From Candidatus Porifericomitaceae bacterium (GTDB taxonomy: Bacteria; Pseudomonadota; Gammaproteobacteria; Porifericomitales; Porifericomitaceae): a stretch of DNA of 64,000 nucleotides. Under the pieces are notes generated by a model, which searched no databases, was not told the DNA's origin, and saw only the letters and a list, made by a program, of their open reading frames with translations. Where the stretch lies: the NCBI GenBank assembly GCA_965212005.1, contig OZ243038.1, positions 2,193,432 to 2,257,431 of the forward strand. Reading direction: 5' to 3'. Below, piece by piece: positions 1 through 64,000 of this stretch (positions within the stretch are counted from its first letter, which is position 1; each line of letters opens with the position of its first letter). The translations under genes and the position numbers were made by a program.

Positions 1-1
1 G

Positions 2-190
2 CGCTACCTGATGCTGACCGTTCCCATGCCCGCTTGGCAGCGGTCATCGTGTCCCCGCTGTGACGGCGCCGCTCTCTATCGGTACGGTGTGTCCGCCGTG
101 ACCTCGCTGGAGCCGGTTCCGTGCCGACTGTGCCGGACCAGGCCCCTGCCTGCCTGCAGGCCGGCCTCCGGCAGTGCCGCACCGTTTTAG
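2..190 (+). CDS. 3' end of an upstream gene (partial; C-terminal CxxC...CxxC zinc-ribbon-like tail), frame 2, stop TAG 188-190
   Basis: Open frame from the window edge with high GC3. Translation is ...CPRCDGAALYRYGVSAVTSLEPVPCRLCR... The reading frame is ambiguous against the overlapping GTG 121 frame. Confidence 0.25.
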   Translation, partial: RYLMLTVPMPAWQRSSCPRCDGAALYRYGVSAVTSLEPVPCRLCRTRPLPACRPASGSAAPF

Positions 191-192
191 AC

Positions 193-1023
193 ATGGTGTC
201 CTGCGTCCTGGCATTTGACATTGAGACGATCCCGGATATAGAAACCGGGCGGCGTCTGCATGACCTGCATTCTGCCTCCGAGTCGGAGGTGGCCGAGGTG
301 CTGTTTCACTATCGCCGCCAGCAAACCGGCGGCGCCAGCGATTTTCTTCAGCATCTTCTGCATCGGGTGATTGCGATCGCGGTGCTGCTGCGCCGCGGTG
401 ACCAGGTCCGGTTATATTCGCTCGGCACAGAGGAGACCTCCGAGCCTGATCTGCTGCGGGAATTTTTCGGCATCATCGATCAGTACTCGCCTACCCTGGT
501 TTCCTGGAACGGGCGCGGTTTTGATCTGCCAGTGCTGCACTACCGCACCTTGCTGCACGGGATCCGCTCTGAACTCTACTGGGACACCGGGGCCCGGCGC
601 CAGGAATTTCGTTGGAATAACTACCAGTCTCGCTTCCACTCCAGGCATACCGACTTGATGGACGTGCTGGCCGGCTACGATGCGCGCGCGACGGCACCCT
701 TGAACCAGGTAGCGCGCCTGCTGAACCTGCCGGGCAAGCTGGGTATGAAGGGCAGTGAAGTGCTGTCCGCCTGGCAGCGCGGGGAGATAACCGCCATTCG
801 GGATTACTGTGAGATAGACGTATTGCTCACGTATTTGATCTACCTGCGCTACCAACAAATCCGCGGTTTCCATGCGGACGATGACTACGAGCACGAGGTG
901 GACCGGGTATGCGGGTTGCTGCGCGCGTCGAAGCGGGAGCATCTGCAGCGCTTTTGCGCACAATGGGAAGAGTGCAGAAAGCGCCCGGGCCGGGACCGCA
1001 CGGCCACGCACGGGGTGGACTGA
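193..1023 (+). CDS. Predicted 3'-5' exonuclease, RNase H-like, related to the PolB exonuclease domain (COG3298-type)
   Basis: Translation contains FDIETIPD (Exo I DxE motif), NGxxFDLPVL and YCExDV-like motifs typical of DEDDy exonucleases. ATG at 193 follows the TAG of the upstream frame. Confidence 0.6.
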   Translation: MVSCVLAFDIETIPDIETGRRLHDLHSASESEVAEVLFHYRRQQTGGASDFLQHLLHRVIAIAVLLRRGDQVRLYSLGTEETSEPDLLREFFGIIDQYSPTLVSWNGRGFDLPVLHYRTLLHGIRSELYWDTGARRQEFRWNNYQSRFHSRHTDLMDVLAGYDARATAPLNQVARLLNLPGKLGMKGSEVLSAWQRGEITAIRDYCEIDVLLTYLIYLRYQQIRGFHADDDYEHEVDRVCGLLRASKREHLQRFCAQWEECRKRPGRDRTATHGVD

Positions 1024-1178
1024 AGCGCATTGCCGTGGCCAAGCCTGCAACAAAGAAAGTGGAGCCGATACCGGCAACGCCGGATACGCTGAAGGCCAAT
1101 GTGTTTTCCGATGTTCGAACTATACGGTCGCCGCAGCTGGCCGTACCTCGCGGGTTGAAATTGAATGCCCGCCTGAAA

Positions 1179-1793
1179 ATGGACGGGATGAAACTGCTGG
1201 AGAAACTGCCGGCCGAATCAATCCCGGTTGCGTTCTTTGACCCGCAATATCGCGGGATACTTGACAAAATGGCCTACGGCAACGAGGGCAGGAAGCGCGG
1301 GCAACGCCGTTGCGCCTTGCAGCAGATGAGCGAGCAAGTTATCGCCGAATTCGTCCAGGCGATTGCCCGGATACTGATACCATCCGGCCACTTGTTTCTA
1401 TGGATGGACAAGTTCCACCTGTGCAACGGCTTCCGTGAATGGTTGACCGGAACCGATCTTGATGTTGTTGACCTCGTGAATTGGGACAAGGGAAAAATCG
1501 GCATGGGCTACCGGAGTCGCCGCACGACCGAATACTGCATAGTTCTACAACGCGAACCGCGCAAGGCAAAAGGCGTTTGGAAAGTCCACAACATCCCGGA
1601 TACCTGGCCCGAAAAGGCAAAAAATGGAAGCAGTCACCCGCACAATAAACCGATTGACTTGCAGGGGGAATTGATCACCGCCGTAAGTGACGAGGGCGAT
1701 ATTATTGTTGACCCTGCCGCTGGTGATTTTACGGTGATGGAAGCGGCCAACTTGCAGCGGCGTAATTTTCTCGGTTGCGACCTGAACGGCTGA
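1179..1793 (+). CDS. DNA methyltransferase, beta-class N6-adenine/N4-cytosine (motif IV D-P-Q-Y before C-terminal SAM-binding VDPAAGDF)
   Basis: MDGMKLLEKLPAESIPVAFFDPQY resembles the N-terminus of N6/N4 MTases (..SVDLIFTDPPY). The C-terminal IIVDPAAGDFTV is a motif I-like FxGxG. Start chosen after the exonuclease stop; the ORF frame is open from 909. Confidence 0.7.
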   Translation: MDGMKLLEKLPAESIPVAFFDPQYRGILDKMAYGNEGRKRGQRRCALQQMSEQVIAEFVQAIARILIPSGHLFLWMDKFHLCNGFREWLTGTDLDVVDLVNWDKGKIGMGYRSRRTTEYCIVLQREPRKAKGVWKVHNIPDTWPEKAKNGSSHPHNKPIDLQGELITAVSDEGDIIVDPAAGDFTVMEAANLQRRNFLGCDLNG

Positions 1794-2327
1794 ATGGCAT
1801 TTCTACCAGACGCCGGAGTCAAGGAGACTTCCGGCGCAGGCGGATACGACAGATGGTTCGGCATCCCCGCATTAGGAGGATTGATCAGCCGTATCCGGTC
1901 CGCCGTCATATCACTGGGTAAGGAACTGGAGCAGATGATACCGGAGCGCGGCCGGCAGATTGAAAACCTGGACGAGTTCTTGAAACCGGAGATTATGCCA
2001 GGCGGCGTACTGATAGCGACAAAGCGGCAAGTCGAGCCATGCGAGTCGATTGACTGCCCCGGTTCAGGGCCGGACTTTGTGATATTCAAGCGGCGCGACG
2101 GCAGGCAAAACTGCTATGTTGCAGAGTTGAAAGACGGCCGCCCGTTTGACACGAAAAAGGCAGGAGCGGAACGGTGGCAGGCGATACATTCATTCATTGG
2201 GCGGAGCTCTCCCCGGCTGCAATATCGCGTGTCCGCCCATTTCTGCTGTTGCAATCAAGAGGACCGCAAAGCTATTATCGTTGGCTCCAGGGGCAAGATA
2301 ACGCCACGGGAAGCGATGACGGGCTGA
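1794..2327 (+). CDS. Hypothetical protein, candidate PD-(D/E)xK-type nuclease translationally coupled to the methyltransferase
   Basis: ATG 1794 abuts the MTase TGA (ctgaATGg). PDFVIF...(17 aa)...VAELK fits D...(D/E)xK spacing. No family recognised. Confidence 0.4.
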   Translation: MAFLPDAGVKETSGAGGYDRWFGIPALGGLISRIRSAVISLGKELEQMIPERGRQIENLDEFLKPEIMPGGVLIATKRQVEPCESIDCPGSGPDFVIFKRRDGRQNCYVAELKDGRPFDTKKAGAERWQAIHSFIGRSSPRLQYRVSAHFCCCNQEDRKAIIVGSRGKITPREAMTG

Positions 2328-2667
2328 GAGTTCTGCGGCCTGTTGGAAATTGATTACGATGAAATCGTGGCGATACGCCAGGAAGTACAGCCGGTGAAGG
2401 TCCGTTTTTCCCTTGCTGAACGGGTACGGGGATCCGGGAAATCCGCAAGGCTTGGAAGCCGGTACTCAAAAACGGCGATGATTAGAGTTGTATATCATTC
2501 CCCTGGCGAATGTTCTGCAGGCGCGGATTGAGATGGTGCCGGCGTGTCCGTCGGTCGCAAGCCCGGCGCCGTTATCCCTTACCTGCCCGCTGGATCCTGC
2601 AGATTCCAACGTGCGCTCCGGTGCGACGCAATCTTTGCCGGCGGTGACCGGCCTTCCAGTCTCATGC

Positions 2668-4215
2668 GTGCACCGGCGGTCGGGGGCGCGGGTTTGCTCG
2701 CGCCGAGGCCCAGCCAGAAATACCCTGTGCTGGATCCTGTCGTTGTTGCCGGCGCTGCTGTACCTGCCTTGGGTGTCCGGCTGTACCGTGCCGCCCGATG
2801 CGACCATCCGTTTCGGCATCCCTGTCGCCCCGTTGACTTTGGACCCGCGCCGCAGCAGCAGTGCCGCCTCCGAGCGGATTGGCCAACTGCTCTACCGCGC
2901 CTTAGTGCGTTTTAATGCGCAGTATCAGCCGGTCCCGGACCTGGCTGACTGGGAGCAAATGGACCGTAGACACTATCGCTTCACGCTGGGCGATGCCGGG
3001 CGTCGCTTTCACGATGGAAGCCGCCTGGTCGCTGCCGACGTAAAAGCGACCTACGACTGGATACTGGATCCGGACAACGGTTCCGTAAAGAGGGGTGCGC
3101 TGGATTCCATCGAGCGGGTCGAGACGGCGGGAAAGGACGTGGTCGACTTTTTTCTGCGCCGCCCGGATGCGCTGTTTCCTGCTCACCTGACGGTGGGCAT
3201 CGTGCCGGCGGCTCTGATCGCCGCCGGGCACGTGCTGGATGATCAGCCGATGGGCAGCGGGCCGTTTCGCTTTCTCGCCCGGCAGGCAGATGACACCCTG
3301 TCGCTGCTGCGCGTGAAGGATGGGCAGCGGGTCGATTTTGTCGTCGTGAAGGAGCCTGTGGTGCGCGTGCTTAAACTGGTCCGCGGCGAGCTGGATTTGA
3401 TCCAGGGCGAAGTTCCCTACGAAATGCGCGCCTGGCTGGAGCGGCATCCGCAAGTGCGCGTGCAAAGCCGCCCCGGTAACGTCTATACTTACGTGGGCTT
3501 TCATTTACAGCATCCGCTGTTGCGTAACTTGCTGGTGCGGCAGGCGATTTCTTATGCCTTGGACCGGGACGCGATCATTCGCTACATGATGCACGGAGAA
3601 GCGGAGAAGGCCGACTCGATGATGCCATCGGGCCACTGGCTGAAACACCCTGCGTTGCCGGAATATGAGTATGATCCGCCACGCGCGCGGCGCTTGCTGC
3701 AGCAGGCCGGATACTACGACGGCCCCAGGCCTGCGCTGGAGTACAAGACTTCCGGCAATCCTTTCCGCATCCGCCTGGCGACCGTGATCCAGCATCAGTT
3801 GGCCGAGGTTGGGCTGCAGGTGCGGCTGCGCCCGCTTGAATGGGGCACTTTTTTCGGCGACGTCCGCGAGGGACGCTTTCAACTCTACAGCTTGTCCTGG
3901 GTAGGCATTAAACTGCCCGATATTTACCGTCGTGTCTTTCACAGCGAGTCAGTACCGCCAGCGGGTGCCAACCGCGGACGCTACGCCGATGCCACCGTTG
4001 ATCGTTTGATCGATGAAGCCGAGCAGGCACGGAACGAGACCTCGCGGCGCAGCGCCTACCTGCAATTGCAGGAGCATCTGCATCAGCAATTGCCCTACGT
4101 CCCTTTATGGCACGAACACTACGTGTTGGCACTGCGTTCCGAGATCATCGGCTACCAGTTGGATGCGGAGGGAAGCTACCGCGGGCTGAGCGAAATTTAC
4201 CGGGAAGCGCAGTGA
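2668..4215 (+). CDS. ABC transporter substrate-binding protein, family 5 (peptide/nickel/opine-type, DppA/OppA-like), lipoprotein-type signal peptide
   Basis: 575-aa ORF with SBP_bac_5-like architecture. N-terminal LLPALLYLPWVSGC lipobox. GTG 2668 proposed as start; the ORF frame is open from 2488. Confidence 0.75.
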   Translation: MHRRSGARVCSRRGPARNTLCWILSLLPALLYLPWVSGCTVPPDATIRFGIPVAPLTLDPRRSSSAASERIGQLLYRALVRFNAQYQPVPDLADWEQMDRRHYRFTLGDAGRRFHDGSRLVAADVKATYDWILDPDNGSVKRGALDSIERVETAGKDVVDFFLRRPDALFPAHLTVGIVPAALIAAGHVLDDQPMGSGPFRFLARQADDTLSLLRVKDGQRVDFVVVKEPVVRVLKLVRGELDLIQGEVPYEMRAWLERHPQVRVQSRPGNVYTYVGFHLQHPLLRNLLVRQAISYALDRDAIIRYMMHGEAEKADSMMPSGHWLKHPALPEYEYDPPRARRLLQQAGYYDGPRPALEYKTSGNPFRIRLATVIQHQLAEVGLQVRLRPLEWGTFFGDVREGRFQLYSLSWVGIKLPDIYRRVFHSESVPPAGANRGRYADATVDRLIDEAEQARNETSRRSAYLQLQEHLHQQLPYVPLWHEHYVLALRSEIIGYQLDAEGSYRGLSEIYREAQ

Positions 4216-4739
4216 ACGCGGCGGCCGAACCGTGTATCCGTGTGCTATTGGATCAGCAGCTTCTGCTGCTCGAGCGCGAAGACGGCCGTCTGGAGCGCAG
4301 TTATATGATCTCCAGCGCGGCCAAAGGCGTCGGTGAGCAGTGGGGGAGCGAGTGCACGCCGCGCGGACGGCACCGGATCCGCCGCTGCATCGGTGCCGGC
4401 TGCGCCGAAAATACCGTCTTTGCGGCCCGGCGCCCTACCGGTGAGCTTTATTCCGCCGAGCTTGCACGCCGTCATCCAAACCGCGACTGGATCCTGACGC
4501 GGATTTTGTGGCTCGAAGGTATAGAGGAAGGGTTCAACCGGGGCGGCCGGGTAGACACGGGCCGGCGCCATATCTACATTCACGGCACGCCGGACCAGAC
4601 CCGGCTCGGGATCCCCGGCTCCCACGGCTGTATCCGCATGAGCAACCAGGAGATCATTGAATTGTACAATGCTGTCCGGGAAGGCACGCCGGTGTTCATC
4701 CACGAGAGCGCCGACTCGGAGCACATACAGCACCGGTAG
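4212..4739 (+). CDS. L,D-transpeptidase (YkuD domain)
   Basis: HIYIHGTPDQTRLGIPGSHGCIRM is the catalytic H..(S/T)HGC motif. GTG start overlaps the upstream stop (GTGA). Confidence 0.8.
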   Translation: MNAAAEPCIRVLLDQQLLLLEREDGRLERSYMISSAAKGVGEQWGSECTPRGRHRIRRCIGAGCAENTVFAARRPTGELYSAELARRHPNRDWILTRILWLEGIEEGFNRGGRVDTGRRHIYIHGTPDQTRLGIPGSHGCIRMSNQEIIELYNAVREGTPVFIHESADSEHIQHR

Positions 4740-4753
4740 GCGGTTCCGGGTAA

Positions 4754-4762
4754 GGGCTGGCG
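4754..4762. repeat. 9-bp direct repeat GGGCTGGCG flanking the island, left copy (candidate target-site duplication)
   Basis: Identical 9-mer immediately outside both terminal inverted repeats, at 4754-4762 and 20463-20471. Confidence 0.6.
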
Positions 4763-4835
4763 CTAGCCGTTACTGAATCGAGTTGGTCAAAATGAACCAT
4801 TCTGAATTCCCTGCTGGCGAGCCGAACTCGCAGAG
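4763..4835. repeat. Left terminal inverted repeat (~73 bp) of the accessory island
   Basis: ctagccgttactgaatcgagttggtcaaaatgaaccattctgaattccctgctggcgagccgaactcgcagag. Its near-perfect reverse complement occurs at 20389-20462. Confidence 0.75.
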
Positions 4836-4838
4836 CAG

Positions 4839-5400
4839 TGAACCCCAAAATTTGGATAGTAGTTTAAGGTGTAGTTTAGTCTACATGAGGAACTACACAG
4901 AGGACAAAACGAAAGAAATACTCTCCTGGGCGGAAAGCGCGGGCTGCCTTGGCGGTGACCCGTGGAGATGGCACGAGCGCCGAGTTGGCACAGAAGTTCG
5001 GAGTGCACCCCAATAGGATTACCCAGTGGAAACGCGAAGCGCTCGATGGCATGGAGGATACCTTCACCGAGACGGCAAGCGCCGCCCCGAGCCGGAGGCG
5101 GACATCAAAACGCTGCAGGCCAAGGTCGGCTAACTCATTGTAGAGCGGTATTTTTTAGCCAGGGCCTTCGAGTGATCTTCCCCCTGTTGGGTAGCCATTC
5201 AAAGAGAGACAAAATATCTTATCCTGCCGCCTCTGCCTCGAACACAGCCGGCACCAGATAATGGAGTGAACTATGTGGTCGGGTGCCAGCCTGCATAAGC
5301 TCAGAAACATAGGGCATTTTTCGGGCCAGTAGCGGTGCCAATCCACGTTGACAATGGCGAAGAGCGGCAGTAGCTTTGAATAGTCGAAGGCTGTTGTTGG
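4839..5400 (+). mobile_element. IS3-family insertion sequence remnant (orfA with frameshifts, fragment of orfB integrase core; non-functional)
   Basis: Starts TGAACCCC (IS3-type IRL tip). Translation fragments AELAQKFGVHPNRITQWKREAL (HTH), EADIKTLQAKVG and LIVERYFLARA (leucine-zipper/frameshift region), VPIHVDNGEE (DDE core-like), in different frames. Confidence 0.6.
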
Positions 5401-5419
5401 CTGGGAGAGTAACGACGAG

Positions 5420-5872
5420 ATGATCGGCAGATATGGCTTGATATGCGCCGTTTTGGCATTGTTTCTGGGGGCAGGAGGGTGGTATGTGCTGGGTCCGGCA
5501 AAACTTGGGCGTGCGCCGGTGCCCGCCCCGCTGGCTGTTTCCGATTCCTCTGCCAGCGCTCCTGGCGATTCCGCCGCATCACCTTTTATAGGGCCGTCCG
5601 CTTCGAGCCCGGTCGCTTCCGGTGCGCCCGCACTTTTGTATCCGCAAAGCCCGGAAGAGCTGACGGGCATGAAGAGGCGTGCCGATCGGCTGATTGAAGA
5701 GACCGATGACTGGTTGAGCACCCTGCCGCCGTTACCCGGAGCAGGGACCGCCGCCGCTCCTGCTCCTGTCCTCAGCGATGAGGAATTTGAGCGCCGTCAG
5801 CTTGCCGTGAGCAACAAGGCGGCCCGCTTGCAGGAGCGTGCCGGGTCAGGCTCGCAGGAGGCCGGACCGTGA
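5420..5872 (+). CDS. Hypothetical membrane-anchored protein with Pro/Ala/Ser-rich low-complexity region
   Basis: N-terminal TM helix (LICAVLALFLGAGGWYVL) then PAS-rich linker. No recognisable domain. The start is uncertain. Confidence 0.35.
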   Translation: MIGRYGLICAVLALFLGAGGWYVLGPAKLGRAPVPAPLAVSDSSASAPGDSAASPFIGPSASSPVASGAPALLYPQSPEELTGMKRRADRLIEETDDWLSTLPPLPGAGTAAAPAPVLSDEEFERRQLAVSNKAARLQERAGSGSQEAGP

Positions 5873-5948
5873 TGTATCACCGCCGCTGGCGCCGTCTGTG
5901 CGGCTGGTTGTGCCATTGGGCCATGTTGGCGCCATTAGGGGTTGGCGG

Positions 5949-6395
5949 ATGAACATTATAAAAAAACGATTGTTGCTGGCCATACTTGCCATATTTGTAT
6001 TGTTTGGAACAGCGTCCTGCAGTTATCCCTTTTACATGAAAGCATCAGGTAGTTTGGATCATTCAATTTTGTTCCAGTTTTTCAAAGAGGAAAATGATGA
6101 AAAGCCATCGAAATTCGATATTACTGTGTTTACAGTTTATGGACAGACAGCCGATGCTCAATGGATCCCCATATGGCGTCTCATTGGCGGCCAGACTCTG
6201 AGTAGTATTGAGTACGGTATAAATATACAGTATAAGGGGCTTACTGAAATCGTGCCGCATAAACCACTCGCAAAGGGTAAGCAATATGAAGCGGTTGCGG
6301 CAGGTTCAGTATGGCCTAAGCCAGGGTTGGGACACGCGAGAATTGATTTCTTTTTTGATGAAGGAGGCAATTTGATTCAGGGCAGTATCAAGTAA
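5949..6395 (+). CDS. Small secreted/lipoprotein, cassette copy 1 (148 aa; MNIIKKRLLLAILAIFVLFGTASC...)
   Basis: Signal peptide with Cys at +1 region (..FGTASC). AGGGG RBS 9 nt upstream of ATG. Four paralogous copies in tandem. Confidence 0.65.
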   Translation: MNIIKKRLLLAILAIFVLFGTASCSYPFYMKASGSLDHSILFQFFKEENDEKPSKFDITVFTVYGQTADAQWIPIWRLIGGQTLSSIEYGINIQYKGLTEIVPHKPLAKGKQYEAVAAGSVWPKPGLGHARIDFFFDEGGNLIQGSIK

Positions 6396-6445
6396 TCATT
6401 ATGCCTCCAAGAACCGGCTGGTTGTTACATCTGCATGTTTAAGGA

Positions 6446-6958
6446 TTGCCCTCAGCGTTCCCTCCGGCATATCCCCGGGATGGTTGGGAATGGTCGTGTA
6501 TTTATAATGCAGCCGCTGCTTCGCGACGGGCAAGCGGCAGAGCTTTAACTGCGGATGAAATAGAGTTGCTAGAGGGGGAGGGGGTCAGTTTCGATGGGTT
6601 AGATGTTTCGAAGGTGCGGATTATCAACGGAAAATATATTCCGTTTCAGAATCGTCCCATGGCTCCGGATGGCTATATCTACTGGCCGGGTGAGTGCGGT
6701 AACTTAGCATCATGCGGTGGAGTAGGTACGGCAAGAACTTTCATCCATGAAATGACACATGTTTGGCAACACCAGCAGGGTGTCAACGTGCTCGGTAGAG
6801 GGTTCCTGCTCCAGGCTGCAAGGGGTTTGAGCCTCGGTCTTTTTGATCCATACAGCCTTAAGGGATACGATCCCAACGGTCCCAACCTACCCTTCAACAT
6901 CGAGCAGGAGGCCGAAGTAAAGAGACTCGAGTATATAAGATGGAAGAAATCTCAATGA
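6446..6958 (+). CDS. HExxH metallopeptidase-motif protein, DUF4157-like (HEMTHVWQHQ), cassette copy 1
   Basis: GKYIPFQNRPMAPDGYIYWPG...TFIHEMTHVWQHQ matches the DUF4157 pattern (HExxHvxQ) from memory. TTG start; no signal peptide. Confidence 0.55.
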   Translation: MPSAFPPAYPRDGWEWSCIYNAAAASRRASGRALTADEIELLEGEGVSFDGLDVSKVRIINGKYIPFQNRPMAPDGYIYWPGECGNLASCGGVGTARTFIHEMTHVWQHQQGVNVLGRGFLLQAARGLSLGLFDPYSLKGYDPNGPNLPFNIEQEAEVKRLEYIRWKKSQ

Positions 6959-6985
6959 TGAAAACAATATCGTAGGGGTTGGCGG

Positions 6986-7423
6986 ATGAACATTATAAAA
7001 AAACGATTGTTGCTGGCCATACTTGCCATATTTGTATTGTTTGGAGCGTCCTGCAGTTATTCATTTTCCATGAAAGTATCAGGTAATTTGGATCATTCAA
7101 TTTTGTTCCAGTTTTTCAAAGAGGAAAATGATGAAAAGCCATCGAAATTCGATATTACTGGGTTTACAGTTTATAGACATACAGCCGATGCTCAATGGAT
7201 CGTCATATGGGATCTAATTGGCAGCCAGACTCTGAGCAGTATTGAGTACGGTATAAAGTATAAGGGGCTTACTGAAATCGTGCCGCATAAACCACTCGCA
7301 AAGGGTAAGCAATATGAAGCGATTGCGGAAGGTTCAGTCTGGCCTCGAGGGCCGACGGGGAGCGCGGGAATTGTTTTCTTTTTTGATGAAGGAGGCAATT
7401 TGATTCAGGGCTGGATCAAGTAA
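6986..7423 (+). CDS. Small secreted/lipoprotein, cassette copy 2 (145 aa)
   Basis: Paralog of 5949-6395 with substitutions clustered in the C-terminal third. Confidence 0.65.
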   Translation: MNIIKKRLLLAILAIFVLFGASCSYSFSMKVSGNLDHSILFQFFKEENDEKPSKFDITGFTVYRHTADAQWIVIWDLIGSQTLSSIEYGIKYKGLTEIVPHKPLAKGKQYEAIAEGSVWPRGPTGSAGIVFFFDEGGNLIQGWIK

Positions 7424-7473
7424 TCATTATGCTTCCAAGAACCGGCTGGTTGTTACATCTGCATGTTTAAGGA

Positions 7474-7989
7474 TTGCCCTCAGCGTTCCCTCCGGCATAT
7501 CCCCGGGATGGTTGGGAATGGTCGTGTATTTATAATGCAGCCGCTGCTTCGCGACGGGCAAGCGGCAGAGCTTTAACTGCGGATGAAGTAAAGGTGGCAA
7601 AGGAGGTCTTTGACAATAAGATCGATTATTCGAAGGTGCGGATTATCGACGGAAAATATATTCCGTTTCAGAATCGTCCCATGGCTCCGGATGGCTATAT
7701 CTACTGGCCGGGTGAGTGCGGTAACTTAGCATCATGCGGTGAAGTAGATACGGCAGACACTTTCATCCATGAAATGACACATGTTTGGCAACACCAGCAT
7801 GGTGTCAACGTGCTCGGTAGAGGGTTCCTGCTCCAGGCTGCAAGGGGTTTGAGCCTCGGTCTTTTTGATCCATACAGCCTTAAGGGATACGATTCCAAAA
7901 AAGCCTTCAGCTCCTACAATATCGAGCAGCAGGGCCAAATAGCGGTAGGCATCTATCGTGGCCATTATCCAAACAACATCAACTACTGA
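7474..7989 (+). CDS. HExxH/DUF4157-like protein, cassette copy 2 (distinct N-linker and C-terminus)
   Basis: Same HEMTHVWQHQ core. Differs from copy 1 at ADEVKVAKEVFDNKIDYS and in the C-terminal 35 aa. Confidence 0.55.
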   Translation: MPSAFPPAYPRDGWEWSCIYNAAAASRRASGRALTADEVKVAKEVFDNKIDYSKVRIIDGKYIPFQNRPMAPDGYIYWPGECGNLASCGEVDTADTFIHEMTHVWQHQHGVNVLGRGFLLQAARGLSLGLFDPYSLKGYDSKKAFSSYNIEQQGQIAVGIYRGHYPNNINY

Positions 7990-8005
7990 TGCTAGGGGTT
8001 GGCGG

Positions 8006-8443
8006 ATGAACATCATAAAAAAACGATTGTTGCTGGCCATACTTACCATATTTGTATTGTTTGGAACAGCGTCCTGCAGTTATCCCTTTTACATGAAAGC
8101 ATCAGGTAGCTTGGATCATTCAATTTTGTTCCGGTTTTTCAAAGAGAAAAATGATGAAAAGCCATCGAAATTCAAGATTAATATATTTATAGTTCAGGAA
8201 CAGACAGCCGATGCTCAATGGATCGTCATATGGCATCTACAAGGCAGCCAGACTCTGAGCAGTATTGAGTACGGTATAAAGTATAAGGGGCTTGCTGAAA
8301 TCGTGCCGCATAAACCACTCGCAAAGGGTAAGCAATATCGAGCATATGCAAATGGTTCAGTATGGCCTGGAAGGGGGGGGAGCGCGGTAACTGATTTCTT
8401 TTTTGATGAAGGAGGCAATTTGATTCAGGGCAGTATCAAGTAA
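8006..8443 (+). CDS. Small secreted/lipoprotein, cassette copy 3 (145 aa)
   Basis: MNIIKKRLLLAILTIFVLFGTASC... The ORF frame is open from 7958, but a conserved ATG/RBS lies at 8006. Confidence 0.65.
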   Translation: MNIIKKRLLLAILTIFVLFGTASCSYPFYMKASGSLDHSILFRFFKEKNDEKPSKFKINIFIVQEQTADAQWIVIWHLQGSQTLSSIEYGIKYKGLAEIVPHKPLAKGKQYRAYANGSVWPGRGGSAVTDFFFDEGGNLIQGSIK

Positions 8444-8472
8444 TCATTATGCCGCCAAGAACCGGCTGGTTA

Positions 8473-9034
8473 TTACATCTGCATGTTTAAGGATTGCCCT
8501 CAGCGTTCCCTCCGGCATATCCCCGGGATGGTTGGGAATGGTCGTGTATTTACAATGCAGCCGCTGCTTCGCGACGGGCAAGCGGCAGAGCTTTAACTGC
8601 GGATGAAGTGCGGCAGAGCTTTAACTGCGGATGAAATAGAGTTGCTAGAGGGGGAGGGGGTCAGTTTCGATGGGTTAGATGTTTCGAAGGTGCGGATTAT
8701 CAACGGAAAATATATTCCGTTTCAGAATCGTCCCATGGCTCCGGATGGCTATATCTACTGGCCGGGTGAGTGCGGTAACTTAGCATCATGCGGTGGAGTA
8801 GGTACGGCAAGAACTTTCATCCATGAAATGACACATGTTTGGCAACACCAGCAGGGTGTCAACGTGCTCGGTAGAGGGTTCCTGCTCCATGCTGCAAGGG
8901 TTTTGAGCCGCGATCTTTTTGATCCATACAGCCTTAAACACTACGATCCCAACGGTCCCAACCTACCCTTCAACATCGAGCAGGAGGCCCAAGTAAAGGT
9001 CCTCGAGTATATAAGATGGAAGGAATCTCAATGA
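8473..9034 (+). pseudogene. HExxH/DUF4157-like gene, cassette copy 3, N-terminal frame broken by a 28-bp internal duplication (possible restart at ATG 8603)
   Basis: gcggcagagctttaactgcggatgaa is duplicated at 8575-8632, shifting the conserved TTG-start leader out of frame. Downstream 143 codons are intact. Confidence 0.55.
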
Positions 9035-9061
9035 TGAAAACAATATCGTAGGGGTTGGCGG

Positions 9062-9499
9062 ATGAATATTATAAAAAAACGATTGTTGCTGGCCATACTT
9101 GCCATATTTGTATTGTTTGGAGCGTCCTGCAGTTATTCATTTTCCATGAAAGTATCAGGTAATTTGGATCATTCAATTTTGTTCCAGTTTTTCAAAGAGG
9201 AAAATGATGAAAAGCCATCGAAATTCGATATTACTGGGTTTACAGTTTATAGACATACAGCCGATGCTCAATGGATCGTCATATGGGATCTAATTGGCAG
9301 CCAGACTCTGAGCAGTATTGAGTACGGTATAAAGTATAAGGGGCTTACTGAGATCGTGCCGCATAAACCACTCGCAAAAGGTAAGCAATATGATGTTGTT
9401 GTGCACGGTTCAGTCTGGCCTCGAGGGCCGACGGGGGGCACGGGATTTGTTTTCTTTTTTGATGAAGGAGGCAATTTTATTCAGGGCTGGATCAAGTAA
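9062..9499 (+). CDS. Small secreted/lipoprotein, cassette copy 4 (145 aa)
   Basis: Nearly identical to copy 2. Confidence 0.65.
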   Translation: MNIIKKRLLLAILAIFVLFGASCSYSFSMKVSGNLDHSILFQFFKEENDEKPSKFDITGFTVYRHTADAQWIVIWDLIGSQTLSSIEYGIKYKGLTEIVPHKPLAKGKQYDVVVHGSVWPRGPTGGTGFVFFFDEGGNFIQGWIK

Positions 9500-9549
9500 T
9501 CATTATGCTTCCAAGAACCGGCTGGTTGTTACATCTGCATGTTTAAGGA

Positions 9550-9861
9550 TTGCCCTCAGCGTTCCCTCCGGCATATCCCCGGGATGGTTGGGAATGGTCG
9601 TGTATTTACAAGGATACGCCTAATTATAACCTCGTCGTTATAACAGAAGATGACGGTTACGCGGCGAGGATGTTCTACGTTAAGCCAGCGTTTGGAATTA
9701 AGGAAGGCACATAAGTATATTCTGGTCAAGTCATTGGCACATATCAAAATATAGGAGACAGAAAAGGGCATAGTGGGATCACAGAGCACGTTCATGTAGA
9801 AATTCGGCTCGAAGGTAAGTTATTATATCCCACAGACATCATTCCGATTCCTGAAAACTAG
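9550..9861 (+). pseudogene. Truncated 4th HExxH/DUF4157-like gene (first 20 codons) fused to a frameshifted M23 (LytM) peptidase 3' fragment
   Basis: LPSAFPPAYPRDGWEWSCIY then ...NLVVITEDDGYAARMFYVKPAFGIKEGT*. After a +1 shift: YSGQVIGTYQNIGDRKGHSGITEHVHVEIRLEGKLLYP (M23 HxH/GxxGxxGxT-like C-terminus). Ends 1 nt before the ATG at 9863. Confidence 0.6.
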
Positions 9862-9862
9862 C

Positions 9863-10516
9863 ATGCGCAGTTTAAGATCTTTGCTCCGATTGCTCGCCAG
9901 CAGCGTGATCATCATTCATTCCGCTTTTACGTGTGCTGCCGGCATGACTGATTGTGATGCTTTGGAACTGATTTCAGGTCACTCTGATTACAATTCGCTA
10001 GTCTGTGCTGGTGTTCAGAAAGTGGAAGAGCGAAAATATGAGGAAGCGATTTCTCTATTTGAGCAGGCCCTGGCTGTTCCGCTACGTGAGTGGTCTAACT
10101 TCCTGTTATTACCCCGGCTGGCTTTGGCACATCATCTGTCCGGCTCCGGACAAAAAGCGGAAAGCGTTTTGCTGAAAGCTGAGTTGACGTTGTCGGTATT
10201 TTTGGGTTTGATGACATGCGAACAGACGGAGACGGGTTACGTTGTTCGTCGAGCGTATGAAGATTATCTCACTGGCCAGGTGGGCAATGAGGTTGCAGCA
10301 ATTATGTGTGGCAATGAATATCATTACGTATCTGAGCGGGATACACTTGAACAAGTGCTGCTGGAAGCGAAGTTGATAGAGAATTATTTTGAGATCAAGC
10401 GGCAGATCGGCTTATCTGAAGGCGATGACTCCCAGGCTGCAGTGAGGCGTGGATTGCACGTCGGTGTCGGGGCAGGCCGTTATTGTTATAACAGGCGGCA
10501 TCATGGACAGGGTTAG
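9863..10516 (+). CDS. Secreted 217-aa protein, standalone paralog of the ankyrin protein N-terminal domain (copy 1)
   Basis: Signal peptide. Shares blocks DCDAxEL, YNSLVCxG, KYEEAIxxFEQAL, LLPRLALAHHLSGS, TLSVF, NYFEIKRQIG with the ankyrin protein N-domain. Confidence 0.6.
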   Translation: MRSLRSLLRLLASSVIIIHSAFTCAAGMTDCDALELISGHSDYNSLVCAGVQKVEERKYEEAISLFEQALAVPLREWSNFLLLPRLALAHHLSGSGQKAESVLLKAELTLSVFLGLMTCEQTETGYVVRRAYEDYLTGQVGNEVAAIMCGNEYHYVSERDTLEQVLLEAKLIENYFEIKRQIGLSEGDDSQAAVRRGLHVGVGAGRYCYNRRHHGQG

Positions 10517-10783
10517 TCTTCGATACAAAGATGCTCCATCGGATCGACTCACCAGTATAACCACGCGGAGGGGTTACGCGGTGGGGCAGCTTTACGTTAC
10601 TGCGGCACCTGGCATCCAGTCTGGAGTAAGCGCAGGGGCTGGTCAAGTTATTAGCACACGTCAAGGGCGGGGAGGCCGGCATCCTGGGAGCACAGAACGC
10701 GTTCCTGCAGAGCTTGCACATAACAGTCAGGTATGTGGAGGCCGGGGCGCTGATTTCGCTTCCGTAAGTAGCAGCCTGTACAA

Positions 10784-13549
10784 ATGAAGTCCTTGCTCTG
10801 GTGGCTGGTCGGCAGCGTTATTATTATTCATTCGGCTTTCGCGCATGCTGATGATGATAAGTTTGATTGTGATGCCTGGGAGCTTTTCGGGACAAGATTT
10901 GAGGGCTACGATTATTACAATTCGCTAGTCTGTTCTGGTATTAAGAACATGGAAAAGGGGCAATATGAGGAAGCCGTTGTCCAATTTGAGGAGGCCCTGA
11001 CTGTTCCGCTAAATGAATGGCCTAACTTTATGTTATTGCCCAGACTGGCTTTGGCCTATCATCTGTCCGGTTCCAGAGAAAAGGCAAAAAGAGTTCTGCT
11101 AAAAGCGAAGCGGACGCTGTCGGTATTTACTGGTTTGATTAAATGCGAAGTAAGAGATATCCCCACTTGGAGCGATTATATTATTATGCGCCAGGCAAAT
11201 GGTATTGCCCTCTCCTCCCGCGACGGAATGTGTGGTGAGATATATTTTCCATATTATGAGAGTAAGTCTCTTGGTGCAATGCGATATGATGCGAGGGTTG
11301 TAAAGAATTATTTTGAGATCAAGCGGCAGATGGGCTTTTCCACCCCCCTTCATGAGACGGCGCAAGAGGGGCGCACAGCAGTCATCCAGACGCTGATTGA
11401 GGCAGGTGCAGACGTCAATGTGGAAGATAGCGACGGCGAGACCCCGCTTCATAGGGCGGCCCGGGAAGGCCACACAGCAGTCGTCCAGACACTGATTCGG
11501 GCAGGTGCGGACGTCAATGCGAAGGATGGCGAGAGGAAGACCCCACTTCATGGGGCGGCGCGGGAAGGCGACACAGCAGTTATCCAGATGCTGATTGAGG
11601 CAGGTGCGGACGTCCATGCAAAGTACAGAGACGGTTCCCCGCTGCATGAGGCGGCATACAAAGGCCGCACAGAAGCCATCCGTATGCTGATTAAGGCAGG
11701 TGCGGACGTCAATGCAAGGACGTCGACTGACTACACCTCGCTTCATGGGGCGGCGTACAAGGGCTACCCGGAAACCGTCCGTATGCTGATTGAAGCAGGC
11801 GCAGACGTCAATGCGGAGGATATTTTATACGGTGAGACCCCGCTTCGTTTGGCGGCAAAAAAAGAACAAACAGAAGTCATCCGCATGCTGATTGAGGCAG
11901 GCGCGGACGTCAACATGGAGGCAATAGACGGGAGCACCTGGACTCCGCTTTACTGGGCGGTACAGGGGGGGCACATAGAAGTCATCAAGGTGCTGATTGA
12001 GGCAGGCGCGGATGTCAATGCAAGGTCCAGATACGGCGAGCCCCCGCTTCATGAGGCGGTCCGGGAAGGCCTGTCAGAAGGTGTTTCTGTGTTGATTGGG
12101 GCAGGCGCGGATGTCAATGCGAGAGATGGCCGCGGCGAGACCCCGCTTCATAATGCGGTATTGAGAGGCCGGTCAGAAAGTGTTTCTACGTTGATTGAGG
12201 CAGGTGCGGACGTCAATGCGAAGAATAACGAAGGCTGGACTCCGCTTTACTGGGCGGTACAGGAGGGGCGCATAGAAGTCATCCGCATGCTGATTGAGGC
12301 AGGCGCGGACGTCAACATGGAGGCAATAGACGGGAGCAACTGGACTTCGCTTTACTGGGCGGTACAGGAGGGGCACATAGAAGTCATCAAAGTGCTGATT
12401 GAGGCAGGCGTGGATGTCAATGCGACGTCCAGATACGGCGAGCCCCCGCTTCATGAGGCGGTCCGGGAAGGCCTGTCAGAAGGTGTTTTTGTGTTGATTG
12501 GGGCAGGTGCGGATGTCAATGCGAAAGACAGCCTCGGCGAGACCCCGCTTCGTTTGGCGGCAAAAACAGAACAAACAGAAGTCATCCGCATGCTGATTGA
12601 GGCAGGCGCAGACGTCAACATGGAGGCAATAGACGGGAGCAACTGGACTCCGCTTTACTGGGCGGTACAGGAGGGGGACATAGAAGCCATCCGCATGCTG
12701 ATTGAGGCAGGCGCGGATGTCAACGCAAGGTCCAGATACGGCGAGCCCCCGCTTCATGAGGCGGCCCGGGAAGGCCACAGAGCAGTCGTCCAGGCACTGA
12801 TTCGGGCAGGCGTGGATGTCAATGCGAAAGATAGCGGCGGCGAGACCCCGCTTCATGAGGTGGCACTGTCAGGCGATCCAGAACTTGTTGATGTGCTGAT
12901 TGAGGCAGGCGCGGATGTCAATGCAAGGTCCAGATACGGTGAGACCCCGCTTCATGAAGCGGTCCAGGAAGGCCACACAGCAGTCGTCCAGGCACTGATT
13001 CGGGCAGGCGTGGATGTGAATGCGAAAGATAGCGGTGGCGAGACCCTGCTTCATGAGGCGGCACTGTCTGGCGATCCAGAACTTGTTGATGTGCTGATTG
13101 AGGCAGGCGCGGATGTCAATGCGAAAGGTAGCAGCGGCGAGCCCCTGCTTCATGAGGCGGCCCGGGAAGGCCACACAGCAGTCGTCCGGGCACTGATTCG
13201 GGCAGGCGTGGATGTGAATGCGAAAGATAGCGGCGGCGAGACCCCGCTTCATGAGGCGGCATGGTCAGGCCTGTCAGAAGGTGTTTCTACGTTGATTGAG
13301 GCAGGTGCGGACGTCAATGCGAAGGATAACGAAGGCTGGACTCCGCTTCACAGGGCGGCACAGTCAGGCGAGCCAGAACTTGTTGATGTGCTGGTTGCCG
13401 CAGGCGCAGACGTGAATGCAAAGGATGCAGACGGAGACACGCCGTTGGATAAGACAAAATCCAAAATGGATCAAATGGATCGAAAAAATGAAGAATACGA
13501 TAAGTATCGGACAGTCGTTGACTTGCTGGATAGGGCAGGCGCAAGATAA
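10784..13549 (+). CDS. Secreted ankyrin-repeat protein, 921 aa (signal peptide + ~170-aa Cys-containing N-domain + ~21 ANK repeats + Lys/Asp-rich tail), copy 1
   Basis: Signal peptide ends IIIHSAFA|HADD. Repeats are 33 aa each, e.g. TPLHxAAxEGHTAVVQALIRAGADVNAKDxxGE. Confidence 0.85.
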   Translation: MKSLLWWLVGSVIIIHSAFAHADDDKFDCDAWELFGTRFEGYDYYNSLVCSGIKNMEKGQYEEAVVQFEEALTVPLNEWPNFMLLPRLALAYHLSGSREKAKRVLLKAKRTLSVFTGLIKCEVRDIPTWSDYIIMRQANGIALSSRDGMCGEIYFPYYESKSLGAMRYDARVVKNYFEIKRQMGFSTPLHETAQEGRTAVIQTLIEAGADVNVEDSDGETPLHRAAREGHTAVVQTLIRAGADVNAKDGERKTPLHGAAREGDTAVIQMLIEAGADVHAKYRDGSPLHEAAYKGRTEAIRMLIKAGADVNARTSTDYTSLHGAAYKGYPETVRMLIEAGADVNAEDILYGETPLRLAAKKEQTEVIRMLIEAGADVNMEAIDGSTWTPLYWAVQGGHIEVIKVLIEAGADVNARSRYGEPPLHEAVREGLSEGVSVLIGAGADVNARDGRGETPLHNAVLRGRSESVSTLIEAGADVNAKNNEGWTPLYWAVQEGRIEVIRMLIEAGADVNMEAIDGSNWTSLYWAVQEGHIEVIKVLIEAGVDVNATSRYGEPPLHEAVREGLSEGVFVLIGAGADVNAKDSLGETPLRLAAKTEQTEVIRMLIEAGADVNMEAIDGSNWTPLYWAVQEGDIEAIRMLIEAGADVNARSRYGEPPLHEAAREGHRAVVQALIRAGVDVNAKDSGGETPLHEVALSGDPELVDVLIEAGADVNARSRYGETPLHEAVQEGHTAVVQALIRAGVDVNAKDSGGETLLHEAALSGDPELVDVLIEAGADVNAKGSSGEPLLHEAAREGHTAVVRALIRAGVDVNAKDSGGETPLHEAAWSGLSEGVSTLIEAGADVNAKDNEGWTPLHRAAQSGEPELVDVLVAAGADVNAKDADGDTPLDKTKSKMDQMDRKNEEYDKYRTVVDLLDRAGAR

Positions 13550-13768
13550 TTGGGACTCGTCAGTGCCAGCCGGATAAGAACGTCCGGTCATGGATATGTC
13601 CTAACCGCCTTCGATGTCCGGAAAAACTGTTTTGCTTGCAAAGTCAAAGCGAGCAACGTTGGTTGCTAGCCGTTACGGCTAGATCGGCGCCAATCCACGT
13701 TGACAATGGCGAAGAGCGGCAGTAACTTTGAATAGTAGAAGGCTTTATGCCGATTCCTGAAAACTAGC

Positions 13769-14422
13769 ATGCGCAGTTCAAGATATTTGCTCCGATTGCT
13801 CGTCGGCAGCGTGATCATCATTCATTCCGCTTTTACGTGTGCTGCCGGCATGACTGATTGTGATGCTTTGGAACTGATTTCAGGTCACTCTGATTACAAT
13901 TCGCTAGTCTGTGCTGGTGTTCAGAAAGTGGAAGAGCGAAAATATGAGGAAGCGATTTCTCTATTTGAGCAGGCCCTGGCTGTTCCGCTACGTGAGTGGT
14001 CTAACTTCCTGTTATTACCCCGGCTGGCTTTGGCACATCATCTGTCCGGCTCCGGACAAAAAGCGGAAAGCGTTTTGCTGAAAGCTGAGTTGACGTTGTC
14101 GGTATTTGTGGGTTTGATGACATGCGAACAGACGGAGACGGGTTACGTTGTTCGTCGAGCGTATGAAGATTATCTCACTGGCCAGGTGGGCAATGAGGTT
14201 GCAGCAATTATGTGTGGCAATGAATATCATTACGTATCTGAGCGGGATACACTTGAACAAGTGCTGCTGGAAGCGAAGTTGATAGAGAATTATTTTGAGA
14301 TCAAGCGGCAGATCGGCTTATCTGAAGGCGATGACTCCCAGGCTGCAGTGAGGCGTGGATTGCACGTCGGTGTCGGGGCAGGCCGTTATTGTTATAACAG
14401 GCGGCATCATGGACAGGGTTAG
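13769..14422 (+). CDS. Secreted 217-aa N-domain paralog, copy 2
   Basis: About 98% identical to 9863-10516. Confidence 0.6.
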   Translation: MRSSRYLLRLLVGSVIIIHSAFTCAAGMTDCDALELISGHSDYNSLVCAGVQKVEERKYEEAISLFEQALAVPLREWSNFLLLPRLALAHHLSGSGQKAESVLLKAELTLSVFVGLMTCEQTETGYVVRRAYEDYLTGQVGNEVAAIMCGNEYHYVSERDTLEQVLLEAKLIENYFEIKRQIGLSEGDDSQAAVRRGLHVGVGAGRYCYNRRHHGQG

Positions 14423-14689
14423 TCTTCGATACAAAGATGCTCCATCTAATCGGCTCACCAGTATAACCACGCGGGGGGGTTACGCGGTGGGGCAGCGTAA
14501 CGTTACTGCGACGCCTGGAACTCAGTCTGGAGTAAGCGCAGGGGCTGGTCAAGTTATTAGCACACGTCAAGAGTGGGGAGGCCGGCATCCTGGGAGCACA
14601 GAACGCGTTCCTGCAGAGCTTGCACATAACAGTCAGGTATGTGGAGGCCGGGGCGCTGATTTCGCTTCCGTAAGTGGCAGCCTGTACAA

Positions 14690-16456
14690 ATGAAGTCCTT
14701 GCTCTGGTGGCTGGTCGGCAGCGTTATTATTATTCATTCGGCTTTCGCGCATGCTGATGATAAGTTGGATTGTGATGCCTGGGAGCTTTACGGGACAGGC
14801 TATCATTATTACAATTCGCTAGTCTGTTCTGGTATTAAGAACATGGAAAAGGGGCAATATGAGGAAGCCATTGTCCAATTTGAGGAGGCTCTGACTATTT
14901 GGATACATGAATGGCCTAACTTTATGTTATTGCCCAGACTGGCTTTGGCCTATCATCTGTCCGGTTCCAGAGAAAAGGCAAAAAGAGTTCTGCTAAAAGC
15001 GAAGCGGACGCTGTCGATACTTACTGGTTTGATTAAATGCGAAGAAAGAGATACCACCACTTTGAGAGATTATATTATTATGCGCCAGGCGAATGGTATT
15101 GCCCTCTCTGGAGACGACGTAATGTGTGGTTCGGTATTATATTTTCCATATTATGAGAGTAAGTCTCTTGGTGCAATGCGATATGATGCGAGGATTGTAA
15201 AGAATTATTTTGAGATCAAGCGGCAGATGGGCTTTTCCACCCCCCTTCATGAGACGGCGCAAGAGGGGCGCACAGCAGTCATCCAGACGCTGATTGAGGC
15301 AGGTGCAGACGTCAATGCGGAAGATAGCGACGGCGAGACCCCGCTTCATAGGGCGGCCCGGGAAGGCCACACAGCAGTCGTCCAGGCACTGATTCGGGCA
15401 GGCGCGGACGTCAATGCGAAGGATGGCGAGAGGAAGACCCCACTTCATGGGGCGGCGCGGGAAGGCGACACAGCAGTTATCCAGATGCTGATTGAGGCAG
15501 GTGCGGACGTCAATGCAAAGTACAGAGACGGCGGCTCCCCGCTGCATGAGGCGGCATACAAAGGCCGCACAGAAGCCATCCGTATGCTGATTAAGGCAGG
15601 TGCGGACGTCAATGCAAGTACGTCGACTGACTACACCCCGCTTCATGGGGCGGTGTACAAGGGCTACCCGGAAATCATCCGTATGCTGATTGAAGCAGGC
15701 GCGGACGTCAATGCGGCGGAGCGTTACTACGGTGAGACCTCGCTTCGTTTGGCGGCAAAAAAAGAACGAACAGAAGTCATCCGCATGCTGATTGAGGCAG
15801 GCGCGGACGTCAACATGGAGGCAATAGACGGGAGCAACTGGACTCCGCTTTACTGGGCGGTACAGGAGGGGCACATAGAAGTCATCAAGGTGCTGATTGG
15901 GGCAGGTGCGGATGTCAATGCAAGGTCCAGATACGGTGAGCCCCCGCTTCATGGGGCGGTCCAGAAAGGCCTGTCAGAAGGTGTTTCTGTGTTGATTGGG
16001 GCAGGCGCGGATGTCAATGCGAAAGATAGCCGCGGCGAGACCCCGCTTTATGAGGCGGCATTGAGAGGCCGGTCAGAAGGTATTTCTACGTTGATTGGGG
16101 CAGGTGCGGACGTCAATGCGAAGAATAACGAAGGCTGGACTCCTCTTCACAGGGCGGCACAGTCATGGTGGTCAGGCCTGTCAAAAGGTGTTTCTACGTT
16201 GATTGGGGCAGGTGCGGACGTCAATGCGAAGGATAACGAAGGCTGGACTCCGCTTCACAGGGCGGCACTGTCAGGCGATCCAGAACTTGTTGATGTGCTG
16301 GTTGCCGCAGGCGCAGACGTGAATGCAAAGGATGCAGACGGAGACACGCCGTTGGATAAGACAAAATCCAAAATGGATCAAATGGATCGAAAAAATGAAG
16401 AATACGATAAGTATCGGACAGTCGTTGACTTGCTGGATAGGGCAGGCGCAAGATAA
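14690..16456 (+). CDS. Secreted ankyrin-repeat protein, 588 aa, copy 2 (in-frame loss of ~11 ANK repeats, mosaic)
   Basis: Same N-domain and C-tail. The middle repeats are absent relative to copies 1 and 3. Junction region AAQSWWSGLSKGVSTL. Confidence 0.8.
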   Translation: MKSLLWWLVGSVIIIHSAFAHADDKLDCDAWELYGTGYHYYNSLVCSGIKNMEKGQYEEAIVQFEEALTIWIHEWPNFMLLPRLALAYHLSGSREKAKRVLLKAKRTLSILTGLIKCEERDTTTLRDYIIMRQANGIALSGDDVMCGSVLYFPYYESKSLGAMRYDARIVKNYFEIKRQMGFSTPLHETAQEGRTAVIQTLIEAGADVNAEDSDGETPLHRAAREGHTAVVQALIRAGADVNAKDGERKTPLHGAAREGDTAVIQMLIEAGADVNAKYRDGGSPLHEAAYKGRTEAIRMLIKAGADVNASTSTDYTPLHGAVYKGYPEIIRMLIEAGADVNAAERYYGETSLRLAAKKERTEVIRMLIEAGADVNMEAIDGSNWTPLYWAVQEGHIEVIKVLIGAGADVNARSRYGEPPLHGAVQKGLSEGVSVLIGAGADVNAKDSRGETPLYEAALRGRSEGISTLIGAGADVNAKNNEGWTPLHRAAQSWWSGLSKGVSTLIGAGADVNAKDNEGWTPLHRAALSGDPELVDVLVAAGADVNAKDADGDTPLDKTKSKMDQMDRKNEEYDKYRTVVDLLDRAGAR

Positions 16457-16674
16457 TTGGGACTCGTCAGTGCCAGCCGGATGAGAACGTCCGGTCATGG
16501 ATATGTCCTAACCGCCTTCGATGTCCGGAAAAACTGTTTTGCTTGCAAAGTCAAGCGAGCAACGTTGGTTGCTAGCCGTTACGGCTAGATCGGCGCCAAT
16601 CCACGTTGACAATGGCGAAGAGCGGCAGTAGCTTTGCATAGTAGAAGGCTTTATGCCGATTCCTGAAAACTAGC

Positions 16675-17328
16675 ATGCGCAGTTTAAGATCTTTGCTCCG
16701 ATTGCTCGCCAGCAGCGTGATCATCATTCATTCCGCTTTTACGTGTGCTGCCGGCATGACTGATTGTGATGCTTTGGAACTGATTTCAGGTCACTCTGAT
16801 TACAATTCGCTAGTCTGTGCTGGTGTTCAGAAAGTGGAAGAGCGAAAATATGAGGAAGCGATTTCTCTATTTGAGCAGGCCCTGGCTGTTCCGCTACGTG
16901 AGTGGTCTAACTTCCTGTTATTACCCCGGCTGGCTTTGGTACATCATCTGTCCGGCTCCGGACAAAAAGCGGAAAGCGTTTTGCTGAAAGCTGAGTTGAC
17001 GTTGTCGGTATTTGTGGGTTTGATGACATGCGAACAGACGGAGACGGGTTACGTTGTTCGTCGAGCGTATGAAGATTATCTCACTGGCCAGGTGGGCAAT
17101 GAGGTTGCAGCAATTATGTGTGGCAATGAATATCATTACGTATCTGAGCGGGATACACTTGAACAAGTGCTGCTGGAAGCGAAGTTGATAGAGAATTATT
17201 TTGAGATCAAGCGGCAGATCGGCTTATCTGAAGGCGATGACTCCCAGGCTGCAGTGAGGCGTGGATTGCACGTCGGTGTCGGGGCAGGCCGTTATTGTTA
17301 TAACAGGCGGCATCATGGACAGGGTTAG
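16675..17328 (+). CDS. Secreted 217-aa N-domain paralog, copy 3
   Basis: About 99% identical to copy 1. Confidence 0.6.
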   Translation: MRSLRSLLRLLASSVIIIHSAFTCAAGMTDCDALELISGHSDYNSLVCAGVQKVEERKYEEAISLFEQALAVPLREWSNFLLLPRLALVHHLSGSGQKAESVLLKAELTLSVFVGLMTCEQTETGYVVRRAYEDYLTGQVGNEVAAIMCGNEYHYVSERDTLEQVLLEAKLIENYFEIKRQIGLSEGDDSQAAVRRGLHVGVGAGRYCYNRRHHGQG

Positions 17329-17592
17329 TCTTCGATACGGAGATGCTCCATCGGATCGGCTCACCAGTATAACCACGGGGGGATACGCGGTGGGGCAGCT
17401 TTACGTTACTGCGGCGCCTGGAACTCAGTCTGGAGTTAGCGCAGGGGCTGGTCAAGTTATTAGCACACGTCAAGAGCGGGGAGGCCGGCATCCTGGGAGC
17501 ACAGAACGCGTTCCTGCAGAGCTTGCACATAACAGTCAGGTATGTGGAGGCCGGGGCGCTGATTTCGCTTCCGTAAGTAGCAGCCTGTACAA

Positions 17593-39643: not shown

Positions 39644-40627
39644 GTGAACAGGCTTGCGTGCGAATTGCACCCGGAACGGGAAGCCTTCGACAGCGGATTG
39701 CTGGAAGCCGGCGGTGGACACCGGGTCTACTGGGAGCAGTCCGGCAGTCCCGGCGGCGTGCCAGTCATTTTTCTGCACGGCGGGCCAGGCTCGGGCTGTG
39801 CTCCCAAACACCGCAGGTATTTTCATCCGCAGCATTACCGGGCCGTGATCTTCGATCAGCGCGGCGCCGGCCGTTCCGGGCCGCCGGGAGAACTGCGCGA
39901 CAACACTACGCAGGCGCTGGTGGCGGATATGGAGCGGATCCGTGAGCACCTGCGGTTGCCGCGCTGGCTCCTGTTCGGAGGCTCCTGGGGAGCTACCCTG
40001 GCACTGGTCTATGCCCGGGCGCATCCCGAGCGCGTATCAGGGATGATTCTGCGCGGCAGTTTTCTGGCGCGTGCGTGCGACCTGGAATGGTTTGTCGGCG
40101 GCGGCGTGCAGCGCATCTTCCCCGATCACTGGCAAGCAGTATTGCAGGAGCTGCCGGAGAGGGAGCGCGATCGGCCTATGCAAGCCCTGGTGCGGCATAT
40201 ACTGCATGGAGACGAGCCGACCCAGCGGCGCTTGGCGCGCGTTTGGGCGGATTGGTCGAGCCAGGTAGTGTGCTATAACCTGGCGCTGCCTGAGGCCTCA
40301 GTAGAGCCCCCGGTCGAGCAGGAGGATGAAGAGCGCCGGCTGCATCAAGCGCGGATCGAAATGCATTACGCGCACCACCGCTATTTCCTGCAGGAAAATG
40401 AGATCCTGAACCATGCCGCACAACTGCCGCGGGTGCCGACGGTCCTGATTCATGGCCGGCGCGATCTGACTTGTCCCCTGTCGGCTTCCTGGGATCTGCA
40501 CCGCGCCCTGCCTGCCTCGGAATTGATCATCGTGCCGGAGGCCGGTCACCTGGCCGGTGAGCCGGCAATGACCCGCACCCTGGTGCAAGTCGCCACGCAT
40601 GTGGCGGAAACACTGCGCGGCGGATAA
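39644..40627 (+). CDS. pip: Proline iminopeptidase (alpha/beta hydrolase)
   Basis: VIFLHGGPGSG and GGSWGATLALVYA nucleophile elbow. GTG 39644 start. Confidence 0.85.
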   Translation: MNRLACELHPEREAFDSGLLEAGGGHRVYWEQSGSPGGVPVIFLHGGPGSGCAPKHRRYFHPQHYRAVIFDQRGAGRSGPPGELRDNTTQALVADMERIREHLRLPRWLLFGGSWGATLALVYARAHPERVSGMILRGSFLARACDLEWFVGGGVQRIFPDHWQAVLQELPERERDRPMQALVRHILHGDEPTQRRLARVWADWSSQVVCYNLALPEASVEPPVEQEDEERRLHQARIEMHYAHHRYFLQENEILNHAAQLPRVPTVLIHGRRDLTCPLSASWDLHRALPASELIIVPEAGHLAGEPAMTRTLVQVATHVAETLRGG

Positions 40628-40638
40628 CGCGCAGGATC

Positions 40639-41544
40639 ATGCAGTTCCCAGCGCGCGAGGGTCCGCTGATCATGGGCATCCTGAACTTGACGCCGGACAG
40701 CTTCTCTGACGGTGGACGATACCAGGACCCGGACCAGGCCGTGCGGCATGCGCTGCGCATGGTGGCGGAAGGAGCGGACCTGGTCGACGTGGGTGGTGAG
40801 TCCACCCGTCCAGGCTCTGACCGGGTGTCGGCCGGGGAGCAATGCCGGCGCACGCTGGAGACGATCCGGCGTTTGCGCGAACAATTGCCGGAACATGTGC
40901 CGATCAGCATCGATACTACGCTGGCAGAGGTCGCGGCGGCAGCGGTGGACGCCGGTGCCTCGGTGATCAATGATATCTCCGCCGGGCGCGAAGACGGGGA
41001 GATGTTATGTTTTGCGGCTCGCCACCGCCTGCCGCTGATACTGATGCATATGCAGGGTGAGCCGCTGACCATGCAGCGCGACCCGCATTATGTGGACGTG
41101 CTCGGGGAAGTTTGCGCCTTCCTGCAGCAGCGCATCGCGGCCGCGCTGGAGGCAGGAGTGGCGCCGCAGCAGATCATCCTGGATCCCGGCATCGGCTTCG
41201 GTAAAACCAGCGAGCATAATTTTTGTTTGCTGGCCGGCTTGCAGCGCATCGTGCGCCTCGGTTACCCGGTGTTGCTGGGCGTTAGCCGCAAGCGTTTTAT
41301 CAGAGAGCTTGGCCGGGCGCCGGTGCAGGATTGGATCGGCGCCTGCTGTGCCTGCACCGCGCTGGGCGTACGCCAGGGTGTGCGCCTGTTCCGGGTGCAC
41401 GACGTGCATCCCAACCGTCAGGCGGCCGACCTGGCCTGGCGCCTGGCGCGTCCGCGAGCGCCTGAACCGGCTGGGACCGGCGGCTTTAGCCCGCCACCGG
41501 GCGGCGGCCCGATGCCAGGTGCGGCCTGGCGCCGTCCTGGGTGA
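40639..41544 (+). CDS. folP: Dihydropteroate synthase
   Basis: [26 protein letters not shown]. Confidence 0.85.
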
Positions 41545-42673
41545 GCAGCTTTTTGGAATTGCGCATGTTGCGAAACAGCAGCGGTTTGGGTTGCGCCTGC
41601 TCCGGCGTCCGGCCGATCCTTTCCACTTCGGCGACCAGCGCTTCATGGTGGGTAGATTTGTCGCAGACCGGGTCTGCGTTGGCTGCGTCTCCGGTCAGCA
41701 TGAACGCCTGGCACCGGCAGCCGCCGAAATCCTTGGTGTGTTCCGGACAGGAGCGGCACGGCTCCTTCATCCAGTCAAAGCCGCGGTAGTAGTTAAAGCC
41801 CTCCGAATCATTCCATATATGATCGATGCTGTGATCGCGCACGTTGGGAAACTCGATCGGCAATTGTCCCGCGGCGTGGCAGGGTAACGCCGTGCCGTCC
41901 GGGGCGATGGTCAGGAAGATCGAGCCCCATCCGTTCATGCAGGCTTTCGGGCGCCGCTCGTAGTAGTCCGGCACCACGTAGATGATGCGCATTTTCCCTT
42001 TCAGCTTCTGCTGGTATTCCCGTGCGGTCTGCTCGGCATGCTCCAGCTGGGAACGGGTCGGCAGCAGTTGTTCGACGTTAACGCGCGACCAGCCGTAGTA
42101 CTGGGTGCTGGCCAGCTCCACGTAATCTGCCTGCAGTTCCACGGTCATGTCCAGTATGTCCCGGATTTGATCGATGTTCTTACGGTGCAGGACGATGTTC
42201 AGCACCATCGGGTATTTGTATTTTTTCACTACCCGGGCCATTTCCACTTTGTGCTGGAAGCTCTTGCTCCCGCCCAGGTAATTGTTTAACTCTTCATTGC
42301 TGGCCTGGAAACTGATCTGAATGTGATCCAGCCCCGCCTCCTTGAAATCCTTGACGCGCTGCTCTTCCATGCCTACGCCGGAGGTGATCAGGTTGGAATA
42401 GTAGCCCAGCCGTCTGGCTTCCCGGATCAAATCCTCCAGGTCGCGGCGCACCAGCGGTTCGCCACCGGAGAATCCAAGCTGCGCGGCACCCATCGCGCGC
42501 GCTTCGCGCAGCACGCGCAGCCAGTCTTCCGTTACCAACTCATCGCCGTACCCGGCGATTTCGACCGGGTTGGAGCAGTAGGGACATTGCAATGGACAGC
42601 GGTACGTTAGTTCCGCCAGCAGCCACAGCGGCTTGCCGTCATTCTTTAGTTTTGCCTGATTGTATCCAGCCAT
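41486..42673 (-). CDS. pqqE: PQQ biosynthesis radical SAM/SPASM protein
   Basis: [18 protein letters not shown]. Confidence 0.95.
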
Positions 42674-42953
42674 TGCTTAATGCCTCCTGTAGAAAATTGC
42701 GCACGTCCGTTTCCAGTTCCGTCTCCTCGTATTCCGCCTGCAACTCACGGATGATCGCGGCCACGCTGTGCTCGCCGGTGCAACGCTTTAATATATCACC
42801 GGCGCTCATGCTCAATTGGATCAGCCCTTCCGGGTAGAGGATCACGTAGCAGCCCTGGCTTTCTTCCCATTGCAGGCGGAAAGTGGAAGCCATGCGCGGG
42901 CTCCATTCGTCTTCCATGTTGTGCGTCATCGTCGGGGTCGTCTTGGCACTCAT
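42639..42953 (-). CDS. pqqD: PQQ biosynthesis peptide chaperone
   Basis: 104 aa, [19 protein letters not shown]. Confidence 0.9.
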
Positions 42954-42959
42954 TGCCCA

Positions 42960-43736
42960 TCATCCTTCATTTACGCAGTGATACGGCGGCATCTGATCGA
43001 CGTATGCGATCCACATCGCGTCCAGCATCGTCCACAGCACGTCCAGCTTGAACTGCAACAAGCCGAGCGCGTGTTCCTGTTGCTCGCGGGTACGAAAATG
43101 CTGCAGGGTGATCTCAAGACCATGCTGTACGTCTCGGCGCGCTTCTCCCAGGCGCTTGCGAAAGTAATTATAGCCTTGCGGTTCGATCCAGGGGTAGTGC
43201 TGCGGCCAGTTGTCGAGCCGTTTTTGGTGAATATTGGGAGCGAACAACTCGGTGAGCGAAGAGCAGGCCGCTTCCTGCCAGGAGGTGCTGCGCGCGAAAT
43301 GAACGTAGGCGTCCACGGCAAAGCGTACGCCGGGGAGCACACTGCGCAGCGACCCAAGCTCCTCCCGGCCCAGTCCGGCTGCCTGGCCGAGTTGCAGCCA
43401 CGCTTCAATCCCGCCTTCATTGCCCTGCGTGCCGTCGTGATCCAGGATGCGCTGGATCCACTGCCGGCGCACGTCGCGATCAGGACAGTTGGCTAAAACG
43501 GCGGCATCCTTCACCGGAATGCTGACCTGGTAGTAGAAGCGGTTGATGATCCAGCCCTGCACCGCCTCCCGGTCCAACTGCCCGGCATTCATGCGCTGAT
43601 GGAAAGGATGGTGAATGTGGTAGTAACGCTCCTTGTCCCTGAGCCGAGCCTCGAATTCTGCCCTGGACCATGGCTCGGTGTCTGCGCCGGGGCCGGGCGC
43701 GATTCCCGGTCGGATCGGTAACGGGCGTGCTTGCAC
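42960..43736 (-). CDS. pqqC: Pyrroloquinoline-quinone synthase
   Basis: [34 protein letters not shown]. Confidence 0.95.
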
Positions 43737-44012
43737 CGTTTACTCCGCGCGTGCCCCTGGCCGCTGCCGGGGCTCGGCGGCAGGCCAGGGGCCGGGCTGG
43801 ATTGCGCTAGTCCGGGTTGCGGGGAAAGAGTTCATTGGAGCTGGGGTTGACTGGTGGGTCTGCTGGCGGGTCGGTTTCTGATCCCTGGCCTGCCTGACCT
43901 GGTCCGTGCCAGGTGCAGTACAGGCCGAAGGTAAAGGATGGGCAAGCCTGTCACGGTTGCTTAAAGATGCACCGGGCGGCCCGAAGGCCACCCGGTACAC
44001 GACACAAACAAC

Positions 44013-44087
44013 TTACTTGTTGTTAATGTACATGGTCACTTCAAAACCGAAGCGAACATCACTGTACTCGGGTGTATCCCACTTCAT
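44013..44087 (-). CDS. pqqA: PQQ precursor peptide PqqA (24 aa: MKWDTPEYSDVRFGFEVTMYINNK)
   Basis: Found by translating the minus strand. Conserved Glu and Tyr in E-V-T-x-Y. GGAGGAGAG RBS upstream. Not in the supplied ORF track. Confidence 0.8.
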   Translation of the reverse strand: MKWDTPEYSDVRFGFEVTMYINNK

Positions 44088-44383
44088 GATATCTCTCCTC
44101 CTGTGAGGTAAATGGATGGGGCAGAAATCTTCCCCGGTGGTTACGGCGTACTGCCTTGGCGGCCGCCTGATTGCTGGGTTCTACAGCAATAATCAAGCCA
44201 ATCCGCTCCGCTTTGGGCGGTCTGTGTGCCTGCAAATCCCTGATTATAGACTGATTATAGAAGAATTTTTGCTCTCCGAATGCACTGAGCTCCGGTCTTT
44301 TTACGGTGCCGCCGCATCCACAAAATGGCTGAAAACAACCACTCTGTCTCTGTGCCCCCTGCGGCAGTTTGCGGGCGGATGGC

Positions 44384-45964
44384 TCAACGCAGTCCGTGGG
44401 TCCAGCGGGTCAGCCACGGAGCCAACAATAACAGCAGCAGGCCGGCACCGATCCCGGCCCAGCACAGCGCGCCGAATATTTCCGTGTAGACCGCCAGCGC
44501 CTGTACGCTGGACACCGGCCTGCCGGTTTCGACCGGTATGGCGGTCAGCGCCGCGATCAGCGCTGCCAGGTATTCCGCGAAGGCGACGGCCAGGAACCAG
44601 GTGCCCATCATCATCCCGGTCAGTTGCGGAACCGTAAGCCGGGTGACCATGGACAGGCCGATCGGCGACAGGCACAACTCCCCGCTAGTGTGCAGCAGGT
44701 AGGCCAGGATCAGCCACAGCATGGCGACCTTACCTTGTTCCTCGGGCAGGTGCGCGCCTAACACCAGGGCGCCAAAGCCCAAGCCTGCCTGCATGATCCC
44801 GAGCGCAAACTTGACCGGCGTTGCTGGCTCCCGGTTGCGTTGGGCGAGCAGGCGCCAGAGGATGGCAAACAGCGGTGCCAGGACGATGATGAAGCCGGCA
44901 TTCAGCGACTGAAAGGTCGAGGCCGGAATCACGAACCAGCCGTACAGGTCGCGATCCACGACCCGGTCCGCGTACAGGTTCATCGAACTGCCTGCTTGTT
45001 CAAACAGCGCCCAAAACACGACTGAAAAGAAAGTAAGCACGAGCACCACGGCCATCCGCTGCCATTCCTCGCGCCCGCAGACCCGAAACCCGTAGTAAAG
45101 GAAAAACAGGCAAGCTCCGATCAACGTGGCGCTGAGGCTGTATCCTACCAGCGGTGGGCGCTGCAGCAGTAGCCAGGCAACGATCACTAAACCGATCCCC
45201 GCCAGGTAGATCCAATGTTCCAGCCGAATATACGCAAAATGCTGCTCCAGCTTGGCCGGGTGTGGCGGTTCCGCCACCTCTCCCAGGTGCTTCTGTCCGC
45301 AGCAGAAAATCGCCAGGCCTGCCAGCATGCCGATGCCGGCCAGGCTGAAGCCGTACCCCCAGCCCAGGGTTTCCCCGACGGCACCGACCAGGATGGAGGC
45401 ACTGAAGGCTCCCAGGTTGATGCCCATGTAGAAGATGGTAAACCCGCCTTCGCGTCGCGGGTCCCGGGGAGCGTACAGCCTCCCCACGATCACCGAGATG
45501 TTCGGCTTCAGGAAGCCTACCCCTACGCCGATCAGCGCCAGGGAGAGATACAGGCTCTGCAATGCCGCCGCGTCACGCTGCACGCCTTCCGGTCCGGAGA
45601 CCGCCGCTGCTCCTTCCCATGCCATGCCCAGGTGCCCCAGGCACAGCAGCACAGCGCCGAAGATCACTGCCTTGCGAAAGCCCAGGTACCGGTCCGCGAG
45701 CAGCCCGCCGATCACCGGCAGCGCATAAGCCAGGCCAAAATAGGCGCCGTATATGCGGCTCGCTTCCACGTCGTTGAACAGGAAATGCTTGGTGAGATAG
45801 AGAATGAGCAGCGCGCGCAGTCCATAGAAGCTGAAGCGCTCCCACATTTCCGTCAGGAACAGGACGTACAGGCCGCGGGGATGGCCTTCAGTGGGCACGG
45901 CTGAGCTCCTCCAGCGTACCGCACCGCCGCACAGAGGCTGTCGTGCGTTTTTTTCTGCTGCCAA
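44384..45964 (-). CDS. Proton-dependent oligopeptide transporter (POT/PTR2 family, DtpT-like)
   Basis: HPRGLYVLFLTEMWERFSFYGLRALL signature. Confidence 0.85.
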   Translation of the reverse strand: MAAEKNARQPLCGGAVRWRSSAVPTEGHPRGLYVLFLTEMWERFSFYGLRALLILYLTKHFLFNDVEASRIYGAYFGLAYALPVIGGLLADRYLGFRKAVIFGAVLLCLGHLGMAWEGAAAVSGPEGVQRDAAALQSLYLSLALIGVGVGFLKPNISVIVGRLYAPRDPRREGGFTIFYMGINLGAFSASILVGAVGETLGWGYGFSLAGIGMLAGLAIFCCGQKHLGEVAEPPHPAKLEQHFAYIRLEHWIYLAGIGLVIVAWLLLQRPPLVGYSLSATLIGACLFFLYYGFRVCGREEWQRMAVVLVLTFFSVVFWALFEQAGSSMNLYADRVVDRDLYGWFVIPASTFQSLNAGFIIVLAPLFAILWRLLAQRNREPATPVKFALGIMQAGLGFGALVLGAHLPEEQGKVAMLWLILAYLLHTSGELCLSPIGLSMVTRLTVPQLTGMMMGTWFLAVAFAEYLAALIAALTAIPVETGRPVSSVQALAVYTEIFGALCWAGIGAGLLLLLLAPWLTRWTHGLR

Positions 45965-46144
45965 GTATGTTATTATTCAACATTATATATTATAATTAAA
46001 TCTTTGTATTTAGTGATTTTGCAGAAAGTGTACAGCCAGCAGATCCGCGCCTTGGGCAGTATCATCCGGCATGGTGGACGTCGGACGAAATGCCAGGGGC
46101 GGGTTTTGCATAGTCATATTGACTCAGCAGGAGGAGATGAATCG

Positions 46145-48727
46145 ATGTTAACAAGCGAGCCGCGAGTCCGCAGGCCCGCGGCAGGCCGCGCCCTGATCAG
46201 CGTAGTGGCTGCCTGGTGCCTGGCCTGTCCTGCGCCGGCCCAGGAAACGTCCGCTCAGGACCAGGCAGAGGTTACGCCTGTGCCGCAGCCCGAGATCGTG
46301 GAGGTTATCGGGACCACTCCGATAACCGGTGTGGGTCAATCCGTCGATCGGTTTCCCTACCAGGTGCAGACCATCTCCTCGGAGGATCTGCAGCGCTCGC
46401 TGAGTTCCAGTTTTACTGACTATGCCGAGCGACACCTGGGCAGTGTATCGATCAGCGAAGCGCAAAACCATCCGCGCCAGCCTGATCTATTTTACCGCGG
46501 CTTTGTGCTCTCCCCGCTGTTGGGTTTGCCGCAGGGACTTTCGGTTTACCAGGACGGGGTGCGTATCAACGAGATCTTCGGCGACACCATGAACTGGGAT
46601 CTGCTCCCGGAGGCTGCTATCGATCGCGTCAGTGTGATCGGCGGCAGCAATCCCCTGTTCGGTCTGAATACGCTCGGCGGGGCGCTGTCCCTGACCACCA
46701 AGGACGGCTTCCGGCACGGCGGCCACCGCCTGCAGCTGGACGGTGGTTCTTTCGGTCGCGGCTCGGCGCAATTTGAAAGCGGGGGCAACAGCGGAATGGC
46801 CAACGTCGGCTCCGTGGGTTACTTTGTGGCCGGCAATTATTTTCATGAAGATGGTTGGCAGGATGAGTCCGAGTCGGATATCAACAACCTGTTCGTTTCC
46901 CTTGATTACCGCAGTGTTGATGAAGACAGTTCGCTGGGCCTGGATTATACCTACGGCGGTACCGAACTGATCGGCAATGGTCCGGCGCCGGTGGAACTGC
47001 TGCAGGCCGAGGGCCGCTCATCTGTCTTCACTACCCCCGACATCACGGAAAACAATCTGCACTTTGCCAACCTGATGGGGATGCACTGGATTACCCCGCA
47101 GCTCCAGGTTTCCGGTAACCTGTACTTTCGCAGCAATGACACCGAGGCATTAAACGGAGACGGCACCGAGTTCGGCAGTTGCTCCTTCACTGAATTCGGA
47201 GCCATGCCGGCGCCGTCCCTGTGCGCAGAAGATACGCTCGGTAATTTGCGTGCGGACGTGAATGCATTCATGGCCGAGAACCCGGGGCTCCTGGGTATCG
47301 ATGACGACACGCTGGCCCTTGAGTTGTTGCAAGCCCGGTCGGTACTGGCCCCGGACGTTGTGCCCCAAATAGACGATTTCGCAGATCGCCTCAATAACGC
47401 GCTGATCGAGGATCAAGACGGCATGACGGTCACTGCGCTGCAGGCAGACGGGAGCACCGAACGGGATGCCATTCAAAACCTGAGCATGCGCGAGCAAAGA
47501 GGTTACGGTGGCACCGTACAGGCTACCTCCCTTTATTCCATCGCCGGCCGGCAGAACCAGTTTGTCCTGGGCGGTGCGTACACGGAAGGTCGGGTAGACT
47601 TTGTCTCTACCGTTGAGGTCGGCACGCTGGACGATAACCGCCGGGTCGGCGGCACGGGTCTGTTCATCCCGGAGGAGGGCACCGGGCTGGAAGGACGCAC
47701 GCGCACCTTCTCTGTCTACTTGCAGGATTCCCTGGAACTGTACCAGGACCTGTACTTTATGCTGGCAGCCCGCTACAACCACACCCGCATCAGTCTCAGC
47801 GATCGTGGCGGGCAATCCCCGTTTACCGCTCCCCGGGAAGATTTGAACGGACGCCACAGTTTCTCGCGCGTCAATCCGGTGGTTGGCCTCAGCTACGTCT
47901 GGTCGCCGGGGCTGTCGTTATACGCCAGCTACAATGAGTCTTCCCGTGCTCCGACGCCGATCGAACTGGTTTGCGCCGATGCCGAAGCGCCGTGCAGCCT
48001 GCCCAATGCCTTTCTTGCCGACCCGCCATTGGAGCAGGTTGTGCTGCGCGGCGTGGAGACCGGCGCCCGTGGCAGCCTGGGCGCAGCGTTGTCCTGGAAC
48101 CTGGGCCTGTACTATACGCAGAACGAGGACGACATCATCTTTCAGAGCACGGGAGGCATCAGCTCCAACGAAGGCTTCTTTGCCAATGTCGGCGATACCC
48201 GGCGTTGGGGCGGAGAATTGGGACTGAGCGGGAGTTGGCGGCGGCTGGGTTGGGGCTTGAACTACGGTTACGTGCGCGCCACTTATGAGGATGAATTTCA
48301 AGTCAGCAGTCCCAATCATCCGTTTGCCAATGATGACAATGAAGGACTGTTTAGCGTGAGTTCCGGCGATCGCATTCCCGGGATCCCCGAACACTCCGTC
48401 AAAGCCAGGCTGGAATTGGATTGGACCAAGAGCCTGCGCATCGGCACCAGCTCCAGCTACTATTCCGACCGCTTCCGGCGCGGAGACGAGGCCAACCTGG
48501 ATGAAGAGTTGGAAGATTATTTCCTGACCAGCGTGTACGCCGATTATCGGCCTGGCGACGTCGTCAGCTTCTTCCTGAAGATTGATAACGTATTCGATAC
48601 CAACTATGAAACCTTCGGCCTCTACGGCGAGCCCGATGAGGTGCTGGGCGCAGGGTTTGAAAACCCCCGTTTCGTCTCTCCCGGACGCGAGCGCTCCCTG
48701 GTGATCGGACTGCGCGTCTCCATCTGA
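46145..48727 (+). CDS. TonB-dependent outer membrane receptor
   Basis: Signal peptide, plug and 22-strand barrel architecture. TonB-box-like EIVEVIG near the N-terminus. Confidence 0.85.
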   Translation: MLTSEPRVRRPAAGRALISVVAAWCLACPAPAQETSAQDQAEVTPVPQPEIVEVIGTTPITGVGQSVDRFPYQVQTISSEDLQRSLSSSFTDYAERHLGSVSISEAQNHPRQPDLFYRGFVLSPLLGLPQGLSVYQDGVRINEIFGDTMNWDLLPEAAIDRVSVIGGSNPLFGLNTLGGALSLTTKDGFRHGGHRLQLDGGSFGRGSAQFESGGNSGMANVGSVGYFVAGNYFHEDGWQDESESDINNLFVSLDYRSVDEDSSLGLDYTYGGTELIGNGPAPVELLQAEGRSSVFTTPDITENNLHFANLMGMHWITPQLQVSGNLYFRSNDTEALNGDGTEFGSCSFTEFGAMPAPSLCAEDTLGNLRADVNAFMAENPGLLGIDDDTLALELLQARSVLAPDVVPQIDDFADRLNNALIEDQDGMTVTALQADGSTERDAIQNLSMREQRGYGGTVQATSLYSIAGRQNQFVLGGAYTEGRVDFVSTVEVGTLDDNRRVGGTGLFIPEEGTGLEGRTRTFSVYLQDSLELYQDLYFMLAARYNHTRISLSDRGGQSPFTAPREDLNGRHSFSRVNPVVGLSYVWSPGLSLYASYNESSRAPTPIELVCADAEAPCSLPNAFLADPPLEQVVLRGVETGARGSLGAALSWNLGLYYTQNEDDIIFQSTGGISSNEGFFANVGDTRRWGGELGLSGSWRRLGWGLNYGYVRATYEDEFQVSSPNHPFANDDNEGLFSVSSGDRIPGIPEHSVKARLELDWTKSLRIGTSSSYYSDRFRRGDEANLDEELEDYFLTSVYADYRPGDVVSFFLKIDNVFDTNYETFGLYGEPDEVLGAGFENPRFVSPGRERSLVIGLRVSI

Positions 48728-49231
48728 GCGCGCACCGAACCGGCACCACCCGTTGAGGGAAGGCGCGGCGTCGGTGCGCAGCCGGCCGTTGCCGGAAGCC
48801 GGTTCCGAACTACGGGCCTAAGCGGCGCCCCCCCCGGCCGCTTCGGCGATACGCGGCGTGGCGTATCGGCGGCAGGGCAGGATTTCCGCCCAGTAGTTGG
48901 CCCAGTGCGCTAGTCGTTCACGGCTTGCGTTCACGGTTCGTGGTGAAGCATATCAGCCAATTTTAGAAGGCTTTCCCCTGTATAGGGTGATTTTGGGCCA
49001 ATAAAAACTCTTTGTTAACAATTTGTCATTGGTCTTGAAAAGTCATTATAATTCCTAATAGTTAAAGTGCTTTGGGAAAGTATTTTTCCAGGCCGAGGAG
49101 GCTCGCTGGAAGAGCTCCCTTGCTGAGTACATCAAGAAATACGAAGGCAATGTAGACGCGATGAAGGATGCCATCTCTATTGATGCGGCGATCCCCGGAT
49201 GGGACAGCTCCCGCACGTTATAATTGGCGTT

Positions 49232-50118
49232 ATGGCAAAGGAGAAAGAAGTGCTTCACGAGACTTTTGACGGGCTCGTCGGTCGCGCCGTGTGTTTGCTG
49301 CTGTTCGGTCTGGCGTTGAGCCTGCTCGCAAGGATGCCCATCCCGCTAACTACGGATGTCTACAAGTATCGGGGCGACCAGATAGCCATTAACCCTCAAG
49401 ATGCCGATGCATATAAAAATCGCGGTATTGCAAAGTATGCCTTGGGCGACCGTGAAGGGGCGATCGCGGATTACGACCAGGCGATAGCCATTAACCCTCA
49501 ACATGCGAAGGCATATTACAATCGCGGTATTGCAAAGTATTCCCTGGGCGACCGTGAAGGGGCGATCGCGGATTACGACCAGACGATAGCTATTAACCCC
49601 CGTTATTCCTGTGCATATAACAATCGCGGAGGTGCAAAAAATGCCCTGGGCGACCATAAAGGAGCAATCGCGGATTACGACCAGGTGATAGCCATTAACC
49701 CTCAACATGCGAAGGCATATTATAATCGTGGTATTGCAAAGGAAGCCCTGGGCGACCGTGAAGGAGCGATCGCGGATTACGACCAGGCGATAGCTATTAA
49801 CCCTCAATATGCGAAGGCATATTATGATCGCGGTATTGCAAAGGAAGCCTTGGCGCCCGTGAAGGAGTGATCGCGGATTATGACCAGGCGATAGCCATTA
49901 GCCCTCAACATGCGAAGGCATATTATAATCGCGGTATTGCAAAGGAAGCTCTGGGCGACCGTGAAGGAGCGATAGCGGATTACGACCAGGCGATAGCCAT
50001 TAACCCTCAACATGCGAAGGCATATTATAATCGTGGTATTGCAAAGGAAGCCTTGGGCGACCGTGAAGGAGCGATAGCGGATTACGACAAAGCCTCCGAA
50101 CTCGACAAACAGGAATAA
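49232..50118 (+). pseudogene. TPR-repeat protein made of near-identical 34-aa (102-bp) units, disrupted by a 1-bp deletion near 49846
   Basis: Repeats AYYNRGIAKEALGDREGAIADYDQAIAINPQHAK. The frame breaks at ccttggcgcccgtgaagg versus canonical ccctgggcgaccgtgaagg. Confidence 0.6.
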
Positions 50119-50375
50119 GGAAGGGGATGAGCGGAATGTTTAGTATGGATCAGTCAAAAGAAATGCTGCACGAGACTTTGTGGTATTACACAAGTTCTCA
50201 GGGCGCTTTGGACTACGAGAAACTTTGCAAGCTCCTTTGGGCCCTTGACTAGCCGTTCACGGTGCGCCTTGCGTCTTGCGTTGGCGGTGACCGCAGGCTA
50301 TGATCGTTTTTTCACCCATTGTACGGATGCCTCCCACCGGGGAGGCCGAAACGAGTCTAACGAGTCTTAAGAAAA

Positions 50376-50627
50376 ATGGTAAAAATCCGCCTGTCCCGGG
50401 GCGGTGCTTGTATGCGCCCCTTCTACCACGTCGTAGTCATCGACAGCCGCCGCAGTCGAGACAGTCGCTGCATTGAGCGCATCGGGTTTTTCAACCCGAT
50501 CGCCACGGGTAAAGAGCAGCGTTTGAAGATCGACGTGGAGCGCGTAGATTCCTGGATCAAGCAAGGAGCCCAGCTCTCCGGGCGCGTCTCCCAGCTGGTG
50601 CGGGAACAGCGGGCTACGGCGGCCTGA
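50376..50627 (+). CDS. rpsP: 30S ribosomal protein S16
   Basis: [28 protein letters not shown]. Confidence 0.95.
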
Positions 50628-50670
50628 GGCCGGCCAGCGCCGCAGTGCTGCGGACCTTGCAGGGTATGCA

Positions 50671-51219
50671 GTGGACGGCCCCGGCCGGTCGAGCGACGCG
50701 GGTGACGCGGTTGCCGGACGTTTCGTTGTCTTAGGCAGCATCAGCGGCATCTACGGGGTACGCGGGCGGGTGCGCGTCCGCTCCTACACGCAGCCGCCGC
50801 AGAAGCTGGCGGATTACCTCCCCTGGTGGAGCCGGTCCGGCGCTGCCGGGCATTGGCGTCCGCTGCCGGTAGGCACGGTGTGCCGCACGCGCAGCGGCCT
50901 GCAGGCGGAGCTGGAAGGGATCCAGGACCGCGACCAGGCGCGCCGCCTGATCGGCCTGGAACTCGGCGTCCCCCGGGCGCAACTGCCGCCACTGTCGCCG
51001 GGGGAATTTTACTGGTGCGATCTGCTTGGGCTGCAGGCCCTCAACTGCAATGGTGAAGCGCTCGGTCGAGTGACGCGCATTCTGCAGACCGAAGCCCACG
51101 GCGTGCTGCAGATCGACGGTTCCCGCGAATACCTGGTCCCGCTGCTGCTGCGCAGCCACGTGCAGGAAGTGAACCTGGAAGCGGGCACCATTCGGGTCAA
51201 CTGGCAGGAGCCTGGCTGA
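50671..51219 (+). CDS. rimM: Ribosome maturation factor RimM
   Basis: VVLGSISGIYGVRGRVRV. The true start may be downstream of 50671. Confidence 0.85.
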   Translation: MDGPGRSSDAGDAVAGRFVVLGSISGIYGVRGRVRVRSYTQPPQKLADYLPWWSRSGAAGHWRPLPVGTVCRTRSGLQAELEGIQDRDQARRLIGLELGVPRAQLPPLSPGEFYWCDLLGLQALNCNGEALGRVTRILQTEAHGVLQIDGSREYLVPLLLRSHVQEVNLEAGTIRVNWQEPG

Positions 51220-51977
51220 TGTTGCGCATTGCCGTTGTCAGTCTGTTCCCGCGCTTTTTTGAACTTTGCCCCGAGTACGGTATCATAGGCCGCGCGCTGC
51301 GCCGCTCGGTGCTGGAGTTGCGGACCTGGAATCCGCGCGATTATGCCGAGGATCGGCAGCGCAGCGTCGACGACCGACCCTACGGCGGTGGCCCCGGCAT
51401 GGTGCTGATGGTGCCGCCGGTGCGTGCGGCCATCCGTGCCGCGCGGGCCTGGCTCGGTGCCGATGCCGTTACGCTGTACCTGAGTCCGCAGGGCCGGCGG
51501 CTGGACCAGGCGGGCGTGCTGGAGCTTTCCCGGTGCCCCGCGCTGCTATTGCTGGCAGGGCACTACGAGGGCATAGACGAGCGCCTGATCCAAATGGAAG
51601 TGGACGAGGAATGGTCGATTGGTGACTATGTGCTGGGCGGGGGCGAGTCCGCCGCGCTGGTGCTGATGGATGCCGTCGTGCGCTGGCTGCCGGGCACGCT
51701 CGGGGACGCCGATTCTGCCGGGCAGGACTCGTTTTGCGGCGGCTTGCTGGAATATCCGCATTACACCCGGCCCCGGCAGATCGAAGGCCGCGGGGTGCCC
51801 GAGGTTCTGTTGAGCGGAGATCACGAGCGCATCCGCCGCTGGCGCTCGATGCAATCCCTGGGGCGGACCTGGCGGCGGCGCCCGGATTTGCTGGGCGCCT
51901 TGCGCCTGAGCAGCGAGCAGCGCCTGCTGCTGCAGGCATACATCAAGAGAGACAGGGAAAGCGGCAGCGCGGAGTAG
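51219..51977 (+). CDS. trmD: tRNA (guanine37-N1)-methyltransferase
   Basis: Standard TrmD SPOUT sequence. Confidence 0.95.
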   Translation: MLRIAVVSLFPRFFELCPEYGIIGRALRRSVLELRTWNPRDYAEDRQRSVDDRPYGGGPGMVLMVPPVRAAIRAARAWLGADAVTLYLSPQGRRLDQAGVLELSRCPALLLLAGHYEGIDERLIQMEVDEEWSIGDYVLGGGESAALVLMDAVVRWLPGTLGDADSAGQDSFCGGLLEYPHYTRPRQIEGRGVPEVLLSGDHERIRRWRSMQSLGRTWRRRPDLLGALRLSSEQRLLLQAYIKRDRESGSAE

Positions 51978-51983
51978 ACGTCA

Positions 51984-52361
51984 ATGCACAAACTGGTACA
52001 AGAACTGGAACAACGGGAGCAGGCCGGCAGCGACCGGCAGAACCTGCCGCAGTTTTATCCGGGTGACACCGTGGTGGTGCGGGTGCGCATCCGGGAAGGG
52101 GAGCGCGAGCGCCTGCAGACTTTTGAAGGTGCCGTCATCGCCCGCCGCAACCGTGGCCTGAGATCCTCCTTCACCGTGCGCAAGATCTCTTACGGAGAGG
52201 GAGTGGAGCGGGTCTTTCACATTTACAGCCCGGTCATCGACAGCATCGAAGTCAAACGCCGCGGTCGGGTGCGGCGCGCCAAGCTGTATTACCTGCGCGA
52301 GCGCAGGGGCAAGGCATCAAGGATCAAGGAGAAGATCCGTCGCGCCGGCGATGCCAAGTGA
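51984..52361 (+). CDS. rplS: 50S ribosomal protein L19
   Basis: Standard L19 sequence. Confidence 0.95.
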
Positions 52362-52876
52362 CGGGGGCGGTGCCGAATCAGAAGCAGAAAGTCCAGTATT
52401 ACGAGAGTTATGTGCCTACGCCGGCAGGCATGGTATGCCTGCAGGTCAACCGGGATGGGCACTTGTGCCATCTCAGCTATGAGAAGGGGAAAAAGCCCGC
52501 CACTGCGCCGGACGTGGCGAGCCGTCGCATCGTCGATGCCCTGCAGCAGTATTTCGAGCAGCCCTGCGGCTTCGATGACCTGCTGTTAGCGCCGGCGCCC
52601 ACCAGGAAGCATCAAAGGGTGCGCTCAATGCTGCTCCGGATCCCGCCCGGGTCCGTGCGCAGTTATGGAGAACTGGCGCATCAGTTAGGTCATAAAGGAG
52701 CCCGCGGCGTAGGCCTCATCTGTGCCCGCAATCCGATACCGATCATAGTGCCGTGCCACCGGGTGATCGCCAGTGATGGCGGCCTGGGAGGTTATGCTCC
52801 TGGGCTGGAGATCAAGCGCCGCCTGCTGGAATGGGAAGGCATCAAATTCAATGCGCAGGGGCTTGTGATCCAGTAG
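52358..52876 (+). CDS. ogt: Methylated-DNA--protein-cysteine methyltransferase
   Basis: [11 protein letters not shown] active site. Confidence 0.85.
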
Positions 52877-53034
52877 CTGCACCTGCCTGCACGCCGTCCG
52901 CTGAAAATCTTCCGTCATCGACAGGCAGTCGGCTCTGCTCCGGCCGCTCGCCCGGTCCGCACAGTATCCATCATCCCGCCGCCGCCGACTGACTTTAGGT
53001 TTGCCCGGCGTCATCGGGCAGGTTCCGCCCGCCG

Positions 53035-53931
53035 ATGACTGACGCGCCCCCCAGTCTCGATCAGGTCGATCGTTTTCTGGACCTGCTGTGGTTGGAGCGG
53101 GGATTGAGCCTGAATACGCTGACGGCCTATCGTGCCGACCTCCGGGCTTTTGCCCGCTGGACGCAGCAGCAGAACGGCGACCTGCTCAGCGTCGGGAGCG
53201 CGCAGATCCTCTCCTACCTCGCTTCCCCGGCTGCCGGTTCCATGCGCACCCGTGCCCGGCGCCTGTCGTGTCTGCGTAATTTTTATGCGCACCTGCTGCG
53301 CCAGGGCATCCTGCAAAGCGACCCCACCTCCCGCATCGGTTCTCCGTCCATCGGCCGCCCGCTGCCGACGTCCCTGACCGAGGCGGACGTGGAGCGCCTG
53401 CTGCGGGCACCCGATCCCGGCACTGCCCGCGGCCTGCGCGACCGCGCCATGCTGGAAGTGCTGTACGCGACCGGGTTGAGGGTTTCCGAGTTAGTCGGCC
53501 TGCGCATGGACAGCATTGATCTGAAGCAGGGCCTGGTCCGCGTGATCGGCAAAGGCGACAAGGAGCGCCTGGTGCCGTTGGGCGACCCCGCCGTAGGCTG
53601 GTTGCGGGACTACCTGCGCCAGGCGCGCCCCGAATTATGTGGTCCGGACCCGGGCTCCGCCCTGTTTCCCGGTCGTTCCGGGCAGGCCATGAGCCGCCAG
53701 GGTTTCTGGCATATCGTCAAGCGTTATGCGTACCAGGCGGAACTGGACAAGACGATCTCTCCGCACGTACTGCGCCACGCCTTTGCCACGCACCTGGTCA
53801 ACCACGGGGCAGACCTGCGCGTGGTGCAGTTGCTGCTGGGACACCAGGACATCTCTACCACCCAGATCTACACGCACGTAGCCGCTGAACGCCTGAAAAC
53901 CCTGCACAGCAAACACCATCCCCGCGGCTGA
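53035..53931 (+). CDS. xerD: Tyrosine recombinase XerD
   Basis: R..HxxR..Y catalytic residues (LRHAFATHL, TQIYTHV). Typical position after rplS. Confidence 0.9.
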   Translation: MTDAPPSLDQVDRFLDLLWLERGLSLNTLTAYRADLRAFARWTQQQNGDLLSVGSAQILSYLASPAAGSMRTRARRLSCLRNFYAHLLRQGILQSDPTSRIGSPSIGRPLPTSLTEADVERLLRAPDPGTARGLRDRAMLEVLYATGLRVSELVGLRMDSIDLKQGLVRVIGKGDKERLVPLGDPAVGWLRDYLRQARPELCGPDPGSALFPGRSGQAMSRQGFWHIVKRYAYQAELDKTISPHVLRHAFATHLVNHGADLRVVQLLLGHQDISTTQIYTHVAAERLKTLHSKHHPRG

Positions 53932-54303
53932 GGGCTACCTGCCGTCGTCCAGTGCCGGCCTGCACCGGGTCGAACAGGAAAAACGAACAGGACAGGTGCT
54001 AATCTTCCGGCATCGGTACAGTGCAACGGTATGATTCCAGGAAATAAAGCAATGCCAATAAAAATGTTCAGTACATGAAACAAAATCGTTTCCGCCTGAC
54101 TTCCGGTCGGTGCAGGTGGAAGGACTTCGGAGCGCTTTTCATTCATGCCCGTGCAGCGCGGAACGCGGTAAAGGAACGGCCTGCGCGGCAACGAAAAGCT
54201 CCGCCCTGCAAGTGGCTCCACTTTGGCAAGGAGGGCGGGCCGGTCGCGGTAGTTGAGGTCTGCTACTGCTGTAGTCTACCGGCGGACGCCGCGCAGGCCG
54301 CGC

Positions 54304-54786
54304 TTACCACCGGTATTTGTTGTACAGATGCGGATGGGCCCAGTGCCTGTCATTCAACCACTCCGGCACTGTTTTGTAATTTGCCAGGGAAAAATGATAC
54401 ACCTGCCAGGGGTGGCCGTCCCGTTCGCATTCGAGCAGGTGGCACATGCCCAGCGCCAGAAAATGCTCGCGCCGCCAGCGGGCGTGTGCCCGGCCCGGCT
54501 CGGTCGGCGGACAATGGACAATCAGCAGCGGGTCGGCATGCAGGTCGCGCAATCTCCCGAGCAACTGCCGCAGCGGTCGCTGCGGCCATTGCTCCAGCTC
54601 TCCGACCAGCAGAGCCAAGTCATAGCGGCCCTGGATGGCATCCGGCGGTGTGACCGGCTCGATTCGACTGTGGACCGTGGCCCCGGCCTCGGTCAGCAGC
54701 TGCTGGGCCTCTGCGCCTACCGCCAGTACCCGCTGTGGCTGCAGGCGAGCGACGAAATCCTTCAACCATTCGGTGCAGTTTTTCAT
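54304..54786 (-). CDS. Hypothetical protein (Rossmann-like VLAVGAEAQ stretch)
   Basis: 160-aa ORF, no recognised family. Confidence 0.4.
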   Translation of the reverse strand: MKNCTEWLKDFVARLQPQRVLAVGAEAQQLLTEAGATVHSRIEPVTPPDAIQGRYDLALLVGELEQWPQRPLRQLLGRLRDLHADPLLIVHCPPTEPGRAHARWRREHFLALGMCHLLECERDGHPWQVYHFSLANYKTVPEWLNDRHWAHPHLYNKYRW

Positions 54787-55201
54787 TGCTTTCTCCCCCT
54801 CTGGGGTGGTGCGGATGGCCTCCCGGAACTTTCCCTGGGGACCTGGGCGGCCCGCAAGTGCGTTCCGCGCAGAGTGGCCGGCTGGTTCTATGGGCCTGGA
54901 TCGTGGATTATCCGCCGATCGCTGATCTTTCGTGCGGTGCTCGGATCCGCCGGGCAGGCGCGTCCCCTGCGCGCGAGGTATTTTCCGAGTGAAACCGGAC
55001 TGGCTACAGGATTATAATGCAGGGATTACCCCAAAGGGGAGTGCCGGGGACGAATGAAAGGAGAGCGCCTACAGGTGATGCTTTGGCGGTTGTGTGTCTG
55101 CATGAAGAGGCAGAGAAAGCCTGTTTCAGAGATTTTGCTTGCGACGGAATACTGATCCGATACGGGCTGCGGGCGCCCTGCTGACAGCCCTTATTTTAGG
55201 T

Positions 55202-55766
55202 TCAAGATGCTTTAAGCGGTCTATTTCGTATAGATTTCAGCAGGTATTTATACATATTTTCATGGCGCATATTGAAGCGAAACTCGCACTCTTTCAAGCG
55301 GTAATAAAACATCTGTTTGTGAATACCCCGAAAGCGGGCAAGGCGCACCTTGCACCGCCCCCGGAAGTTCTCAATTCCGTCGCTATAAACCGCCATCTGC
55401 TTACTGGTCCGGCCCTCGATAATCGGCAGGATTTCAGCCATAGAGCAGTTTTTAACCACCTGCGTATACACCTTGCCGCCACGCTTGGACATGCCGAACA
55501 CCGGCGTTTTCCGAGCGGCACCGCGCCCGCGCCCGCCGCGTACCCGGCGGGGCCCGAAGTAGCTTTCATCCAACTCAACCGCGCCCTCGTCAAAGGGGCT
55601 GGCGCGCTCGCATTCATGGGCGACGTGTGGTCTGATATGATGGAACAAACGGTTTGCCGCAGGGCGGCTGATCCCGGCGATTTGGGCGACTTTGCAAGCC
55701 TCGATATCGAGGCAAAACAGGCGCAGAATCTGGCAGAATTTCGCCTCAAAGTATCTTGAACCTTAT
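55202..55766 (-). mobile_element. IS1595-family (ISXO2-like) transposase, N-terminally truncated (about 188 of ~320 codons; C-terminus intact)
   Basis: Minus-strand frame reads GSRYFEAKFCQILRLFCLDIEACKVAQIAGISRPAANRLFHHIR...VELDESYFGPRRVRGGRGRGAARKTPVFGMSKRGGKVY...ECEFRFNMRH. No start codon in the first ~40 codons. Confidence 0.7.
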
Positions 55767-55772
55767 TTTATA

Positions 55773-58700
55773 ATGGACAATCCTCAAGGTTCTTCCTCTT
55801 CCGTCTTTATGGCGGGCGCCACGGCGGTGCGGGAGTTGGTTCGGCGCGTGCTCACTGTCAGTGCGGTGCTGGTTACGCTGGTGGTGGTGGTGCTGCTGAT
55901 TTTTCGCTTTTCCTGGCTGTACCTGGGCGGCCGGGAGGTGCGGGTGCAGGAATTGCTTGGCAATTATTTGCAGCGTCCGGTGCAGATTGAGTCCCTGAAC
56001 GCGAGTTGGCACGGCTGGGATCCGCAGCTGGATCTGTCCGGCATTACGCTGCCCTCCTCGGATCCGGAACTGCCGCCGGTGCAGATACAACAGCTGCATC
56101 TGCGCCTGTCCCTGCTGTCGCTGTTGATCAGCGATAATCCGTTCATCCGCGGTGCCTATGTCGATGGTGTGCAACTGAGTCTGCCGGCGCCATCGGTGTC
56201 ACTGCCGACTTCTCTTGACGTTATGGTTCCGTCCGTTGAAGCGGCTGACCCGCAGGGTGCGCCGAAAGAGGTGTTGGCATTGGCATCGTTACTGCGGCAA
56301 ATCCAGATTCTGCACGTGCGAAACATCCAGCTCAGCTGGTTGCGCTCTTCCGGCGACGTGCTGCAGTGGCCTGACCTGGAGCTGGCCGAGCTGCACTATC
56401 GGCATCGCTTTCGCAAGCATCATCTGCAGATCCAGGTGCAGCCACCGCCCAGCCATGCGCAGGCACTGCAGTTTAGATTCAGTTGGCAGGGCGACCCGCT
56501 CCTGGGTGAGCAGCCCGTGCAGATTTACGCGCAGGGGCAGGAAGTGCAACTGGAGTCTTGGCTGCAGCAGGATCCAGTGCTGCTGGAAGCCAGCGGCCTG
56601 CACTTGGATTCCGCGCGTTTTGACCTGGAAGGGTGGGGTAGTTGGCGGGCCGGCAAGCTGCGCTGGATGCGCCTGCGCACACTGGGAGACATAACCTTGG
56701 ACACCGGCGGCAAGAGCCTGCAAGTGCAGGACCTGGCGGCCTGGTGGAGCATCGATCAGCGCCGTGCCGGGGGCAGGTATTGGGGGCTGAAGGTGGATCG
56801 CATGCACACCGACGCCGCGGTCTGGCCGGCTTTTGCGCTTCGGGCTCTGCAGTACCCGGACGGCCGGCGTTGGGATGCGCACCTGAGCCGTTTTCCGCTG
56901 GACCGGCTGCACGGCTTGCTGCCCTTTCTGCCCCCGTTGCCGCAGCAGGAGCAGCAATGGTTGCAGGCGCACGAATTCAGCGGTGAATTGCGCGATCTGC
57001 GCGCCCGCCTGCATCTGCCTGCAGGGGCGCAGCCCAAGTTCGCGCTGAATTTGGAGCTGGCCGACGTTGCCTTGCGCGGGGAACAGGTATATCAATGGGA
57101 CGGGCTGCAGGGGCGCCTGCGCTTTGGCACGCGCGGCGGGGCGGCGGAGTTGCAATCCGGCCCGGTGGAGATCGATCTGCCTCGACTGCTGGCCCATCCG
57201 CTGGACTTGGAAACAATGGAGTTTCGGTTGGCCTGGTTCGGGTGGGATACGGATCAGGCCCGTGTTCTCGTACAGCCGATACAGGCGCAAGTAGACGGGG
57301 GAAAGGTAGAACTTCATGCCGATCTGCAGTGGCGGGACAAAGCCCTGAGCGGAGCTGGACTATTCCTTAAAATGAAAGATTTGCCGGTACAGACGGTGAC
57401 CAAGCGGTTGCCGCTCACTCTGCCGGACGTTGTCCATCAGACCGTGCAGCAAATCCTTCCCTCCGGAAACGTGGATCAAGGCACCTTGCTCTACCGCCAT
57501 TCCATTCAGGAAGGCAAGCGCGTTGACTATGACAGGGTGGACCGCTTCCAGTTTTACGCGGAACTGGTTGACGCCGAAATCAACCTGGGAGCTCCGGTGC
57601 CTCCGCTGCAGCAAGTGCATGGCTGGGTGCTGTTCGACGGATTTTCGCTGCAGGCTGGAATGGATAACGGGCTCTGGCTGCATTCCTCCGTCGCCGGGAC
57701 ACAGTTGCAGTATGCCGATCTGAGAAAGCCTCGCCTGCAAGGGCAGCTGTACCTGGCCGGTGACCTGAAAGACGTGCATCAATTGCTGGCGGTCAGCGGG
57801 ATGAGCAGGTCGCACGGGTGGAACTATGCGGGCGATCAACAACTCGTGCTGGACGTTGCGCAGGACGCGGAGCGCAAATTCGTGCTCCATTCGGGGAAGA
57901 TGCAGATCGAAGGAGGCACATTGCATAACGATAAAGACTGGGGACTGCGCGAGATCGTCGGAGAGTTGCAGATCGATGACGGTGTTTTGCGGGCGCGTGA
58001 GCTGCAAGCTCGCTACCAGGGCTTCCCGGTGCATCTGGACCTGGATCTTCAATTGGATCCATCGTCTCCGGCATTGCAGTTTGCGTTGCGCGGGAATGCC
58101 GATGCGACCGCCATCAGGGAGGAGTTGCACTGGCATTGGCCTGAAGCAGGCCCGGTGCTGGATCGCCTGGCCGGCGCACTGTCGGGAGAAACCGGGTGGC
58201 AGGCCGAACTGCACTATCAGCCGCAGCAGGATGACCGATTGGCCGCCTGGGATATGAAGGTGCGCTCTGATCTCTCTGGCCTGCGCATCGATCTGCCTGC
58301 TCCGCTGGGCAAGGCGGAGGCGTCGCCTATTGACAACATGCAATTGAAGTTACGGTACCAGGAGGGTTCCCTGCACACGGCTGCGCTGGACTACGACGGG
58401 ATACAGCTGCTCTGGGAGTCAGGCTTGGCTGCGGACGAGGCTCAATCGGGTTGGCAATTGCACGGCGAGATGCCGGAATTTTCGATGGCGGGGTGGAGCG
58501 AGTGGCTTACCTCCGGGGAGCCGATGTGGTCGGATGAAGAGCAGGGCTTCGCCGGTGGCGGGAGCCATTTGCAGCTCGACTTGAAGGTTTCCCGCCTGGA
58601 ACTGTTCGGCAATGATTATACGAATCTGACGATCAAGAAACTGGATACAGCGACGCAAGCGCAGATCCGTTTACACAGCGATCAGTTGATCGGAGCACTC

Positions 58701-59750
58701 TCTATTCCTCCGCAGGATGACGCCGGGCACAAGTCTCCCTGGAAGCTGGATATTGAGCATTGGTATTTGCCCGAGGCAGCGGCAAAAGAAGAGGGCGAAT
58801 CGGATTGGGTACGGAACCGTGCACCATCCCGGGAGGACAGCGAGCGCCCCCAGGTCGATCCGCGCCGGATACCGGAGTTGGACGTACGTATTGAGCAGAT
58901 ACACCAGGGCGATGAGCTGTTGGGCAGTGTGCAGTTGCAGTCTCGGAAGCAGCCGCAGGGGCTGGATTTCCCTGTTTTTGAACTGCAGGGAGAAGGTCTG
59001 AGCCTGAACGGCTCGGGCTCCTGGCTGCTACTGCCGGAAGGCATACAGACGGCGCTGCGCCTTGATATCAAGGCGGATGTGTTCAACTCGCTCTCAAGGT
59101 TGTTGGGCGAGCACTCCGACGTGATTGTAGATGGGGGCGGCGCTCTCAGCCTGGATATGCGCTGGCCGGGCTCTCCCGCCGACTACCAGCTCTTGCAGAT
59201 GGAGGGCAGCCTGAACGTGGATTTAGGCAAAGGCCAGCTGAACTTCGGATCAGGCGGCACCTGGCTGCTGGGTCTGCTCAATCTGAATGGCTTGCTGCGT
59301 TTTATGGCGTTGGATTTCTCTCAACTGCTCAGCAATAAAGTGAAATTCGACAGCATCAAGGGAACCTTCGATTTGCAGGACGGAAATGCACACACTCAAG
59401 ACTTGAAGCTGATCGGCCCCACGCTGGACATGCACCTGACAGGCCGCAGCGGACTCATGGAGCAAGACTACGATCAGTCCGTTACCGTAGTTCCTCATCT
59501 GTCCGATAGTCTCCCATGGGTCAGCCTGATATTCGGCCCGGCCGGGATCGGCGCCGGGCTCACCTGGCATATCTTCGGAGAGTGGAGCGGCATTCCGCAG
59601 CGCATGGACCAGGTCTTTATGCGCAAGTACCGGATCACCGGCAGTTGGGAGGAGCCGCAGGTCGAGTCTGAATACCCGGACACTGCGTCCGCTGAAGATG
59701 CTGCCGGCCCGGGCTCCGTACTGCAGGATGTGCTGAGTCCGAAGCGCTGA
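55773..59750 (+). CDS. AsmA-family giant inner-membrane-anchored protein, YhdP-like
   Basis: About 1325 aa, single N-terminal TM helix, long beta-rich body, conserved C-terminal region (..VVPHLSDSLPWVSLIFGPAGIGAGLTWHIF..). Confidence 0.7.
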   Translation: MDNPQGSSSSVFMAGATAVRELVRRVLTVSAVLVTLVVVVLLIFRFSWLYLGGREVRVQELLGNYLQRPVQIESLNASWHGWDPQLDLSGITLPSSDPELPPVQIQQLHLRLSLLSLLISDNPFIRGAYVDGVQLSLPAPSVSLPTSLDVMVPSVEAADPQGAPKEVLALASLLRQIQILHVRNIQLSWLRSSGDVLQWPDLELAELHYRHRFRKHHLQIQVQPPPSHAQALQFRFSWQGDPLLGEQPVQIYAQGQEVQLESWLQQDPVLLEASGLHLDSARFDLEGWGSWRAGKLRWMRLRTLGDITLDTGGKSLQVQDLAAWWSIDQRRAGGRYWGLKVDRMHTDAAVWPAFALRALQYPDGRRWDAHLSRFPLDRLHGLLPFLPPLPQQEQQWLQAHEFSGELRDLRARLHLPAGAQPKFALNLELADVALRGEQVYQWDGLQGRLRFGTRGGAAELQSGPVEIDLPRLLAHPLDLETMEFRLAWFGWDTDQARVLVQPIQAQVDGGKVELHADLQWRDKALSGAGLFLKMKDLPVQTVTKRLPLTLPDVVHQTVQQILPSGNVDQGTLLYRHSIQEGKRVDYDRVDRFQFYAELVDAEINLGAPVPPLQQVHGWVLFDGFSLQAGMDNGLWLHSSVAGTQLQYADLRKPRLQGQLYLAGDLKDVHQLLAVSGMSRSHGWNYAGDQQLVLDVAQDAERKFVLHSGKMQIEGGTLHNDKDWGLREIVGELQIDDGVLRARELQARYQGFPVHLDLDLQLDPSSPALQFALRGNADATAIREELHWHWPEAGPVLDRLAGALSGETGWQAELHYQPQQDDRLAAWDMKVRSDLSGLRIDLPAPLGKAEASPIDNMQLKLRYQEGSLHTAALDYDGIQLLWESGLAADEAQSGWQLHGEMPEFSMAGWSEWLTSGEPMWSDEEQGFAGGGSHLQLDLKVSRLELFGNDYTNLTIKKLDTATQAQIRLHSDQLIGALSIPPQDDAGHKSPWKLDIEHWYLPEAAAKEEGESDWVRNRAPSREDSERPQVDPRRIPELDVRIEQIHQGDELLGSVQLQSRKQPQGLDFPVFELQGEGLSLNGSGSWLLLPEGIQTALRLDIKADVFNSLSRLLGEHSDVIVDGGGALSLDMRWPGSPADYQLLQMEGSLNVDLGKGQLNFGSGGTWLLGLLNLNGLLRFMALDFSQLLSNKVKFDSIKGTFDLQDGNAHTQDLKLIGPTLDMHLTGRSGLMEQDYDQSVTVVPHLSDSLPWVSLIFGPAGIGAGLTWHIFGEWSGIPQRMDQVFMRKYRITGSWEEPQVESEYPDTASAEDAAGPGSVLQDVLSPKR

Positions 59751-59792
59751 TCAGGTGGCGGACGGCGTCTGTGAACTCCCGGCAGCGTCCGG

Positions 59793-60194
59793 TCAGGGAT
59801 GGGCGAATACGTGAAAGAATAAAATCATCGCCGAGGCCACTGTCATCCCGACGCCCAACTCGACCAGCATGATGCCCAGATGCTGTCCGCCTATCGGCAG
59901 CGCGTCATAGTCGAGGAAGGCACCGCCACCGGCGATGCAGACCAGCCCCACGCCGATGTACAGCAAAAGCCCCAGAGACATGAACAGCCGCAGGGTAGCG
60001 AGGGGCAAAATCTTCTGTGCCCGGCGCAGGCCGGCGATCAACCCGTACAGCACCAGGCCGGAGGCAAACACGACGCCGGCCTGGAAGCCGCCACCGGGAC
60101 CGTAGTCTCCGTGAAACTGTATATACAGCCCGAACAGCAGGATCATCGGCAGCAGGAGCCGGGCGATGATGCGCAATACTAGGTGATGCTCCAT
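59793..60194 (-). CDS. Mrp/Mnh-type cation:proton antiporter subunit B-like membrane protein
   Basis: 133 aa, 4 TM helices, MnhB-like. Confidence 0.6.
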   Translation of the reverse strand: MEHHLVLRIIARLLLPMILLFGLYIQFHGDYGPGGGFQAGVVFASGLVLYGLIAGLRRAQKILPLATLRLFMSLGLLLYIGVGLVCIAGGGAFLDYDALPIGGQHLGIMLVELGVGMTVASAMILFFHVFAHP

Positions 60195-60200
60195 GGCTCC

Positions 60201-60746
60201 CTATTGGGGTTTTACCGCGGCAGCGCGCCGGCGGCCGCGTCCAATCAAGGCCAGCACCCCCACGCCCGCGGTGTAGATCACAACCAACTCGCCTAATGTG
60301 TCATAGCCGCGGTAACTGGCTAACACCGAGGTGACCACGTTCGGCACCTGCAGTTCGCTGCCGCTGCCTTCCAGGTAATAGGGGCTCAGATAGCTGTTTA
60401 CCGGTGAGGACGGGTCCCCAAAGCCCGGCAGGTCCCAGGAGCCGTAGCAAAGCAGGGCCGCGCACAGTGCGCATACTGGCAGCGCCGGCCATAATTTTCG
60501 CCGCGGTGCGTGCACTGCCGGGTCTGCGGGTGTATCGCTTCCCGTCAGCGCCAGGCAACTGACGAACAGCACGACCGAAATTCCGATCCCAACCACTGCC
60601 TCGGTCAGGGCGACGTCCACCGCGTTCAGCGAGACGAACAGCGCTACCGAAAACAGGCTGAAGATTCCCGCCAGCACGACAGCGGCGAAGAGTCCGCGCG
60701 AGATATTGATTTGCAATGCAGTCAGCACCATCAACGGCGGCAGCAC
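60201..60746 (-). CDS. Membrane protein, DUF4040/MnhB N-terminal-like
   Basis: 181-aa polytopic protein lying between mnhG and mnhB. Confidence 0.5.
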   Translation of the reverse strand: MLPPLMVLTALQINISRGLFAAVVLAGIFSLFSVALFVSLNAVDVALTEAVVGIGISVVLFVSCLALTGSDTPADPAVHAPRRKLWPALPVCALCAALLCYGSWDLPGFGDPSSPVNSYLSPYYLEGSGSELQVPNVVTSVLASYRGYDTLGELVVIYTAGVGVLALIGRGRRRAAAVKPQ

Positions 60747-60754
60747 CCATTGGA

Positions 60755-61084
60755 TCAGAGCTTCGATGGGGGCGCTCCTTTTTCAGGCAGCTGAATCGGC
60801 AGCCTGCCGTGCAGTGCCGCCTTGGCCAGTGCGTGTGAGGCGGTAGGGCTGGTGAGCAGGATGAACAGCAGGATCAGCATCAGCTTCAACGTGGTCAGTC
60901 CCCAGCTGGAGTACAGCATCAGTCCACCCAGCAGCAGGATGGTGCCCAGCGAGTCCGTTACGCCTGCCGCGTGTAGCCGGGTATAAAAATTCGGCAGCCG
61001 CAGCAGACCAATCCCGCCGATCAGTATAAAAATGCCGCCCGCCGCCATCAGCACTGACGCGAGCGTCTGCAGCAGTGTCATCAC
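60755..61084 (-). CDS. mnhG: Mrp/Mnh antiporter subunit G
   Basis: GIGLLRLPNFYTRLHA. Confidence 0.7.
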   Translation of the reverse strand: MMTLLQTLASVLMAAGGIFILIGGIGLLRLPNFYTRLHAAGVTDSLGTILLLGGLMLYSSWGLTTLKLMLILLFILLTSPTASHALAKAALHGRLPIQLPEKGAPPSKL

Positions 61085-61368
61085 AGCTCCGGTTCTACGA
61101 CTTCATCCGCGGAGCCACGAGCCATGTCCCGGTACTCAAAGAATTTCAGCACTGCCAGCGTGCCGATAAAATTCATCAGCGCATATACCAGCGCTATATC
61201 CAGGAAATCCGGTCGGTCGGTGCTAAAGCCGTGCAGCACGATAATCAGCACCGTGATCGTGCCCATCGTGTTGGCCGCCAGCAGCCGATCATATAGCGTC
61301 GGGCCGCGCAGGGCTCGCAGCAGTACCAGCATCAGCGCTGCCAGCACGCACAGCATGGCCGCGCTCAA
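61081..61368 (-). CDS. mnhF: Mrp/Mnh antiporter subunit F
   Basis: 95 aa, RGPTLYDRLLAANTMGT. Confidence 0.7.
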   Translation of the reverse strand: MSAAMLCVLAALMLVLLRALRGPTLYDRLLAANTMGTITVLIIVLHGFSTDRPDFLDIALVYALMNFIGTLAVLKFFEYRDMARGSADEVVEPEL

Positions 61369-61835
61369 GTTCTCCTCTCCTCCAGCACTGCCACCCTGCG
61401 CTCCATCTCTCCGCTCTCCAGTACCTCGGACTCGCCGCTCAAGGCGTGGACTTCTACGTGATCCGAGTCTATCTGGACCGTAACCGTGCCCGGCGTCAGC
61501 GTAATCGAGTTGGCATAAATCATTCTGCGCAAGTCATCTTCCAGCTTGCAGGGCAGGCTCAGCAGGCGCGGTCGAATGGGCAACTGCGGCGATAGAATGC
61601 GCCTGCTGACGTCCAGGCTGGATTTGACGATCTGCCATAACAGCCATCCCCAGTAAGGCGCCAGCGCAAATACCCGCAACCGGTAGGGGTGCTCCTCGGG
61701 ATCGATCATCTCCATGCGCAGCGTCAGCCAAAGCACCAGGCTGATTGACAGCACGCCCAGCCCGAGCAACAAAAGCTCCGCCCGCCCGGACAAACTTAAC
61801 CATAGCACCGAAAGCGCCACACACAGGCTCAGCAT
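61365..61835 (-). CDS. mnhE: Mrp/Mnh antiporter subunit E
   Basis: 157 aa. Start chosen at ATG 61835 within a longer GC-rich ORF. Confidence 0.65.
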   Translation of the reverse strand: MLSLCVALSVLWLSLSGRAELLLLGLGVLSISLVLWLTLRMEMIDPEEHPYRLRVFALAPYWGWLLWQIVKSSLDVSRRILSPQLPIRPRLLSLPCKLEDDLRRMIYANSITLTPGTVTVQIDSDHVEVHALSGESEVLESGEMERRVAVLEERRT

Positions 61836-61908
61836 TGAAACAGCATGCCGGGAGCGCCAGCGCTTTCCTGCCTCATTCACGAGGGTTGACTTTCCACGCC
61901 GTGCGCAG

Positions 61909-62172
61909 TTAACCGCCGCCGCGCAGGAAGTGCCGGTCGAATTGCCGCAGGAAAGCTTGCATCTCCTCCTCCGGGCAATCCGGAAACTCCAGGCTGATTT
62001 CCATGACCGAAAACTGCAGCACCCCCAGCTTTCTGTCCTCGCCGGCATGAAAACGGATGTAGACGGTGCCCAGCGAGGCATTCACTACGGCGTGGTCTTC
62101 TTCCAGCCGCCAGTCGTAGCCGCTCATTGCGTTGGGCAGCAGGCGCAGCCATTCCTGCCGGGTCAGGCTCAT
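61909..62172 (-). CDS. Hypothetical small protein
   Basis: ORF only. Confidence 0.3.
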   Translation of the reverse strand: MSLTRQEWLRLLPNAMSGYDWRLEEDHAVVNASLGTVYIRFHAGEDRKLGVLQFSVMEISLEFPDCPEEEMQAFLRQFDRHFLRGGG

Positions 62173-62432
62173 GCTGCGCTGAAAGCGACGCACCGGCGTG
62201 CCTGACGACGTTGGGCGCGGGACGCCCGGGTTCACTGCGCGCAAGCTTCCGCAAGGGCGTTGTCATCCGTGTCCTGGCAGCGAGCGAGACAATGGCCAGC
62301 GCCTTTCCTGCCGCGGGGCATCAGCAGGCTGCCGGAGAGACGGGCGGCATGAACCCGGCGCAGGGCCGGCAGCGCGGCTCTGCCCGTTGCCGTGGGCCGG
62401 CGCGGGTAGAGCAGGGTTGCACAGGGAAACGT

Positions 62433-62690
62433 TCAGCCACCGGCAACGGGCGGCCAGATTGCCAGGGTATCGCCTTCCCGAAAGGGGGTGCGGGCGCGCT
62501 CGTCAGGATTCAGGTAGATCCCGTTCAGCAGCACCAAGTGCGCCAGGTGTTCCGGGATCTGGTAGCGATCTATGATCTCGGCGGGGGTGCTGTCGTCCGA
62601 GACCTGGAGCTCCATTACGCGATCATTTGCTTCCGGCGGCAAGTAACTGCCCAGGGAGGCATACAGTTTCAGCCGGATGCGCTTGCTCAT
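62433..62690 (-). CDS. MoaD/ThiS-family ubiquitin-like sulfur carrier protein (C-terminal GG)
   Basis: 85 aa ending ...WPPVAGG. Confidence 0.75.
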   Translation of the reverse strand: MSKRIRLKLYASLGSYLPPEANDRVMELQVSDDSTPAEIIDRYQIPEHLAHLVLLNGIYLNPDERARTPFREGDTLAIWPPVAGG

Positions 62691-62739
62691 CTCCGATATG
62701 CCTCAAACGTACTTTTTTGCGATCGCTCCGGCAAAGGTT

Positions 62740-64000
62740 CTATGCCAACAGCATCCCGGCATTGTGTCCAATCGCCTGCGTGCATCCCAAATAGGCTTCC
62801 ATGATTTTGCTCGGATCCCGCATCAGGGATTCCTTCCACTTGCCAAGTCGCACTCGGGCTTGGATCAAGCCGCGCAATACGCCAACGTGCGGGATAATCC
62901 CAATCGCCTGGGCGCCTACCAACTGCTCCTCCTGGAATTGCAGGTTCAGGTAGCGATATCGGGATTCATCGTACAGCGCCGCGGAATCCCCGCCCTTTAC
63001 CCCCTGCCACAACCCGAAGGAATTGGAGACCAGCCCCAGCGTGTCGAGCACGTTCATGTTTACGCTGCCCGGGTGCAGCACCCTGCGTCCGGTCATGTTC
63101 AGGGCGGCGATGCGCCCATGCTCGGCCGCAGTCGGTTGAATGGCCTGCACGCTGTACTCTCCGGTGGAAAAATCCTTGCCCTGGCAGACGTCGCCTGCTG
63201 CGTAAATGCTGGCCTGGTTGCTTTGCAGATACTGATTGACCAGCACGCCAAAATCCGTGTTCACGTCGCTGTCTTGCAGGAAATCAATTTGAGGCTTCAC
63301 GCCGGTGGCGCAGATGACCAGGTCTGCCGGCAGCGTCTTGCCGTCTTGCAGGTAAACCGCCAGGTTCGATCCCGCCTGTTGGATCCGCTCTATCCTGGTC
63401 GACGTGTGCACCTGCACGCCCTTATCGATGCACCATTTTTTGAGTAGTCCGCCCGCCTTTTGATCCAGCATGCGCGGTACCATGCGGTCTCCCATTTCCA
63501 CTACGGTCAGCTGGCTGCCGCGCCGTACCAGCGCCTCAAGCAGGATGCAGCCGATGAAGCCGGCTCCCATCAATACGACTCGGGAGCCCTTGCCGGCGCG
63601 CCGGGCGATCTCCCGACTGTCCTGCAGCGTCCAGCAGCACAGTACGCCTGGTAGTTTCGCTCCTTCGATAGGCGGACGCAAAGCCACCGAACCGGTGGCG
63701 ATCAGCAGCCGGTCAAAGGACAGCGTGTCTCCTCCCTTCAAGTGAACCTGGCGCGTGGCCGATTCCAGGCGGGTCACGCGATCCTGCAGCAAACGGATCC
63801 CGAGTTTGTCGTAGTATTCCTGACCGGAGCGCAAATGCGCGCCTTGTTCCTGGATCCGCCCGCTCAGGTAATAGGGCAGTGCCATGCGGGAGTAGGGAGG
63901 CTCTGATTCCTCGCCGATTATGGTGATCGGACTGTCGGGATCCAATTGCCGCAGGTGCTCGGCAGCCACCACGCCGGCCGGCCCGGCGCCAATGATCAGG
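62740..64000 (-). CDS. FAD-dependent pyridine nucleotide-disulfide oxidoreductase (5' end beyond window)
   Basis: Rossmann GxGxxG (LIIGAGPAG) at the window edge, a second NAD site VVLMGAGFIGC, 410+ aa. Confidence 0.8.
   Translation of the reverse strand, partial: LIIGAGPAGVVAAEHLRQLDPDSPITIIGEESEPPYSRMALPYYLSGRIQEQGAHLRSGQEYYDKLGIRLLQDRVTRLESATRQVHLKGGDTLSFDRLLIATGSVALRPPIEGAKLPGVLCCWTLQDSREIARRAGKGSRVVLMGAGFIGCILLEALVRRGSQLTVVEMGDRMVPRMLDQKAGGLLKKWCIDKGVQVHTSTRIERIQQAGSNLAVYLQDGKTLPADLVICATGVKPQIDFLQDSDVNTDFGVLVNQYLQSNQASIYAAGDVCQGKDFSTGEYSVQAIQPTAAEHGRIAALNMTGRRVLHPGSVNMNVLDTLGLVSNSFGLWQGVKGGDSAALYDESRYRYLNLQFQEEQLVGAQAIGIIPHVGVLRGLIQARVRLGKWKESLMRDPSKIMEAYLGCTQAIGHNAGMLLA

Follow-up and report, generated by a model that had tools for sequence, protein, structure and literature searches.

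The HhaII restriction-modification (R-M) system of Haemophilus, in which the restriction endonuclease (REase) R.HhaII is paired with the methyltransferase (MTase) M.HhaII, is said to act on GANTC, reportedly according to work by Schoner, Kelly and Smith in 1983. Cleavage by this system is G^ANTC. CcrM and M.HinfI are GANTC MTases of the beta class. Solitary (orphan) MTases left over from decayed R-M systems have reportedly been described as well, for instance by Seshasayee et al. in 2012 and Murphy et al. in 2013. M.HhaII (P00473) has DPQYR as its motif IV (PMC4190342), the HhaII genes are arranged head-to-tail (PMC3039593) and the product of M.HhaII is G6mANTC (PMC12707154, where orphan MTases are also reviewed). 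CcrM and M.HinfI carry a C-terminal segment of ~80 residues that M.HhaII does not have (PMC7672430).

We examined a locus near the start of the window, by which we mean the whole stretch of 64,000 nucleotides that was analysed, where an exonuclease gene, an MTase gene and a REase gene follow one another on the forward strand. The best explanation, and one that we consider very likely, is a horizontally acquired HhaII-like type II R-M pair whose REase gene has been pseudogenised, probably leaving a solitary MTase, beside an exonuclease gene that is unrelated to it. A two-gene cassette of the HhaII kind would have inserted or recombined 3' of the conserved exonuclease gene, where relatives usually carry rlmD. 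The MTase would then have stayed intact and kept methylating, probably at the N6 of adenine in GANTC, while a premature TGA and a frameshift towards the 3' end would have knocked out the REase gene, which would be gathering substitutions at conserved sites; the locus would thus be a decaying R-M system, reduced in effect to a solitary MTase.

The methyltransferase and its likeness to HhaII

The MTase gene (1035-1793, forward strand) encodes a 252-residue beta-class N6_N4 DNA MTase, apparently HhaII-like, as judged from PADLOC, Pfam and an alignment of homologues. The protein gives a full-length match to the PADLOC profile MTase_II (PDLC03271; E 1.3e-77, 258.5 bits, profile positions 17-218 of 228), also matches Pfam PF01555, and is 80-86% identical to its relatives. 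The catalytic motif IV, DPQY(R), lies at 1239-1250 in the context FFDPQYRG and is invariant in the MTase alignment (A2); the AdoMet-binding motif I, DPAAGDF, lies at 1710-1730, with D-P-A-A-G-x-F invariant in the same alignment. Motif IV thus precedes motif I, which is the beta-class order, and the first-pass annotation was right to read DPQY followed by a C-terminal glycine motif as a beta-class DNA MTase. Its length of ~205 residues must be revised, as N-terminal alignment with homologues, most of which have 250-253 residues, yields 252. A 48-residue N-terminal extension is conserved in these homologues and aligns from the GTG at 1035, pointing to this codon as the likely start; the source annotation begins at the ATG at 963 and gives 276 residues.

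At the 85 alignment columns conserved at >=95%, the MTase shows no deviation, and it is apparently intact. The enzyme most likely remains active, modifying a base at its amino group within a short palindromic site; by analogy with HhaII, the target would probably be the N6 of adenine in GANTC. The window contains 154 GANTC sites against 167 expected, which is no avoidance and is uninformative for a recent acquisition.

The resemblance to HhaII lies in the MTase, a small amino-MTase of the beta class whose motif IV is the unusual DPQYR, in the head-to-tail gene order and in a REase of the PD-(D/E)XK type that is likewise small (~226 residues). In addition, the PADLOC profiles for the two proteins have lengths of 228 (MTase_II) and 227 (REase_II), which we take to be those of M.HhaII and R.HhaII. 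The locus differs from HhaII in the N-terminal extension of its MTase, which is conserved in environmental relatives, and in the disruption of its REase. Among the matches returned by our profile and homologue searches, HhaII was not found by name, and only generic names appeared. The HhaII/GANTC assignment is based on one shared unusual motif, the gene order and the protein lengths, and by these features the pair would be HhaII-like.

The MTase also shares the beta-class N6_N4 fold with CcrM and M.HinfI, and the target site may be common to all of them if the HhaII assignment holds. Unlike those enzymes, it lacks the C-terminal segment of ~80 residues. This absence, combined with a score of 29 bits against the NCBIfam model for CcrM (cutoff 830), rules out a CcrM orthologue.

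The restriction endonuclease gene and its lesions

The MTase stop codon (TGA, 1791-1793) abuts the ATG (1794) of the next gene, a junction already recognised in the first-pass annotation. This gene is a type II REase pseudogene of the PD-(D/E)XK fold that occupies 1794-2485 on the forward strand, as delimited by tblastn with intact homologues and by PADLOC REase_II. The ancestral open reading frame (ORF) had ~229 codons and intact homologues have 222-228 residues, so that the 177-residue ORF (1794-2327), previously taken for a small whole protein, is a truncated copy of this family, amounting in the homologue alignment to the N-terminal 78% of the enzyme; the remnant runs past the end reported at 2327 to 2485. 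Against PADLOC REase_II (PDLC03487) the 177-residue product matches at profile positions 11-179 of 227 only (E 2e-20, 71 bits), and the score rises to 93 bits (E 3.5e-27) with read-through. The PD..(E)xK-like signature suspected in this ORF is genuine: the catalytic PD...ExK motif (2070-2132) is retained, with P93-D94 at 2070-2075 and E111-L-K113 at 2124-2132 (alignments A1, A3 and A4), and P93, D94, E111 and K113, which the window copy also has, do not vary across 19-57 aligned homologues. An AlphaFold model of the family, built from an alignment without the plasmid-locus row, adopts the PD-(D/E)XK fold and places the catalytic residues on strands E93-99 and E102-111. The HMM searches and the family model put the MTase among DNA MTases, not rRNA or protein methyltransferases, and the 177-residue ORF in a PD-(D/E)XK REase family, where a non-nuclease family would have spoken against the original proposal.

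The REase family numbers at least 1,714 proteins and is covered by neither Pfam nor NCBIfam; annotation would gain from a dedicated model. The 177-residue ORF gave no meaningful match in Pfam and NCBIfam, just a sub-threshold one to DUF5836, and no match in PHROGs. Searches of PDB sequences with the single REase sequence and with the family profile found nothing, and no second copy was found within the 64-kb window.

Two lesions interrupt the gene in the single assembly from which they are known. The first is a nonsense mutation, a premature TGA at codon 178 (2325-2327, forward strand), identified from the homologue column and from homology that runs on in frame past it. Arg occupies this column in 146 of 172 REase homologues, and the codon at this position is CGG in three relatives (L001, L002 and L003) and CCG in a fourth (L085). 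The second is a frameshift at 2430-2431 on the same strand, either two extra bases or the loss of one base, within a GGGG run near the 3' end of the gene. In tblastn, REase residues 1-209 correspond to 1794-2429 in one frame, with the internal stop inside, and residues 210-225 correspond to 2432-2479 in the next frame, followed by a TAG at 2483-2485; the frame-3 match ends at 2429 and the collinear frame-2 match from 2432 reads IREIRKAWKPVLKNGD, compared with IREIREALKQLLKNGD in the homologue. Recoding of TGA was considered and rejected, as TGA serves as the stop codon of both the exonuclease gene and the MTase gene, and the frameshift is a separate lesion.

Substitutions accompany these lesions. 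The window REase deviates at four of the 44 columns conserved at >=95% (K81E, F153C, K166R and N202K); the average across the family is 0.48, and as many as four are seen in just three of 172 homologues. Measured against the same partners, the window REase is also 4-6.5 identity points more diverged relative to its MTase than is the REase of L085, its closest intact relative. We infer that the REase gene is inactivated and that restriction activity has been lost. With the gene disrupted, the pair has probably ceased to work as a defence module; the premature TGA, the 3' frameshift and the conserved-site substitutions together suggest an R-M system in decay and effectively a solitary MTase.

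One might argue instead that the pair is fully functional and that the stop and the frameshift are assembly or sequencing errors in an intact REase gene of ~229 codons. A GGGG run is a typical error site and the rest of the R-M pair is canonical, but the premature stop reflects a substitution rather than an indel and would require two base changes from CGG or a CGA intermediate. The four near-invariant residues have changed independently of both lesions and place the window copy in the top 2% of the REase family, the excess divergence relative to the partner MTase points the same way, and the source annotation called the same 177-residue product (P0001). We therefore regard an intact REase as improbable.

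We attach similarly little weight to the notion that the truncated 177-residue protein is still active, possibly in attenuated form, as part of a minimal R-M or toxin-antitoxin-like addiction module. The truncated product does keep the catalytic residues along with the complete central beta-sheet seen in the model, whose strands extend to residue 173, and the tight coupling of the two genes is kept. It is, however, missing ~50 C-terminal residues that form four confidently modelled helices (174-224, pLDDT 91-97) and hold the invariant or near-invariant residues C178, L181, D184, Y185, I188, R192 and N199. Moreover, the portion that remains carries mutations at the invariant K166 and at the near-invariant F153. 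EcoO109I and related PD-(D/E)XK type IIP restriction endonucleases are among the closest known systems, and helical parts in EcoO109I-type enzymes serve dimerisation or DNA contact, a role that the lost helices may likewise have had.

Decay of the REase gene in an acquired pair, our preferred reading, would make the locus a snapshot of a known route from R-M system to solitary MTase. Like the orphan MTases, it has an intact MTase beside a degraded or absent REase; unlike Dam or CcrM, which are lineage-conserved orphans, the window copy would be a recent, still recognisable intermediate. The MTase family occurs without the REase in one genome (L086) and on 31 of 34 viral contigs, so that intact pairs, the decaying window copy and MTase-only loci represent three stages within one family. 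It is conceivable, though doubtful, that the MTase was retained and domesticated after loss of the REase, acting much as CcrM does, but in a gammaproteobacterium, as an epigenetic regulator specific to its lineage and maybe co-transcribed with the exonuclease gene. If so, selection for methylation itself would explain why the MTase is perfectly conserved next to a REase that is decaying.

Gene pairing in other replicons and origin of the cassette

The abutting order, MTase then REase, recurs across unrelated replicons: in three other loci (L085, L002 and L003), on Campylobacter plasmids (L084) and on three viral contigs (L088-L090). Together, the MTase and the ORF that follows it make up a type II R-M pair in head-to-tail order. 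The grouping had been described as not a textbook R-M arrangement, but with the exonuclease removed it is one. As an R-M pair it is ordinary and matters little outside annotation, where two gene models are corrected: the MTase becomes a 252-residue protein with a GTG start, and the 177-residue "hypothetical protein" becomes a REase pseudogene extending to 2485.

Base composition suggests a foreign origin for the pair. The GC content at third codon positions (GC3) is 0.64 in the MTase and REase genes, compared with 0.75 in the exonuclease gene and 0.73 in the other flanking gene, and horizontal acquisition would account for this difference. Downstream of the pair, the chromosomal flank begins with a family-5 ABC solute-binding lipoprotein gene (2692-4215, forward strand, start approximate; Pfam SBP_bac_5, E 5.4e-61) and includes an L,D-transpeptidase gene, both conserved chromosomal genes; a solute-binding protein gene also lies downstream of the exonuclease in ten of 80 related loci. 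A promoter and terminator scan gave background levels.

A related possibility is that the cassette was left behind by a phage or another mobile element and is not a free-standing chromosomal R-M insertion. MTase relatives with 45-64% identity occur on the 34 viral contigs, three of which carry the REase alongside, the pair is also found on conjugative Campylobacter plasmids, and IS3-type transposase fragments lie ~2.3 kb downstream of it in the window. Against this, the pair has no phage, integrase or plasmid genes next to it and is bounded on both flanks by conserved chromosomal genes. The repeat search around it gave only short repeats at chance level, with no flanking repeats and no ends of a mobile element, and the REase has no homologue in 50,697 GenBank phage records. 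These observations make a mobile-element remnant unlikely.

The neighbouring exonuclease gene

The ORF at 193-1023 (forward strand) had been assigned to the PolB-like DEDDy 3'-5' exonucleases, and its match to Pfam PF10108 (DNA_pol_B_exo2) over the full profile bears this out (positions 1-213 of 213, E 1.9e-81, 273 bits against a cutoff of 24). It has at least 586 relatives in Gamma- and Betaproteobacteria, from which 80 loci were fetched for context; the closest relatives in the genome scan are at most 58% identical. In 55 of these 80 loci, rlmD lies directly 3' of the exonuclease gene, and none of the 80 carries the MTase or the REase gene. Likewise, none of the 40 loci of MTase relatives has the exonuclease. 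The exonuclease is an unrelated conserved chromosomal neighbour, at most co-transcribed with the MTase gene, and lies outside the R-M unit; its grouping with the MTase and REase genes is coincidental. Of the proposed minimal R-M pair with an accessory exonuclease, the R-M pair stands, on the PADLOC matches and the recurrent gene order, whereas the accessory exonuclease does not.

That all three genes form one defence or modification module, with the exonuclease degrading restricted DNA, is extremely improbable. The exonuclease stop and the likely MTase start are only 11 nt apart, with both genes on the same strand, which makes co-transcription plausible. However, the linkage is absent from the 80 exonuclease and 40 MTase loci, none of the PADLOC defence models matches the exonuclease, the housekeeping gene rlmD is what usually accompanies it, and its GC3 is above that of the pair. 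The exonuclease is thereby taken out of the supposed defence module. Elsewhere in the window there are ankyrin-repeat arrays, which hint at a host-associated bacterium.

A type II restriction-modification pair next to a PolB-like exonuclease

Three ORFs on the forward strand occupy the left edge of the window. The first (193-1023) is a predicted 3'-5' exonuclease akin to the exonuclease domain of PolB; Pfam profile PF10108 matches it over the whole profile, with an E value of 1.9e-81. The second, a beta-class DNA methyltransferase gene (M; GTG 1035 to TGA 1791-1793), matches PF01555 (N6_N4 DNA methylase), but its far stronger match is to the PADLOC type II methyltransferase model PDLC03271 (E 1.3e-77). 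The third, a 177-aa ORF from ATG 1794 to TGA 2325-2327, matches PDLC03487, a PADLOC model for type II restriction enzymes (E 2e-20); searches of Pfam, NCBIfam and PHROGs placed it in no family. The methyltransferase stop directly abuts the downstream ATG, as the first-pass annotation had stated, and together with the profile matches this indicates that its raw observation was largely real: a PolB-like exonuclease does stand beside a type II restriction-modification (R-M) pair. The locus is an ordinary pair of known kind.

The proposal that the three genes form one module fails. Neither M nor the endonuclease gene (R) occurs in any of 80 fetched loci of the exonuclease family, which is widespread in Gamma- and Betaproteobacteria (at least 586 loci), and the exonuclease is absent from all 40 methyltransferase-bearing loci examined. 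M is directly followed by R in three genomes that are unrelated and complete or nearly so (L085, L002 and L003), on conjugative Campylobacter plasmids, where the genes are annotated as DNA methyltransferase and restriction endonuclease, and on three viral contigs. The unit is the M-R pair, of which the exonuclease is no part.

The methyltransferase had been put at ~205 aa, which is too short. Its homologues are mostly 250-253 aa and share the N-terminal consensus VFSxxRTxQxPxIxxPxGLKxNxRLKMDG, which aligns with the window frame from GTG 1035 (MAKPATKK...), 11 nt past the exonuclease stop; the predicted protein is 252 aa. Motif IV (DPQYRG, 1239-1250) precedes motif I (DPAAGDF, 1710-1730), the order of the beta class. 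Among 115 homologues, 85 columns reach 95% conservation or more; the window copy deviates at none of them and looks fully functional.

Erosion of the restriction endonuclease gene

The 177-aa ORF had been read as a small nuclease; it does belong to a nuclease family, but as a pseudogene fragment of a restriction endonuclease and not as a complete small protein. Its PADLOC match covers only profile positions 11-179 of 227, and database homologues are 222-228 aa long. With read-through of the TGA at 2325-2327 the score climbs from 71 bits to 93, and the match reaches profile position 209; an ORF at 2343-2531 shares this frame. The premature stop falls within the motif MTG-R-EFC, at a column where 146 of 172 homologues have Arg; the codon is CGG in L001 (a further homologue locus), L002 and L003, and CCG in L085, the closest intact relative. 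With intact homologues as tblastn queries, residues 1-209 align to 1794-2429 in one frame and residues 210-225 to 2432-2479 in the following one (IREIRKAWKPVLKNGD versus IREIREALKQLLKNGD), followed by a TAG at 2483-2485. Because homology continues in frame past the TGA and then collinearly in the next frame up to this TAG, the ancestral gene spanned 1794-2485. Today a nonsense mutation interrupts it, as does a frameshift in a run of G.

Lying in a homopolymer, the frameshift may have arisen in assembly; error is a less ready explanation for the nonsense change and for the surplus of substitutions at conserved sites. Of 44 columns with conservation of 95% or more, the window copy departs from the family at four (K81E, F153C, K166R and N202K), a number reached by only 3 of 172 family members (mean 0.48). 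Against every partner, divergence of the endonuclease relative to its methyltransferase also exceeds that of the closest intact pair (L085), by 4-6.5 identity points. Both signals are independent of the stop and frameshift. An unblemished methyltransferase beside an eroding endonuclease is the contrast predicted under relaxed selection on the R gene.

The endonuclease family itself is genuinely one of nucleases. In its alignments P93-D94 and E111-L-K113 never vary, and AlphaFold, given 57 aligned sequences, models the intact member P0003 with confidence (pLDDT 89.5, pTM 0.83). Foldseek ranked EcoO109I first (probability 0.97); sequence searches of the PDB detected no chain. Truncation takes away four C-terminal helices (residues 174-224), which are modelled with confidence and include several near-invariant positions; the truncated product is likely inactive. 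In the protein collection the family numbers at least 1,714 sequences (P0002-P0304 among them), yet neither Pfam nor NCBIfam has a model of it and no structure has been solved.

HhaII likeness and stages of decay

R.HhaII and M.HhaII, which we take to be 227 and 228 aa long, equal in length the two PADLOC profiles matched. The unusual motif IV form DPQYR is invariant in the methyltransferase family and is reported for M.HhaII (P00473; PMC4190342); HhaII is a head-to-tail system (PMC3039593). M.HhaII, whose product is G6mANTC (PMC12707154), has no counterpart of the C-terminal segment found in CcrM and M.HinfI (PMC7672430). Judged by motif, gene order and lengths, together with these traits of M.HhaII, we lean towards regarding the pair as HhaII-like, with GANTC its most probable target.

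The methyltransferase family exhibits all stages of R-M decay. The pair is intact in L085, L002 and L003 and decaying in the window; M stands alone, with no endonuclease remnant, in one bacterial chromosome (L086, 6001-6759) and on 31 of 34 IMG/VR viral contigs (L087, L091-L120), so that it is common as a phage or solitary methyltransferase too. The route by which an R-M system becomes a solitary methyltransferase is well known; Seshasayee 2012 and Murphy 2013 are said to be references on it. Orphan methyltransferases have been reviewed (PMC12707154). Some 1.5-3.7 kb downstream of its intact pair, L003 carries two more genes with N6_N4 methylase matches (8186-10331), a small methyltransferase cluster; in one gene (411 aa) the fusion partner is a set of HNH nuclease domains, in the other (293 aa) HEAT repeats.

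The rlmD slot and the surrounding window

In 55 of the 80 exonuclease loci (L004-L083) the exonuclease gene is directly followed, on its own strand, by rlmD (23S rRNA U1939 methyltransferase; NCBIfam NF009639, 549 bits versus a cutoff of 458). Since rlmD is the usual next gene in relatives and is absent across the 64-kb window, the R-M pair holds its slot (synteny break, 1024-2690). Genes for a solute-binding protein and an L,D-transpeptidase, both of which follow the pair in the window, lie near the exonuclease in 10 and 22 of the 80 related loci, respectively. GC3 is 0.64 in the pair versus 0.75 and 0.73 in the flanking genes, consistent with horizontal acquisition; a repeat search defined no insertion boundaries.

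Shortly after the L,D-transpeptidase gene, at ~4780-5260, IS3-family transposase frames lie in pieces over several frames (e.g. ELAQKFGVHPNRITQWKREALDGMEDTF) and look like a decayed insertion sequence. A 185-aa forward-strand ORF (5838-6395) with a signal-peptide-like N-terminus and no Pfam match opens a low-GC region ahead of three tandem forward-strand cassettes (9863-20349), each pairing a 217-aa ORF without a Pfam match (9863-10516, 13769-14422 and 16675-17328) with a very large ankyrin-repeat protein downstream of it (921, 588 and 918 aa; Pfam Ank, E down to 1e-200). GC is lower in the cassette region (0.45-0.55) and GC skew is strong there; the region suggests a host-associated (symbiont) lifestyle.

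Follow-up and report, generated by a model that had tools for sequence, protein, structure and literature searches.

With moderate confidence, we interpret a run of repeated genes within a 64-kb stretch of DNA (hereafter the window, meaning the whole stretch that was analyzed) as an orphan Rhs-CT/immunity array acting as a bank for immunity and as a reserve of silent toxins. Four toxin-immunity modules would be linked head to tail, each built from a toxin domain that ends an Rhs/YD-repeat protein, a cognate lipoprotein immunity gene and a conserved 3' flank of ~110 nt. The toxin is a predicted HExxH zinc metallopeptidase of the Tpe1/VgrG2b-Cter type, and the lipoprotein, presumably exported, lipid-anchored and facing the periplasm, would bind and neutralize its own toxin in the manner of PA0261. 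The toxin fragments have lost the module for their delivery (Rhs shell, VgrG or PAAR); their probable silence is deduced from this loss and from the absence of a usable translation start. Two roles are envisaged: the immunity proteins may protect against toxin variants from neighboring cells, and the toxin tips may be kept in reserve, from which recombination at the conserved RALTxDE-coding boundary could transfer them to a full-length rhs gene at another site of the genome. The locus, presumably made of leftover cassettes of a bacterial contact weapon, is of a recognizable, known kind, and a few of its details are new; an orphan toxin/immunity cassette array had been suggested in an earlier note on this DNA, and our results support that suggestion.

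Array architecture and genomic setting

Direct repeat comparison revealed four repeats with unit starts 1020-1056 nt apart, confirming the tandem array, the period and the lipoprotein starts (ATG at 5949, 6986, 8006 and 9062) given in the earlier note (Table 1). A 73-nt block (D4, at 5936, 6973, 7993 and 9049) is 97-100% identical across units, and further copies of the leader are found at 7424-7532, 8444-8552 and 9500-9609. The unit alignment showed a mosaic variation: the units are ~100% identical in the toxin catalytic core and in the leader between the genes, and they differ in the toxin N-segment right after RALTADE, the toxin C-segment and two lipoprotein patches. The earlier note had placed the differences mainly at the HExxH protein C-termini and a linker. 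The array also displays a two-by-two pattern, in which Tox1 resembles Tox3 (94% identity) and Lipo2 resembles Lipo4 (93%). A collapsed or mis-joined repeat, with only one or two units in the true locus, might be suspected from the absence of Lipo1 and Lipo3 from the protein collection where Lipo2, Lipo4, Tox3, MetK and a 217-aa protein of the same contig are present. However, all four units are mutually distinct in defined patches, the junctions are continuous and in register, and the window was matched within a 2.5-Mb contig, making such an assembly artifact extremely unlikely.

The array occupies the left part of a low-GC island (~5936-20400) with housekeeping genes on both sides, its neighbors being elsL-like and metK genes. 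The GC content is ~0.46 in the array versus ~0.60 in the flanks, and the DNA left of 5936 is high-GC and unrelated to the array, the junction abutting the core genome. A fragment of an IS3-type transposase lies ~0.8 kb 5' of this junction; no recombinase or integrase was seen within the island. As no full-length rhs, vgrG, PAAR or T6SS gene is present in the 64-kb window, any connection of the array with delivery machinery encoded by this genome is only putative.

Table 1. Features of the array and its surroundings (positions within the window).
Feature	Position	Strand	Basis
IS3-type transposase HTH fragment	4949..5143	+	PF01527 HTH_Tnp_1, 24.4 bits vs cutoff 24.1
Left island junction and AGGGG(N7)ATG ribosome-binding context of Lipo1	5936..5948	+	D4 start; kept in 4/4 units
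Lipo1, intact, candidate immunity gene, no toxin gene 5'	5949..6395	+	Lipobox LFGTASC, family profile search
Leader, the immunity gene's conserved non-coding 3' flank	6396..6504	+	98-100% identity among units
Tox1, orphan Tpe/VgrG2b-Cter-type metallopeptidase fragment, type a	6505..6958	+	PDB 6H56, E=1e-19; HEMTH, NIEQE intact
Lipo2 (P0064), intact, putative Tox1 immunity	6986..7423	+	27 nt past Tox1 stop
Tox2, orphan toxin fragment, type b, C-terminus ...YPNNINY	7533..7989	+	Mechanical ORF 7474-7989
Lipo3, intact, putative Tox2 immunity	8006..8443	+	Local motifs common to P0065/P0066
28-nt tandem duplication (8582-8609 and 8610-8637)	8582..8637	+	Direct reading, unit alignment
Tox3, toxin domain type a', out of leader frame	8603..9034	+	94% identity to Tox1
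Lipo4 (P0067), intact, putative Tox3 immunity	9062..9499	+	93% identity to Lipo2
Tox4 chimera, leader joined in frame to M23 fragment	9610..9861	+	PF01551, translation
217-aa Cys-rich TPR-like protein with signal peptide	9863..10516	+	Start 1 nt past M23 fragment stop

Toxin fragments, their family and their carriers

The three HExxH ORFs (6446-6958, 170 aa; 7474-7989, 171 aa; 8603-9034, 143 aa) each contain TFIHEMTHVWQHQ. A phmmer search of the PDB aligned residues 29-161 of the query with 96-226 of chain 6H56_A (E=1e-19, 74 bits), the solved effector domain of P. aeruginosa VgrG2b; the segment FIHEMTHVWQHQ.GVNVL is identical, within the block HEMTHVWQHQ.GVNVL. The identity to vgrG2b of P. 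paraeruginosa is 41% (tblastn), and the residues H101, E102, H105 and E153, invariant in 60 relatives, are all retained in Tox1-3, including the Glu of NIEQ. Judged by sequence, the domain belongs to the Tpe1/VgrG2b-Cter family of periplasmic zinc-peptidase toxins, which kills from the periplasm in P. aeruginosa and A. baylyi (Wood 2019, PMC6899460). The zinc-peptidase-type polymorphic-toxin module proposed in the earlier note is therefore upheld; its description of the pair as uncharacterized is not, as this toxin family has been studied experimentally.

The same note had compared the domain to DUF4157, an N-terminal module. With window proteins as queries, Pfam returned no match to PF13699 (DUF4157, now 'eCIS_core') at E<=1, and only DUF6782 at E~0.02. 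The HExxHxxQ zincin-type motif is common to both, and 34 of the 60 relatives match PF13699 weakly, but every match is under the curated cutoff (best E=6.4e-4), and the domain here sits as a toxin at the C-terminal end of Rhs or VgrG proteins. Membership in PF13699 was thus rejected. On the other hand, Tpe proteins are "frequently annotated as DUF4157" (Wood et al. 2019, PMC6899460), and the link is therefore real but distant.

In the relatives, the toxin domain caps huge Rhs/YD-repeat proteins (SpvB, FG-GAP, TcdB_midN, RHS repeats) at their C-terminus; Tc 'BC'-like Rhs proteins are its nearest carriers, and the closest relatives (60-74% identity) are tips of such giants or pieces of them. At one full-length Rhs locus (L001), a carrier of at least 1947 aa combines RHS repeats (RHS_repeat E=3e-27), TcdB_midN and FG-GAP with a core end '...DPSGFGL' followed by the toxin domain, the stop codon of which overlaps the start of a lipoprotein homolog. 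Tox2 is 74% identical to the toxin C-termini of L001 and of a second locus, L002, versus 71% to Tox1. Nucleotide homology with L001 extends from ~6505 across the toxin, the lipoprotein and the entire leader, which at L001, too, lies 3' of the lipoprotein gene; no frame of the leader matched the pre-toxin linkers of relatives. This homology begins ~27 nt 5' of the RALTADE codons. As the orphans keep only ~10 codons there and the DPxGL core motif is absent, any exchange with a main gene by recombination would need the short RALTxDE region.

A toxin or its 3' remnant was found 0-17 nt 5' of the lipoprotein gene at all seven sampled loci of the lipoprotein family (L001, L002/3, L084-86, L087, L092, L090/91 and L088/89). 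The corresponding gaps in the window, from toxin stop to lipoprotein ATG, are 27, 16 and 27 nt, and a small envelope-targeted ORF follows the toxin also at L001-3, L084-87 and L092. This co-occurrence, which the earlier note had proposed to check, establishes the true module as toxin then lipoprotein, reversing the lipoprotein-HExxH pairing assumed there.

None of the window toxin ORFs has a convincing beginning. The sole start candidate is a TTG, which AAGGA directly abuts without usable Shine-Dalgarno spacing; in the Tox1 ORF it stands one codon past a TAA, and the opening ~20 codons of the Tox1 and Tox2 ORFs result from reading through the 3' flank of the preceding gene. The 170-aa proteins, previously described as cytoplasmic-looking, are accordingly start-less fragments. 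Neither Tox1 nor Tox2 was found in the protein collection; Tox3 corresponds to database protein P0001, annotated as a protein in the source. In copy 3, a 28-nt duplication, which is a recombination scar, covers codons S-G-R-A-L-T-A-D-E at the RALTADE boundary, shifts the frame of Tox3 and gives rise to the ATG at 8603. Tox4 (mechanical ORF 9550-9714) is a pseudogene: from a fusion point at ~9609-9612 it carries the C-terminal two thirds of a Peptidase_M23 domain (PF01551, 30.9 bits vs cutoff 28.7; profile positions 35-94 of 96), interrupted by an in-frame TAA at 9712-9714. The last unit is therefore truncated, as had been noted, but not merely so, being an M23 chimera with an in-frame stop. 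The gene that follows it, encoding a 217-aa protein with only weak TPR matches, may be an immunity gene from a second series of orphans, with members also at 13769 and 16675.

A multi-effector arsenal would make the ~170-aa ORFs active stand-alone effectors, translated from TTG (ATG in copy 3) and loaded non-covalently as small cargo on secretion machinery encoded elsewhere, e.g. a T6SS; the adjoining lipoprotein would then be the immunity protein. Stand-alone family members of 140-270 aa (e.g. 'vgr related protein') are indeed common, cargo effectors are known (Wood 2019, PMC6899460), the catalytic residues of copies 1-3 are intact, and copy 3 is annotated as a protein. We nevertheless regard active effectors as quite improbable, given the position and spacing of the TTG, an opening segment equivalent to the non-coding flank 3' of the L001 immunity gene, nearest relatives that are tips or pieces of Rhs giants, the visible damage to copies 3 and 4, the absence of Tox1 and Tox2 from the protein collection and the lack of T6SS genes in the window. 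Since TTG is able to initiate and copy 3 has an ATG, we infer the silence of the toxins in the orphan array rather than observe it.

Lipoproteins and their probable relation to PA0261

The ~145-aa signal-peptide proteins of the earlier note proved to be lipoproteins of 145-148 aa, each with an ATG preceded by AGGGG(N7). Each has the n-region MNIIKKR and a hydrophobic core, and its ...LFG(T)ASC lipobox carries Ser at +2. They represent a family of ~200 clusters without existing annotation, with a lipobox in 82 of 150 members. The motifs FxVQEQT, WHL and YRA of Lipo3 occur also in P0065 and P0066, which are encoded after b-type toxins. No convincing sigma-70 promoter was found on the + strand 5' of the lipoprotein genes.

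A search for PA0261 with a 6-sequence lipoprotein profile gave no match; a 125-sequence profile matched it weakly (19.9 bits, E=1.7e-6 in a target set of 70 sequences), and hhalign aligned it with the family over 91 columns, weakly by sequence (63.6% probability, E=6.7e-5). The AF2 model of Lipo2 is a beta-sandwich (pLDDT 94), and the predicted lipoprotein fold matches PA0261, an FnIII-like beta-sandwich with the same strand order. Against this kinship, FnIII-like folds are very widespread, and Lipo1-4 have the lipobox Cys only, whereas the PA0261 family conserves C60, C67, C135 and C151. Overall, the predicted fold together with the weak profile match suggests a probable, remote kinship of the lipoproteins with the PA0261 immunity protein.

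The overall dN/dS of ~1 fits relaxed constraint equally with diversifying selection. It would agree with a decaying relic without current function, left by an rhs locus whose main gene disappeared, perhaps by IS-mediated deletion, and whose remaining genes, lipoproteins included, are drifting to pseudogenes. The IS3 fragment, a left junction exactly before Lipo1, 5' of which neither a toxin nor an rhs gene is present, the damaged toxin copies 3 and 4 and the unrecognized promoter point the same way. We consider this decay unlikely, as the damage (the copy 3 duplication and the copy 4 chimera) is limited to the toxins, the differences between lipoprotein copies are grouped in two patches instead of being evenly spread, and the near-identity of the toxin catalytic core argues for recent duplication or gene conversion, not long decay. 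All four lipoprotein genes are full length and retain the lipobox and an ATG in a Shine-Dalgarno-like context, and the array would therefore act as the proposed bank and reserve.

Comparison with known effector-immunity systems

The closest characterized toxins are those of the Tpe-Tpi effector-immunity family, namely the VgrG2b C-terminal metallopeptidase with PA0261 in P. aeruginosa and Tpe1-Tpi1 in A. baylyi (Wood 2019, PMC6899460; 6H56). Apart from the homologous toxin domain, the window shares with them a small envelope-targeted ORF directly after the toxin gene, the predicted immunity-protein fold and an outer-membrane-type lipoprotein, as which the enterobacterial immunity homologs also occur. 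It differs in that the domain has no VgrG/PAAR fusion, lies outside any T6SS locus within the 64 kb and has its nearest relatives on SpvB/FG-GAP/TcdB_midN/RHS giants, in that the toxin copies are start-less, and in that the lipoprotein resembles PA0261 only marginally in sequence and is devoid of the conserved DsbA-dependent cysteines.

In organization, the array resembles the orphan rhs-CT/rhsI and cdiA-CT/cdiI modules (Poole 2011, PMC3150448; Koskiniemi 2014, PMC3967940; reviewed by Jamet and Nassif 2015, PMC4436062), where orphan toxins lack initiation signals and the immunity gene is expressed (Poole 2011, PMC3150448). Both have tandem tips with whole immunity genes, homology that spans each module, immunity gene included, between the toxin boundary and the boundary that follows, a nearby IS fragment, low GC and mosaic variation. 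Unlike those modules, the window array has no full-length rhs gene upstream within the 64 kb, its orphans carry ~10 codons before RALTxDE in place of an Rhs core with DPxGL, and all modules except the M23 chimera are variants of one toxin family.

Orphan immunity gene clusters, e.g. in Bacteroidales, protect against non-self T6SS effectors (PMC12247911). Several whole immunity genes, the lack of a usable cognate toxin and a horizontally acquired island are common to these clusters and the window; the island differs in showing no recombinase or integrase and in keeping toxin fragments between its immunity genes.

Layout and genomic setting of the array

The four-unit tandem repeat described in the earlier note was borne out: the units are direct repeats with a start-to-start distance of 1020–1056 nt, and a 73-nt block recurs at 97–100% identity between them. 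The lipoprotein starts proposed in that note proved exact, each being the ATG of a 145–148-aa ORF, and its truncated last unit was recovered as a shortened fourth HExxH ORF. In all four lipoproteins (Lipo1–4), a basic n-region and a hydrophobic core precede the LFG(T)ASC lipobox. An assembly artefact, as an alternative explanation of such direct repeats, appears extremely improbable.

Features of the array, its surroundings and the database carriers (window coordinates unless a locus is named)
Feature	Coordinates	Remark
73-nt repeated block	5936, 6973, 7993, 9049	start positions
Lipo1	5949-6395	lipoprotein gene
Lipo2	6986-7423	lipoprotein gene
Lipo3	8006-8443	lipoprotein gene
Lipo4	9062-9499	lipoprotein gene
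HExxH ORF, unit 1	6446–6958	with TFIHEMTHVWQHQ
HExxH ORF, unit 2	7474–7989	with TFIHEMTHVWQHQ
HExxH ORF, unit 3	8603–9034	with TFIHEMTHVWQHQ
HExxH ORF, unit 4	9550–9714	truncated
Tox1	6505-6958	toxin fragment
Tox2	7533-7989	toxin fragment
Tox3	8603-9034	toxin fragment
Tox4	9610-9861	M23 chimera
Tandem duplication, copy 3	8582–8609 / 8610–8637	28 nt
IS3-type transposase HTH fragment	4949-5143	PF01527, 24.4 bits
Low-GC island	~5936–20400	array is its left portion
Second repeat family	9863-20349	three copies
217-aa protein gene (P0257)	9863-10516
glnE, first ORF	32002-33582
glnE, second ORF	33444-34886
L001 carrier	1-5843	locus coordinates
L005 carrier	79-6432	locus coordinates
L052 carrier	115-6462	locus coordinates
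P0085	221-1822	on L088

Alignment of the units reveals a mosaic, in which the catalytic core and the leader (a ~110-nt conserved non-coding stretch after each lipoprotein gene) are 98–100% identical and several patches fall to 50–70%. The variable patches of the lipoproteins comprise residues ~113–136 and ~56–82 (the latter differing in unit 3), and those of the toxins lie directly after RALTADE, the boundary motif at the toxin start, and in the C-terminal ~35 residues. The pairwise identities (94% for Tox1/Tox3, 93% for Lipo2/Lipo4 and only 82% for Lipo1/Lipo3) imply that the latest duplication copied a Tox-then-Lipo segment, which is consistent with a toxin-then-immunity unit. The dN/dS ratios, based on small counts, were ~1 overall and for the lipoproteins, 1.4–2.8 for the toxins and >1 in the variable patches; given these counts and the possibility that the patches are replaced segments, the ratios were not taken to indicate positive selection.

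The GC content is ~0.46 in the array vs ~0.60 in the flanks. The low-GC island is bordered by an ElsL-like L,D-carboxypeptidase gene on one side and metK/ahcY/metF on the other, and its left junction at 5936 adjoins core DNA. The IS3-type HTH fragment, located ~0.8 kb upstream of this junction, may be linked to the loss of an upstream rhs or toxin portion. The window holds no tRNA genes, and a promoter/terminator scan gave nothing convincing: the only consensus matches were on the minus strand, repeated in each unit, with nothing useful upstream of the lipoprotein genes.

A collection of 15 billion proteins holds Lipo2, Lipo4, Tox3 (from its ATG), MetK, AhcY and a 217-aa protein of the same 2.5-Mb contig. 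Neither Lipo1 nor Lipo3 occurs in it, whichever of the possible starts is taken; gene-calling or between-assembly differences are possible causes. Elsewhere in the window, glnE seems to be interrupted: it is covered by two ORFs that overlap in different frames, and each of them has GlnE as well as GlnD_UR_UTase domains. The gene could be frameshifted or a pseudogene, or the split could stem from a sequencing error.

Each copy of the second repeat family pairs a Cys-rich 217-aa protein, which has a signal peptide and weak TPR matches, with an ankyrin-repeat protein (588-921 aa) that resembles it by homology over its own first ~200 aa. An M23-peptidase toxin fragment ending in '...IPIPEN*' precedes every 217-aa gene, which begins 1 nt after it, and the family probably constitutes a further orphan series of toxin and immunity genes. 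At 90% identity, the cluster of P0257 has five members on the same contig; two of these are 190-aa forms outside the window, and therefore further cassette copies occur elsewhere in the genome.

Identity of the toxin and its carriers

The HExxH proteins had been likened to DUF4157 on the strength of a motif, with an HMM search of the 170-aa proteins proposed as a check. With a limit as permissive as E≤1, this search matched none of the window copies to PF13699. Their sole Pfam match was DUF6782 (E~0.02, under its cutoff), and no significant family emerged for either the HExxH protein or the lipoprotein when the window proteins were scanned with Pfam, NCBIfam and PADLOC. On the other side, phmmer against PDB sequences identified 6H56, "Effector domain of Pseudomonas aeruginosa VgrG2b" (E=1e-19, residues 29–161), with an identical FIHEMTHVWQHQ·GVNVL block. 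Among 60 relatives scanned singly, 34 had PF13699 matches, all under the cutoff (best E=6.4e-4), and the VgrG2b-domain family often carries a DUF4157 annotation (Wood et al. 2019, PMC6899460). Membership in DUF4157 was rejected on score; a distant relation to it stands, and the precise family is Tpe/VgrG2b-Cter.

The VgrG2b effector domain is an antibacterial toxin acting in the periplasm; its activity is abolished by the E936A mutation, and it is neutralised through binding by periplasmic PA0261, which is encoded directly downstream. The Tpe1–Tpi1 pair of A. baylyi belongs to the same family, and in enterobacteria the homologues of the immunity protein are lipoproteins of the outer membrane (Wood et al. 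2019, PMC6899460).

A word-index search of 5.8 billion entries found only three lipoprotein clusters, including the window's own protein. At one of the database loci (L001) the start of the lipoprotein gene overlaps the stop codon of the preceding gene, whose product (at least 1947 aa) ends in …NPLSFTDPSGFGL, a Gly/Ala-rich linker, and then AAAASREPRGRALTADEV…FIHETTHVLQYQHGVNVL…YPNNIDY*, its toxin region being 74% identical to Tox2. Two shorter fragments (L002 and L003) encode the same C-terminal toxin region, with the lipoprotein gene 17 nt further on. The order in these loci reverses the lipoprotein-then-HExxH pair of the earlier note: the natural module is therefore a toxin tip followed by the lipoprotein.

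The giant proteins of L001 and two further loci (L005 and L052) have a common Pfam architecture of SpvB, FG-GAP, TcdB_toxin_midN and RHS repeats, and in each case a small ORF for a lipoprotein or secreted protein comes next. As judged from its domains, this architecture is that of a Tc-toxin "BC"-like YD-repeat shell. The combination of such a carrier with the small ORF behind it suggests an antibacterial use of Tc-like shells. Rhs/Tc-like carriage of the VgrG2b/Tpe1 domain is not among the configurations described by Wood et al. 2019 (PMC6899460); that this periplasmic metallopeptidase is also carried by such proteins is a modest new point of our study. A genome scan gave at least 460 further toxin relatives. 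Among them are VgrG fusions (L004 from P. paraeruginosa, 1069 aa, and L071, 1140 aa) and, in Sphingomonadales, numerous "vgr related proteins" of ~152 aa that stand alone. The latter (within L010-L083) usually occur without a downstream lipoprotein or secreted ORF. These taxa seldom have a T6SS (Wood et al. 2019, PMC6899460), and therefore the stand-alone branch may differ in role.

Delivery could proceed by T6SS, as for VgrG2b, or by the Tc-like/YD-shell route to which the closest carriers point. Because the nearest full-length carriers are Tc-toxin 'BC'-like giants followed by a periplasmic lipoprotein immunity gene, it is conceivable, albeit at a rather low likelihood, that a Tc-like/YD-shell and not a T6SS spike delivers the periplasm-acting antibacterial metallopeptidase, with the array as its immunity/toxin reserve.

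The lipoprotein family and its relation to PA0261

Searched exhaustively with a family profile, 1.84 billion representatives yielded 199 lipoprotein-family clusters at E≤1e-3 (89 at E≤1e-10), mostly of 135–150 aa, with a lipobox in 82 of the 150 members listed and no Pfam domain in any cluster. A metagenome-contig scan for the family yielded 164 pattern matches and no relative.

The co-occurrence of the pair, which the earlier note had proposed to check, was assessed on contigs of increasingly distant family members. A toxin homologue (P0008, 224 aa) lies 7 nt upstream of the lipoprotein gene for P0068 (L084–86), a toxin 10 nt upstream for P0075 (L087), and a protein of at least 372 aa with a C-terminal toxin domain 3 nt upstream for P0141 (L092). 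The gene for P0097 (L090/91) is preceded by a YD-repeat fragment joined to a piece of the toxin C-terminus, and that for P0085 (L088/89), a lipoprotein–TPR fusion, by only the last toxin codons (…GGVYRNNID). Once L001 and L002/3 are counted, 7/7 distinct loci have the toxin, or what remains of its 3′ end, directly upstream, so that the pairing holds and supports a toxin–immunity relationship. P0085 itself comprises 533 aa, with an immunity-like lipoprotein domain and a long TPR region. Whole-length identity to two database proteins (P0065 and P0066) did not separate lipoprotein "types"; local motifs alone do, and cognate pairing therefore rests on gene order, not on co-variation.

A six-sequence lipoprotein profile found none of ~70 toxin-downstream ORFs of the genome loci. 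A 125-sequence profile matched the PA0261 homologue encoded at L004 (19.9 bits; E=1.7e-6 within this limited set of ~70 ORFs; profile 49–122 against residues 48–124) and the lipoprotein beside the Ralstonia VgrG fusion L071 (E=6.5e-6). Profile–profile comparison with the PA0261 family gave a 63.6% probability (E=6.7e-5, 91 co-linear columns), and a PDB profile search with the lipoprotein family gave nothing significant (NCAM FnIII E=0.12, Rap1a E~1). The AF2 models of Lipo2 (pLDDT 94) and PA0261 (83.5) both predict a signal helix and nine β-strands at near-matching positions, a common fold, but a very widespread one. The gene position and cell compartment are also the same. In contrast, the PA0261 family has conserved cysteines and DsbA dependence, whereas Lipo1–4 have no Cys beyond that of the lipobox. 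Overall, remote homology is probable, and the lipoproteins probably form a distant branch of the PA0261/Tpi family that is cysteine-free. This unannotated subfamily of ~200 clusters, without a Pfam model and likely the immunity partner, is another modest addition.

The orphan state of the toxin copies and comparison with known systems

Nucleotide homology to L001 starts at window ~6505, ~27 nt ahead of the RALTADE codons, and spans the toxin, the lipoprotein gene and the whole leader up to the L001 contig end; with L002, the leader is shared over its initial ~75 nt only. Since the L001 homology runs through it, the leader is the native, non-coding 3′ flank of the immunity gene. Its interpretation as an Rhs pre-toxin linker remnant was rejected: no frame matches the relatives' linkers, and the first ~20 "codons" of Tox1 and Tox2 likewise match none of them in any frame. 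The sole start candidate for these two copies is a TTG one codon past a TAA, with AAGGA abutting directly, and both are absent from the 15-billion-protein collection. That the HExxH ORFs are active stand-alone cargo effectors appears quite improbable.

In copy 3, the 28-nt tandem duplication lies across the S-G-R-A-L-T-A-D-E codons, its first part ending in GAAGT (Tox2-type) and its second in GAAAT (Tox1-type); the result is a frameshift and a new ATG at 8603, the start in the source annotation (P0001). Copy 4 departs from the leader at 9609–9612, where Tpe-type homology starts in the other units, and runs in frame into the C-terminal two thirds of Peptidase_M23 (PF01551, 30.9 bits, over the cutoff), with an internal TAA at 9712-9714. 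Unlike the toxin copies, the lipoprotein genes are intact in 4/4 units; that the whole array is a relic without function seems unlikely.

We propose that the lipoproteins would be exported, lipidated and facing the periplasm, probably at the outer membrane in view of Ser at +2, where they may bind incoming Tpe-type metallopeptidase variants. The toxin fragments would be silent, yet exchange at the RALTxDE-coding boundary could join them to a full-length carrier; recombination does occur there, as the copy-3 scar lies at this boundary. The four natural toxin/immunity variants, with their sharply local differences, constitute a ready specificity panel for interface mapping.

The array is best read as a set of orphan polymorphic-toxin/immunity modules belonging to the Tpe–Tpi family and calls for no new system category; what began as a sequence oddity can now be placed among the well-understood polymorphic toxins and their orphan cassettes. 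The array shows the hallmarks of CDI/Rhs orphan CT/immunity modules (Poole 2011, PMC3150448; Jamet & Nassif 2015, PMC4436062). On the other hand, the classic orphans have a full-length rhs gene upstream and retain Rhs-core (DPxGL) sequence, neither of which accompanies the array, and their junctions are coding motifs (VENN, DPxGL), whereas the array uses a fixed non-coding leader. The 3' end of this leader (~6505, 9609-9612) serves as the joining point of both Tpe-type and M23 toxins, which are unrelated; this is the last of the modest new points and hints at a preferred cassette-capture site unlike the VENN/DPxGL junctions.

Follow-up and report, generated by a model that had tools for sequence, protein, structure and literature searches.

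Orphan toxin/immunity arrays are well known from Rhs systems. In these arrays truncated toxin pieces and intact immunity genes lie together in low-GC regions with IS debris. Two further groups of effectors are related to the locus described here. The C-terminal domain of VgrG2b is a toxin that acts in the periplasm, and a periplasmic/lipoprotein immunity protein is encoded downstream of it (PMC6899460). M23 domains occur among T6SS effectors, including a Tpe-type effector in Acinetobacter (PMC6833914) and a DUF3289-M23 candidate in Enterobacter (PMC10763514); a small downstream gene is taken as the immunity gene. The animal protein LECT2 is a secreted signalling protein without peptidase activity in which a Tyr stands in place of one catalytic His (PMC9662197).

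The stretch of DNA analyzed here (the window; 64,000 nt) contains an island of 43-55% GC, at about 5.9-20.5 kb, in a chromosome of 60-62% GC. On the right the island ends at metK (at 20542) and ahcY; on the left it is flanked by IS3-type debris, by an L,D-transpeptidase gene (4107-4739) and by a gene for an ABC substrate-binding protein. An OrfA HTH fragment of IS3 type lies in this debris at 4949-5143 on the plus strand (Pfam HTH_Tnp_1, 24.4 bits), with more debris at 5155-5721 on the minus strand. As in Rhs orphan toxin-immunity systems, arrays of truncated toxin pieces and intact immunity genes share a low-GC region with IS debris, the toxin domain occupies the extreme C-terminus of RHS-repeat relatives and the immunity gene follows immediately downstream. 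The locus differs from those systems in that the break in the remnant lies within the toxin fold and no piece of the Rhs core is retained; no full-length rhs gene was found in the 64-kb window.

The features of the island are listed in Table 1. Taken as a whole, they are likely to represent the dead remnant of an Rhs-type M23 toxin in front of its cognate immunity gene, within an orphan toxin/immunity island. On this explanation the island would be a store of immunity genes directed at two toxin families that act in the periplasm, with the toxins themselves decaying, and the immunity genes would be its likely selected parts.

Table 1. Features of the island, with positions in the window
Feature	Position	Strand	Remarks and basis
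Array of orphan HExxH and 145-aa lipoprotein-like units	5949..9499	+	
L1, lipoprotein-like	5949-6395	+	
H1, HExxH	6446-6958	+	
L2, lipoprotein-like	6986-7423	+	
H2, HExxH	7474-7989	+	
L3, lipoprotein-like	8006-8443	+	
H3, HExxH	8494-9034	+	frameshifted
L4, lipoprotein-like	9062-9499	+	
HicA piece, unit 1	6399-6533	-	part shared with unit 4 at 6399-6507
HicA piece, unit 2	7427-7600	-	part shared with unit 4 at 7427-7535
HicA piece, unit 3	8447-8581	-	part shared with unit 4 at 8447-8555
HicA C-terminal remnant, tail of repeat unit 4	9503..9611	-	
62 nt common to units 1-3	9550..9611	+	antisense to the HicA remnant; unit alignment
M23 remnant	9612..9861	+	protein homology detectable from 9604; Pfam, phmmer, alignment A3, tblastn
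In-frame nonsense codon TAA in the M23 remnant	9712-9714	+	translation
Last 18 nt of the M23 ORF (PIPEN, stop)	9844..9861	+	identical at 13750-13767 and 16656-16673; alignment A2
217-aa gene, copy 1	9863..10516	+	secreted TPR-like protein with conserved cysteines; candidate immunity protein
Second M23 remnant	10446..10733	+	tblastn E 2.6e-18, translations, alignment A3
Ankyrin gene, copy 1 (921 aa)	10784..13549	+	signal peptide, 217-like domain (49% identity), about 20 ankyrin repeats
217-aa gene, copy 2	13769-14422		
Second M23 remnant, copy 2	14352-14639		tblastn with family members
Ankyrin gene, copy 2 (588 aa)	14690-16456		
217-aa gene, copy 3	16675-17328		
Second M23 remnant, copy 3	17258-17542		tblastn with family members
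Ankyrin gene, copy 3 (918 aa)	17593-20349		

The M23 remnant and its left junction

The segment in front of the first 217-aa gene encodes part of an M23 peptidase domain, as the original prediction had proposed. The remnant aligns to positions 35-94 of the 96 in the Pfam Peptidase_M23 profile (PF01551) with 30.9 bits (cut-off 28.7; E 3.2e-7). When 1.84 billion representatives were searched with HMMER without an index, 188 matches reached E<=1e-3; the best had E 2.5e-15, and the top matches had 50-56% identity. At the sequence level, this resemblance to M23 is far above chance. A word-indexed homologue search with the 83-aa fragment gave no match, and in a scan of genome contigs the only match listed was a 34%-identical Cohnella M23.

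Translated from 9612, the remnant reads NLVVITEDDGYAARMFYVKP followed further on by GQVIGTYQNIGDRKGHSGITEHVHVEIRLEGKLLYP. In the frame of the TTG at 9550, the sequence reads SCIYKDTPNYNLVVITEDDGYAARMFYVKPAFGIKEGT, a stop, VYSGQVIGTYQNIGDRKGHSGITEHVHVEIRLEGKLLYPTDIIPIPEN and a second stop. Both halves lie in this one frame and are separated by the TAA codon; the 1-nt frameshift that had been proposed between them is absent. Downstream of the TAA there is no in-frame ATG, GTG or TTG. The M23 ORF ends with the TAG at 9859-9861, which leaves a gap of 1 nt before the ATG of the 217-aa gene at 9863, exactly the spacing given in the original prediction.

Alignment with intact relatives (alignment A3) places the start of the remnant in the 'PY.DDLSYRY' region, ~30 residues past the first zinc motif, HxxxD. 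This motif (HxGVD; H(K/Q/T/N)G(V/A/T)D in relatives) is missing, together with the lead-in W.NPTGG..RG.D.QG.G.YGA.R and the segment GQDVVAVTDG. The second motif, HxH, is kept as ITEHVHVEI, encoded at ~9784-9810. About 83 of the roughly 140 codons of the toxin module remain. Because of the in-frame TAA and the loss of profile positions 1-34, the segment 9604/9612-9861 is classified as a non-functional 3' remnant, a pseudogene, for which no present-day enzyme function is predicted. The truncation and the nonsense codon look recent, since the invariant (6 of 6) and near-invariant (14) positions of the family are all kept; recent decay also fits the adjoining repeat unit, which is 97-99% identical to unit 1/2. 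For dN/dS between the window and the L002 fragments, amino-acid identity is ~50% and synonymous sites are saturated. The fragment itself documents gene decay only, and its value lies in pointing to a testable new toxin/immunity family.

The left end of the remnant is sharply defined by the four-copy alignment of the array, in which units 1-4 are identical or nearly so up to 9611 and show no similarity from 9612 onwards. The M23 domain is cut in mid-fold and not at a domain boundary (alignment A3), which argues against a domain swap. The original prediction had the first 20 codons of an HExxH gene running into M23 sequence. It is correct that the 62 nt from the TTG at 9550 are common to units 1-3 and that the sequence then changes, but these 62 nt (20.7 codons) are not demonstrably an HExxH N-terminus. 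They lie upstream of the conserved HExxH domain and of the point, 'GRALT', at which homology starts, are not conserved in HExxH homologues and are antisense HicA sequence. The TTG directly follows AAGGA without a spacer, and by inspection there is no usable ribosome-binding spacing. What had been described as fusion to a truncated HExxH gene is best read as a DNA junction, not a protein fusion.

We propose that an event at 9611/9612 removed the 5' half of the toxin gene, including HxGVD and the toxin's carrier, and joined the middle of the M23 gene to the right end of the unrelated HExxH/lipoprotein/HicA' array. The TAA at 9712 would be a second inactivating change. Deletion or illegitimate recombination at the array's right end is the presumed origin of the junction; the originally suggested invasion by the cassette array is a possible alternative, and the two account for the junction equally well. 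As many as 8 nt (ATTTACAA, 9604-9611) can be assigned to either side of the junction and would fit microhomology. The break also falls within about 5 nt of the boundary between the HicA remnant and HExxH in units 1-3, a coincidence not predicted by random deletion.

Since the ~1-kb repeat (3.56 copies, up to 99% identity) and the three 3-4 kb modules, ~97-99% identical to one another, make the region prone to misjoins, we also considered that an assembly or sequencing error produced the junction, the stop codon or the two together, and that the M23 gene is intact in the real genome. This is highly improbable, given that the source contig is 2.5 Mb, that the junction does not coincide with a collapse-prone repeat/repeat boundary, that the M23 side is unique in the window at the DNA level and that comparable remnants occur in independent assemblies (loci L002/L003 and L004, described below).

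Carriers of the M23 subfamily and its relation to LECT2

The relatives of the remnant indicate what kind of protein it came from. Among the best 15 of the 188 matches, 13 end within 6 residues of the C-terminus. The long matches are RHS-repeat proteins that end in a full M23 domain (profile 2-96). In these, RHS_repeat scores above the Pfam cut-off in P0077 (named 'RHS repeat-associated protein' by its JGI source), P0117, P0166 and P0170 and just under the cut-off in P0086; P0084 has an RHS match below cut-off. A DPxGL-type Rhs core end lies shortly before the M23 domain in P0074 and in the ORF of locus L007, where it takes the form 'DPFGL' and directly precedes the domain. Other close relatives of the remnant are short orphan ORFs with a complete C-terminal domain. 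Because the M23 domain is C-terminal in its RHS-repeat relatives, we assign it as a putative polymorphic-toxin C-terminal domain of the Rhs type. The intact toxin would have carried an M23-fold, LECT2-like domain at the C-terminus of an Rhs-type protein. The intact domain is presumed to be toxic, and its site of action would be the periplasm.

A profile of the M23 subfamily, searched against the PDB, matched animal LECT2 with E 8e-15 (9non_B, 5b0h_A); the next matches, bacterial and phage M23-fold proteins, reached only about 1e-4. To our knowledge, LECT2 is the only mammalian M23-fold protein. The animal protein and the bacterial toxin family have in common the motifs C(D)..GCG.YGA.R, H.GVD, (M/L)FY(V/I)KP and HVH(V/I)E. 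By inspection of the alignment, the catalytic His of Y-x-H-L is replaced by Tyr: the window has RMFYVKP (ARMFYVKP, 9655-9680), relatives have RQLYV and LECT2 has KMFYIKP. The Tyr is a trait of the subfamily and not a sign of decay, and peptidoglycan hydrolysis by the subfamily is therefore not assured. These LECT2-like toxins raise the question of whether an M23 variant lacking this His still cleaves anything.

LECT2, the best relative of the toxin family in the structural database, is an animal signalling protein, whereas the bacterial M23 domain is found in a toxin/immunity context. Among prokaryotic proteins, the bacterial domain may be the one most closely related to animal LECT2, and it is possibly also the source of that protein; their affinity offers a starting point on the origin of LECT2. 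A literature search found no paper tying LECT2 to polymorphic toxins, and the Rhs-borne LECT2-like M23 subfamily is not described in the literature searched. The M23 effectors of the T6SS likewise use the M23 fold as an antibacterial payload. In contrast to them, the subfamily in the window is nearer to LECT2, has Tyr for one catalytic His and is carried by Rhs proteins instead of a LysM/NlpD-type carrier.

The 217-aa protein family and the triplicated modules

A homologue of the 217-aa protein lies directly after the M23 gene in 6 of the 6 lineages examined. The stop-to-start distance in these related loci ranges from -4 to +35 nt, unless an IS element lies between the two genes. Intact pairs, which the original prediction had proposed to look for, are present in locus L006, in which a 222-aa M23 protein overlaps a 219-aa homologue (E 1e-18) by 4 nt, and in L007-L009, in which a 216-aa ORF (Pfam M23 2-96/96) stops at 4243 and a 185-aa homologue (E 4e-28) begins at 4245. 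In L005, a 509-aa Rhs fragment with an intact M23 domain is followed by an IS element and then by the homologue (E 1e-26). In L002/L003 an IS3 remnant interrupts the M23 copy, of which GGSVVAVTDG...TLIP is left as an open ORF, and in L004 the domain is complete but frameshifted; the 217-like gene is next in both. The 217-like genes of these two genomes, each with its M23 piece directly upstream, were the only two non-self homologues of the 217-aa protein returned by a word-indexed database. Four M23 pieces were located in the window with tblastn, each with a 217-like ORF directly after it.

The proteins of the 217-like family have N-terminal signal peptides, some with a lipobox, as well as invariant cysteines and a weak similarity to TPR proteins. 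A role as periplasmic immunity protein fits these features. The family has no Pfam or NCBIfam match above cut-off, its PDB search returned generic TPR matches only, and a metagenome scan with the 217-like alignment A6 found no relative. Because adjacency recurs in six lineages, the M23 and 217-like genes appear to be an ancestral pair, whose function we infer to be that of an M23 toxin domain with its periplasmic immunity protein. The remnant would survive because it abuts its cognate 217-aa immunity gene, which was itself kept, presumably because it protects the cell when its neighbours deliver such toxins.

The three 217-aa ORFs are longer at their 3' ends than their homologues. Their last ~33 codons (10404-10516 and the copies) overlap the following M23 remnant in a different reading frame, and the homologues are ~33 codons shorter, ending ...FEIKRQI...; the natural stop of the 217-aa ORFs has probably been lost. 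In the 217-aa cluster of P0064 the source genome holds five members, two of them of 190 aa, which reflects either more copies outside the window or alternative start calls.

The M23 toxin/217-like immunity family is an uncharacterised one, and its immunity partner is new and previously unnamed. We lean towards a reading in which the remnant points to a family that pairs a LECT2-like Rhs-borne toxin with a new Cys-containing, TPR-like periplasmic immunity protein. In this genome the partner would, by the same reading, also have been fused to ankyrin repeats (about 20) and triplicated.

Another explanation for the persistence of the fragment is that it is maintained as an element in its own right, either as a short M23 half-domain protein or as a promoter or translational-coupling signal that serves the 217-aa gene. 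All 217-like ORFs have an M23 piece in front of them, the distance is conserved (1-2 nt, or an overlap of 4 nt), and the open 74-aa ORF of L002 could be under selection for a short product. However, the window remnant has no start codon after its in-frame TAA, and the truncation differs by locus (IS3 remnant in L002, frameshift in L004, mid-domain in the window). In M23 remnants 2-4 neither metal motif survives, and a stop and an indel of 3 nt are present. Before copies 2 and 3 of the 217 gene the final 18 nt of the fragment are kept, and a new ATG there gives a 6-codon ORF, MPIPEN, yet the fragment proper is missing from these copies. Two weak sigma-70-like sites lie inside the fragment, but in the promoter/terminator scan the promoter-like sites (5 vs 2.9 +/- 1.7 in shuffles) are not above expectation. 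Maintenance of the fragment is thus an unlikely explanation, and we continue to regard it as a dead toxin remnant next to its immunity gene.

The first ~186 residues of the ankyrin proteins are 48-50% identical to the 217-aa protein. The ankyrin arrays are internally highly repetitive, with a 99-nt period, and their lengths differ among the three proteins. Remnants 2-4 each lie between a 217-aa gene and an ankyrin gene and span the region from the Zn motif through the HxH position. They are dead: Q-stop-GVD stands where relatives have HxGVD, TERVPAE replaces TEHVHVE, and the third copy has a 3-nt indel. Pfam did not detect them at E<=0.01; the evidence for them is tblastn against family members. 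The island can be described as two diverged toxin-remnant/immunity pairs, M23'-217 and M23''-[217-like+ANK], which are triplicated as a block.

These data refine the ancestral operon of M23 peptidase, 217-aa protein and ankyrin protein that had been postulated. The M23/217 part is borne out by L002-L009, but the ankyrin part is not: the ankyrin genes have M23 remnants of their own, no related locus has an ankyrin gene after its 217-like gene or an ankyrin member in its pair, and the fusion of a 217-like domain to ankyrin repeats occurs in no related locus.

The triplication starts at ~9841-9844, so that copies 2 and 3 keep no more of the first M23 ORF than its final 18 nt. Among the triplicated modules, divergence is 0.4-0.9% in the 217 core, 3.5-4.5% in the M23 remnant and 2.6-5.5% in the ankyrin N-domain. 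This pattern is compatible with relaxed constraint on the M23 remnant, although gene conversion could also homogenise the 217 copies. Both module junctions (13616-13746 and 16522-16652) carry a filler of ~131 nt, which does not recur behind the third module. Within it is a 60-nt copy (95% identity) of 5333-5392, a segment upstream of the HExxH array. Each junction also creates a mini-ORF, ATG CCG ATT CCT GAA AAC TAG, that ends 1 nt before the 217 start.

The HExxH/lipoprotein array

The segment 5936-9611 consists of 3.56 tandem units of ~1030 bp each. H1 and H3 are 99% identical and L2 and L4 97% identical, which sets the coherent phase of the unit as [HExxH-lipoprotein-HicA']. A single simple tandem duplication was considered as the origin of the array and rejected on the number of units and these identities. 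The sequence counted as a fifth HExxH gene in the original prediction belongs to the fourth repeat unit; the ORF of unit 3 is split by a duplication into 8494-8634 and 8603-9034 and was probably counted twice.

The HExxH proteins match the solved effector domain of P. aeruginosa VgrG2b (PDB 6H56_A) with E 1e-19 over query residues 29-161, with FIHEMTHVWQHQ identical in both. In 63 of 63 HExxH homologues, as in 6H56, the similarity begins at residue ~29 with 'GRALT'. Upstream of this point the relatives that were inspected have PAAR domains or Gly-rich linkers, and for two relatives the source gives the name VgrG or 'vgr related'. The HExxH domain is therefore not placed by us among N-terminal carrier modules but is predicted to be a C-terminal toxin domain of the VgrG2b type. 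Like VgrG2b with PA0261 (the Tpe-Tpi family), the HExxH genes in the window precede a small envelope-targeted, lipoprotein-like protein; unlike VgrG2b, their domains are orphans that lack a carrier of the VgrG, PAAR or Rhs kind, and one of the copies has a frameshift. No sequence link was found between the 145-aa lipoprotein and PA0261, and a PDB search with the lipoprotein gave no match. The array units can be explained as tandem copies of toxin/immunity modules.

The minus strand at the tail of unit 4 matches Pfam HicA_toxin (PF07927) with 27.2 bits (cut-off 27.0), over profile positions 33-57 of 58, and the PDB entry 1WHZ with E 0.018. This piece, which every unit carries, appears to be a C-terminal remnant of HicA, ending in TTIPNHPGDMPEGTLRAILKHADVTTSRFLEA and a stop, and not a gene; it runs antisense to the apparent 5' ends of the HExxH ORFs.

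The original prediction suggested that the M23 domain may once have been the toxic C-terminus of a protein with a DUF4157/HExxH N-terminus, and that an M23-217aa-ankyrin operon was later invaded by the array. A toxic C-terminal M23 domain is what the RHS-repeat relatives suggest, the M23-217 linkage is real and the HExxH ORF frame from TTG 9550 does continue in frame into M23 sequence. The proposed carrier is where the model fails: the HExxH genes score 9.9 bits against Pfam eCIS_core/DUF4157 (PF13699; cut-off 22) and 14.1 bits against DUF6782 (cut-off 27), and in its relatives the HExxH domain itself occupies the C-terminal effector position. An HExxH/DUF4157 module is absent from all domain-scanned M23 relatives, in which the identifiable carriers are RHS-repeat proteins. 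Just the 62 nt of antisense HicA sequence in front of the conserved HExxH domain are shared, the M23 domain is cut in mid-fold, and the ankyrin genes, with M23 remnants of their own, have no counterpart in related loci. We give this model very little weight. The M23 and HExxH domains would instead be alternative toxin payloads, with M23 never the cargo of an HExxH module.

Comparison of the carriers suggests that HExxH and M23 payloads may have been exchanged on the same kind of carrier protein. A Gly-rich pre-toxin linker, GG(K/R)FGHGF...GGKFANGA, is common to P0002 and P0007, which have HExxH domains, and to P0074, which has an M23 domain.

A further feature of the array is a 28-nt tandem duplication at 8575-8630 (GCGGCAGAGCTTTAACTGCGGATGAAGT / ...AAAT), which puts the third HExxH gene out of frame. 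At its end the first copy of the duplication resembles unit 2 and the second copy resembles unit 1, so that the duplication looks like a scar of the recombination that made unit 3.

Follow-up and report, generated by a model that had tools for sequence, protein, structure and literature searches.

The 64-kb stretch of DNA analysed here (the window) carries a low-GC island in which one unit occurs as three tandem copies: a dead M23 toxin remnant, a stand-alone protein of 217 aa (the partner), a second dead M23 toxin remnant and an ankyrin protein, whose N-terminal domain (N-domain) belongs to the same candidate immunity family as the partner and is followed by 11–21 ankyrin repeats (Table 1). 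These repeats match the Pfam models Ank and Ank_2 (Ank_2: E = 2e-202), with 21, 11 and 21 repeats of 33 residues in copies 1, 2 and 3: copy 2 is thus ~333 aa (10 ankyrin repeats) shorter, and a hybrid ninth repeat marks the internal deletion. The last ~31 aa of partner 1 are an out-of-frame reading through psiB, the stop codon of psiB1 overlaps the ATG of the first ankyrin gene (ATGA), and the final 28 bp of the inter-unit spacer retain the tail of a toxin (MPIPEN followed by a stop codon). The island also carries effector/lipoprotein modules of the VgrG2b type, and several modules begin with a short common 5' handle. In the neighbouring array, the HExxH domains match PDB 6H56 (E = 1e-19), one of them is frameshifted, and a lipoprotein gene comes after each. 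Neither an intact toxin nor a T6SS or rhs core gene was found in the window, and no full-length rhs, vgrG or cdiA gene turned up there; the main gene may sit elsewhere in the genome. The large open reading frames checked in the window are housekeeping genes (YhdP, a TonB receptor, a POT transporter, ThiC and similar), and a promoter and terminator scan of the repeat unit gave nothing exceeding chance.

Table 1. Features of the triplicated cassette and its surroundings (positions of the window; aa numbers refer to the ankyrin proteins).
Feature	Coordinates	Strand	Description
Neighbouring array, same island	5838..9499	+	Four lipoprotein genes alternating with three VgrG2b-type HExxH domains
psiA	9550..9855	+	20-aa handle fused to C-terminal half of M23 toxin domain
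Handle of psiA	9550-9609	+	LPSAFPPAYPRDGWEWSCIY; common to several modules
M23 toxin part of psiA	9607-9852	+	tblastn against Rhs-M23 toxin C-termini of L004/L008
Partner 1, 217 aa	9863..10516	+	Stand-alone immunity-family member, putative signal peptide, four conserved Cys
psiB1	10434..10787	+	Dead M23 toxin remnant (ORF 10449-10787); tblastn and alignment
Ankyrin protein 1, 921 aa	10784..13549	+	N-domain, ~21 ankyrin repeats, C-terminal tail
Signal peptide (putative) of ankyrin protein 1	10784-10849	+	
Immunity-family N-domain of ankyrin protein 1	10850-11341	+	
Patch 1, aa 23-43	10850..10912	+	Two indels and F/L, F/Y, D/H; predicted loop between Cys29 and Cys50
Patch 2, aa 74-77	11003..11014	+	VPLN / IWIH / IPIF; loop preceding the family E-x-PNF motif
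Patches 3 and 4, aa 123-153	11150..11242	+	Beta-hairpin tip and loop before the MCG motif; one indel
Patch 5, aa 161-167	11264..11284	+	KSLGAMR versus QSLGERL; copy 3 odd one out
Inter-unit spacer	13550..13768	+	Second instance 16457-16674, ~3 differences
Partner 2, 217 aa	13769..14422	+	
psiB2	14340..14693	+	Dead M23 toxin remnant; tblastn and alignment
Ankyrin protein 2, 588 aa	14690..16456	+	Same N-domain; 11 repeats
Partner 3, 217 aa	16675..17328	+	
psiB3	17246..17596	+	Dead M23 toxin remnant with 3-nt deletion; tblastn and alignment
Ankyrin protein 3, 918 aa	17593..20349	+	N-domain nearest copy 2, ankyrin part nearest copy 1

The partner is 53% identical to the N-domain of the ankyrin proteins and was the best match of the profile search, with homology extending over the whole mature domain of ~165 aa, including the E-x-PNF...PRLA and MCG motifs. 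A word-indexed search with the N-domain retrieved the partner only; homologues were therefore collected by an exhaustive profile search, in which a profile of N-domain and partner matched 264 proteins at E ≤ 1e-3, mostly stand-alone proteins of ~185 aa, and 139 at E ≤ 1e-10, the majority of which span most of the profile. For the metagenome scan a narrower family alignment was used, as a more diverse one proved unsuitable. No Pfam or NCBIfam model was found for the family. Across 35 family sequences four cysteines are invariant (C29, C50, C121 and C150), and an AlphaFold model built from these sequences (pLDDT 81; an earlier model from 6 sequences was poor, at pLDDT 56) predicts a TPR-like domain to which a beta-hairpin and two additional helices are joined. 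Fold searches returned generic TPR matches only, with no solved structure matching the whole domain. In 13 of the 15 informative loci outside the window, the family gene comes directly after the end of an M23-type toxin C-terminus, and two of the loci (L004 and L008) encode complete proteins with RHS/YD-shell and Peptidase_M23 domains in this upstream position. Since the family sits directly after M23 toxins, the N-domain is probably an immunity domain, an assignment made from gene neighbourhood alone. The ankyrin proteins possess hydrophobic N-termini ending in AHA|DD and their relatives show lipobox-like ends (SAC, SSC or SGC); from such export features, as read from the sequences, we infer a periplasmic location for ankyrin proteins and partners alike. 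Both would then be paralogous exported immunity proteins that neutralise an Rhs-delivered Peptidase_M23 toxin, a peptidoglycan endopeptidase, in the periplasm. What emerges is an unannotated candidate immunity family with ~260 representatives, for which gene order points to the toxin partner.

Within the window itself, each of the six family genes has an M23 remnant in front of it; in these remnants catalytic residues are lost or stop codons present, and a tblastn search with M23 sequences matched the remnants only. The psiA remnant is 48–49% identical to the Rhs-M23 toxin C-termini of L004 and L008 over 82 aa (tblastn, E ~1e-18): it retains HVH, contains an in-frame stop and lacks the N-terminal half including HxxxD. 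The psiB region matches the same kind of C-termini at 39–43% identity over 94–97 aa (tblastn, E 1e-15 to 1e-19). In psiB1, whose toxin homology begins at ~10434 and hence inside the partner 1 gene, the HxxxD histidine is substituted, a stop codon precedes that position and HxH has become RVP. A reading of 10517-10783 as a decayed ankyrin repeat (blastx, E = 7.6e-4) was rejected, as the M23 toxin C-termini match this region far better. The spacer implied by the earlier note falls in psiB1. With candidate immunity paralogues in tandem and toxin C-terminal fragments devoid of delivery domains, the arrangement is that of a polyimmunity locus: it is a triplicated orphan toxin/immunity cassette inside a larger T6SS-type immunity island.

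The three ankyrin proteins had been described as ~95% identical overall, which holds for copies 1 and 3 (95.1% over alignable columns) but not for the pairs that include copy 2 (90.3% for 1–2, 91.5% for 2–3). All three sets of variant strings that had been quoted from the N-domain are present in the proteins, and few of the differences are synonymous: over codons 23-186 of the N-domain, comparison of copy 1 with copies 2 and 3 gives 25–26 non-synonymous and 4–5 synonymous changes. The patches are listed in Table 1; at codon 77 in patch 2 the three copies carry three different residues, and patches 3 and 4 hold an unbroken run of 16 informative sites within 90 bp, at every one of which copy 1 stands apart. 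Mapped onto the secondary structure of the model, variable codons favour predicted loops (19/63 versus 11/101, p = 0.003), and they are rarer in family-conserved columns (1/31 versus 35/134, p = 0.003); the four cysteines and the conserved family motifs are unchanged in all copies. Given these placements and the link of the family to M23 toxins, it is plausible on the predicted model that the patches form a binding surface, as had been proposed, in this case one for a toxin.

The claim that variation is concentrated in patches of the N-domain survives in part. Clustering is real: 40–43% of variable N-domain codons are adjacent, versus 16–19% expected (p = 0.002 with substitutions only, p = 0.0002–0.0006 with indel codons). 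The ankyrin repeats, however, show adjacent-codon clustering of the same strength (28% versus 11% expected, p = 0.003); there, two multi-site clusters have exact donors in other repeats, and the positions canonical for binding are not enriched in changes (OR 1.3, p = 0.55). Likewise, the density of non-synonymous changes in the N-domain relative to the rest of the gene is 5.0x for copies 1–3 (p = 3e-8), but only 1.6x for copies 1–2 (p = 0.09) and 0.67x for copies 2–3.

The 217-aa partners are indeed almost invariant: only 6 of their 654 nucleotides vary across the three copies (0.9%), and ~1.2% of sites do so in the block of partner plus spacer. Variable nucleotides amount to 36/481 (7.5%) in the N-domain, 66/1215 in the shared ankyrin part and 18/264 (6.8%) in the psiB remnant upstream, so that near-identity directly adjoins blocks with 5.4–7.5%, as is found under concerted evolution. 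The partner copies show 0 synonymous differences in ~155 synonymous sites, where ~7–8 would be expected at the divergence of the remnant, and the non-coding spacer upstream of the partner is also near-identical between copies; partner invariance thus reflects recent homogenisation and not constraint, and its use as a contrast to the N-domain, as in the earlier note, is misleading. Recombination is also apparent from which copy departs from the remaining pair: copy 1 does so at 22 of the 29 informative sites in the N-domain, copy 3 in the stretch 11251-11600, and copy 2 at 35 of the 48 sites within repeats 4–9. The switch along the gene (Fisher p = 4e-7) therefore indicates recombination or gene conversion between copies, although a runs test on the same pattern, at p < 5e-5 per site, gives 0.10 once neighbouring sites are merged. 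Ankyrin protein 3 is itself a recombinant, since its N-domain is nearest copy 2 and its ankyrin part nearest copy 1. Of the two processes that had been offered, diversifying selection or gene conversion, it is conversion, or recombination more generally, that these results support.

We consider it fairly probable that the N-domain differences represent ordinary near-neutral divergence, reshuffled by recombination among orphan immunity cassettes. The differences would have built up at about the local neutral rate, with purifying selection filtering the changes so that survivors lie mainly in loops and family-variable columns, whilst the mosaic would have arisen as the cassettes exchanged sequence by unequal crossing-over and gene conversion. 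Copies 1 and 3 would thereby have come to hold an almost identical ankyrin array and copies 2 and 3 most of the N-domain, with the copy 1 N-domain as the oldest remaining tract and the partner block and spacers homogenised recently; this order of events is our reconstruction.

Diversifying selection on a toxin-contact surface is possible but unlikely: each N-domain would neutralise a different allele of the incoming M23 toxin, selection would counter the homogenisation that the partner has undergone, and hitch-hiking would keep the linked psiB diverged. Placement of the changes in loops and away from the conserved core would fit, as would a divergence peak inside the N-domain that adjoins fully homogenised DNA, and the accessible part of a recent preprint describes orphan immunity genes elsewhere that gain non-synonymous changes in the surface contacting the effector (bioRxiv 10.1101/2025.05.03.651265). 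The codon comparison proposed in the earlier note gave dN/dS point estimates above 1 for the N-domain, but at 1.4–1.8 with p = 0.2–0.4 for three copies, a sample with little power either way. In family-variable columns the non-synonymous divergence reaches 1.1–2.4x that of the neutral proxy, and 1.6–2.4x for copy 1 versus the others; the excess for copies 1–3 hints at something beyond drift, although its p = 0.005 is uncorrected and treats multi-nucleotide clusters as independent changes, and no test survives correction. Against selection stands the dead remnant next door, which is equally diverged: with adjacent same-pattern sites grouped in a hand count, the density of mutational events is ~5.4% in the N-domain and ~5.1% in psiB. 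Copies 2 and 3, moreover, are less different in the N-domain than elsewhere, and the short-range clustering recurs in the ankyrin repeats.

One tract does call for more than local drift: between 11151 and 11240, copy 1 is ~18% diverged versus 4–5% in the flank, which needs either selection or an unseen donor. The diverged tracts of copy 1 could be copies of sequence from cassettes that this genome carries outside the window, and the source genome does contain at least two further partner-type proteins (P0153 and P0154) that the window does not encode; recombination among the copies is evident in any case. We nevertheless regard such ectopic conversion as rather doubtful, as no N-domain cluster has a second copy in the window (within 4 mismatches), and polarising with the partner as outgroup reveals derived states on both lineages. 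The same polarisation led us to reject conversion from the partner gene, since no tract was copied.

A more elaborate proposal is that the three N-domains have been kept as a set of different specificities against M23 toxins, with patches at aa 35-43, 74-77, 123-130, 145-153 and 161-167 held apart by diversifying selection while their surroundings homogenise, and with the ankyrin arrays either providing a scaffold or acting as a further inhibitor fused to the first. We put this forward as speculative and doubtful; if true, it would represent a type of periplasmic 'multi-immunity' protein not described before.

Decay appears improbable. It would have the cassettes unneeded after death of the toxins and the ankyrin genes drifting towards pseudogenes, with the clusters arising as multi-nucleotide or indel-associated mutations. 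A whole-gene dN/dS of ~1.2, changed ankyrin framework positions (e.g. P7S, H9Y and G27D), the large internal deletion in copy 2 and a low transition/transversion ratio in the N-domain (12:17) are all in keeping with this, but the three long reading frames are intact, without frameshift or stop, the signal peptide region of the ankyrin proteins has 0 variable sites in 65, and cysteines and motifs have been spared, conserved columns largely so. An assembly or polishing artefact, or targeted hypermutation of the DGR type, can be given hardly any credence: tandem repeats of 3–4 kb are hard to assemble and the changes are clustered, but substitutions and in-frame indels leave every reading frame open, no template copy of any patch (≤4 mismatches) lies in the window, every ORF of the island has another identity, and the changes involve all bases rather than adenine specifically.

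Divergence near the neutral rate with reshuffling thus remains our preferred reading. Its consequence is a general one: patchy amino-acid differences between tandem copies are by themselves no evidence of selection. The dead toxin fragments beside the immunity domains offer a neutral benchmark for separating selection from drift and recombination in orphan immunity genes, and the locus, if selection were to be demonstrated, would provide a compact model for how specificity evolves under concerted evolution. Moreover, three anonymous ankyrin proteins become readable as products of a candidate array of orphan immunity genes, directed against an Rhs toxin that cuts the cell wall.

Orphan toxin/immunity and polyimmunity loci are known from polymorphic toxin systems (Zhang et al. 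2012, PMC3482391), as are immunity gene arrays from Vibrio cholerae (PMC5361080) and orphan modules of Rhs (PMC3150448, PMC3967940). As in polyimmunity loci, the present locus shows tandem immunity paralogues behind toxin C-terminal fragments without delivery domain, a common handle and a low-GC island; unlike in these, all M23 toxin pieces are dead, the main rhs/vgrG gene is absent from the 64 kb, and one two-gene cassette of a family without a Pfam or NCBIfam model has been triplicated in tandem and evolves in concert. The rAID orphan immunity arrays of gut Bacteroidales, as far as the accessible part of the preprint cited above describes them, differ in their SUKH fold, compared with the predicted TPR-like fold with four cysteines here, and in the recombinase, of which none was seen in the present locus. 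Compared with TPR proteins, the N-domain has matches below the Pfam thresholds, in addition to its extra beta-hairpin, two helices and four invariant cysteines. VgrG2b, with its C-terminal metallopeptidase effector domain and periplasmic immunity (PDB 6H56; PMC6899460), resembles the adjacent array and not the ankyrin cassette, and no VgrG is attached to the effector domains of this array. Fusions of immunity domains with ankyrin repeats have been listed previously (Zhang et al. 2012, PMC3482391), and Bd3460 from Bdellovibrio is an ankyrin-repeat protein that provides self-protection against peptidoglycan DD-endopeptidases (PMC4686830). The likeness to Bd3460 lies in the pairing of an ankyrin-repeat protein with inhibition of a cell-wall endopeptidase, which here is suggested by gene neighbourhood; unlike Bd3460, which is short and binds through its repeats, the proteins described here carry their immunity homology in a non-ankyrin N-domain, followed by 11–21 repeats.

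Each of the three tandem cassettes comprises, on the forward strand, the gene for a 217-aa partner protein followed by that for an ankyrin-repeat protein (see table), and the partner is paralogous to the first ~186 residues of the ankyrin proteins (53% amino-acid, 69% nucleotide identity), a relationship absent from the earlier note. GC content is 45-58% between 6 and 20 kb of the window against ~60% in the flanks. We identified remnants of Peptidase_M23 toxins before both genes: the one preceding the ankyrin gene (psiM23-b, psiB) shows 35-43% identity to intact toxins over 94-101 aa, has lost the HxxxD histidine, with a stop codon before it, carries RVP in place of HxH and overlaps with its stop the ankyrin start codon (ATGA), and the tail of the one preceding the partner (psiM23-a, psiA) survives in the terminal 28 bp of the inter-unit spacers. 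A first reading of the psiB stretch as decayed ankyrin repeats was dropped; it matches intact M23 toxins. Given remnants before both genes, the repeat unit is [psiM23-a][immunity a][psiM23-b][immunity b::ankyrin], three times over. The island as a whole constitutes an orphan toxin/immunity array, and the 64-kb window yielded no rhs, vgrG or T6SS core gene. The ~185-aa family to which the partner belongs lacks anything equivalent to its last ~31 residues, which are read from the next toxin remnant in a different frame and are thus a junk tail, made when the downstream module became attached. Copy 2 of the ankyrin protein lacks ten repeats, and its ninth is a hybrid of 36 residues (…NNEGWTPLHRAAQSWWSGLSKGVST) in which repeat 9 is joined to repeats 19-20, which marks the internal loss of these ten via recombination between repeats. 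Long antisense ORFs (126-271 aa) cross the ankyrin repeats, recur with their period and most likely just reflect the composition of the repeats. The five sequences in the partner's 90% cluster all come from one 2.5-Mb contig of the source genome; since the window does not encode P0153 and P0154, two of the five, further cassettes exist elsewhere in that genome. The ankyrin proteins themselves had no entry in the protein collection searched. MetK of this gammaproteobacterium is at most 70% identical to that of any species representative, so none of these is a close relative.

Positions of the genes, remnants and divergent blocks in the island
Feature	Position	Strand	Remarks
Second tandem array	5838-9499		
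Lipoprotein genes	5949-6395, 6986-7423, 8006-8443, 9062-9499		81-94% identical
Lipoprotein variable patch	6300-6395, 7330-7423, 8350-8443, 9400-9499		
HExxH proteins	6446-6958, 7474-7989, 8494/8603-9034		VgrG2b effector domain match
Handle	6446, 7474, 8494, 9550		20 aa
psiA remnant, before partner 1	9607-9852	+	in-frame stop; N-terminal half missing
Partner 1	9863-10516	+	217 aa
Partner 2	13769-14422	+	217 aa
Partner 3	16675-17328	+	217 aa
Partner ends	10421-10516, 14327-14422, 17233-17328		last ~31 residues
psiB remnants	10434-10787, 14340-14693, 17246-17596	+	M23 toxin homology
Ankyrin protein copy 1	10784-13549	+	921 aa
Ankyrin protein copy 2	14690-16456	+	588 aa
Ankyrin protein copy 3	17593-20349	+	918 aa
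Hybrid repeat, copy 2	16094-16200		repeat 9
Odd-one-out copy 1	10850-11250		22/29 informative sites
Odd-one-out copy 3	11251-11600		8/12 informative sites
Odd-one-out copy 2	11601-12270		35/48 informative sites
Odd-one-out copy 3	13260-13549		7/11 informative sites
Divergent tract, copy 1	11151-11240		90 bp; ~18% diverged
Antisense ORFs	11099-11746, 12476-13252, 15137-15952, 18082-18546, 19276-20052	-	within ankyrin repeats

In case of the N-domain, the non-ankyrin part of the ankyrin proteins (codons 23-186), Pfam and NCBIfam gave only TPR matches, all sub-threshold, and a word-indexed homologue search returned no match besides the partner; exhaustive searching with a profile raised this to 264 representatives at E<=1e-3, of which 139 reach E<=1e-10. 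Almost all members are stand-alone proteins of ~185 aa with four invariant cysteines, their N-termini being hydrophobic or lipobox-like, and among the best 150 of the 264 matches there is no protein in which ankyrin repeats accompany the full domain. An AlphaFold model from 35 sequences (pLDDT 81, pTM 0.74) predicts a run of four TPR-like helices (43-115), followed by a beta-hairpin (119-137) and a further pair of helices; the TPR part alone matched solved structures. Among all external loci fetched, 15 cases were informative, and in 13 of these the family gene is directly preceded by the end of an M23-type toxin C-terminus: P0007 is encoded 4 bp downstream of a YD-shell/RHS protein ending in Peptidase_M23, P0011 12 bp downstream of a 1117-aa RHS + Peptidase_M23 protein, and P0004 and P0002 are preceded by cut-off genes with the same M23-type domain at their end. 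In polymorphic toxin systems, a small exported protein encoded directly after an Rhs toxin domain is the cognate immunity protein, and since M23 enzymes cut peptidoglycan, an exported inhibitor would fit. From this conserved gene order we infer that the family comprises immunity proteins cognate to Rhs-M23 toxins. At a single outside locus (L092; homologue at 1511-2026) no M23 toxin could be detected in the ample sequence upstream of the family gene, which may be a true orphan or the partner of a different toxin. On a metagenome contig (L004), a Rap1a-family immunity gene (3198-3593) lies near an Rhs-M23 toxin/immunity pair, which fits a mixed immunity neighbourhood. The family is unannotated and newly recognised here, and its pairing with Rhs-M23 toxins newly inferred; newly seen are also its fusion to arrays of 11-21 ankyrin repeats and the presence, three times in tandem, of a cassette with dead toxins.

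Upstream lies a second tandem array, in which four lipoprotein genes alternate with three HExxH proteins. The latter have a match (E=1e-19) in the effector domain of VgrG2b (PDB 6H56), a periplasm-acting T6SS toxin (PMC6899460); these are probably orphan T6SS metallopeptidase effector/lipoprotein immunity modules. A 20-aa handle (LPSAFPPAYPRDGWEWSCIY) occurs four times, at the head of each of the three HExxH effector domains and joined directly onto the truncated psiA, which suggests a common recombination segment through which toxin modules are exchanged. In the third HExxH copy, a frameshift near 8607 places handle and remainder in different frames. Among the four lipoprotein copies, variation is greatest in a single short patch at the C-terminal end (GSVWP, then KPGLGHARID, RGPTGSAGIV, GRGGSAVTD or RGPTGGTGFV, then FFF), variation of the same kind as in the patchy N-domain.

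The earlier note's observation of patchy variation between the ankyrin copies was partly confirmed. The strings it quoted are all present in the ankyrin proteins; its ~95% identity holds for copies 1 and 3 (95.1%), but not for copy 2 (90-91% to the others). The N-domain changes are mostly non-synonymous (25-26 against 4-5 synonymous for copy 1 versus copies 2 and 3; 12 against 2 for copies 2 versus 3), so a synonymous origin of the differences fails. Patchiness was borne out: 40% of variable codons are adjacent where 16% are expected (p=0.002), and counting indel codons gives 43% where 19% are expected (p about 0.0002-0.0006). However, adjacent codons cluster as strongly in the ankyrin repeats (28% versus 11%, p=0.003), so that clustering is not special to the N-domain, and its excess of amino-acid change varies with the pair compared, from 5.0x between copies 1 and 3 (p=3e-8) through 1.6x between 1 and 2 (p=0.09) to 0.67x between 2 and 3.

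Diversifying selection, proposed as one cause, was not demonstrated: N-domain dN/dS for the three pairs was 1.38, 1.83 and 1.65 (p=0.19-0.40; whole gene ~1.2), and psiB, a dead remnant internal to the cassette that served as neutral benchmark, diverged alike. Variable sites among the three copies amounted to 18/264 in psiB (6.8%), 36/481 in the N-domain (7.5%), 66/1215 in the shared ankyrin part (5.4%), 6/654 in the partner gene (0.9%) and 0/65 in the signal peptide (0%), with 5/993 (0.5%) in the ankyrin part exclusive to copies 1 and 3; with neighbouring same-pattern sites merged by hand into events, N-domain (~5.4%) and psiB (~5.1%) were alike. Partitioning codons by conservation in 31 external family members showed little change in conserved columns (pN 0.016-0.031) and a pN of 0.040-0.096 in variable columns, 1.1-2.4 times the pooled neutral proxy; for the latter, the 1-3 comparison only gave p=0.005, uncorrected and with clustered multi-nucleotide changes counted as independent. 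Highly conserved columns hold 1/31 variable codons against 35/134 invariant ones (p=0.003), and variable codons favour predicted loops (19/63 versus 11/101, p=0.003); the ankyrin genes are thus not free-running pseudogenes. The data are compatible both with neutral substitution at positions tolerated by the fold and with positive selection on a surface. If the N-domain patches form a binding surface, toxin contact would be the concrete candidate; changes in the ankyrin part are spread over all repeat positions, framework residues included, with no enrichment at canonical binding positions (OR 1.3, p=0.55).

The other proposed cause, gene conversion, was supported. The odd-one-out copy switches along the gene, with Fisher p=4e-7 for the change between blocks 10850-11250 and 11601-12270; a runs test gave p<5e-5 per site and 0.10 after conservative merging. 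In this mosaic, copy 3 unites an ankyrin array like that of copy 1 with an N-domain like that of copy 2. Exact donors among other repeats exist for two multi-site clusters of the repeats; for the N-domain clusters no donor was found within the window, and since the source genome encodes at least two further partner-type proteins outside it (P0153, P0154), unseen donors are possible. The divergent tract in copy 1 is the feature worst accounted for by simple drift. The near-invariance of the partners stands as a count but belongs to a homogenised block: about 155 synonymous sites contain 0 synonymous differences where ~7-8 are expected at the psiB pairwise divergence of 4.3-5.4% (Poisson P about 1e-3 or less), and between the non-coding spacers that precede partners 2 and 3 only about 3/219 positions vary. 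Synonymous and intergenic differences are not erased by purifying selection, but they can be by a recent conversion or duplication event covering the block.

Several of these features have precedents. Polymorphic toxin systems are known to contain orphan immunity genes in tandem, 'polyimmunity loci', and displaced toxin C-termini that have recombination handles in common (PMC3482391, PMC5361080, PMC3150448, PMC3967940), and also immunity domains fused to ankyrin repeats (PMC3482391). In Bdellovibrio, an ankyrin protein inhibits peptidoglycan endopeptidases (PMC4686830), and orphan immunity genes of Bacteroidales are reported to gather interface substitutions (bioRxiv 10.1101/2025.05.03.651265). 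The present island shares with polymorphic toxin systems the combination of immunity domain and ankyrin repeats, the displaced toxin ends and the handle.

Follow-up and report, generated by a model that had tools for sequence, protein, structure and literature searches.

What kind of event produced the non-coding spacers that separate the ankyrin-repeat gene units of a genomic island in Candidatus Porifericomitaceae bacterium, and was mobile-element sequence its motor? The question was addressed in a 64-kb window, i.e. the whole stretch of 64,000 nt that was analyzed. A preliminary description of this DNA had proposed that insertion sequence (IS)- and inverted repeat (IR)-derived sequence at the junctions mediated the amplification of the units. 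Its reading of the spacers as inter-unit joints of an amplification was confirmed: the two copies (13550-13768 and 16457-16674) are 98.2% identical over 219 nt and recur with the unit period of 3906/2906 nt. On balance, we favor the view that both derive from a single novel join-point of a head-to-tail amplification, which non-homologous joining created once and homologous exchange then multiplied.

The island and its ends

The spacers lie in an island of 15.7 kb (4763-20462) with a GC content of 43-58%, compared to 60-62% in the host flanks. Its neighbors are a ykuD-type L,D-transpeptidase gene (4107-4739), which stops 15 nt before it, and a metK-ahcY-metF cluster, in which metK lies about 70 nt after it. 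Both ends consist of a 73-nt IR abutted by a 9-bp direct repeat (Table 1), indicating that the IR tips are the real ends of an inserted element, and the island thus has the inverted repeats and the target-site duplication of a transposable element. The window encodes no cognate transposase for this IR; its sole transposase is an IS3 orfA pseudogene. The IR had no match in genome, metagenome, viral, or plasmid collections. Exact-pattern scans with the core of the 60-mer described below, the outer 21-mer of the IR, and the junction palindrome retrieved nothing from GTDB genomes, JGI metagenomes, or IMG/VR, and blastn searches of plasmids with the IR region, the IS3 region, and the spacer gave nothing. 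No empty site was found among the nearest YkuD relatives, which are at most 70% identical and have other genes following ykuD.

The IS3 orfA pseudogene belongs to a one-ended remnant next to IR-L. Its product is 46-53% identical to ISGxy1 OrfA, the Pfam domain HTH_Tnp_1 is found in the remnant only at 4889-5140, and recognizable IS3 sequence stops near 5175; no IS3 right end was found in the window. At the opposite end of the island, eight bases (20382-20389, TGACCTTT) stand between the end of the array homology and the inner end of IR-R. They start like an IS3-family terminus (TGACC), in a stretch too short to assign. The IR-R tip and its flank (CTAGGGGCTGGCGGAG, 20459-20473) resemble the starts of the lipoprotein units described next (TAGGGGTTGGCGGATG at 5936, 6973, 7993, and 9049), with a BLAST E of 0.22 that may reflect chance.

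Upstream of the ankyrin genes, the island carries an orphan ORF (5420-5872), for which no homologue was found except itself, and four tandem units encoding a lipoprotein and an HExxH protein (5936-9620; period about 1030 nt; 75-100% identical). Each of these holds a 145-aa lipoprotein gene and a gene of roughly 170 aa with an HEMTHVWQH motif, and in the fourth the conserved 5' leader of the second gene is fused to an M23 C-terminal fragment. Neither protein matched a Pfam or NCBIfam family. An M23 peptidase pseudogene (Pfam PF01551), N-terminally truncated and interrupted by an in-frame stop, ends at 9861.

The tandem array

Three units make up the array, with boundaries at 9843/9844 and at 13581/13582, the latter being equivalent to 20381/20382 (Table 1). 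Their ankyrin-repeat genes encode 921, 588, and 918 aa, respectively. Copy 2 of the gene (14690-16456) is 333 codons shorter than copy 1 (10784-13549) and copy 3, and the deletion corresponds to ~ ten 33-residue repeats, in register. The 217-aa protein of the unit (9863-10516) and the first 190 residues of the ankyrin proteins (10784-11341) share ~ 50% identity, so that each unit already holds an older tandem pair of paralogues. Outside the window, the 2.5-Mb contig encodes at least two additional paralogues of the 217-aa protein, P0006 and P0007 (96-99% identical).

The array units have diverged by 2-5%, and their variant sites form mosaic blocks in which the agreeing pair changes along the unit: variants are shared by units 1 and 3 at 9873-9899 and ~ 11600-13380, by units 2 and 3 at ~ 10547-11240, and by units 1 and 2 at 13394-13565. 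Together with the missing ankyrin codons of unit 2, this mosaicism is the signature of continuing homologous unequal exchange and gene conversion between units. The array spans 10.5 kb of near-identical sequence, and its copy number is worth checking against long reads.

M23 C-terminal remnants (9616-9861, 10560-10783, and their equivalents in units 2 and 3) lie directly upstream of the 217-aa and ankyrin genes, with 1 nt separating the M23 stop from the start codon of the 217-aa gene. On L001, a metagenomic contig from a distant relative, a homologue 57% identical to the 217-aa protein likewise follows an M23 remnant (9830-10000). Judged from the sequences, this order suggests an old pairing of a toxin fragment with an immunity-like gene. 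As it is found both in L001 and before each ankyrin gene, the arrangement is ancestral, which makes the break at 13745-13749, inside the M23 3' end, a derived and novel joint.

L001 also contains two internally deleted IS3-family mini-elements of 416 nt (9288-9703 and 12378-12792) with 40-nt IRs beginning TGAACCGCCCCGG. The first is situated upstream of the M23 remnant and the immunity-like homologue and the second upstream of a 508-aa gene, both inside a direct repeat whose copies are 3090 nt apart, which indicates that IS-derived sequence also marks unit boundaries in the array of this relative. As a source of the spacer, these mini-elements were rejected, being of a different IS3 subgroup and unrelated to the spacer.

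Table 1. Features of the island, the tandem array, and the inter-unit spacers (positions counted from the first nucleotide of the window).
Feature	Position	Strand	Remarks
IR-L, 73 nt	4763-4835	+	Preceded by 9-bp direct repeat GGGCTGGCG at 4754-4762
One-ended IS3-family remnant	4839-5175	+	Left end TGAACCCC...; orfA pseudogene with frameshifts and a stop
60-mer, copy A	5333-5392	+	Last base 27 nt before the ATG of ORF 5420-5872, the first of the island
Tandem array, three units	9844-20381	+	
Amplified unit 1	9844-13749	+	3906 nt; M23 tail, 217-aa gene, M23-like remnant, 921-aa ankyrin gene, 32-nt flank, 168-nt junction block
Native 3' flank of ankyrin gene, 32 nt	13550-13581	+	Common to all three copies (16457-16488, 20350-20381), 94-97% identity
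Junction segment, 84 nt	13582-13665	+	Copy 2: 16489-16571; no source detected
Hairpin palindrome CTAGCCG-TTA-CGGCTAG, 17 nt (CTAGCCGTTACGGCTAG)	13666-13682	+	Copy 2: 16572-16588
60-nt copy of 5333-5392	13685-13744	+	Copy 2: 16591-16650
TTATG, 5 nt	13745-13749	+	Novel joint between 60-mer and M23 tail
Last five codons and stop of M23 pseudogene	13750-13768	+	Copy 2: 16656-16674; original: 9844-9862; native 5' flank of 217-aa gene
Amplified unit 2	13750-16655	+	2906 nt; ankyrin gene 333 codons shorter
Second spacer copy	16457-16674	+	Three substitutions and one single-base deletion relative to the first
Amplified unit 3	16656-20381	+	Without junction block; followed by TGACCTTT and the inner end of IR-R
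IR-R, 73 nt	20390-20462	-	97% complementary to IR-L; followed by GGGCTGGCG at 20463-20471

Composition of the spacers

Homology among the three ankyrin copies ends at 13581/16488/20381, and the part of the spacer that is confined to inter-unit positions is a block of 168 nt (13582-13749). Blocks after ankyrin copies 1 and 2 had been described as ~ 185 bp long; they are present, with this shorter junction-only part. The block consists of an 84-nt segment, a 17-nt hairpin palindrome, a copy of a 60-nt sequence (60-mer) that follows 2 nt later, and five bases at the novel joint to the M23 tail. Neither the block nor the 60-mer or the 17-mer occurs at the edges of the array: the left edge (9843/9844) is native M23 pseudogene, and the right edge (20381/20382) leads through 8 nt into IR-R. 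Comparison of the 84-nt segment with the IRs, the IS3 remnant, 5176-5323, the M23 regions, and the retrieved loci revealed no significant similarity, and plasmids gave no hit either.

The M23 tail that follows the block was said to comprise seven codons. It matches the original exactly and covers the last five codons and the stop (P-I-P-E-N-stop), plus two of the three bases of the preceding codon, which is partly conserved. The M23-derived tail of each spacer amounts to 19-22 nt.

Rfam and tRNA scans of the window gave no RNA feature. No intrinsic terminator was predicted in the spacer, and its RNA fold is unremarkable (z=-2.2). Today, the junction block is a plain intergenic spacer of units 2 and 3. 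Reading the blocks as integron attC sites was rejected by eye, as R''/R' cores misfit, an integrase is missing, and the blocks are copies of each other and not diverse sites.

The 60-mer

The preliminary description had placed a copy of the block sequence at 5338-5390, inside the IS3 remnant. The copy is real and somewhat longer (60 nt, 95% identity, E 2e-23), with sharp boundaries in both contexts and a 36-mer, GCCAATCC...GCAGTA, that is exact at 5337-5372, 13689-13724, and 16595-16630. It does not lie within recognizable IS3 sequence, as copy A starts ~ 160 nt past the last of it. No Pfam match was found for 5176-5420 in any frame (5130-5425 scanned, stops masked). The best alignment of this region to ISGxy1 OrfB has p=0.08, and the right end of the 60-mer resembles the IS3 left end with p=0.057. 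A similarity of 5300-5356 to the HTH region of ISGxy1 OrfB was rejected as not significant. From these alignments, an IS3 origin of the 60-mer is not demonstrated.

Copy A differs from the junction copies at 2-3 of 60 positions. We also considered a leftward extension of this homology into the palindrome (GGCCAG for GGCTAG); it was rejected since the 9-nt leader has 3/9 differences, compared to 2-3/60 in the 60-mer itself.

At the junctions, the 60-mer ends 24 nt before the ATGs of the 217-aa genes at 13769 and 16675, a distance close to the 27 nt of copy A. It contains TTGACA-17 nt-TA[A/G]CTT, i.e. a perfect -35 hexamer and a weak -10, and the version TTGACA-17-TAGCTT scored below the threshold of the promoter scan tool. 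Judging by this motif and its position, the 60-mer may supply a captured promoter.

The junction palindrome

Bases 1-11 of IR-L and the final 6-8 bases of IR-R, tips outward, together explain the entire 17-nt palindrome. Tip sequence is present, as claimed earlier, in a different arrangement: the two tips overlap by 5 nt with one mismatch and are not abutted, which for 11-nt tips would span 22 nt. The IR interior continues on neither side, where the flanks are GGTTG and ATCGG. No homology to the IR was found past 11-12 nt at the junction. The match to the IR is one of 12 nt (to 4762-4773), with E about 1-3 in an unanchored BLAST search, comparable to several chance matches. This 12-nt match takes in G4762, one base outside the IR.

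Other observations point to kinship. Occurrences of the tip 11-mer, CTAGCCGTTAC, in the 64-kb window are restricted to the two IR tips and the two junctions, with 0.03 expected; for the 168-nt block, a first-order Markov model gives an expectation of 2.6e-5. The tetranucleotide CTAG is depleted 8.6-fold in the window (27 observed, 233 expected), and 18 of the 27 sites fall inside the island; chance matches containing CTAG are even less likely on account of this depletion. As the 11-mer is restricted to tips and junctions, CTAG is avoided, and the two tips explain every base, the relationship between the 17-mer and the IR tips is probably real rather than due to chance.

It was further noted that the 17-mer is exactly what would be left of an IR-L...IR-R element that lost everything between IR-L base 12 and IR-R base -7. 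The simplest reading is that the 17-mer represents the collapsed relic of an IR-bounded element whose interior was lost by slippage across its own hairpin. Tn10 reportedly behaves in a similar manner: its nearly precise excision, in work ascribed to Ross, Swan & Kleckner in 1979 and Foster et al. in 1981, is said to leave a palindromic remnant without the help of transposase, through slippage between short direct repeats that the IR hairpin brings together. As with the Tn10 remnants, the 17-mer retains only the two outermost segments of the element in native outward orientation, and both Tn10 and the present island have 9-bp target duplications. The Tn10 remnant, however, is said to be 50 bp long and still flanked by its 9-bp duplication, whereas here 17 nt remain, without a flanking duplication (CGTTGGTTG and ATCGGCGCC match at 1/9 positions), and the presumed deletion endpoints inside the IRs (GTTAC/TGAA... 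and ...GTAAC/GGCTAG) share only a 2-nt AC direct repeat. The missing 9-bp repeat indicates that the 17-mer is not a simple scar of in-situ excision. The two Tn10 papers (Cell 16:733 and Cell 23:215) appear in the reference list of bioRxiv 10.1101/2023.06.07.543989.

An intergenic sequence at 50246-50263, TTGACTAGCCGTTCACGG, resembles the junction palindrome with its left flank (TTGCTAGCCGTTACGG) and adjoins a local GC dip at 49-50 kb; 6 of 500 shuffles scored as well.

Origin of the joint

The same fusion is found between the units and is missing at the outer edges of the array, and the units bear evidence of homologous exchange with one another, as expected of a join-point. That the 168-nt block is missing at both edges also indicates that it was not the homology that started an unequal crossing-over. 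The mechanism put forward earlier, unequal crossing-over on IS/IR homology, predicts a repeat at both array edges, which lack any copy. Moreover, the nearest copy of the 60-mer lies 4.4 kb upstream, so that crossing-over with 5333-5392 would instead duplicate an 8.3-kb unit.

We hypothesize that a unit would have been joined head-to-tail to itself once, by a non-homologous (illegitimate or remodeling) joining, and that its copy number and sequence would then have been altered by RecA-type unequal exchange and gene conversion among the units. The ~ ten ankyrin repeats missing from unit 2 would have been lost in the course of this exchange, and the IR-tip hairpin and the 60-mer would be passengers fixed in the joint and not the substrate of crossing-over. 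In one version, the block would represent what once lay downstream of the ankyrin gene; an IR-bounded element would have inserted there and collapsed, and unit 3 would have lost the block at a later time. This account has its costs. It offers no source for the 84-nt segment, it requires either a later deletion in unit 3, if the block is native downstream flank, or the assembly of several pieces, if it is filler, and it needs a separate event for the paralogy of the 60-mer with 5333-5392. The 17-mer without flanking 9-bp direct repeats and a promoter-like site below the scan threshold likewise weigh against it.

A modified form of the initial idea, in which an IR element mediated the amplification and was then remodeled, appears possible though unlikely. 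Two IR-bounded elements would flank the cargo, or a circle of element and cargo would integrate into a resident element. Exchange between the element copies would duplicate the whole cargo and set the ankyrin gene with its 32 nt and 84 nt, the right end of the cargo, beside an element and the 60-mer, the left end of the cargo. Finally, the middle element would collapse to the 17-nt base of its stem, a 4.4-kb deletion would bring the 60-mer to the M23 tail, and the outer element copies would be trimmed. This scheme explains why IR tip and 60-mer are adjacent, in the same order and orientation as at the left end of the island (4763-4773 ... 5333-5392), and a missing target-site duplication around the 17-mer is expected from recombination between two element copies. 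The divergence of copy A from the junction copies is similar to that between units, two more copies of the unit exist elsewhere in the genome, and mini-IS elements stand at the unit boundaries of the similar array in L001. However, at least five events are needed, no second IR arm or element center is detectable (the IR is related neither to 5176-5332 nor to the 84 nt), and the divergence of the 9-nt leader of copy A (GGCCAGTAG) is too great for an IR-R tip. Here, too, the missing block at the array's outer edges speaks against the scheme.

Serial template switching during replication (MMBIR/FoSTeS type) could have copied nearby short pieces into the joint, an explanation that we regard as improbable. 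Candidate templates are the 12 nt at 4762-4773, 6 nt at the IR-R tip, the 60 nt at 5333-5392, and, for the 84 nt, a site elsewhere. The patchwork of sharply bounded short segments with 2-nt and 5-nt fillers fits such a process, as does the position of the two identifiable sources within 630 nt of each other, in the order and orientation of the joint, and the inclusion of G4762 in the 12-nt match. It would nevertheless take five or six switches, with microhomologies of only 0-3 nt at the switch points and a further switch to the far IR-R tip for the perfect palindromic completion GGCTAG, and the 84-nt template has no identified source.

Little credence is likewise given to coincidence, i.e. to a block that is the original downstream non-coding DNA of the ankyrin gene with an ordinary 7-bp hairpin, in which only the 60-mer is a true repeat. 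The unanchored E-value of the 12-nt match, the end of the homology at 11-12 nt, and the 17-mer without a target-site duplication would all fit, but the expected frequencies of the tip 11-mer in the window and the block, the explanation of all 17 nt by two tips, and the strong avoidance of CTAG in the genome speak against chance.

We consider it very improbable that the IR-tip hairpin and the 60-mer act together in recombination and expression, as a functional module of an undescribed element that is bounded by IRs and captures cassettes, in loose analogy to attC-bounded cassettes; if true, the tips would stitch together toxin, immunity, or ankyrin units, each given the same promoter.

The circle-junction intermediates of the initial proposal, or (IS)2-type abutted ends trapped in the array, can practically be dismissed: apart from the presence of both tip sequences, the sole point in their favor, such a junction would read ...GTAACGGCTAG-spacer-CTAGCCGTTAC... 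with full IRs extending outward, whereas the 17-mer has the opposite polarity to IRR-IRL (IR-L tip, then IR-R tip) and the wrong length, its tips overlap, its flanks are not IR interior, and the window lacks a cognate transposase.

Comparison with known systems

The closest known system to our favored reading is the join-point of bacterial tandem gene duplication-amplification, as in the lac and his systems of Salmonella and E. coli. There as here, an identical novel joint lies between head-to-tail units and is missing at the array edges, the original breakpoints show little or no homology, later expansion, contraction, and mosaicism proceed by homologous unequal exchange, and foreign upstream sequence is put before the first gene of the unit. 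The present joint differs in being a 168-nt patchwork with a mobile-element relic and not a clean fusion of two sequences, and the array is old enough for its units to have diverged by 2-5%. Promoter capture at the joints of tandem duplications is treated as an established phenomenon in a passage of PMC11111574 that cites Anderson & Roth 1978.

Amplicons flanked by IS26, IS1, or IS3 have a complete IS copy between units and at both ends (e.g. PMC11253626). Such IS-mediated or translocatable-unit amplification resembles the present case in that mobile-element-derived sequence stands between units of cargo genes; here, in contrast, 17 nt from the tips are all that is left, the array edges are free of it, and a cognate transposase is missing.

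The gene content recalls the orphan toxin/immunity arrays of polymorphic toxin systems, with short toxin-like C-terminal fragments (the M23 remnant and the HExxH proteins), a small secreted or lipoprotein gene after each fragment, and a comparable arrangement in L001. Unlike in those arrays, the proteins are only putative toxin and immunity proteins that match no Pfam or NCBIfam family, and the junction block is non-coding and not a conserved cassette boundary.

Implications

An event of a known kind is described here, which raises no new mechanistic question unless the IR element represents an active, uncharacterized transposon family. The element with the 73-nt IR and the 9-bp duplication, unmatched in the searched collections, is the part most worth following up. 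For annotators, the spacer should not be read as an IS fragment or as an active transposon junction. For the uncultured gammaproteobacterium that carries it, the finding means that a horizontally acquired island would have expanded its ankyrin and immunity-like genes through a single illegitimate joint and subsequent homologous exchange, a mobile-element relic and possibly a captured promoter being fixed in that joint.

Follow-up and report, generated by a model that had tools for sequence, protein, structure and literature searches.

The middle of three tandem ankyrin-repeat (ANK) genes, designated c2, is probably a genuine paralogue of a recombining multigene family, made by repeat loss and gene conversion, with a putatively Sec-exported product. 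It is no independent gene type, and its shortness is best explained by a change of repeat number via recombination among repeats. All positions given here are those of the window, the whole 64,000-nucleotide stretch of DNA that was analysed.

The duplicated unit is a two-gene cassette and not the ANK gene alone. Each cassette comprises a gene encoding a 217-aa exported TPR-like protein (orf217) and a gene encoding a paralogous N-domain fused to ANK repeats, and three copies with a unit of ∼3.9 kb are arranged head to tail at 9841-20381; the individual units measure 3906, 2906 and 3729 nt. In a blastn self-comparison, cassette 1 aligned with cassette 3 (9841-13581 with 16653-20381) at 97.5% identity over 3745 columns and with cassette 2 (9841-12262 with 13747-16162) at 95.6% identity. 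The features of the array and of its borders are as follows.

4763-4835, minus strand: 73-nt inverted repeat, left copy, 97% identical to the right copy
9841-13581, plus strand: cassette 1 (orf217-1 and ANK c1), from the blastn self-comparison
9863-10516, plus strand: orf217-1, 217 aa, stand-alone member of the 4-Cys TPR-like exported family (ORF and family profile)
10784-13549, plus strand: ANK c1, 921 aa, with leader, N-domain, 21 repeat units and 43-aa tail (Pfam Ank, 21 stretches)
13582-13746, plus strand: inter-cassette spacer S, copy 1, 165 nt
13747-16488, plus strand: cassette 2 (orf217-2 and ANK c2), 1000 nt shorter than cassette 1
13769-14422, plus strand: orf217-2 (P0003)
14690-16456, plus strand: ANK c2, 588 aa, 11 repeat units, frame intact (Pfam Ank, 11 stretches)
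16489-16652, plus strand: inter-cassette spacer S, copy 2, 98% identical to copy 1
16653-20381, plus strand: cassette 3 (orf217-3 and ANK c3), from the blastn self-comparison
16675-17328, plus strand: orf217-3
17593-20349, plus strand: ANK c3, 918 aa, 21 repeat units
20390-20462, plus strand: 73-nt inverted repeat, right copy

The orf217-1 product is ∼50% identical to the ANK N-domain, its paralogue, and identical to P0001, which is present in public collections. The final 60 nt of the first spacer are 95% identical to 5333-5392. Cassette 3 stops abruptly 9 nt short of the right inverted repeat. The inverted-repeat pair flanks the entire lower-GC island, and an IS3-type OrfA fragment at 4949-5143 adjoins its left copy. 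Immediately before the cassettes lies a tandem array encoding HExxH proteins and lipoproteins of 145 aa. At least two further cassette copies (the P0004 and P0005 loci) are located elsewhere on the same chromosome.

Repeat units, counted by the pattern G[AV]DV[NHD], numbered 21 in c1, 11 in c2 and 21 in c3. Overall, c2 is shorter than c1 by 999 nt (333 codons) and shorter than c3 by 990 nt (330 codons), in frame in both comparisons. Within the array, 1014 nt of c1 and c3 extending from the end of repeat 9 to the start of repeat 19 are exchanged for 21 nt in c2, a net loss of 993 nt corresponding to 331 codons or 10 repeats. These values bear out the in-frame loss of ∼333 codons reported in the first-pass annotation of this DNA, whereas the ∼11 missing repeats reported with it amount to a net 10 by unit count and reach 11 only if a 108-nt duplication at the junction is counted as regaining one.

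12248-13261, plus strand: segment of c1 with no counterpart in c2 (repeat 9 nt 31 to repeat 19 nt 42, 1014 nt); the equivalent in c3 is 19048-20061

The sequence at the c2 junction is GCACAGTCATGGTGGTCAGG. The odd junction to which attention had been drawn, ...HRAAQSWWSGLSKGVSTL..., is real and unique, every 10- to 14-mer across 16157-16168 occurring once in the window. The repeat that spans it is a hybrid with the following parts.

16066-16273, plus strand: 108-nt (36-codon) out-of-register tandem duplication (Tandem Repeats Finder: 1.9 copies, 94% matches, no indels)
16118-16225, plus strand: hybrid 36-codon junction repeat, a three-part chimera
16118-16147, plus strand: repeat-9/20 head of the junction repeat
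16148-16165, plus strand: 18 nt of the junction repeat identical to repeat 20 (c1 13349-13366)
16166-16168, plus strand: extra TGG in the junction repeat
16169-16225, plus strand: repeat-19 tail of the junction repeat, with 2-3 mismatches

The QSW/WSG junction is the boundary between the two copies of the 108-nt duplication, and the heads of repeat 9 and repeat 20 share a near-identical 30 nt. Canonical units of 33-35 residues are found throughout c1 and c3 in the same 21-unit order, and the sole 36-residue unit is in c2. Repeats 1-7 of c2 are positional orthologues of repeats 1-7 of c1 and c3 (92-99% nucleotide identity) and repeat 10 corresponds to repeat 20, while repeat 8 matches repeats 8 and 19 equally well; these two are themselves 88% identical, and c2 repeat 8 is a patchwork of both states. 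Repeat-19-type and repeat-20-type sequence persists in c2 at 97-100% identity.

These details bear on the very improbable reading that the short copy is an assembly artefact, the middle gene being truly full length with its repeat array partly collapsed by the assembler. Repeats of 99 nt, in blocks that recur every 198, 303 and 402 nt at 88-95% identity, make the array prone to collapse, and residual indel errors are possible in the assembly as glnE in the window is split into two overlapping ORFs. However, collapse merges identical k-mers in register and makes no new sequence, whereas the c2 junction has 9 extra in-frame unique nt and lies within a duplication with copies that differ at 9 sites. 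A jump from the head of repeat 9 to the head of repeat 20 would not give a repeat-19 tail followed by a second repeat 20. Furthermore, ∼30 private substitutions and a private codon are found in c2 upstream of the junction, and the source contig is chromosome-scale (2.54 Mb).

Comparison of c2 with its neighbors at parent-informative sites, at which c1 and c3 differ, revealed a mosaic. The N-domain of c2 has the c3 state at 25 of 27 sites, in agreement with its earlier assignment to copy 3. The accompanying assignment of the early repeats to copy 1 stands only for a patch of six sites (below); repeats 1-3 are mixed, with four sites shared with c3 and two with c1, and repeats 4-9 are private, with ∼30 substitutions at sites where c1 and c3 are the same. 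A private GGC codon is located at 15529-15531.

15161-15276, plus strand: c2 the same as c1 and different from c3 at 6 of 6 parent-informative sites; last ∼30 N-domain residues and first ANK helices

The 3' end of c2, from the repeat-19 tail to the 3' UTR, has the c1 state at 9 sites versus 0, and the upstream orf217 region of cassette 2 is mixed (8 versus 6 sites). The segment counts of 25:2, 0:6 and 0:9 are reflected in a clustering of site patterns, with 14 runs in 60 informative sites, matched in 1 of 100,000 shuffles (runs test, P∼1e-5); for the three-class site string the observed value was matched in 0 of 100,000 shuffles. Over repeats 9-19, c1 and c3 are separated by merely 9 substitutions, a divergence of 0.8%.

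The site patterns, in which the nearest relative changes from segment to segment, show gene conversion or unequal crossing-over among the copies. Every copy is a mosaic, since repeats 4-9 of c2 are private and c1 and c3 appear homogenised with each other. As the same chromosome carries two more cassette paralogues, conversion donors may also be located beyond the window. The recombination among the copies proposed in the first-pass annotation is supported by this mosaic and by the sharp switches of nearest relative, but the junction does not have the form of a simple homologous crossover with the repeats in register. A single unequal crossover between two older copies, with the middle gene as the hybrid, was rejected as the full explanation since it explains only part of the site patterns: it fits the c3-like N-domain and the c1-like tail and fails for the mixed orf217 region and the private divergence of repeats 4-9. 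Programmed variation, whether by a diversity-generating retroelement with its adenine specificity or at an invertible or simple-sequence contingency locus, was also rejected. All four bases are affected by the substitutions private to c2. Domains of a reverse transcriptase or a recombinase were not found among the island ORFs, where the sole mobile-element signal is an IS3-type HTH fragment, and no short-unit simple-sequence tract was detected in or before the ANK genes with Tandem Repeats Finder.

The formation of c2 could have proceeded as follows. The similar repeat pairs 8/9 and 19/20, which have near-identical heads, would have recombined with the loss of about 11 repeats. Slippage or illegitimate recombination at short homologies would next have duplicated 108 nt in tandem and out of register, adding one non-canonical 36-residue repeat. 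Since all steps are multiples of 3 nt, the reading frame would have been preserved. Mutual homogenisation of c1 and c3 across repeats 4-19 would have followed the formation of c2. The structure of the junction suggests that at least two events were needed, one of them illegitimate, although the patchwork in repeat 8 and the differences between the copies of the 108-nt duplication at 9 of 105 nt obscure their order and number.

The direction of change was most probably loss in c2, based on the 21-unit order and canonical units shared by c1 and c3 and on the repeat-19 and repeat-20 sequence retained in c2. The reverse, that c2 is the ancestral short form and that c1 and c3 gained 10 repeats by internal duplication which then spread by gene conversion, appears distinctly improbable. 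Repeats 9-19 of c1 and c3 are all close paralogues of other repeats (10 and 11 are 95% identical to 6 and 7, repeat 12 is 88% identical to 5, repeats 14, 16 and 18 are about 90% identical mutually, and 15 and 17 are 95% identical), from which it follows that the long form grew by internal duplication at some time, and the near-identity of c1 and c3 over this region is as expected after recent transfer. However, to turn c2 into the long form, an insertion would have to excise the aberrant QSW precisely and leave canonical 33-residue units to its left and right, and several duplications and a transfer bypassing the middle copy would be needed as well. The repeat-19-type and repeat-20-type sequence of c2 is expected from an ancestor already having repeats 19 and 20.

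Of the signal peptide, N-domain and tail that copy 2 had been said to retain, the N-domain and tail were found, together with a hydrophobic leader as putative signal peptide; an N-terminal hydrophobic leader, an N-domain of ∼183 aa and a C-terminal tail of 43 aa are common to c1, c2 and c3. The c2 protein is organized as follows.

14690-15238, plus strand: leader (aa 1-22, MKSLLWWLVGSVIIIHSAFAHA) and N-domain (to aa 183), nearest copy c3
15239-16324, plus strand: ANK array (repeat comparison)
16325-16456, plus strand: C-terminal capping half-repeat and charged helical tail, nearest copy c1

In the leader, K2 is followed by a hydrophobic core (residues 4-19), AFA/AHA motifs lie ahead of residue 23, and a helix is predicted at residues 2-20. 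The N-domain carries the family-invariant cysteines C28, C46, C117 and C146. The proteins class as ankyrin-repeat proteins (Pfam Ank PF00023 / Ank_2 PF12796): matches to Pfam Ank were above the curated threshold, with 11 stretches in c2 (E 2.3e-95) and 21 in c1. In the AlphaFold2 model of c2, a helix pair recurs every ∼33 residues between 185 and 539, and pLDDT there is mostly 88-96. Both helices of the junction unit (485-491 and 498-506) are kept in the model and the loop is longer, with a pLDDT of 68 at residues 491-500 compared to ∼92 on either side. The ANK stack is thus predicted to be continuous as one solenoid. A clear Shine-Dalgarno sequence was not found upstream of the c2 start, and a promoter/terminator scan returned fewer sites than in shuffles. 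The 267-nt region between orf217 and the ANK gene contains open frames on both strands and was ruled out as an RNA element since its RNA structure is not unusual (z = +1.18). Rfam and tRNA scans of the window were empty.

Possible diversification is indicated by pN/pS, which stands at 1.4-1.9 for the N-domain and at 2.2-3.1 across repeats 4-8 (c1-c2 comparison: one-sided binomial P = 0.03). The residues that vary are biased toward canonical ANK binding-surface or loop positions (12/58 versus 27/241, Fisher P = 0.048), a borderline enrichment that rests partly on one 4-residue patch. The pN/pS ratios above 1 could be the result of relaxed constraint or multi-nucleotide conversion patches, not positive selection. 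A reading of c2 as a functionless gene in decay, a leftover of recombination that is pseudogenised except for its open frame, is improbable, even though the junction repeat is non-canonical, the private changes in repeats 4-8 are mostly non-synonymous (28 versus 3 synonymous, against c1) and a c2-specific promoter-like or Shine-Dalgarno-like signal was not found. The gene retains an uninterrupted frame of 588 codons, all four invariant cysteines and every nearly invariant N-domain residue, and the repeats score as Ank in 11 stretches and are predicted to stack normally. Moreover, the same excess of pN/pS is found in the N-domains of c1 and c3, so the pattern is not special to c2.

The orf217 products and the ANK N-domains fit, over ∼180 residues, the profile of a family with four invariant cysteines and two TPR motifs, for which there is no Pfam or NCBIfam model. 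The profile matched 267 representatives at E≤1e-3, 139 at E≤1e-10 and 17 at E≤1e-30, and C28, C46, C117 and C146 are invariant across 73 family sequences. Family members are almost entirely stand-alone proteins of ∼185 aa, an architecture shared by orf217 and not by c1-c3, and no fusion to ANK repeats was found among the best 150 representatives. Many members have lipoboxes or signal peptides, and one from Parvibaculum is encoded in a housekeeping neighborhood. A Foldseek search of the N-domain model against the PDB matched only the two TPR motifs, with no E-value ≤0.001. Only the window's own orf217 was returned by a word-indexed protein search with the N-domain, and no relatives of the N-domain were found in GTDB genome representatives, JGI metagenomes or viral contigs. 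Exact look-ups of c1, c2 and c3 gave no match in a collection of 15 billion proteins or its contig index, and look-ups of metK, P0001 and P0004 gave none in the contig index. A search with the full-length c2 protein returned generic ANK matches only (30-49% identity). A scan with the AhcY of this bacterium gave distant matches, to uncultured Gammaproteobacteria at no more than 78% identity, in keeping with a deep gammaproteobacterial lineage.

The products would be Sec-exported ANK solenoids of two lengths which bind other proteins. Export is suggested by the hydrophobic leader and by the lipoboxes or signal peptides of many N-domain family members, and the conserved cysteines suggest an oxidising compartment. 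Length and surface variation of the products would be generated by recombination. Most likely they would be displayed on the surface or secreted, and would act on a eukaryotic host or grazer. A less likely but appreciable possibility is that the proteins act in the bacterium's own envelope, as periplasmic scaffolds or as immunity-type binders tied to the adjacent toxin/immunity-like array. This possibility derives from the N-domain family, the members of which are mostly stand-alone lipoproteins or periplasmic proteins of ∼185 aa with the Parvibaculum member in its housekeeping setting, from the tandem array of HExxH proteins and 145-aa lipoproteins immediately upstream of the cassettes, and from the finding of no secretion system among the window ORFs scanned. 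However, the ANK genes are paired with orf217 and not with a toxin gene, and the lower GC content and IS remnants of the island are like those of imported accessory genes. Exported ANK-rich proteins are, in addition, strongly associated with host-associated lifestyles (PMC3932732). Matches to defence systems obtained with PADLOC are merely generic ANK matches and were not counted as evidence.

More speculatively, and on balance doubtfully, the array together with the at least two further copies would constitute a recombination-driven diversification locus for exported ANK solenoids that vary in length and surface, with selection favouring amino-acid changes. If so, unequal crossing-over and gene conversion among the paralogues would keep generating variants, a set of which the bacterium could use in its interaction with a eukaryotic host or predator, and the lineage-specific fusion to the 4-Cys TPR domain would serve as an export or anchoring module.

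The shortening of c2 is ordinary evolution of repeat genes, not a new kind of system, and no new mechanism is revealed by the locus. Nevertheless, it provides a fully resolved case of length change in a repeat gene within one genome, combining a putative contraction of ∼11 repeats, a 36-codon duplication and patchwise conversion, with a reading frame that survived every change. The 4-Cys TPR-like exported domain joined to ANK repeats is a new domain combination for the catalogue of eukaryote-like bacterial proteins, and the locus draws attention to a widespread, uncharacterised family of small exported proteins. Practical value would follow only if the organism is host-associated and the length variants bind different targets.

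The type IV-secreted Ank effectors of Legionella, Coxiella, Anaplasma and Ehrlichia bind host proteins, are often encoded by multigene families with variable repeat numbers, and, without a Sec leader, are delivered from the cytoplasm by a Dot/Icm or VirB system by means of C-terminal signals. The proteins described here are likewise bacterial ANK-repeat proteins of a multigene family with variable repeat number but differ in having a Sec-type N-terminal leader and conserved cysteines, and no type IV secretion genes were found among the window ORFs scanned.

Secreted ANK proteins are present in sponge symbionts and their phages, among them ANKp of the 'Ankyphages' (bioRxiv 10.1101/608950, and Nguyen et al. 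2014, cited there). Phagocytosis is reduced by such signal-peptide-bearing ANK proteins (bioRxiv 10.1101/608950). The ANKp architecture of an N-terminal signal peptide and ANK repeats with no transmembrane domain would be shared by the proteins described here, and for both an action outside the bacterial cytoplasm, on a eukaryote, is proposed. In contrast, the likeness in sequence is limited to the generic ANK motif (best ANK matches 30-49% identical), c1-c3 are much longer with 11-21 repeats and have an extra N-domain, and no phage context was found for the cassettes in the viral-contig scan.

A close parallel in the mode of change is with the ANK genes of Wolbachia, for which repeat-number polymorphism is attributed to homologous recombination and illegitimate recombination at short direct repeats, as in WD0550, WD0766 and the prophage gene WD0633 (Siozios et al. 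2013, PMC3563639). As in Wolbachia, homologues differ in repeat number (here 21, 11 and 21), intragenic recombination is significant, and a breakpoint with an illegitimate junction lies inside the array (here the 108-nt duplication and the extra TGG). The variation in Wolbachia is between orthologues of strains, whereas here it is between adjacent tandem paralogues of one genome; unlike Wolbachia, the producer is a gammaproteobacterium, and the proteins combine a Sec-type leader with a 4-Cys TPR-like N-domain, an arrangement not described for the ANK genes of Wolbachia.

The three tandem ankyrin-repeat (ANK) genes, designated c1, c2 and c3, are each preceded by a 217-residue ORF (orf217), and self-comparison revealed that the repeated unit is the entire two-gene cassette.

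Cassette array, window positions.
10784-13549, + strand: ANK c1, ORF of 921 aa
14690-16456, + strand: ANK c2, ORF of 588 aa
17593-20349, + strand: ANK c3, ORF of 918 aa
9863-10516, 13769-14422 and 16675-17328, + strand: orf217 copies (217-aa ORFs), one ahead of each ANK gene

The region 9841-13581 was 97.5% identical to 16653-20381, and 9841-12262 was 95.6% identical to 13747-16162, with cassette periods of 3906 and 2906 nt. The orf217 product shares ~50% identity with the first ~183 residues of the ANK proteins (the N-domain), for which Pfam returned only sub-threshold TPR signals. Pfam detected 21 Ank repeats in c1 and 11 in c2; c3 has 21 by homology. Between adjacent cassettes lies a 165-nt spacer (13582-13746 and 16489-16652, 98% identical). 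It is absent from both flanks of the array, which is therefore not explained by plain tandem duplication of one single-copy locus. An open frame of 111-112 codons (14355-14693; also 10449-10787 and 17261-17596) with a TGA overlapping the ANK ATG (ATGA) occupies the gap between each orf217 and its ANK gene, and a long antisense frame is likewise open. The gap frame had no family match and its RNA structure was not unusual (z = +1.18); the gap is probably a non-coding GC-rich spacer.

Repeat units were counted by cutting each protein wherever the G[AV]DV[NHD] motif occurs, which gave 21 units for c1, 21 for c3 and 11 for c2. At the DNA level, repeats 1-7 of c2 match those at the same positions in c1 and c3 (92-99% identity), c2 repeat 8 is equally close to repeats 8 and 19, and c2 repeat 10 is the equivalent of their repeat 20 (97-98%). 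In c2, 21 nt (16148-16168) take the place of the 1014 nt from nt 31 of repeat 9 to nt 42 of repeat 19 (c1 12248-13261; c3 19048-20061), a net loss inside the array of 993 nt, equal to 331 codons or 10 units. With small indels elsewhere, c2 is 333 codons shorter than c1 and 330 shorter than c3. Thus, the ~333 codons reported in the first-pass annotation describe the whole-gene difference from c1 rather than that from c3 or that within the array, and the large internal loss stands at a net 10 units (21 vs 11), not ~11.

The order of the 21 units is identical in c1 and c3, with canonical unit lengths, and the sole aberrant unit is in c2, where repeat-19-type and repeat-20-type sequence is retained. 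Conversion of c2 to the long form would call for an insertion exactly deleting three extra codons, making loss in c2 a more economical reading of the sequences than gain in c1 and c3. The long form had itself grown earlier by duplication within the array: repeats 10/11 share 95% identity with 6/7, repeat 15 is 95% identical to 17, repeats 14, 16 and 18 share ~90% mutual identity, and the array shows periods of 198, 303 and 402 nt.

At 36 codons, the junction unit of c2 (16118-16225) is longer than the usual 33 and is composed of four pieces. It opens with the 30-nt head common to repeats 9 and 20, with one mismatch to c1 repeat 9 and two to repeat 20. An 18-nt stretch (CACAGGGCGGCACAGTCA) comes next, matching repeat 20 of c1 and c3 exactly and absent from repeats 9 and 19; an extra TGG follows, and the last 57 nt are the repeat 19 tail with 2-3 mismatches. 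All 10-14-mers across 16157-16168 were unique in a k-mer scan of the window. Tandem Repeats Finder detected a 108-nt period at 16066-16273 (1.9 copies, 94% matches, 0 indels), which places between QSW and WSG the boundary of two copies of an out-of-register 36-codon unit; this unit begins with the second helix of a repeat and ends with the first helix of the following one. A single in-register crossover cannot yield both the chimeric junction and the 108-nt out-of-register duplication, and the junction takes at least two events. One plausible first event would be recombination of pair 8/9 with the similar pair 19/20, removing ~11 repeats, with a subsequent 108-nt duplication regaining one. Nine of 105 sites differ between the two 108-nt copies, and repeat 8 of c2 is a mix of repeat-8 and repeat-19 states, which obscures the order of events and later conversions.

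Collapse of repeats during assembly, which would make the short c2 an artefact, is very improbable in light of these features. It would join identical sequence in register, without novel in-frame nucleotides, and would yield neither a diverged 108-nt duplication nor the ~30 private substitutions and private codon (15529-15531) upstream; furthermore, the source contig is chromosome-sized. The short c2 is a real feature, rightly spotted in the first-pass annotation, with details corrected here.

The three cassettes were aligned and each variable site was classed by which two copies agree.

Site classes by region: c2=c3; c2=c1; c1=c3 (c2 private).
Upstream orf217 and spacer: 8; 6; 11
ANK N-domain (c1 10784-11250): 25; 2; 5
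N-domain end and first ANK helices (c2 15161-15276): 0; 6; 1
Repeats 1-3: 4; 2; 2
Repeat 4 to repeat-9 head: 5; 7; 30
Repeat-19 tail to 3' UTR: 0; 9; 6

The parent-informative sites formed 14 runs over 60 sites, a clustering equalled in 1 of 100,000 shuffles, which bears out the earlier proposal of recombination among the copies. Likewise, the proposed match of the c2 N-domain to c3 was confirmed (25 c3-like vs 2 c1-like sites). The proposed match of the early repeats to c1 holds for the short patch 15161-15276 only (6 c1-like vs 0 c3-like sites), whereas repeats 1-3 are mixed (4 c3-like vs 2 c1-like) and 4-9 mostly private; the strongest c1 likeness of c2 is at the 3' end. A c3-like left and c1-like right would be the pattern expected in a new middle copy after one unequal crossover between two older copies. 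As a full account this model was rejected; it leaves the private divergence of repeats 4-9 and the mixed upstream part unexplained. Divergence between c1 and c3 is 5.5% in the N-domain and only 0.8% over repeats 9-19, indicating later homogenisation between the outer copies. In the leader of the second orf217, two private substitutions at 13803 and 13805 (GCCAGC, AS, to GTCGGC, VG) make it identical there to the ANK gene leader, a change that may stem from micro-conversion between the two paralogues within one cassette.

The orf217 90%-identity cluster has five members, all on one 2,535,744-bp contig, of which three are the window copies. The other two, P0004 (217 aa) and P0005 (190 aa), are encoded nowhere in the window, indicating at least two more cassette-type loci elsewhere on the chromosome (at least five in the genome), which may be donors of the private variants of c2.

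The ANK part of c2 is predicted to be a standard solenoid, with an AlphaFold2 pLDDT of ~90 across the repeats; the modeled junction unit keeps both helices and has a longer loop (pLDDT 68 at residues 491-500). The N-domain starts with a putative Sec-type leader (MKSLLWWLVGSVIIIHSAFAHA). A profile built from the six window copies was searched against 1.84 billion representatives and matched 267 proteins at E<=1e-3, nearly all stand-alone, ~185 aa, and many with a lipobox or leader. Four cysteines are invariant across 73 aligned members, and the model obtained with this alignment (pLDDT 84) contains two TPR motifs, a beta-hairpin and a long C-terminal helix, with PDB matches confined to the ~66-residue TPR part. 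No Pfam or NCBIfam model was found for the family, which appears to comprise widespread ~185-aa exported proteins without a curated model. The Parvibaculum member sits amid housekeeping genes, and one member, P0012 (family handles P0008-P0156), has two tandem domain copies. ANK repeats occurred in none of the best 150 of the 267 matches, and fusion to ANK repeats therefore looks lineage-specific. A full-length c2 search returned no relatives closer than generic ANK matches (30-49% identity).

Between copies, pN/pS ranged from 1.4 to 1.9 in the N-domain and from 2.2 to 3.1 in repeats 4-8, where c1 and c2 differ by 28 non-synonymous vs 3 synonymous changes (one-sided binomial P = 0.03); among orf217 copies, 12/12 pairwise differences are non-synonymous. 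Variable residues lean to canonical ANK binding-surface or loop positions (12/58 vs 27/241, P = 0.048), a count that takes in the misaligned repeat 3 indel and one 4-residue patch. The excess and the lean are suggestive of diversification, and fit conversion patches or relaxed constraint just as well.

The cassettes sit in a lower-GC island (45-57% vs ~60%) with an L,D-transpeptidase gene on one side and metK-ahcY-metF on the other.

Features of the island, window positions.
4763-4835 (- strand) and 20390-20462 (+ strand): 73-nt inverted repeat, 97% identical, bracketing the ~15.6 kb island
4949-5143: IS3-type OrfA fragment at the left end, 64-aa ORF, transposase HTH PF01527
Ends at 6395, 7423, 8443 and 9499: 145-aa lipoproteins (MNIIKKRLLL...SC)
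6446-6958, 7474-7989 and 8603-9034: 143-171-aa proteins with HEMTHVWQHQ

The right inverted-repeat copy starts 9 nt past the end of cassette 3. The 64-aa ORF scored 24.4 bits against PF01527 (cutoff 24.1, partial) and is an IS remnant adjoining the left copy; near it, 5333-5392 is 95% identical to the final 60 nt of the spacer between cassettes (13685-13744, 16591-16650). From 5838 to 9861, lipoproteins alternate with HExxH proteins in a tandem array of ~1030-nt period, in which the intergenic and start sequence at 9500-9608 recurs at 6396, 7424 and 8444 (97-100% identity). The array proteins had zero Pfam or PADLOC matches, and by analogy the array resembles orphan toxin/immunity cassettes. 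A perfect 28-nt tandem repeat (8582-8635, 1.9 copies) lies just ahead of the third HExxH gene and extends into its start. The fourth unit (9500-9861) is truncated, with its frame broken by stops, and its C-terminus, ending ...GHSGITEHVHVEIRLEGKLLYPTDIIPIPEN*, is weakly Peptidase_M23-like (E 0.03). The ANK cassette repeat has its left boundary (~9841-9844) within the last codons of this unit. The remainder of the window contains ordinary Gram-negative housekeeping genes. There, glnE (glutamine synthetase adenylyltransferase) is present as two overlapping ORFs in different frames (32002-33582 and 33444-34886), both with GlnE and GlnD_UR_UTase domains, reflecting either a frameshifted gene or an assembly indel error.

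No hallmarks of programmed variation systems were found at the cassette locus among the substitutions, island domains and tandem tracts checked, and no secretion system is present in the window. Unlike type IV-style Ank effectors, the ANK proteins carry a putative Sec-type leader, which argues against their being effectors of that kind. Exported, signal-peptide ANK proteins of sponge symbionts and their phages lower phagocytosis (10.1101/608950), and by analogy those of the window may function similarly. In Wolbachia, repeat-number polymorphism of ANK genes arises via homologous and illegitimate recombination at short direct repeats (PMC3563639). The locus described here works alike, through recombination-driven change in repeat number, and c2 adds to the known kind of bacterial ANK genes varying in repeat number.
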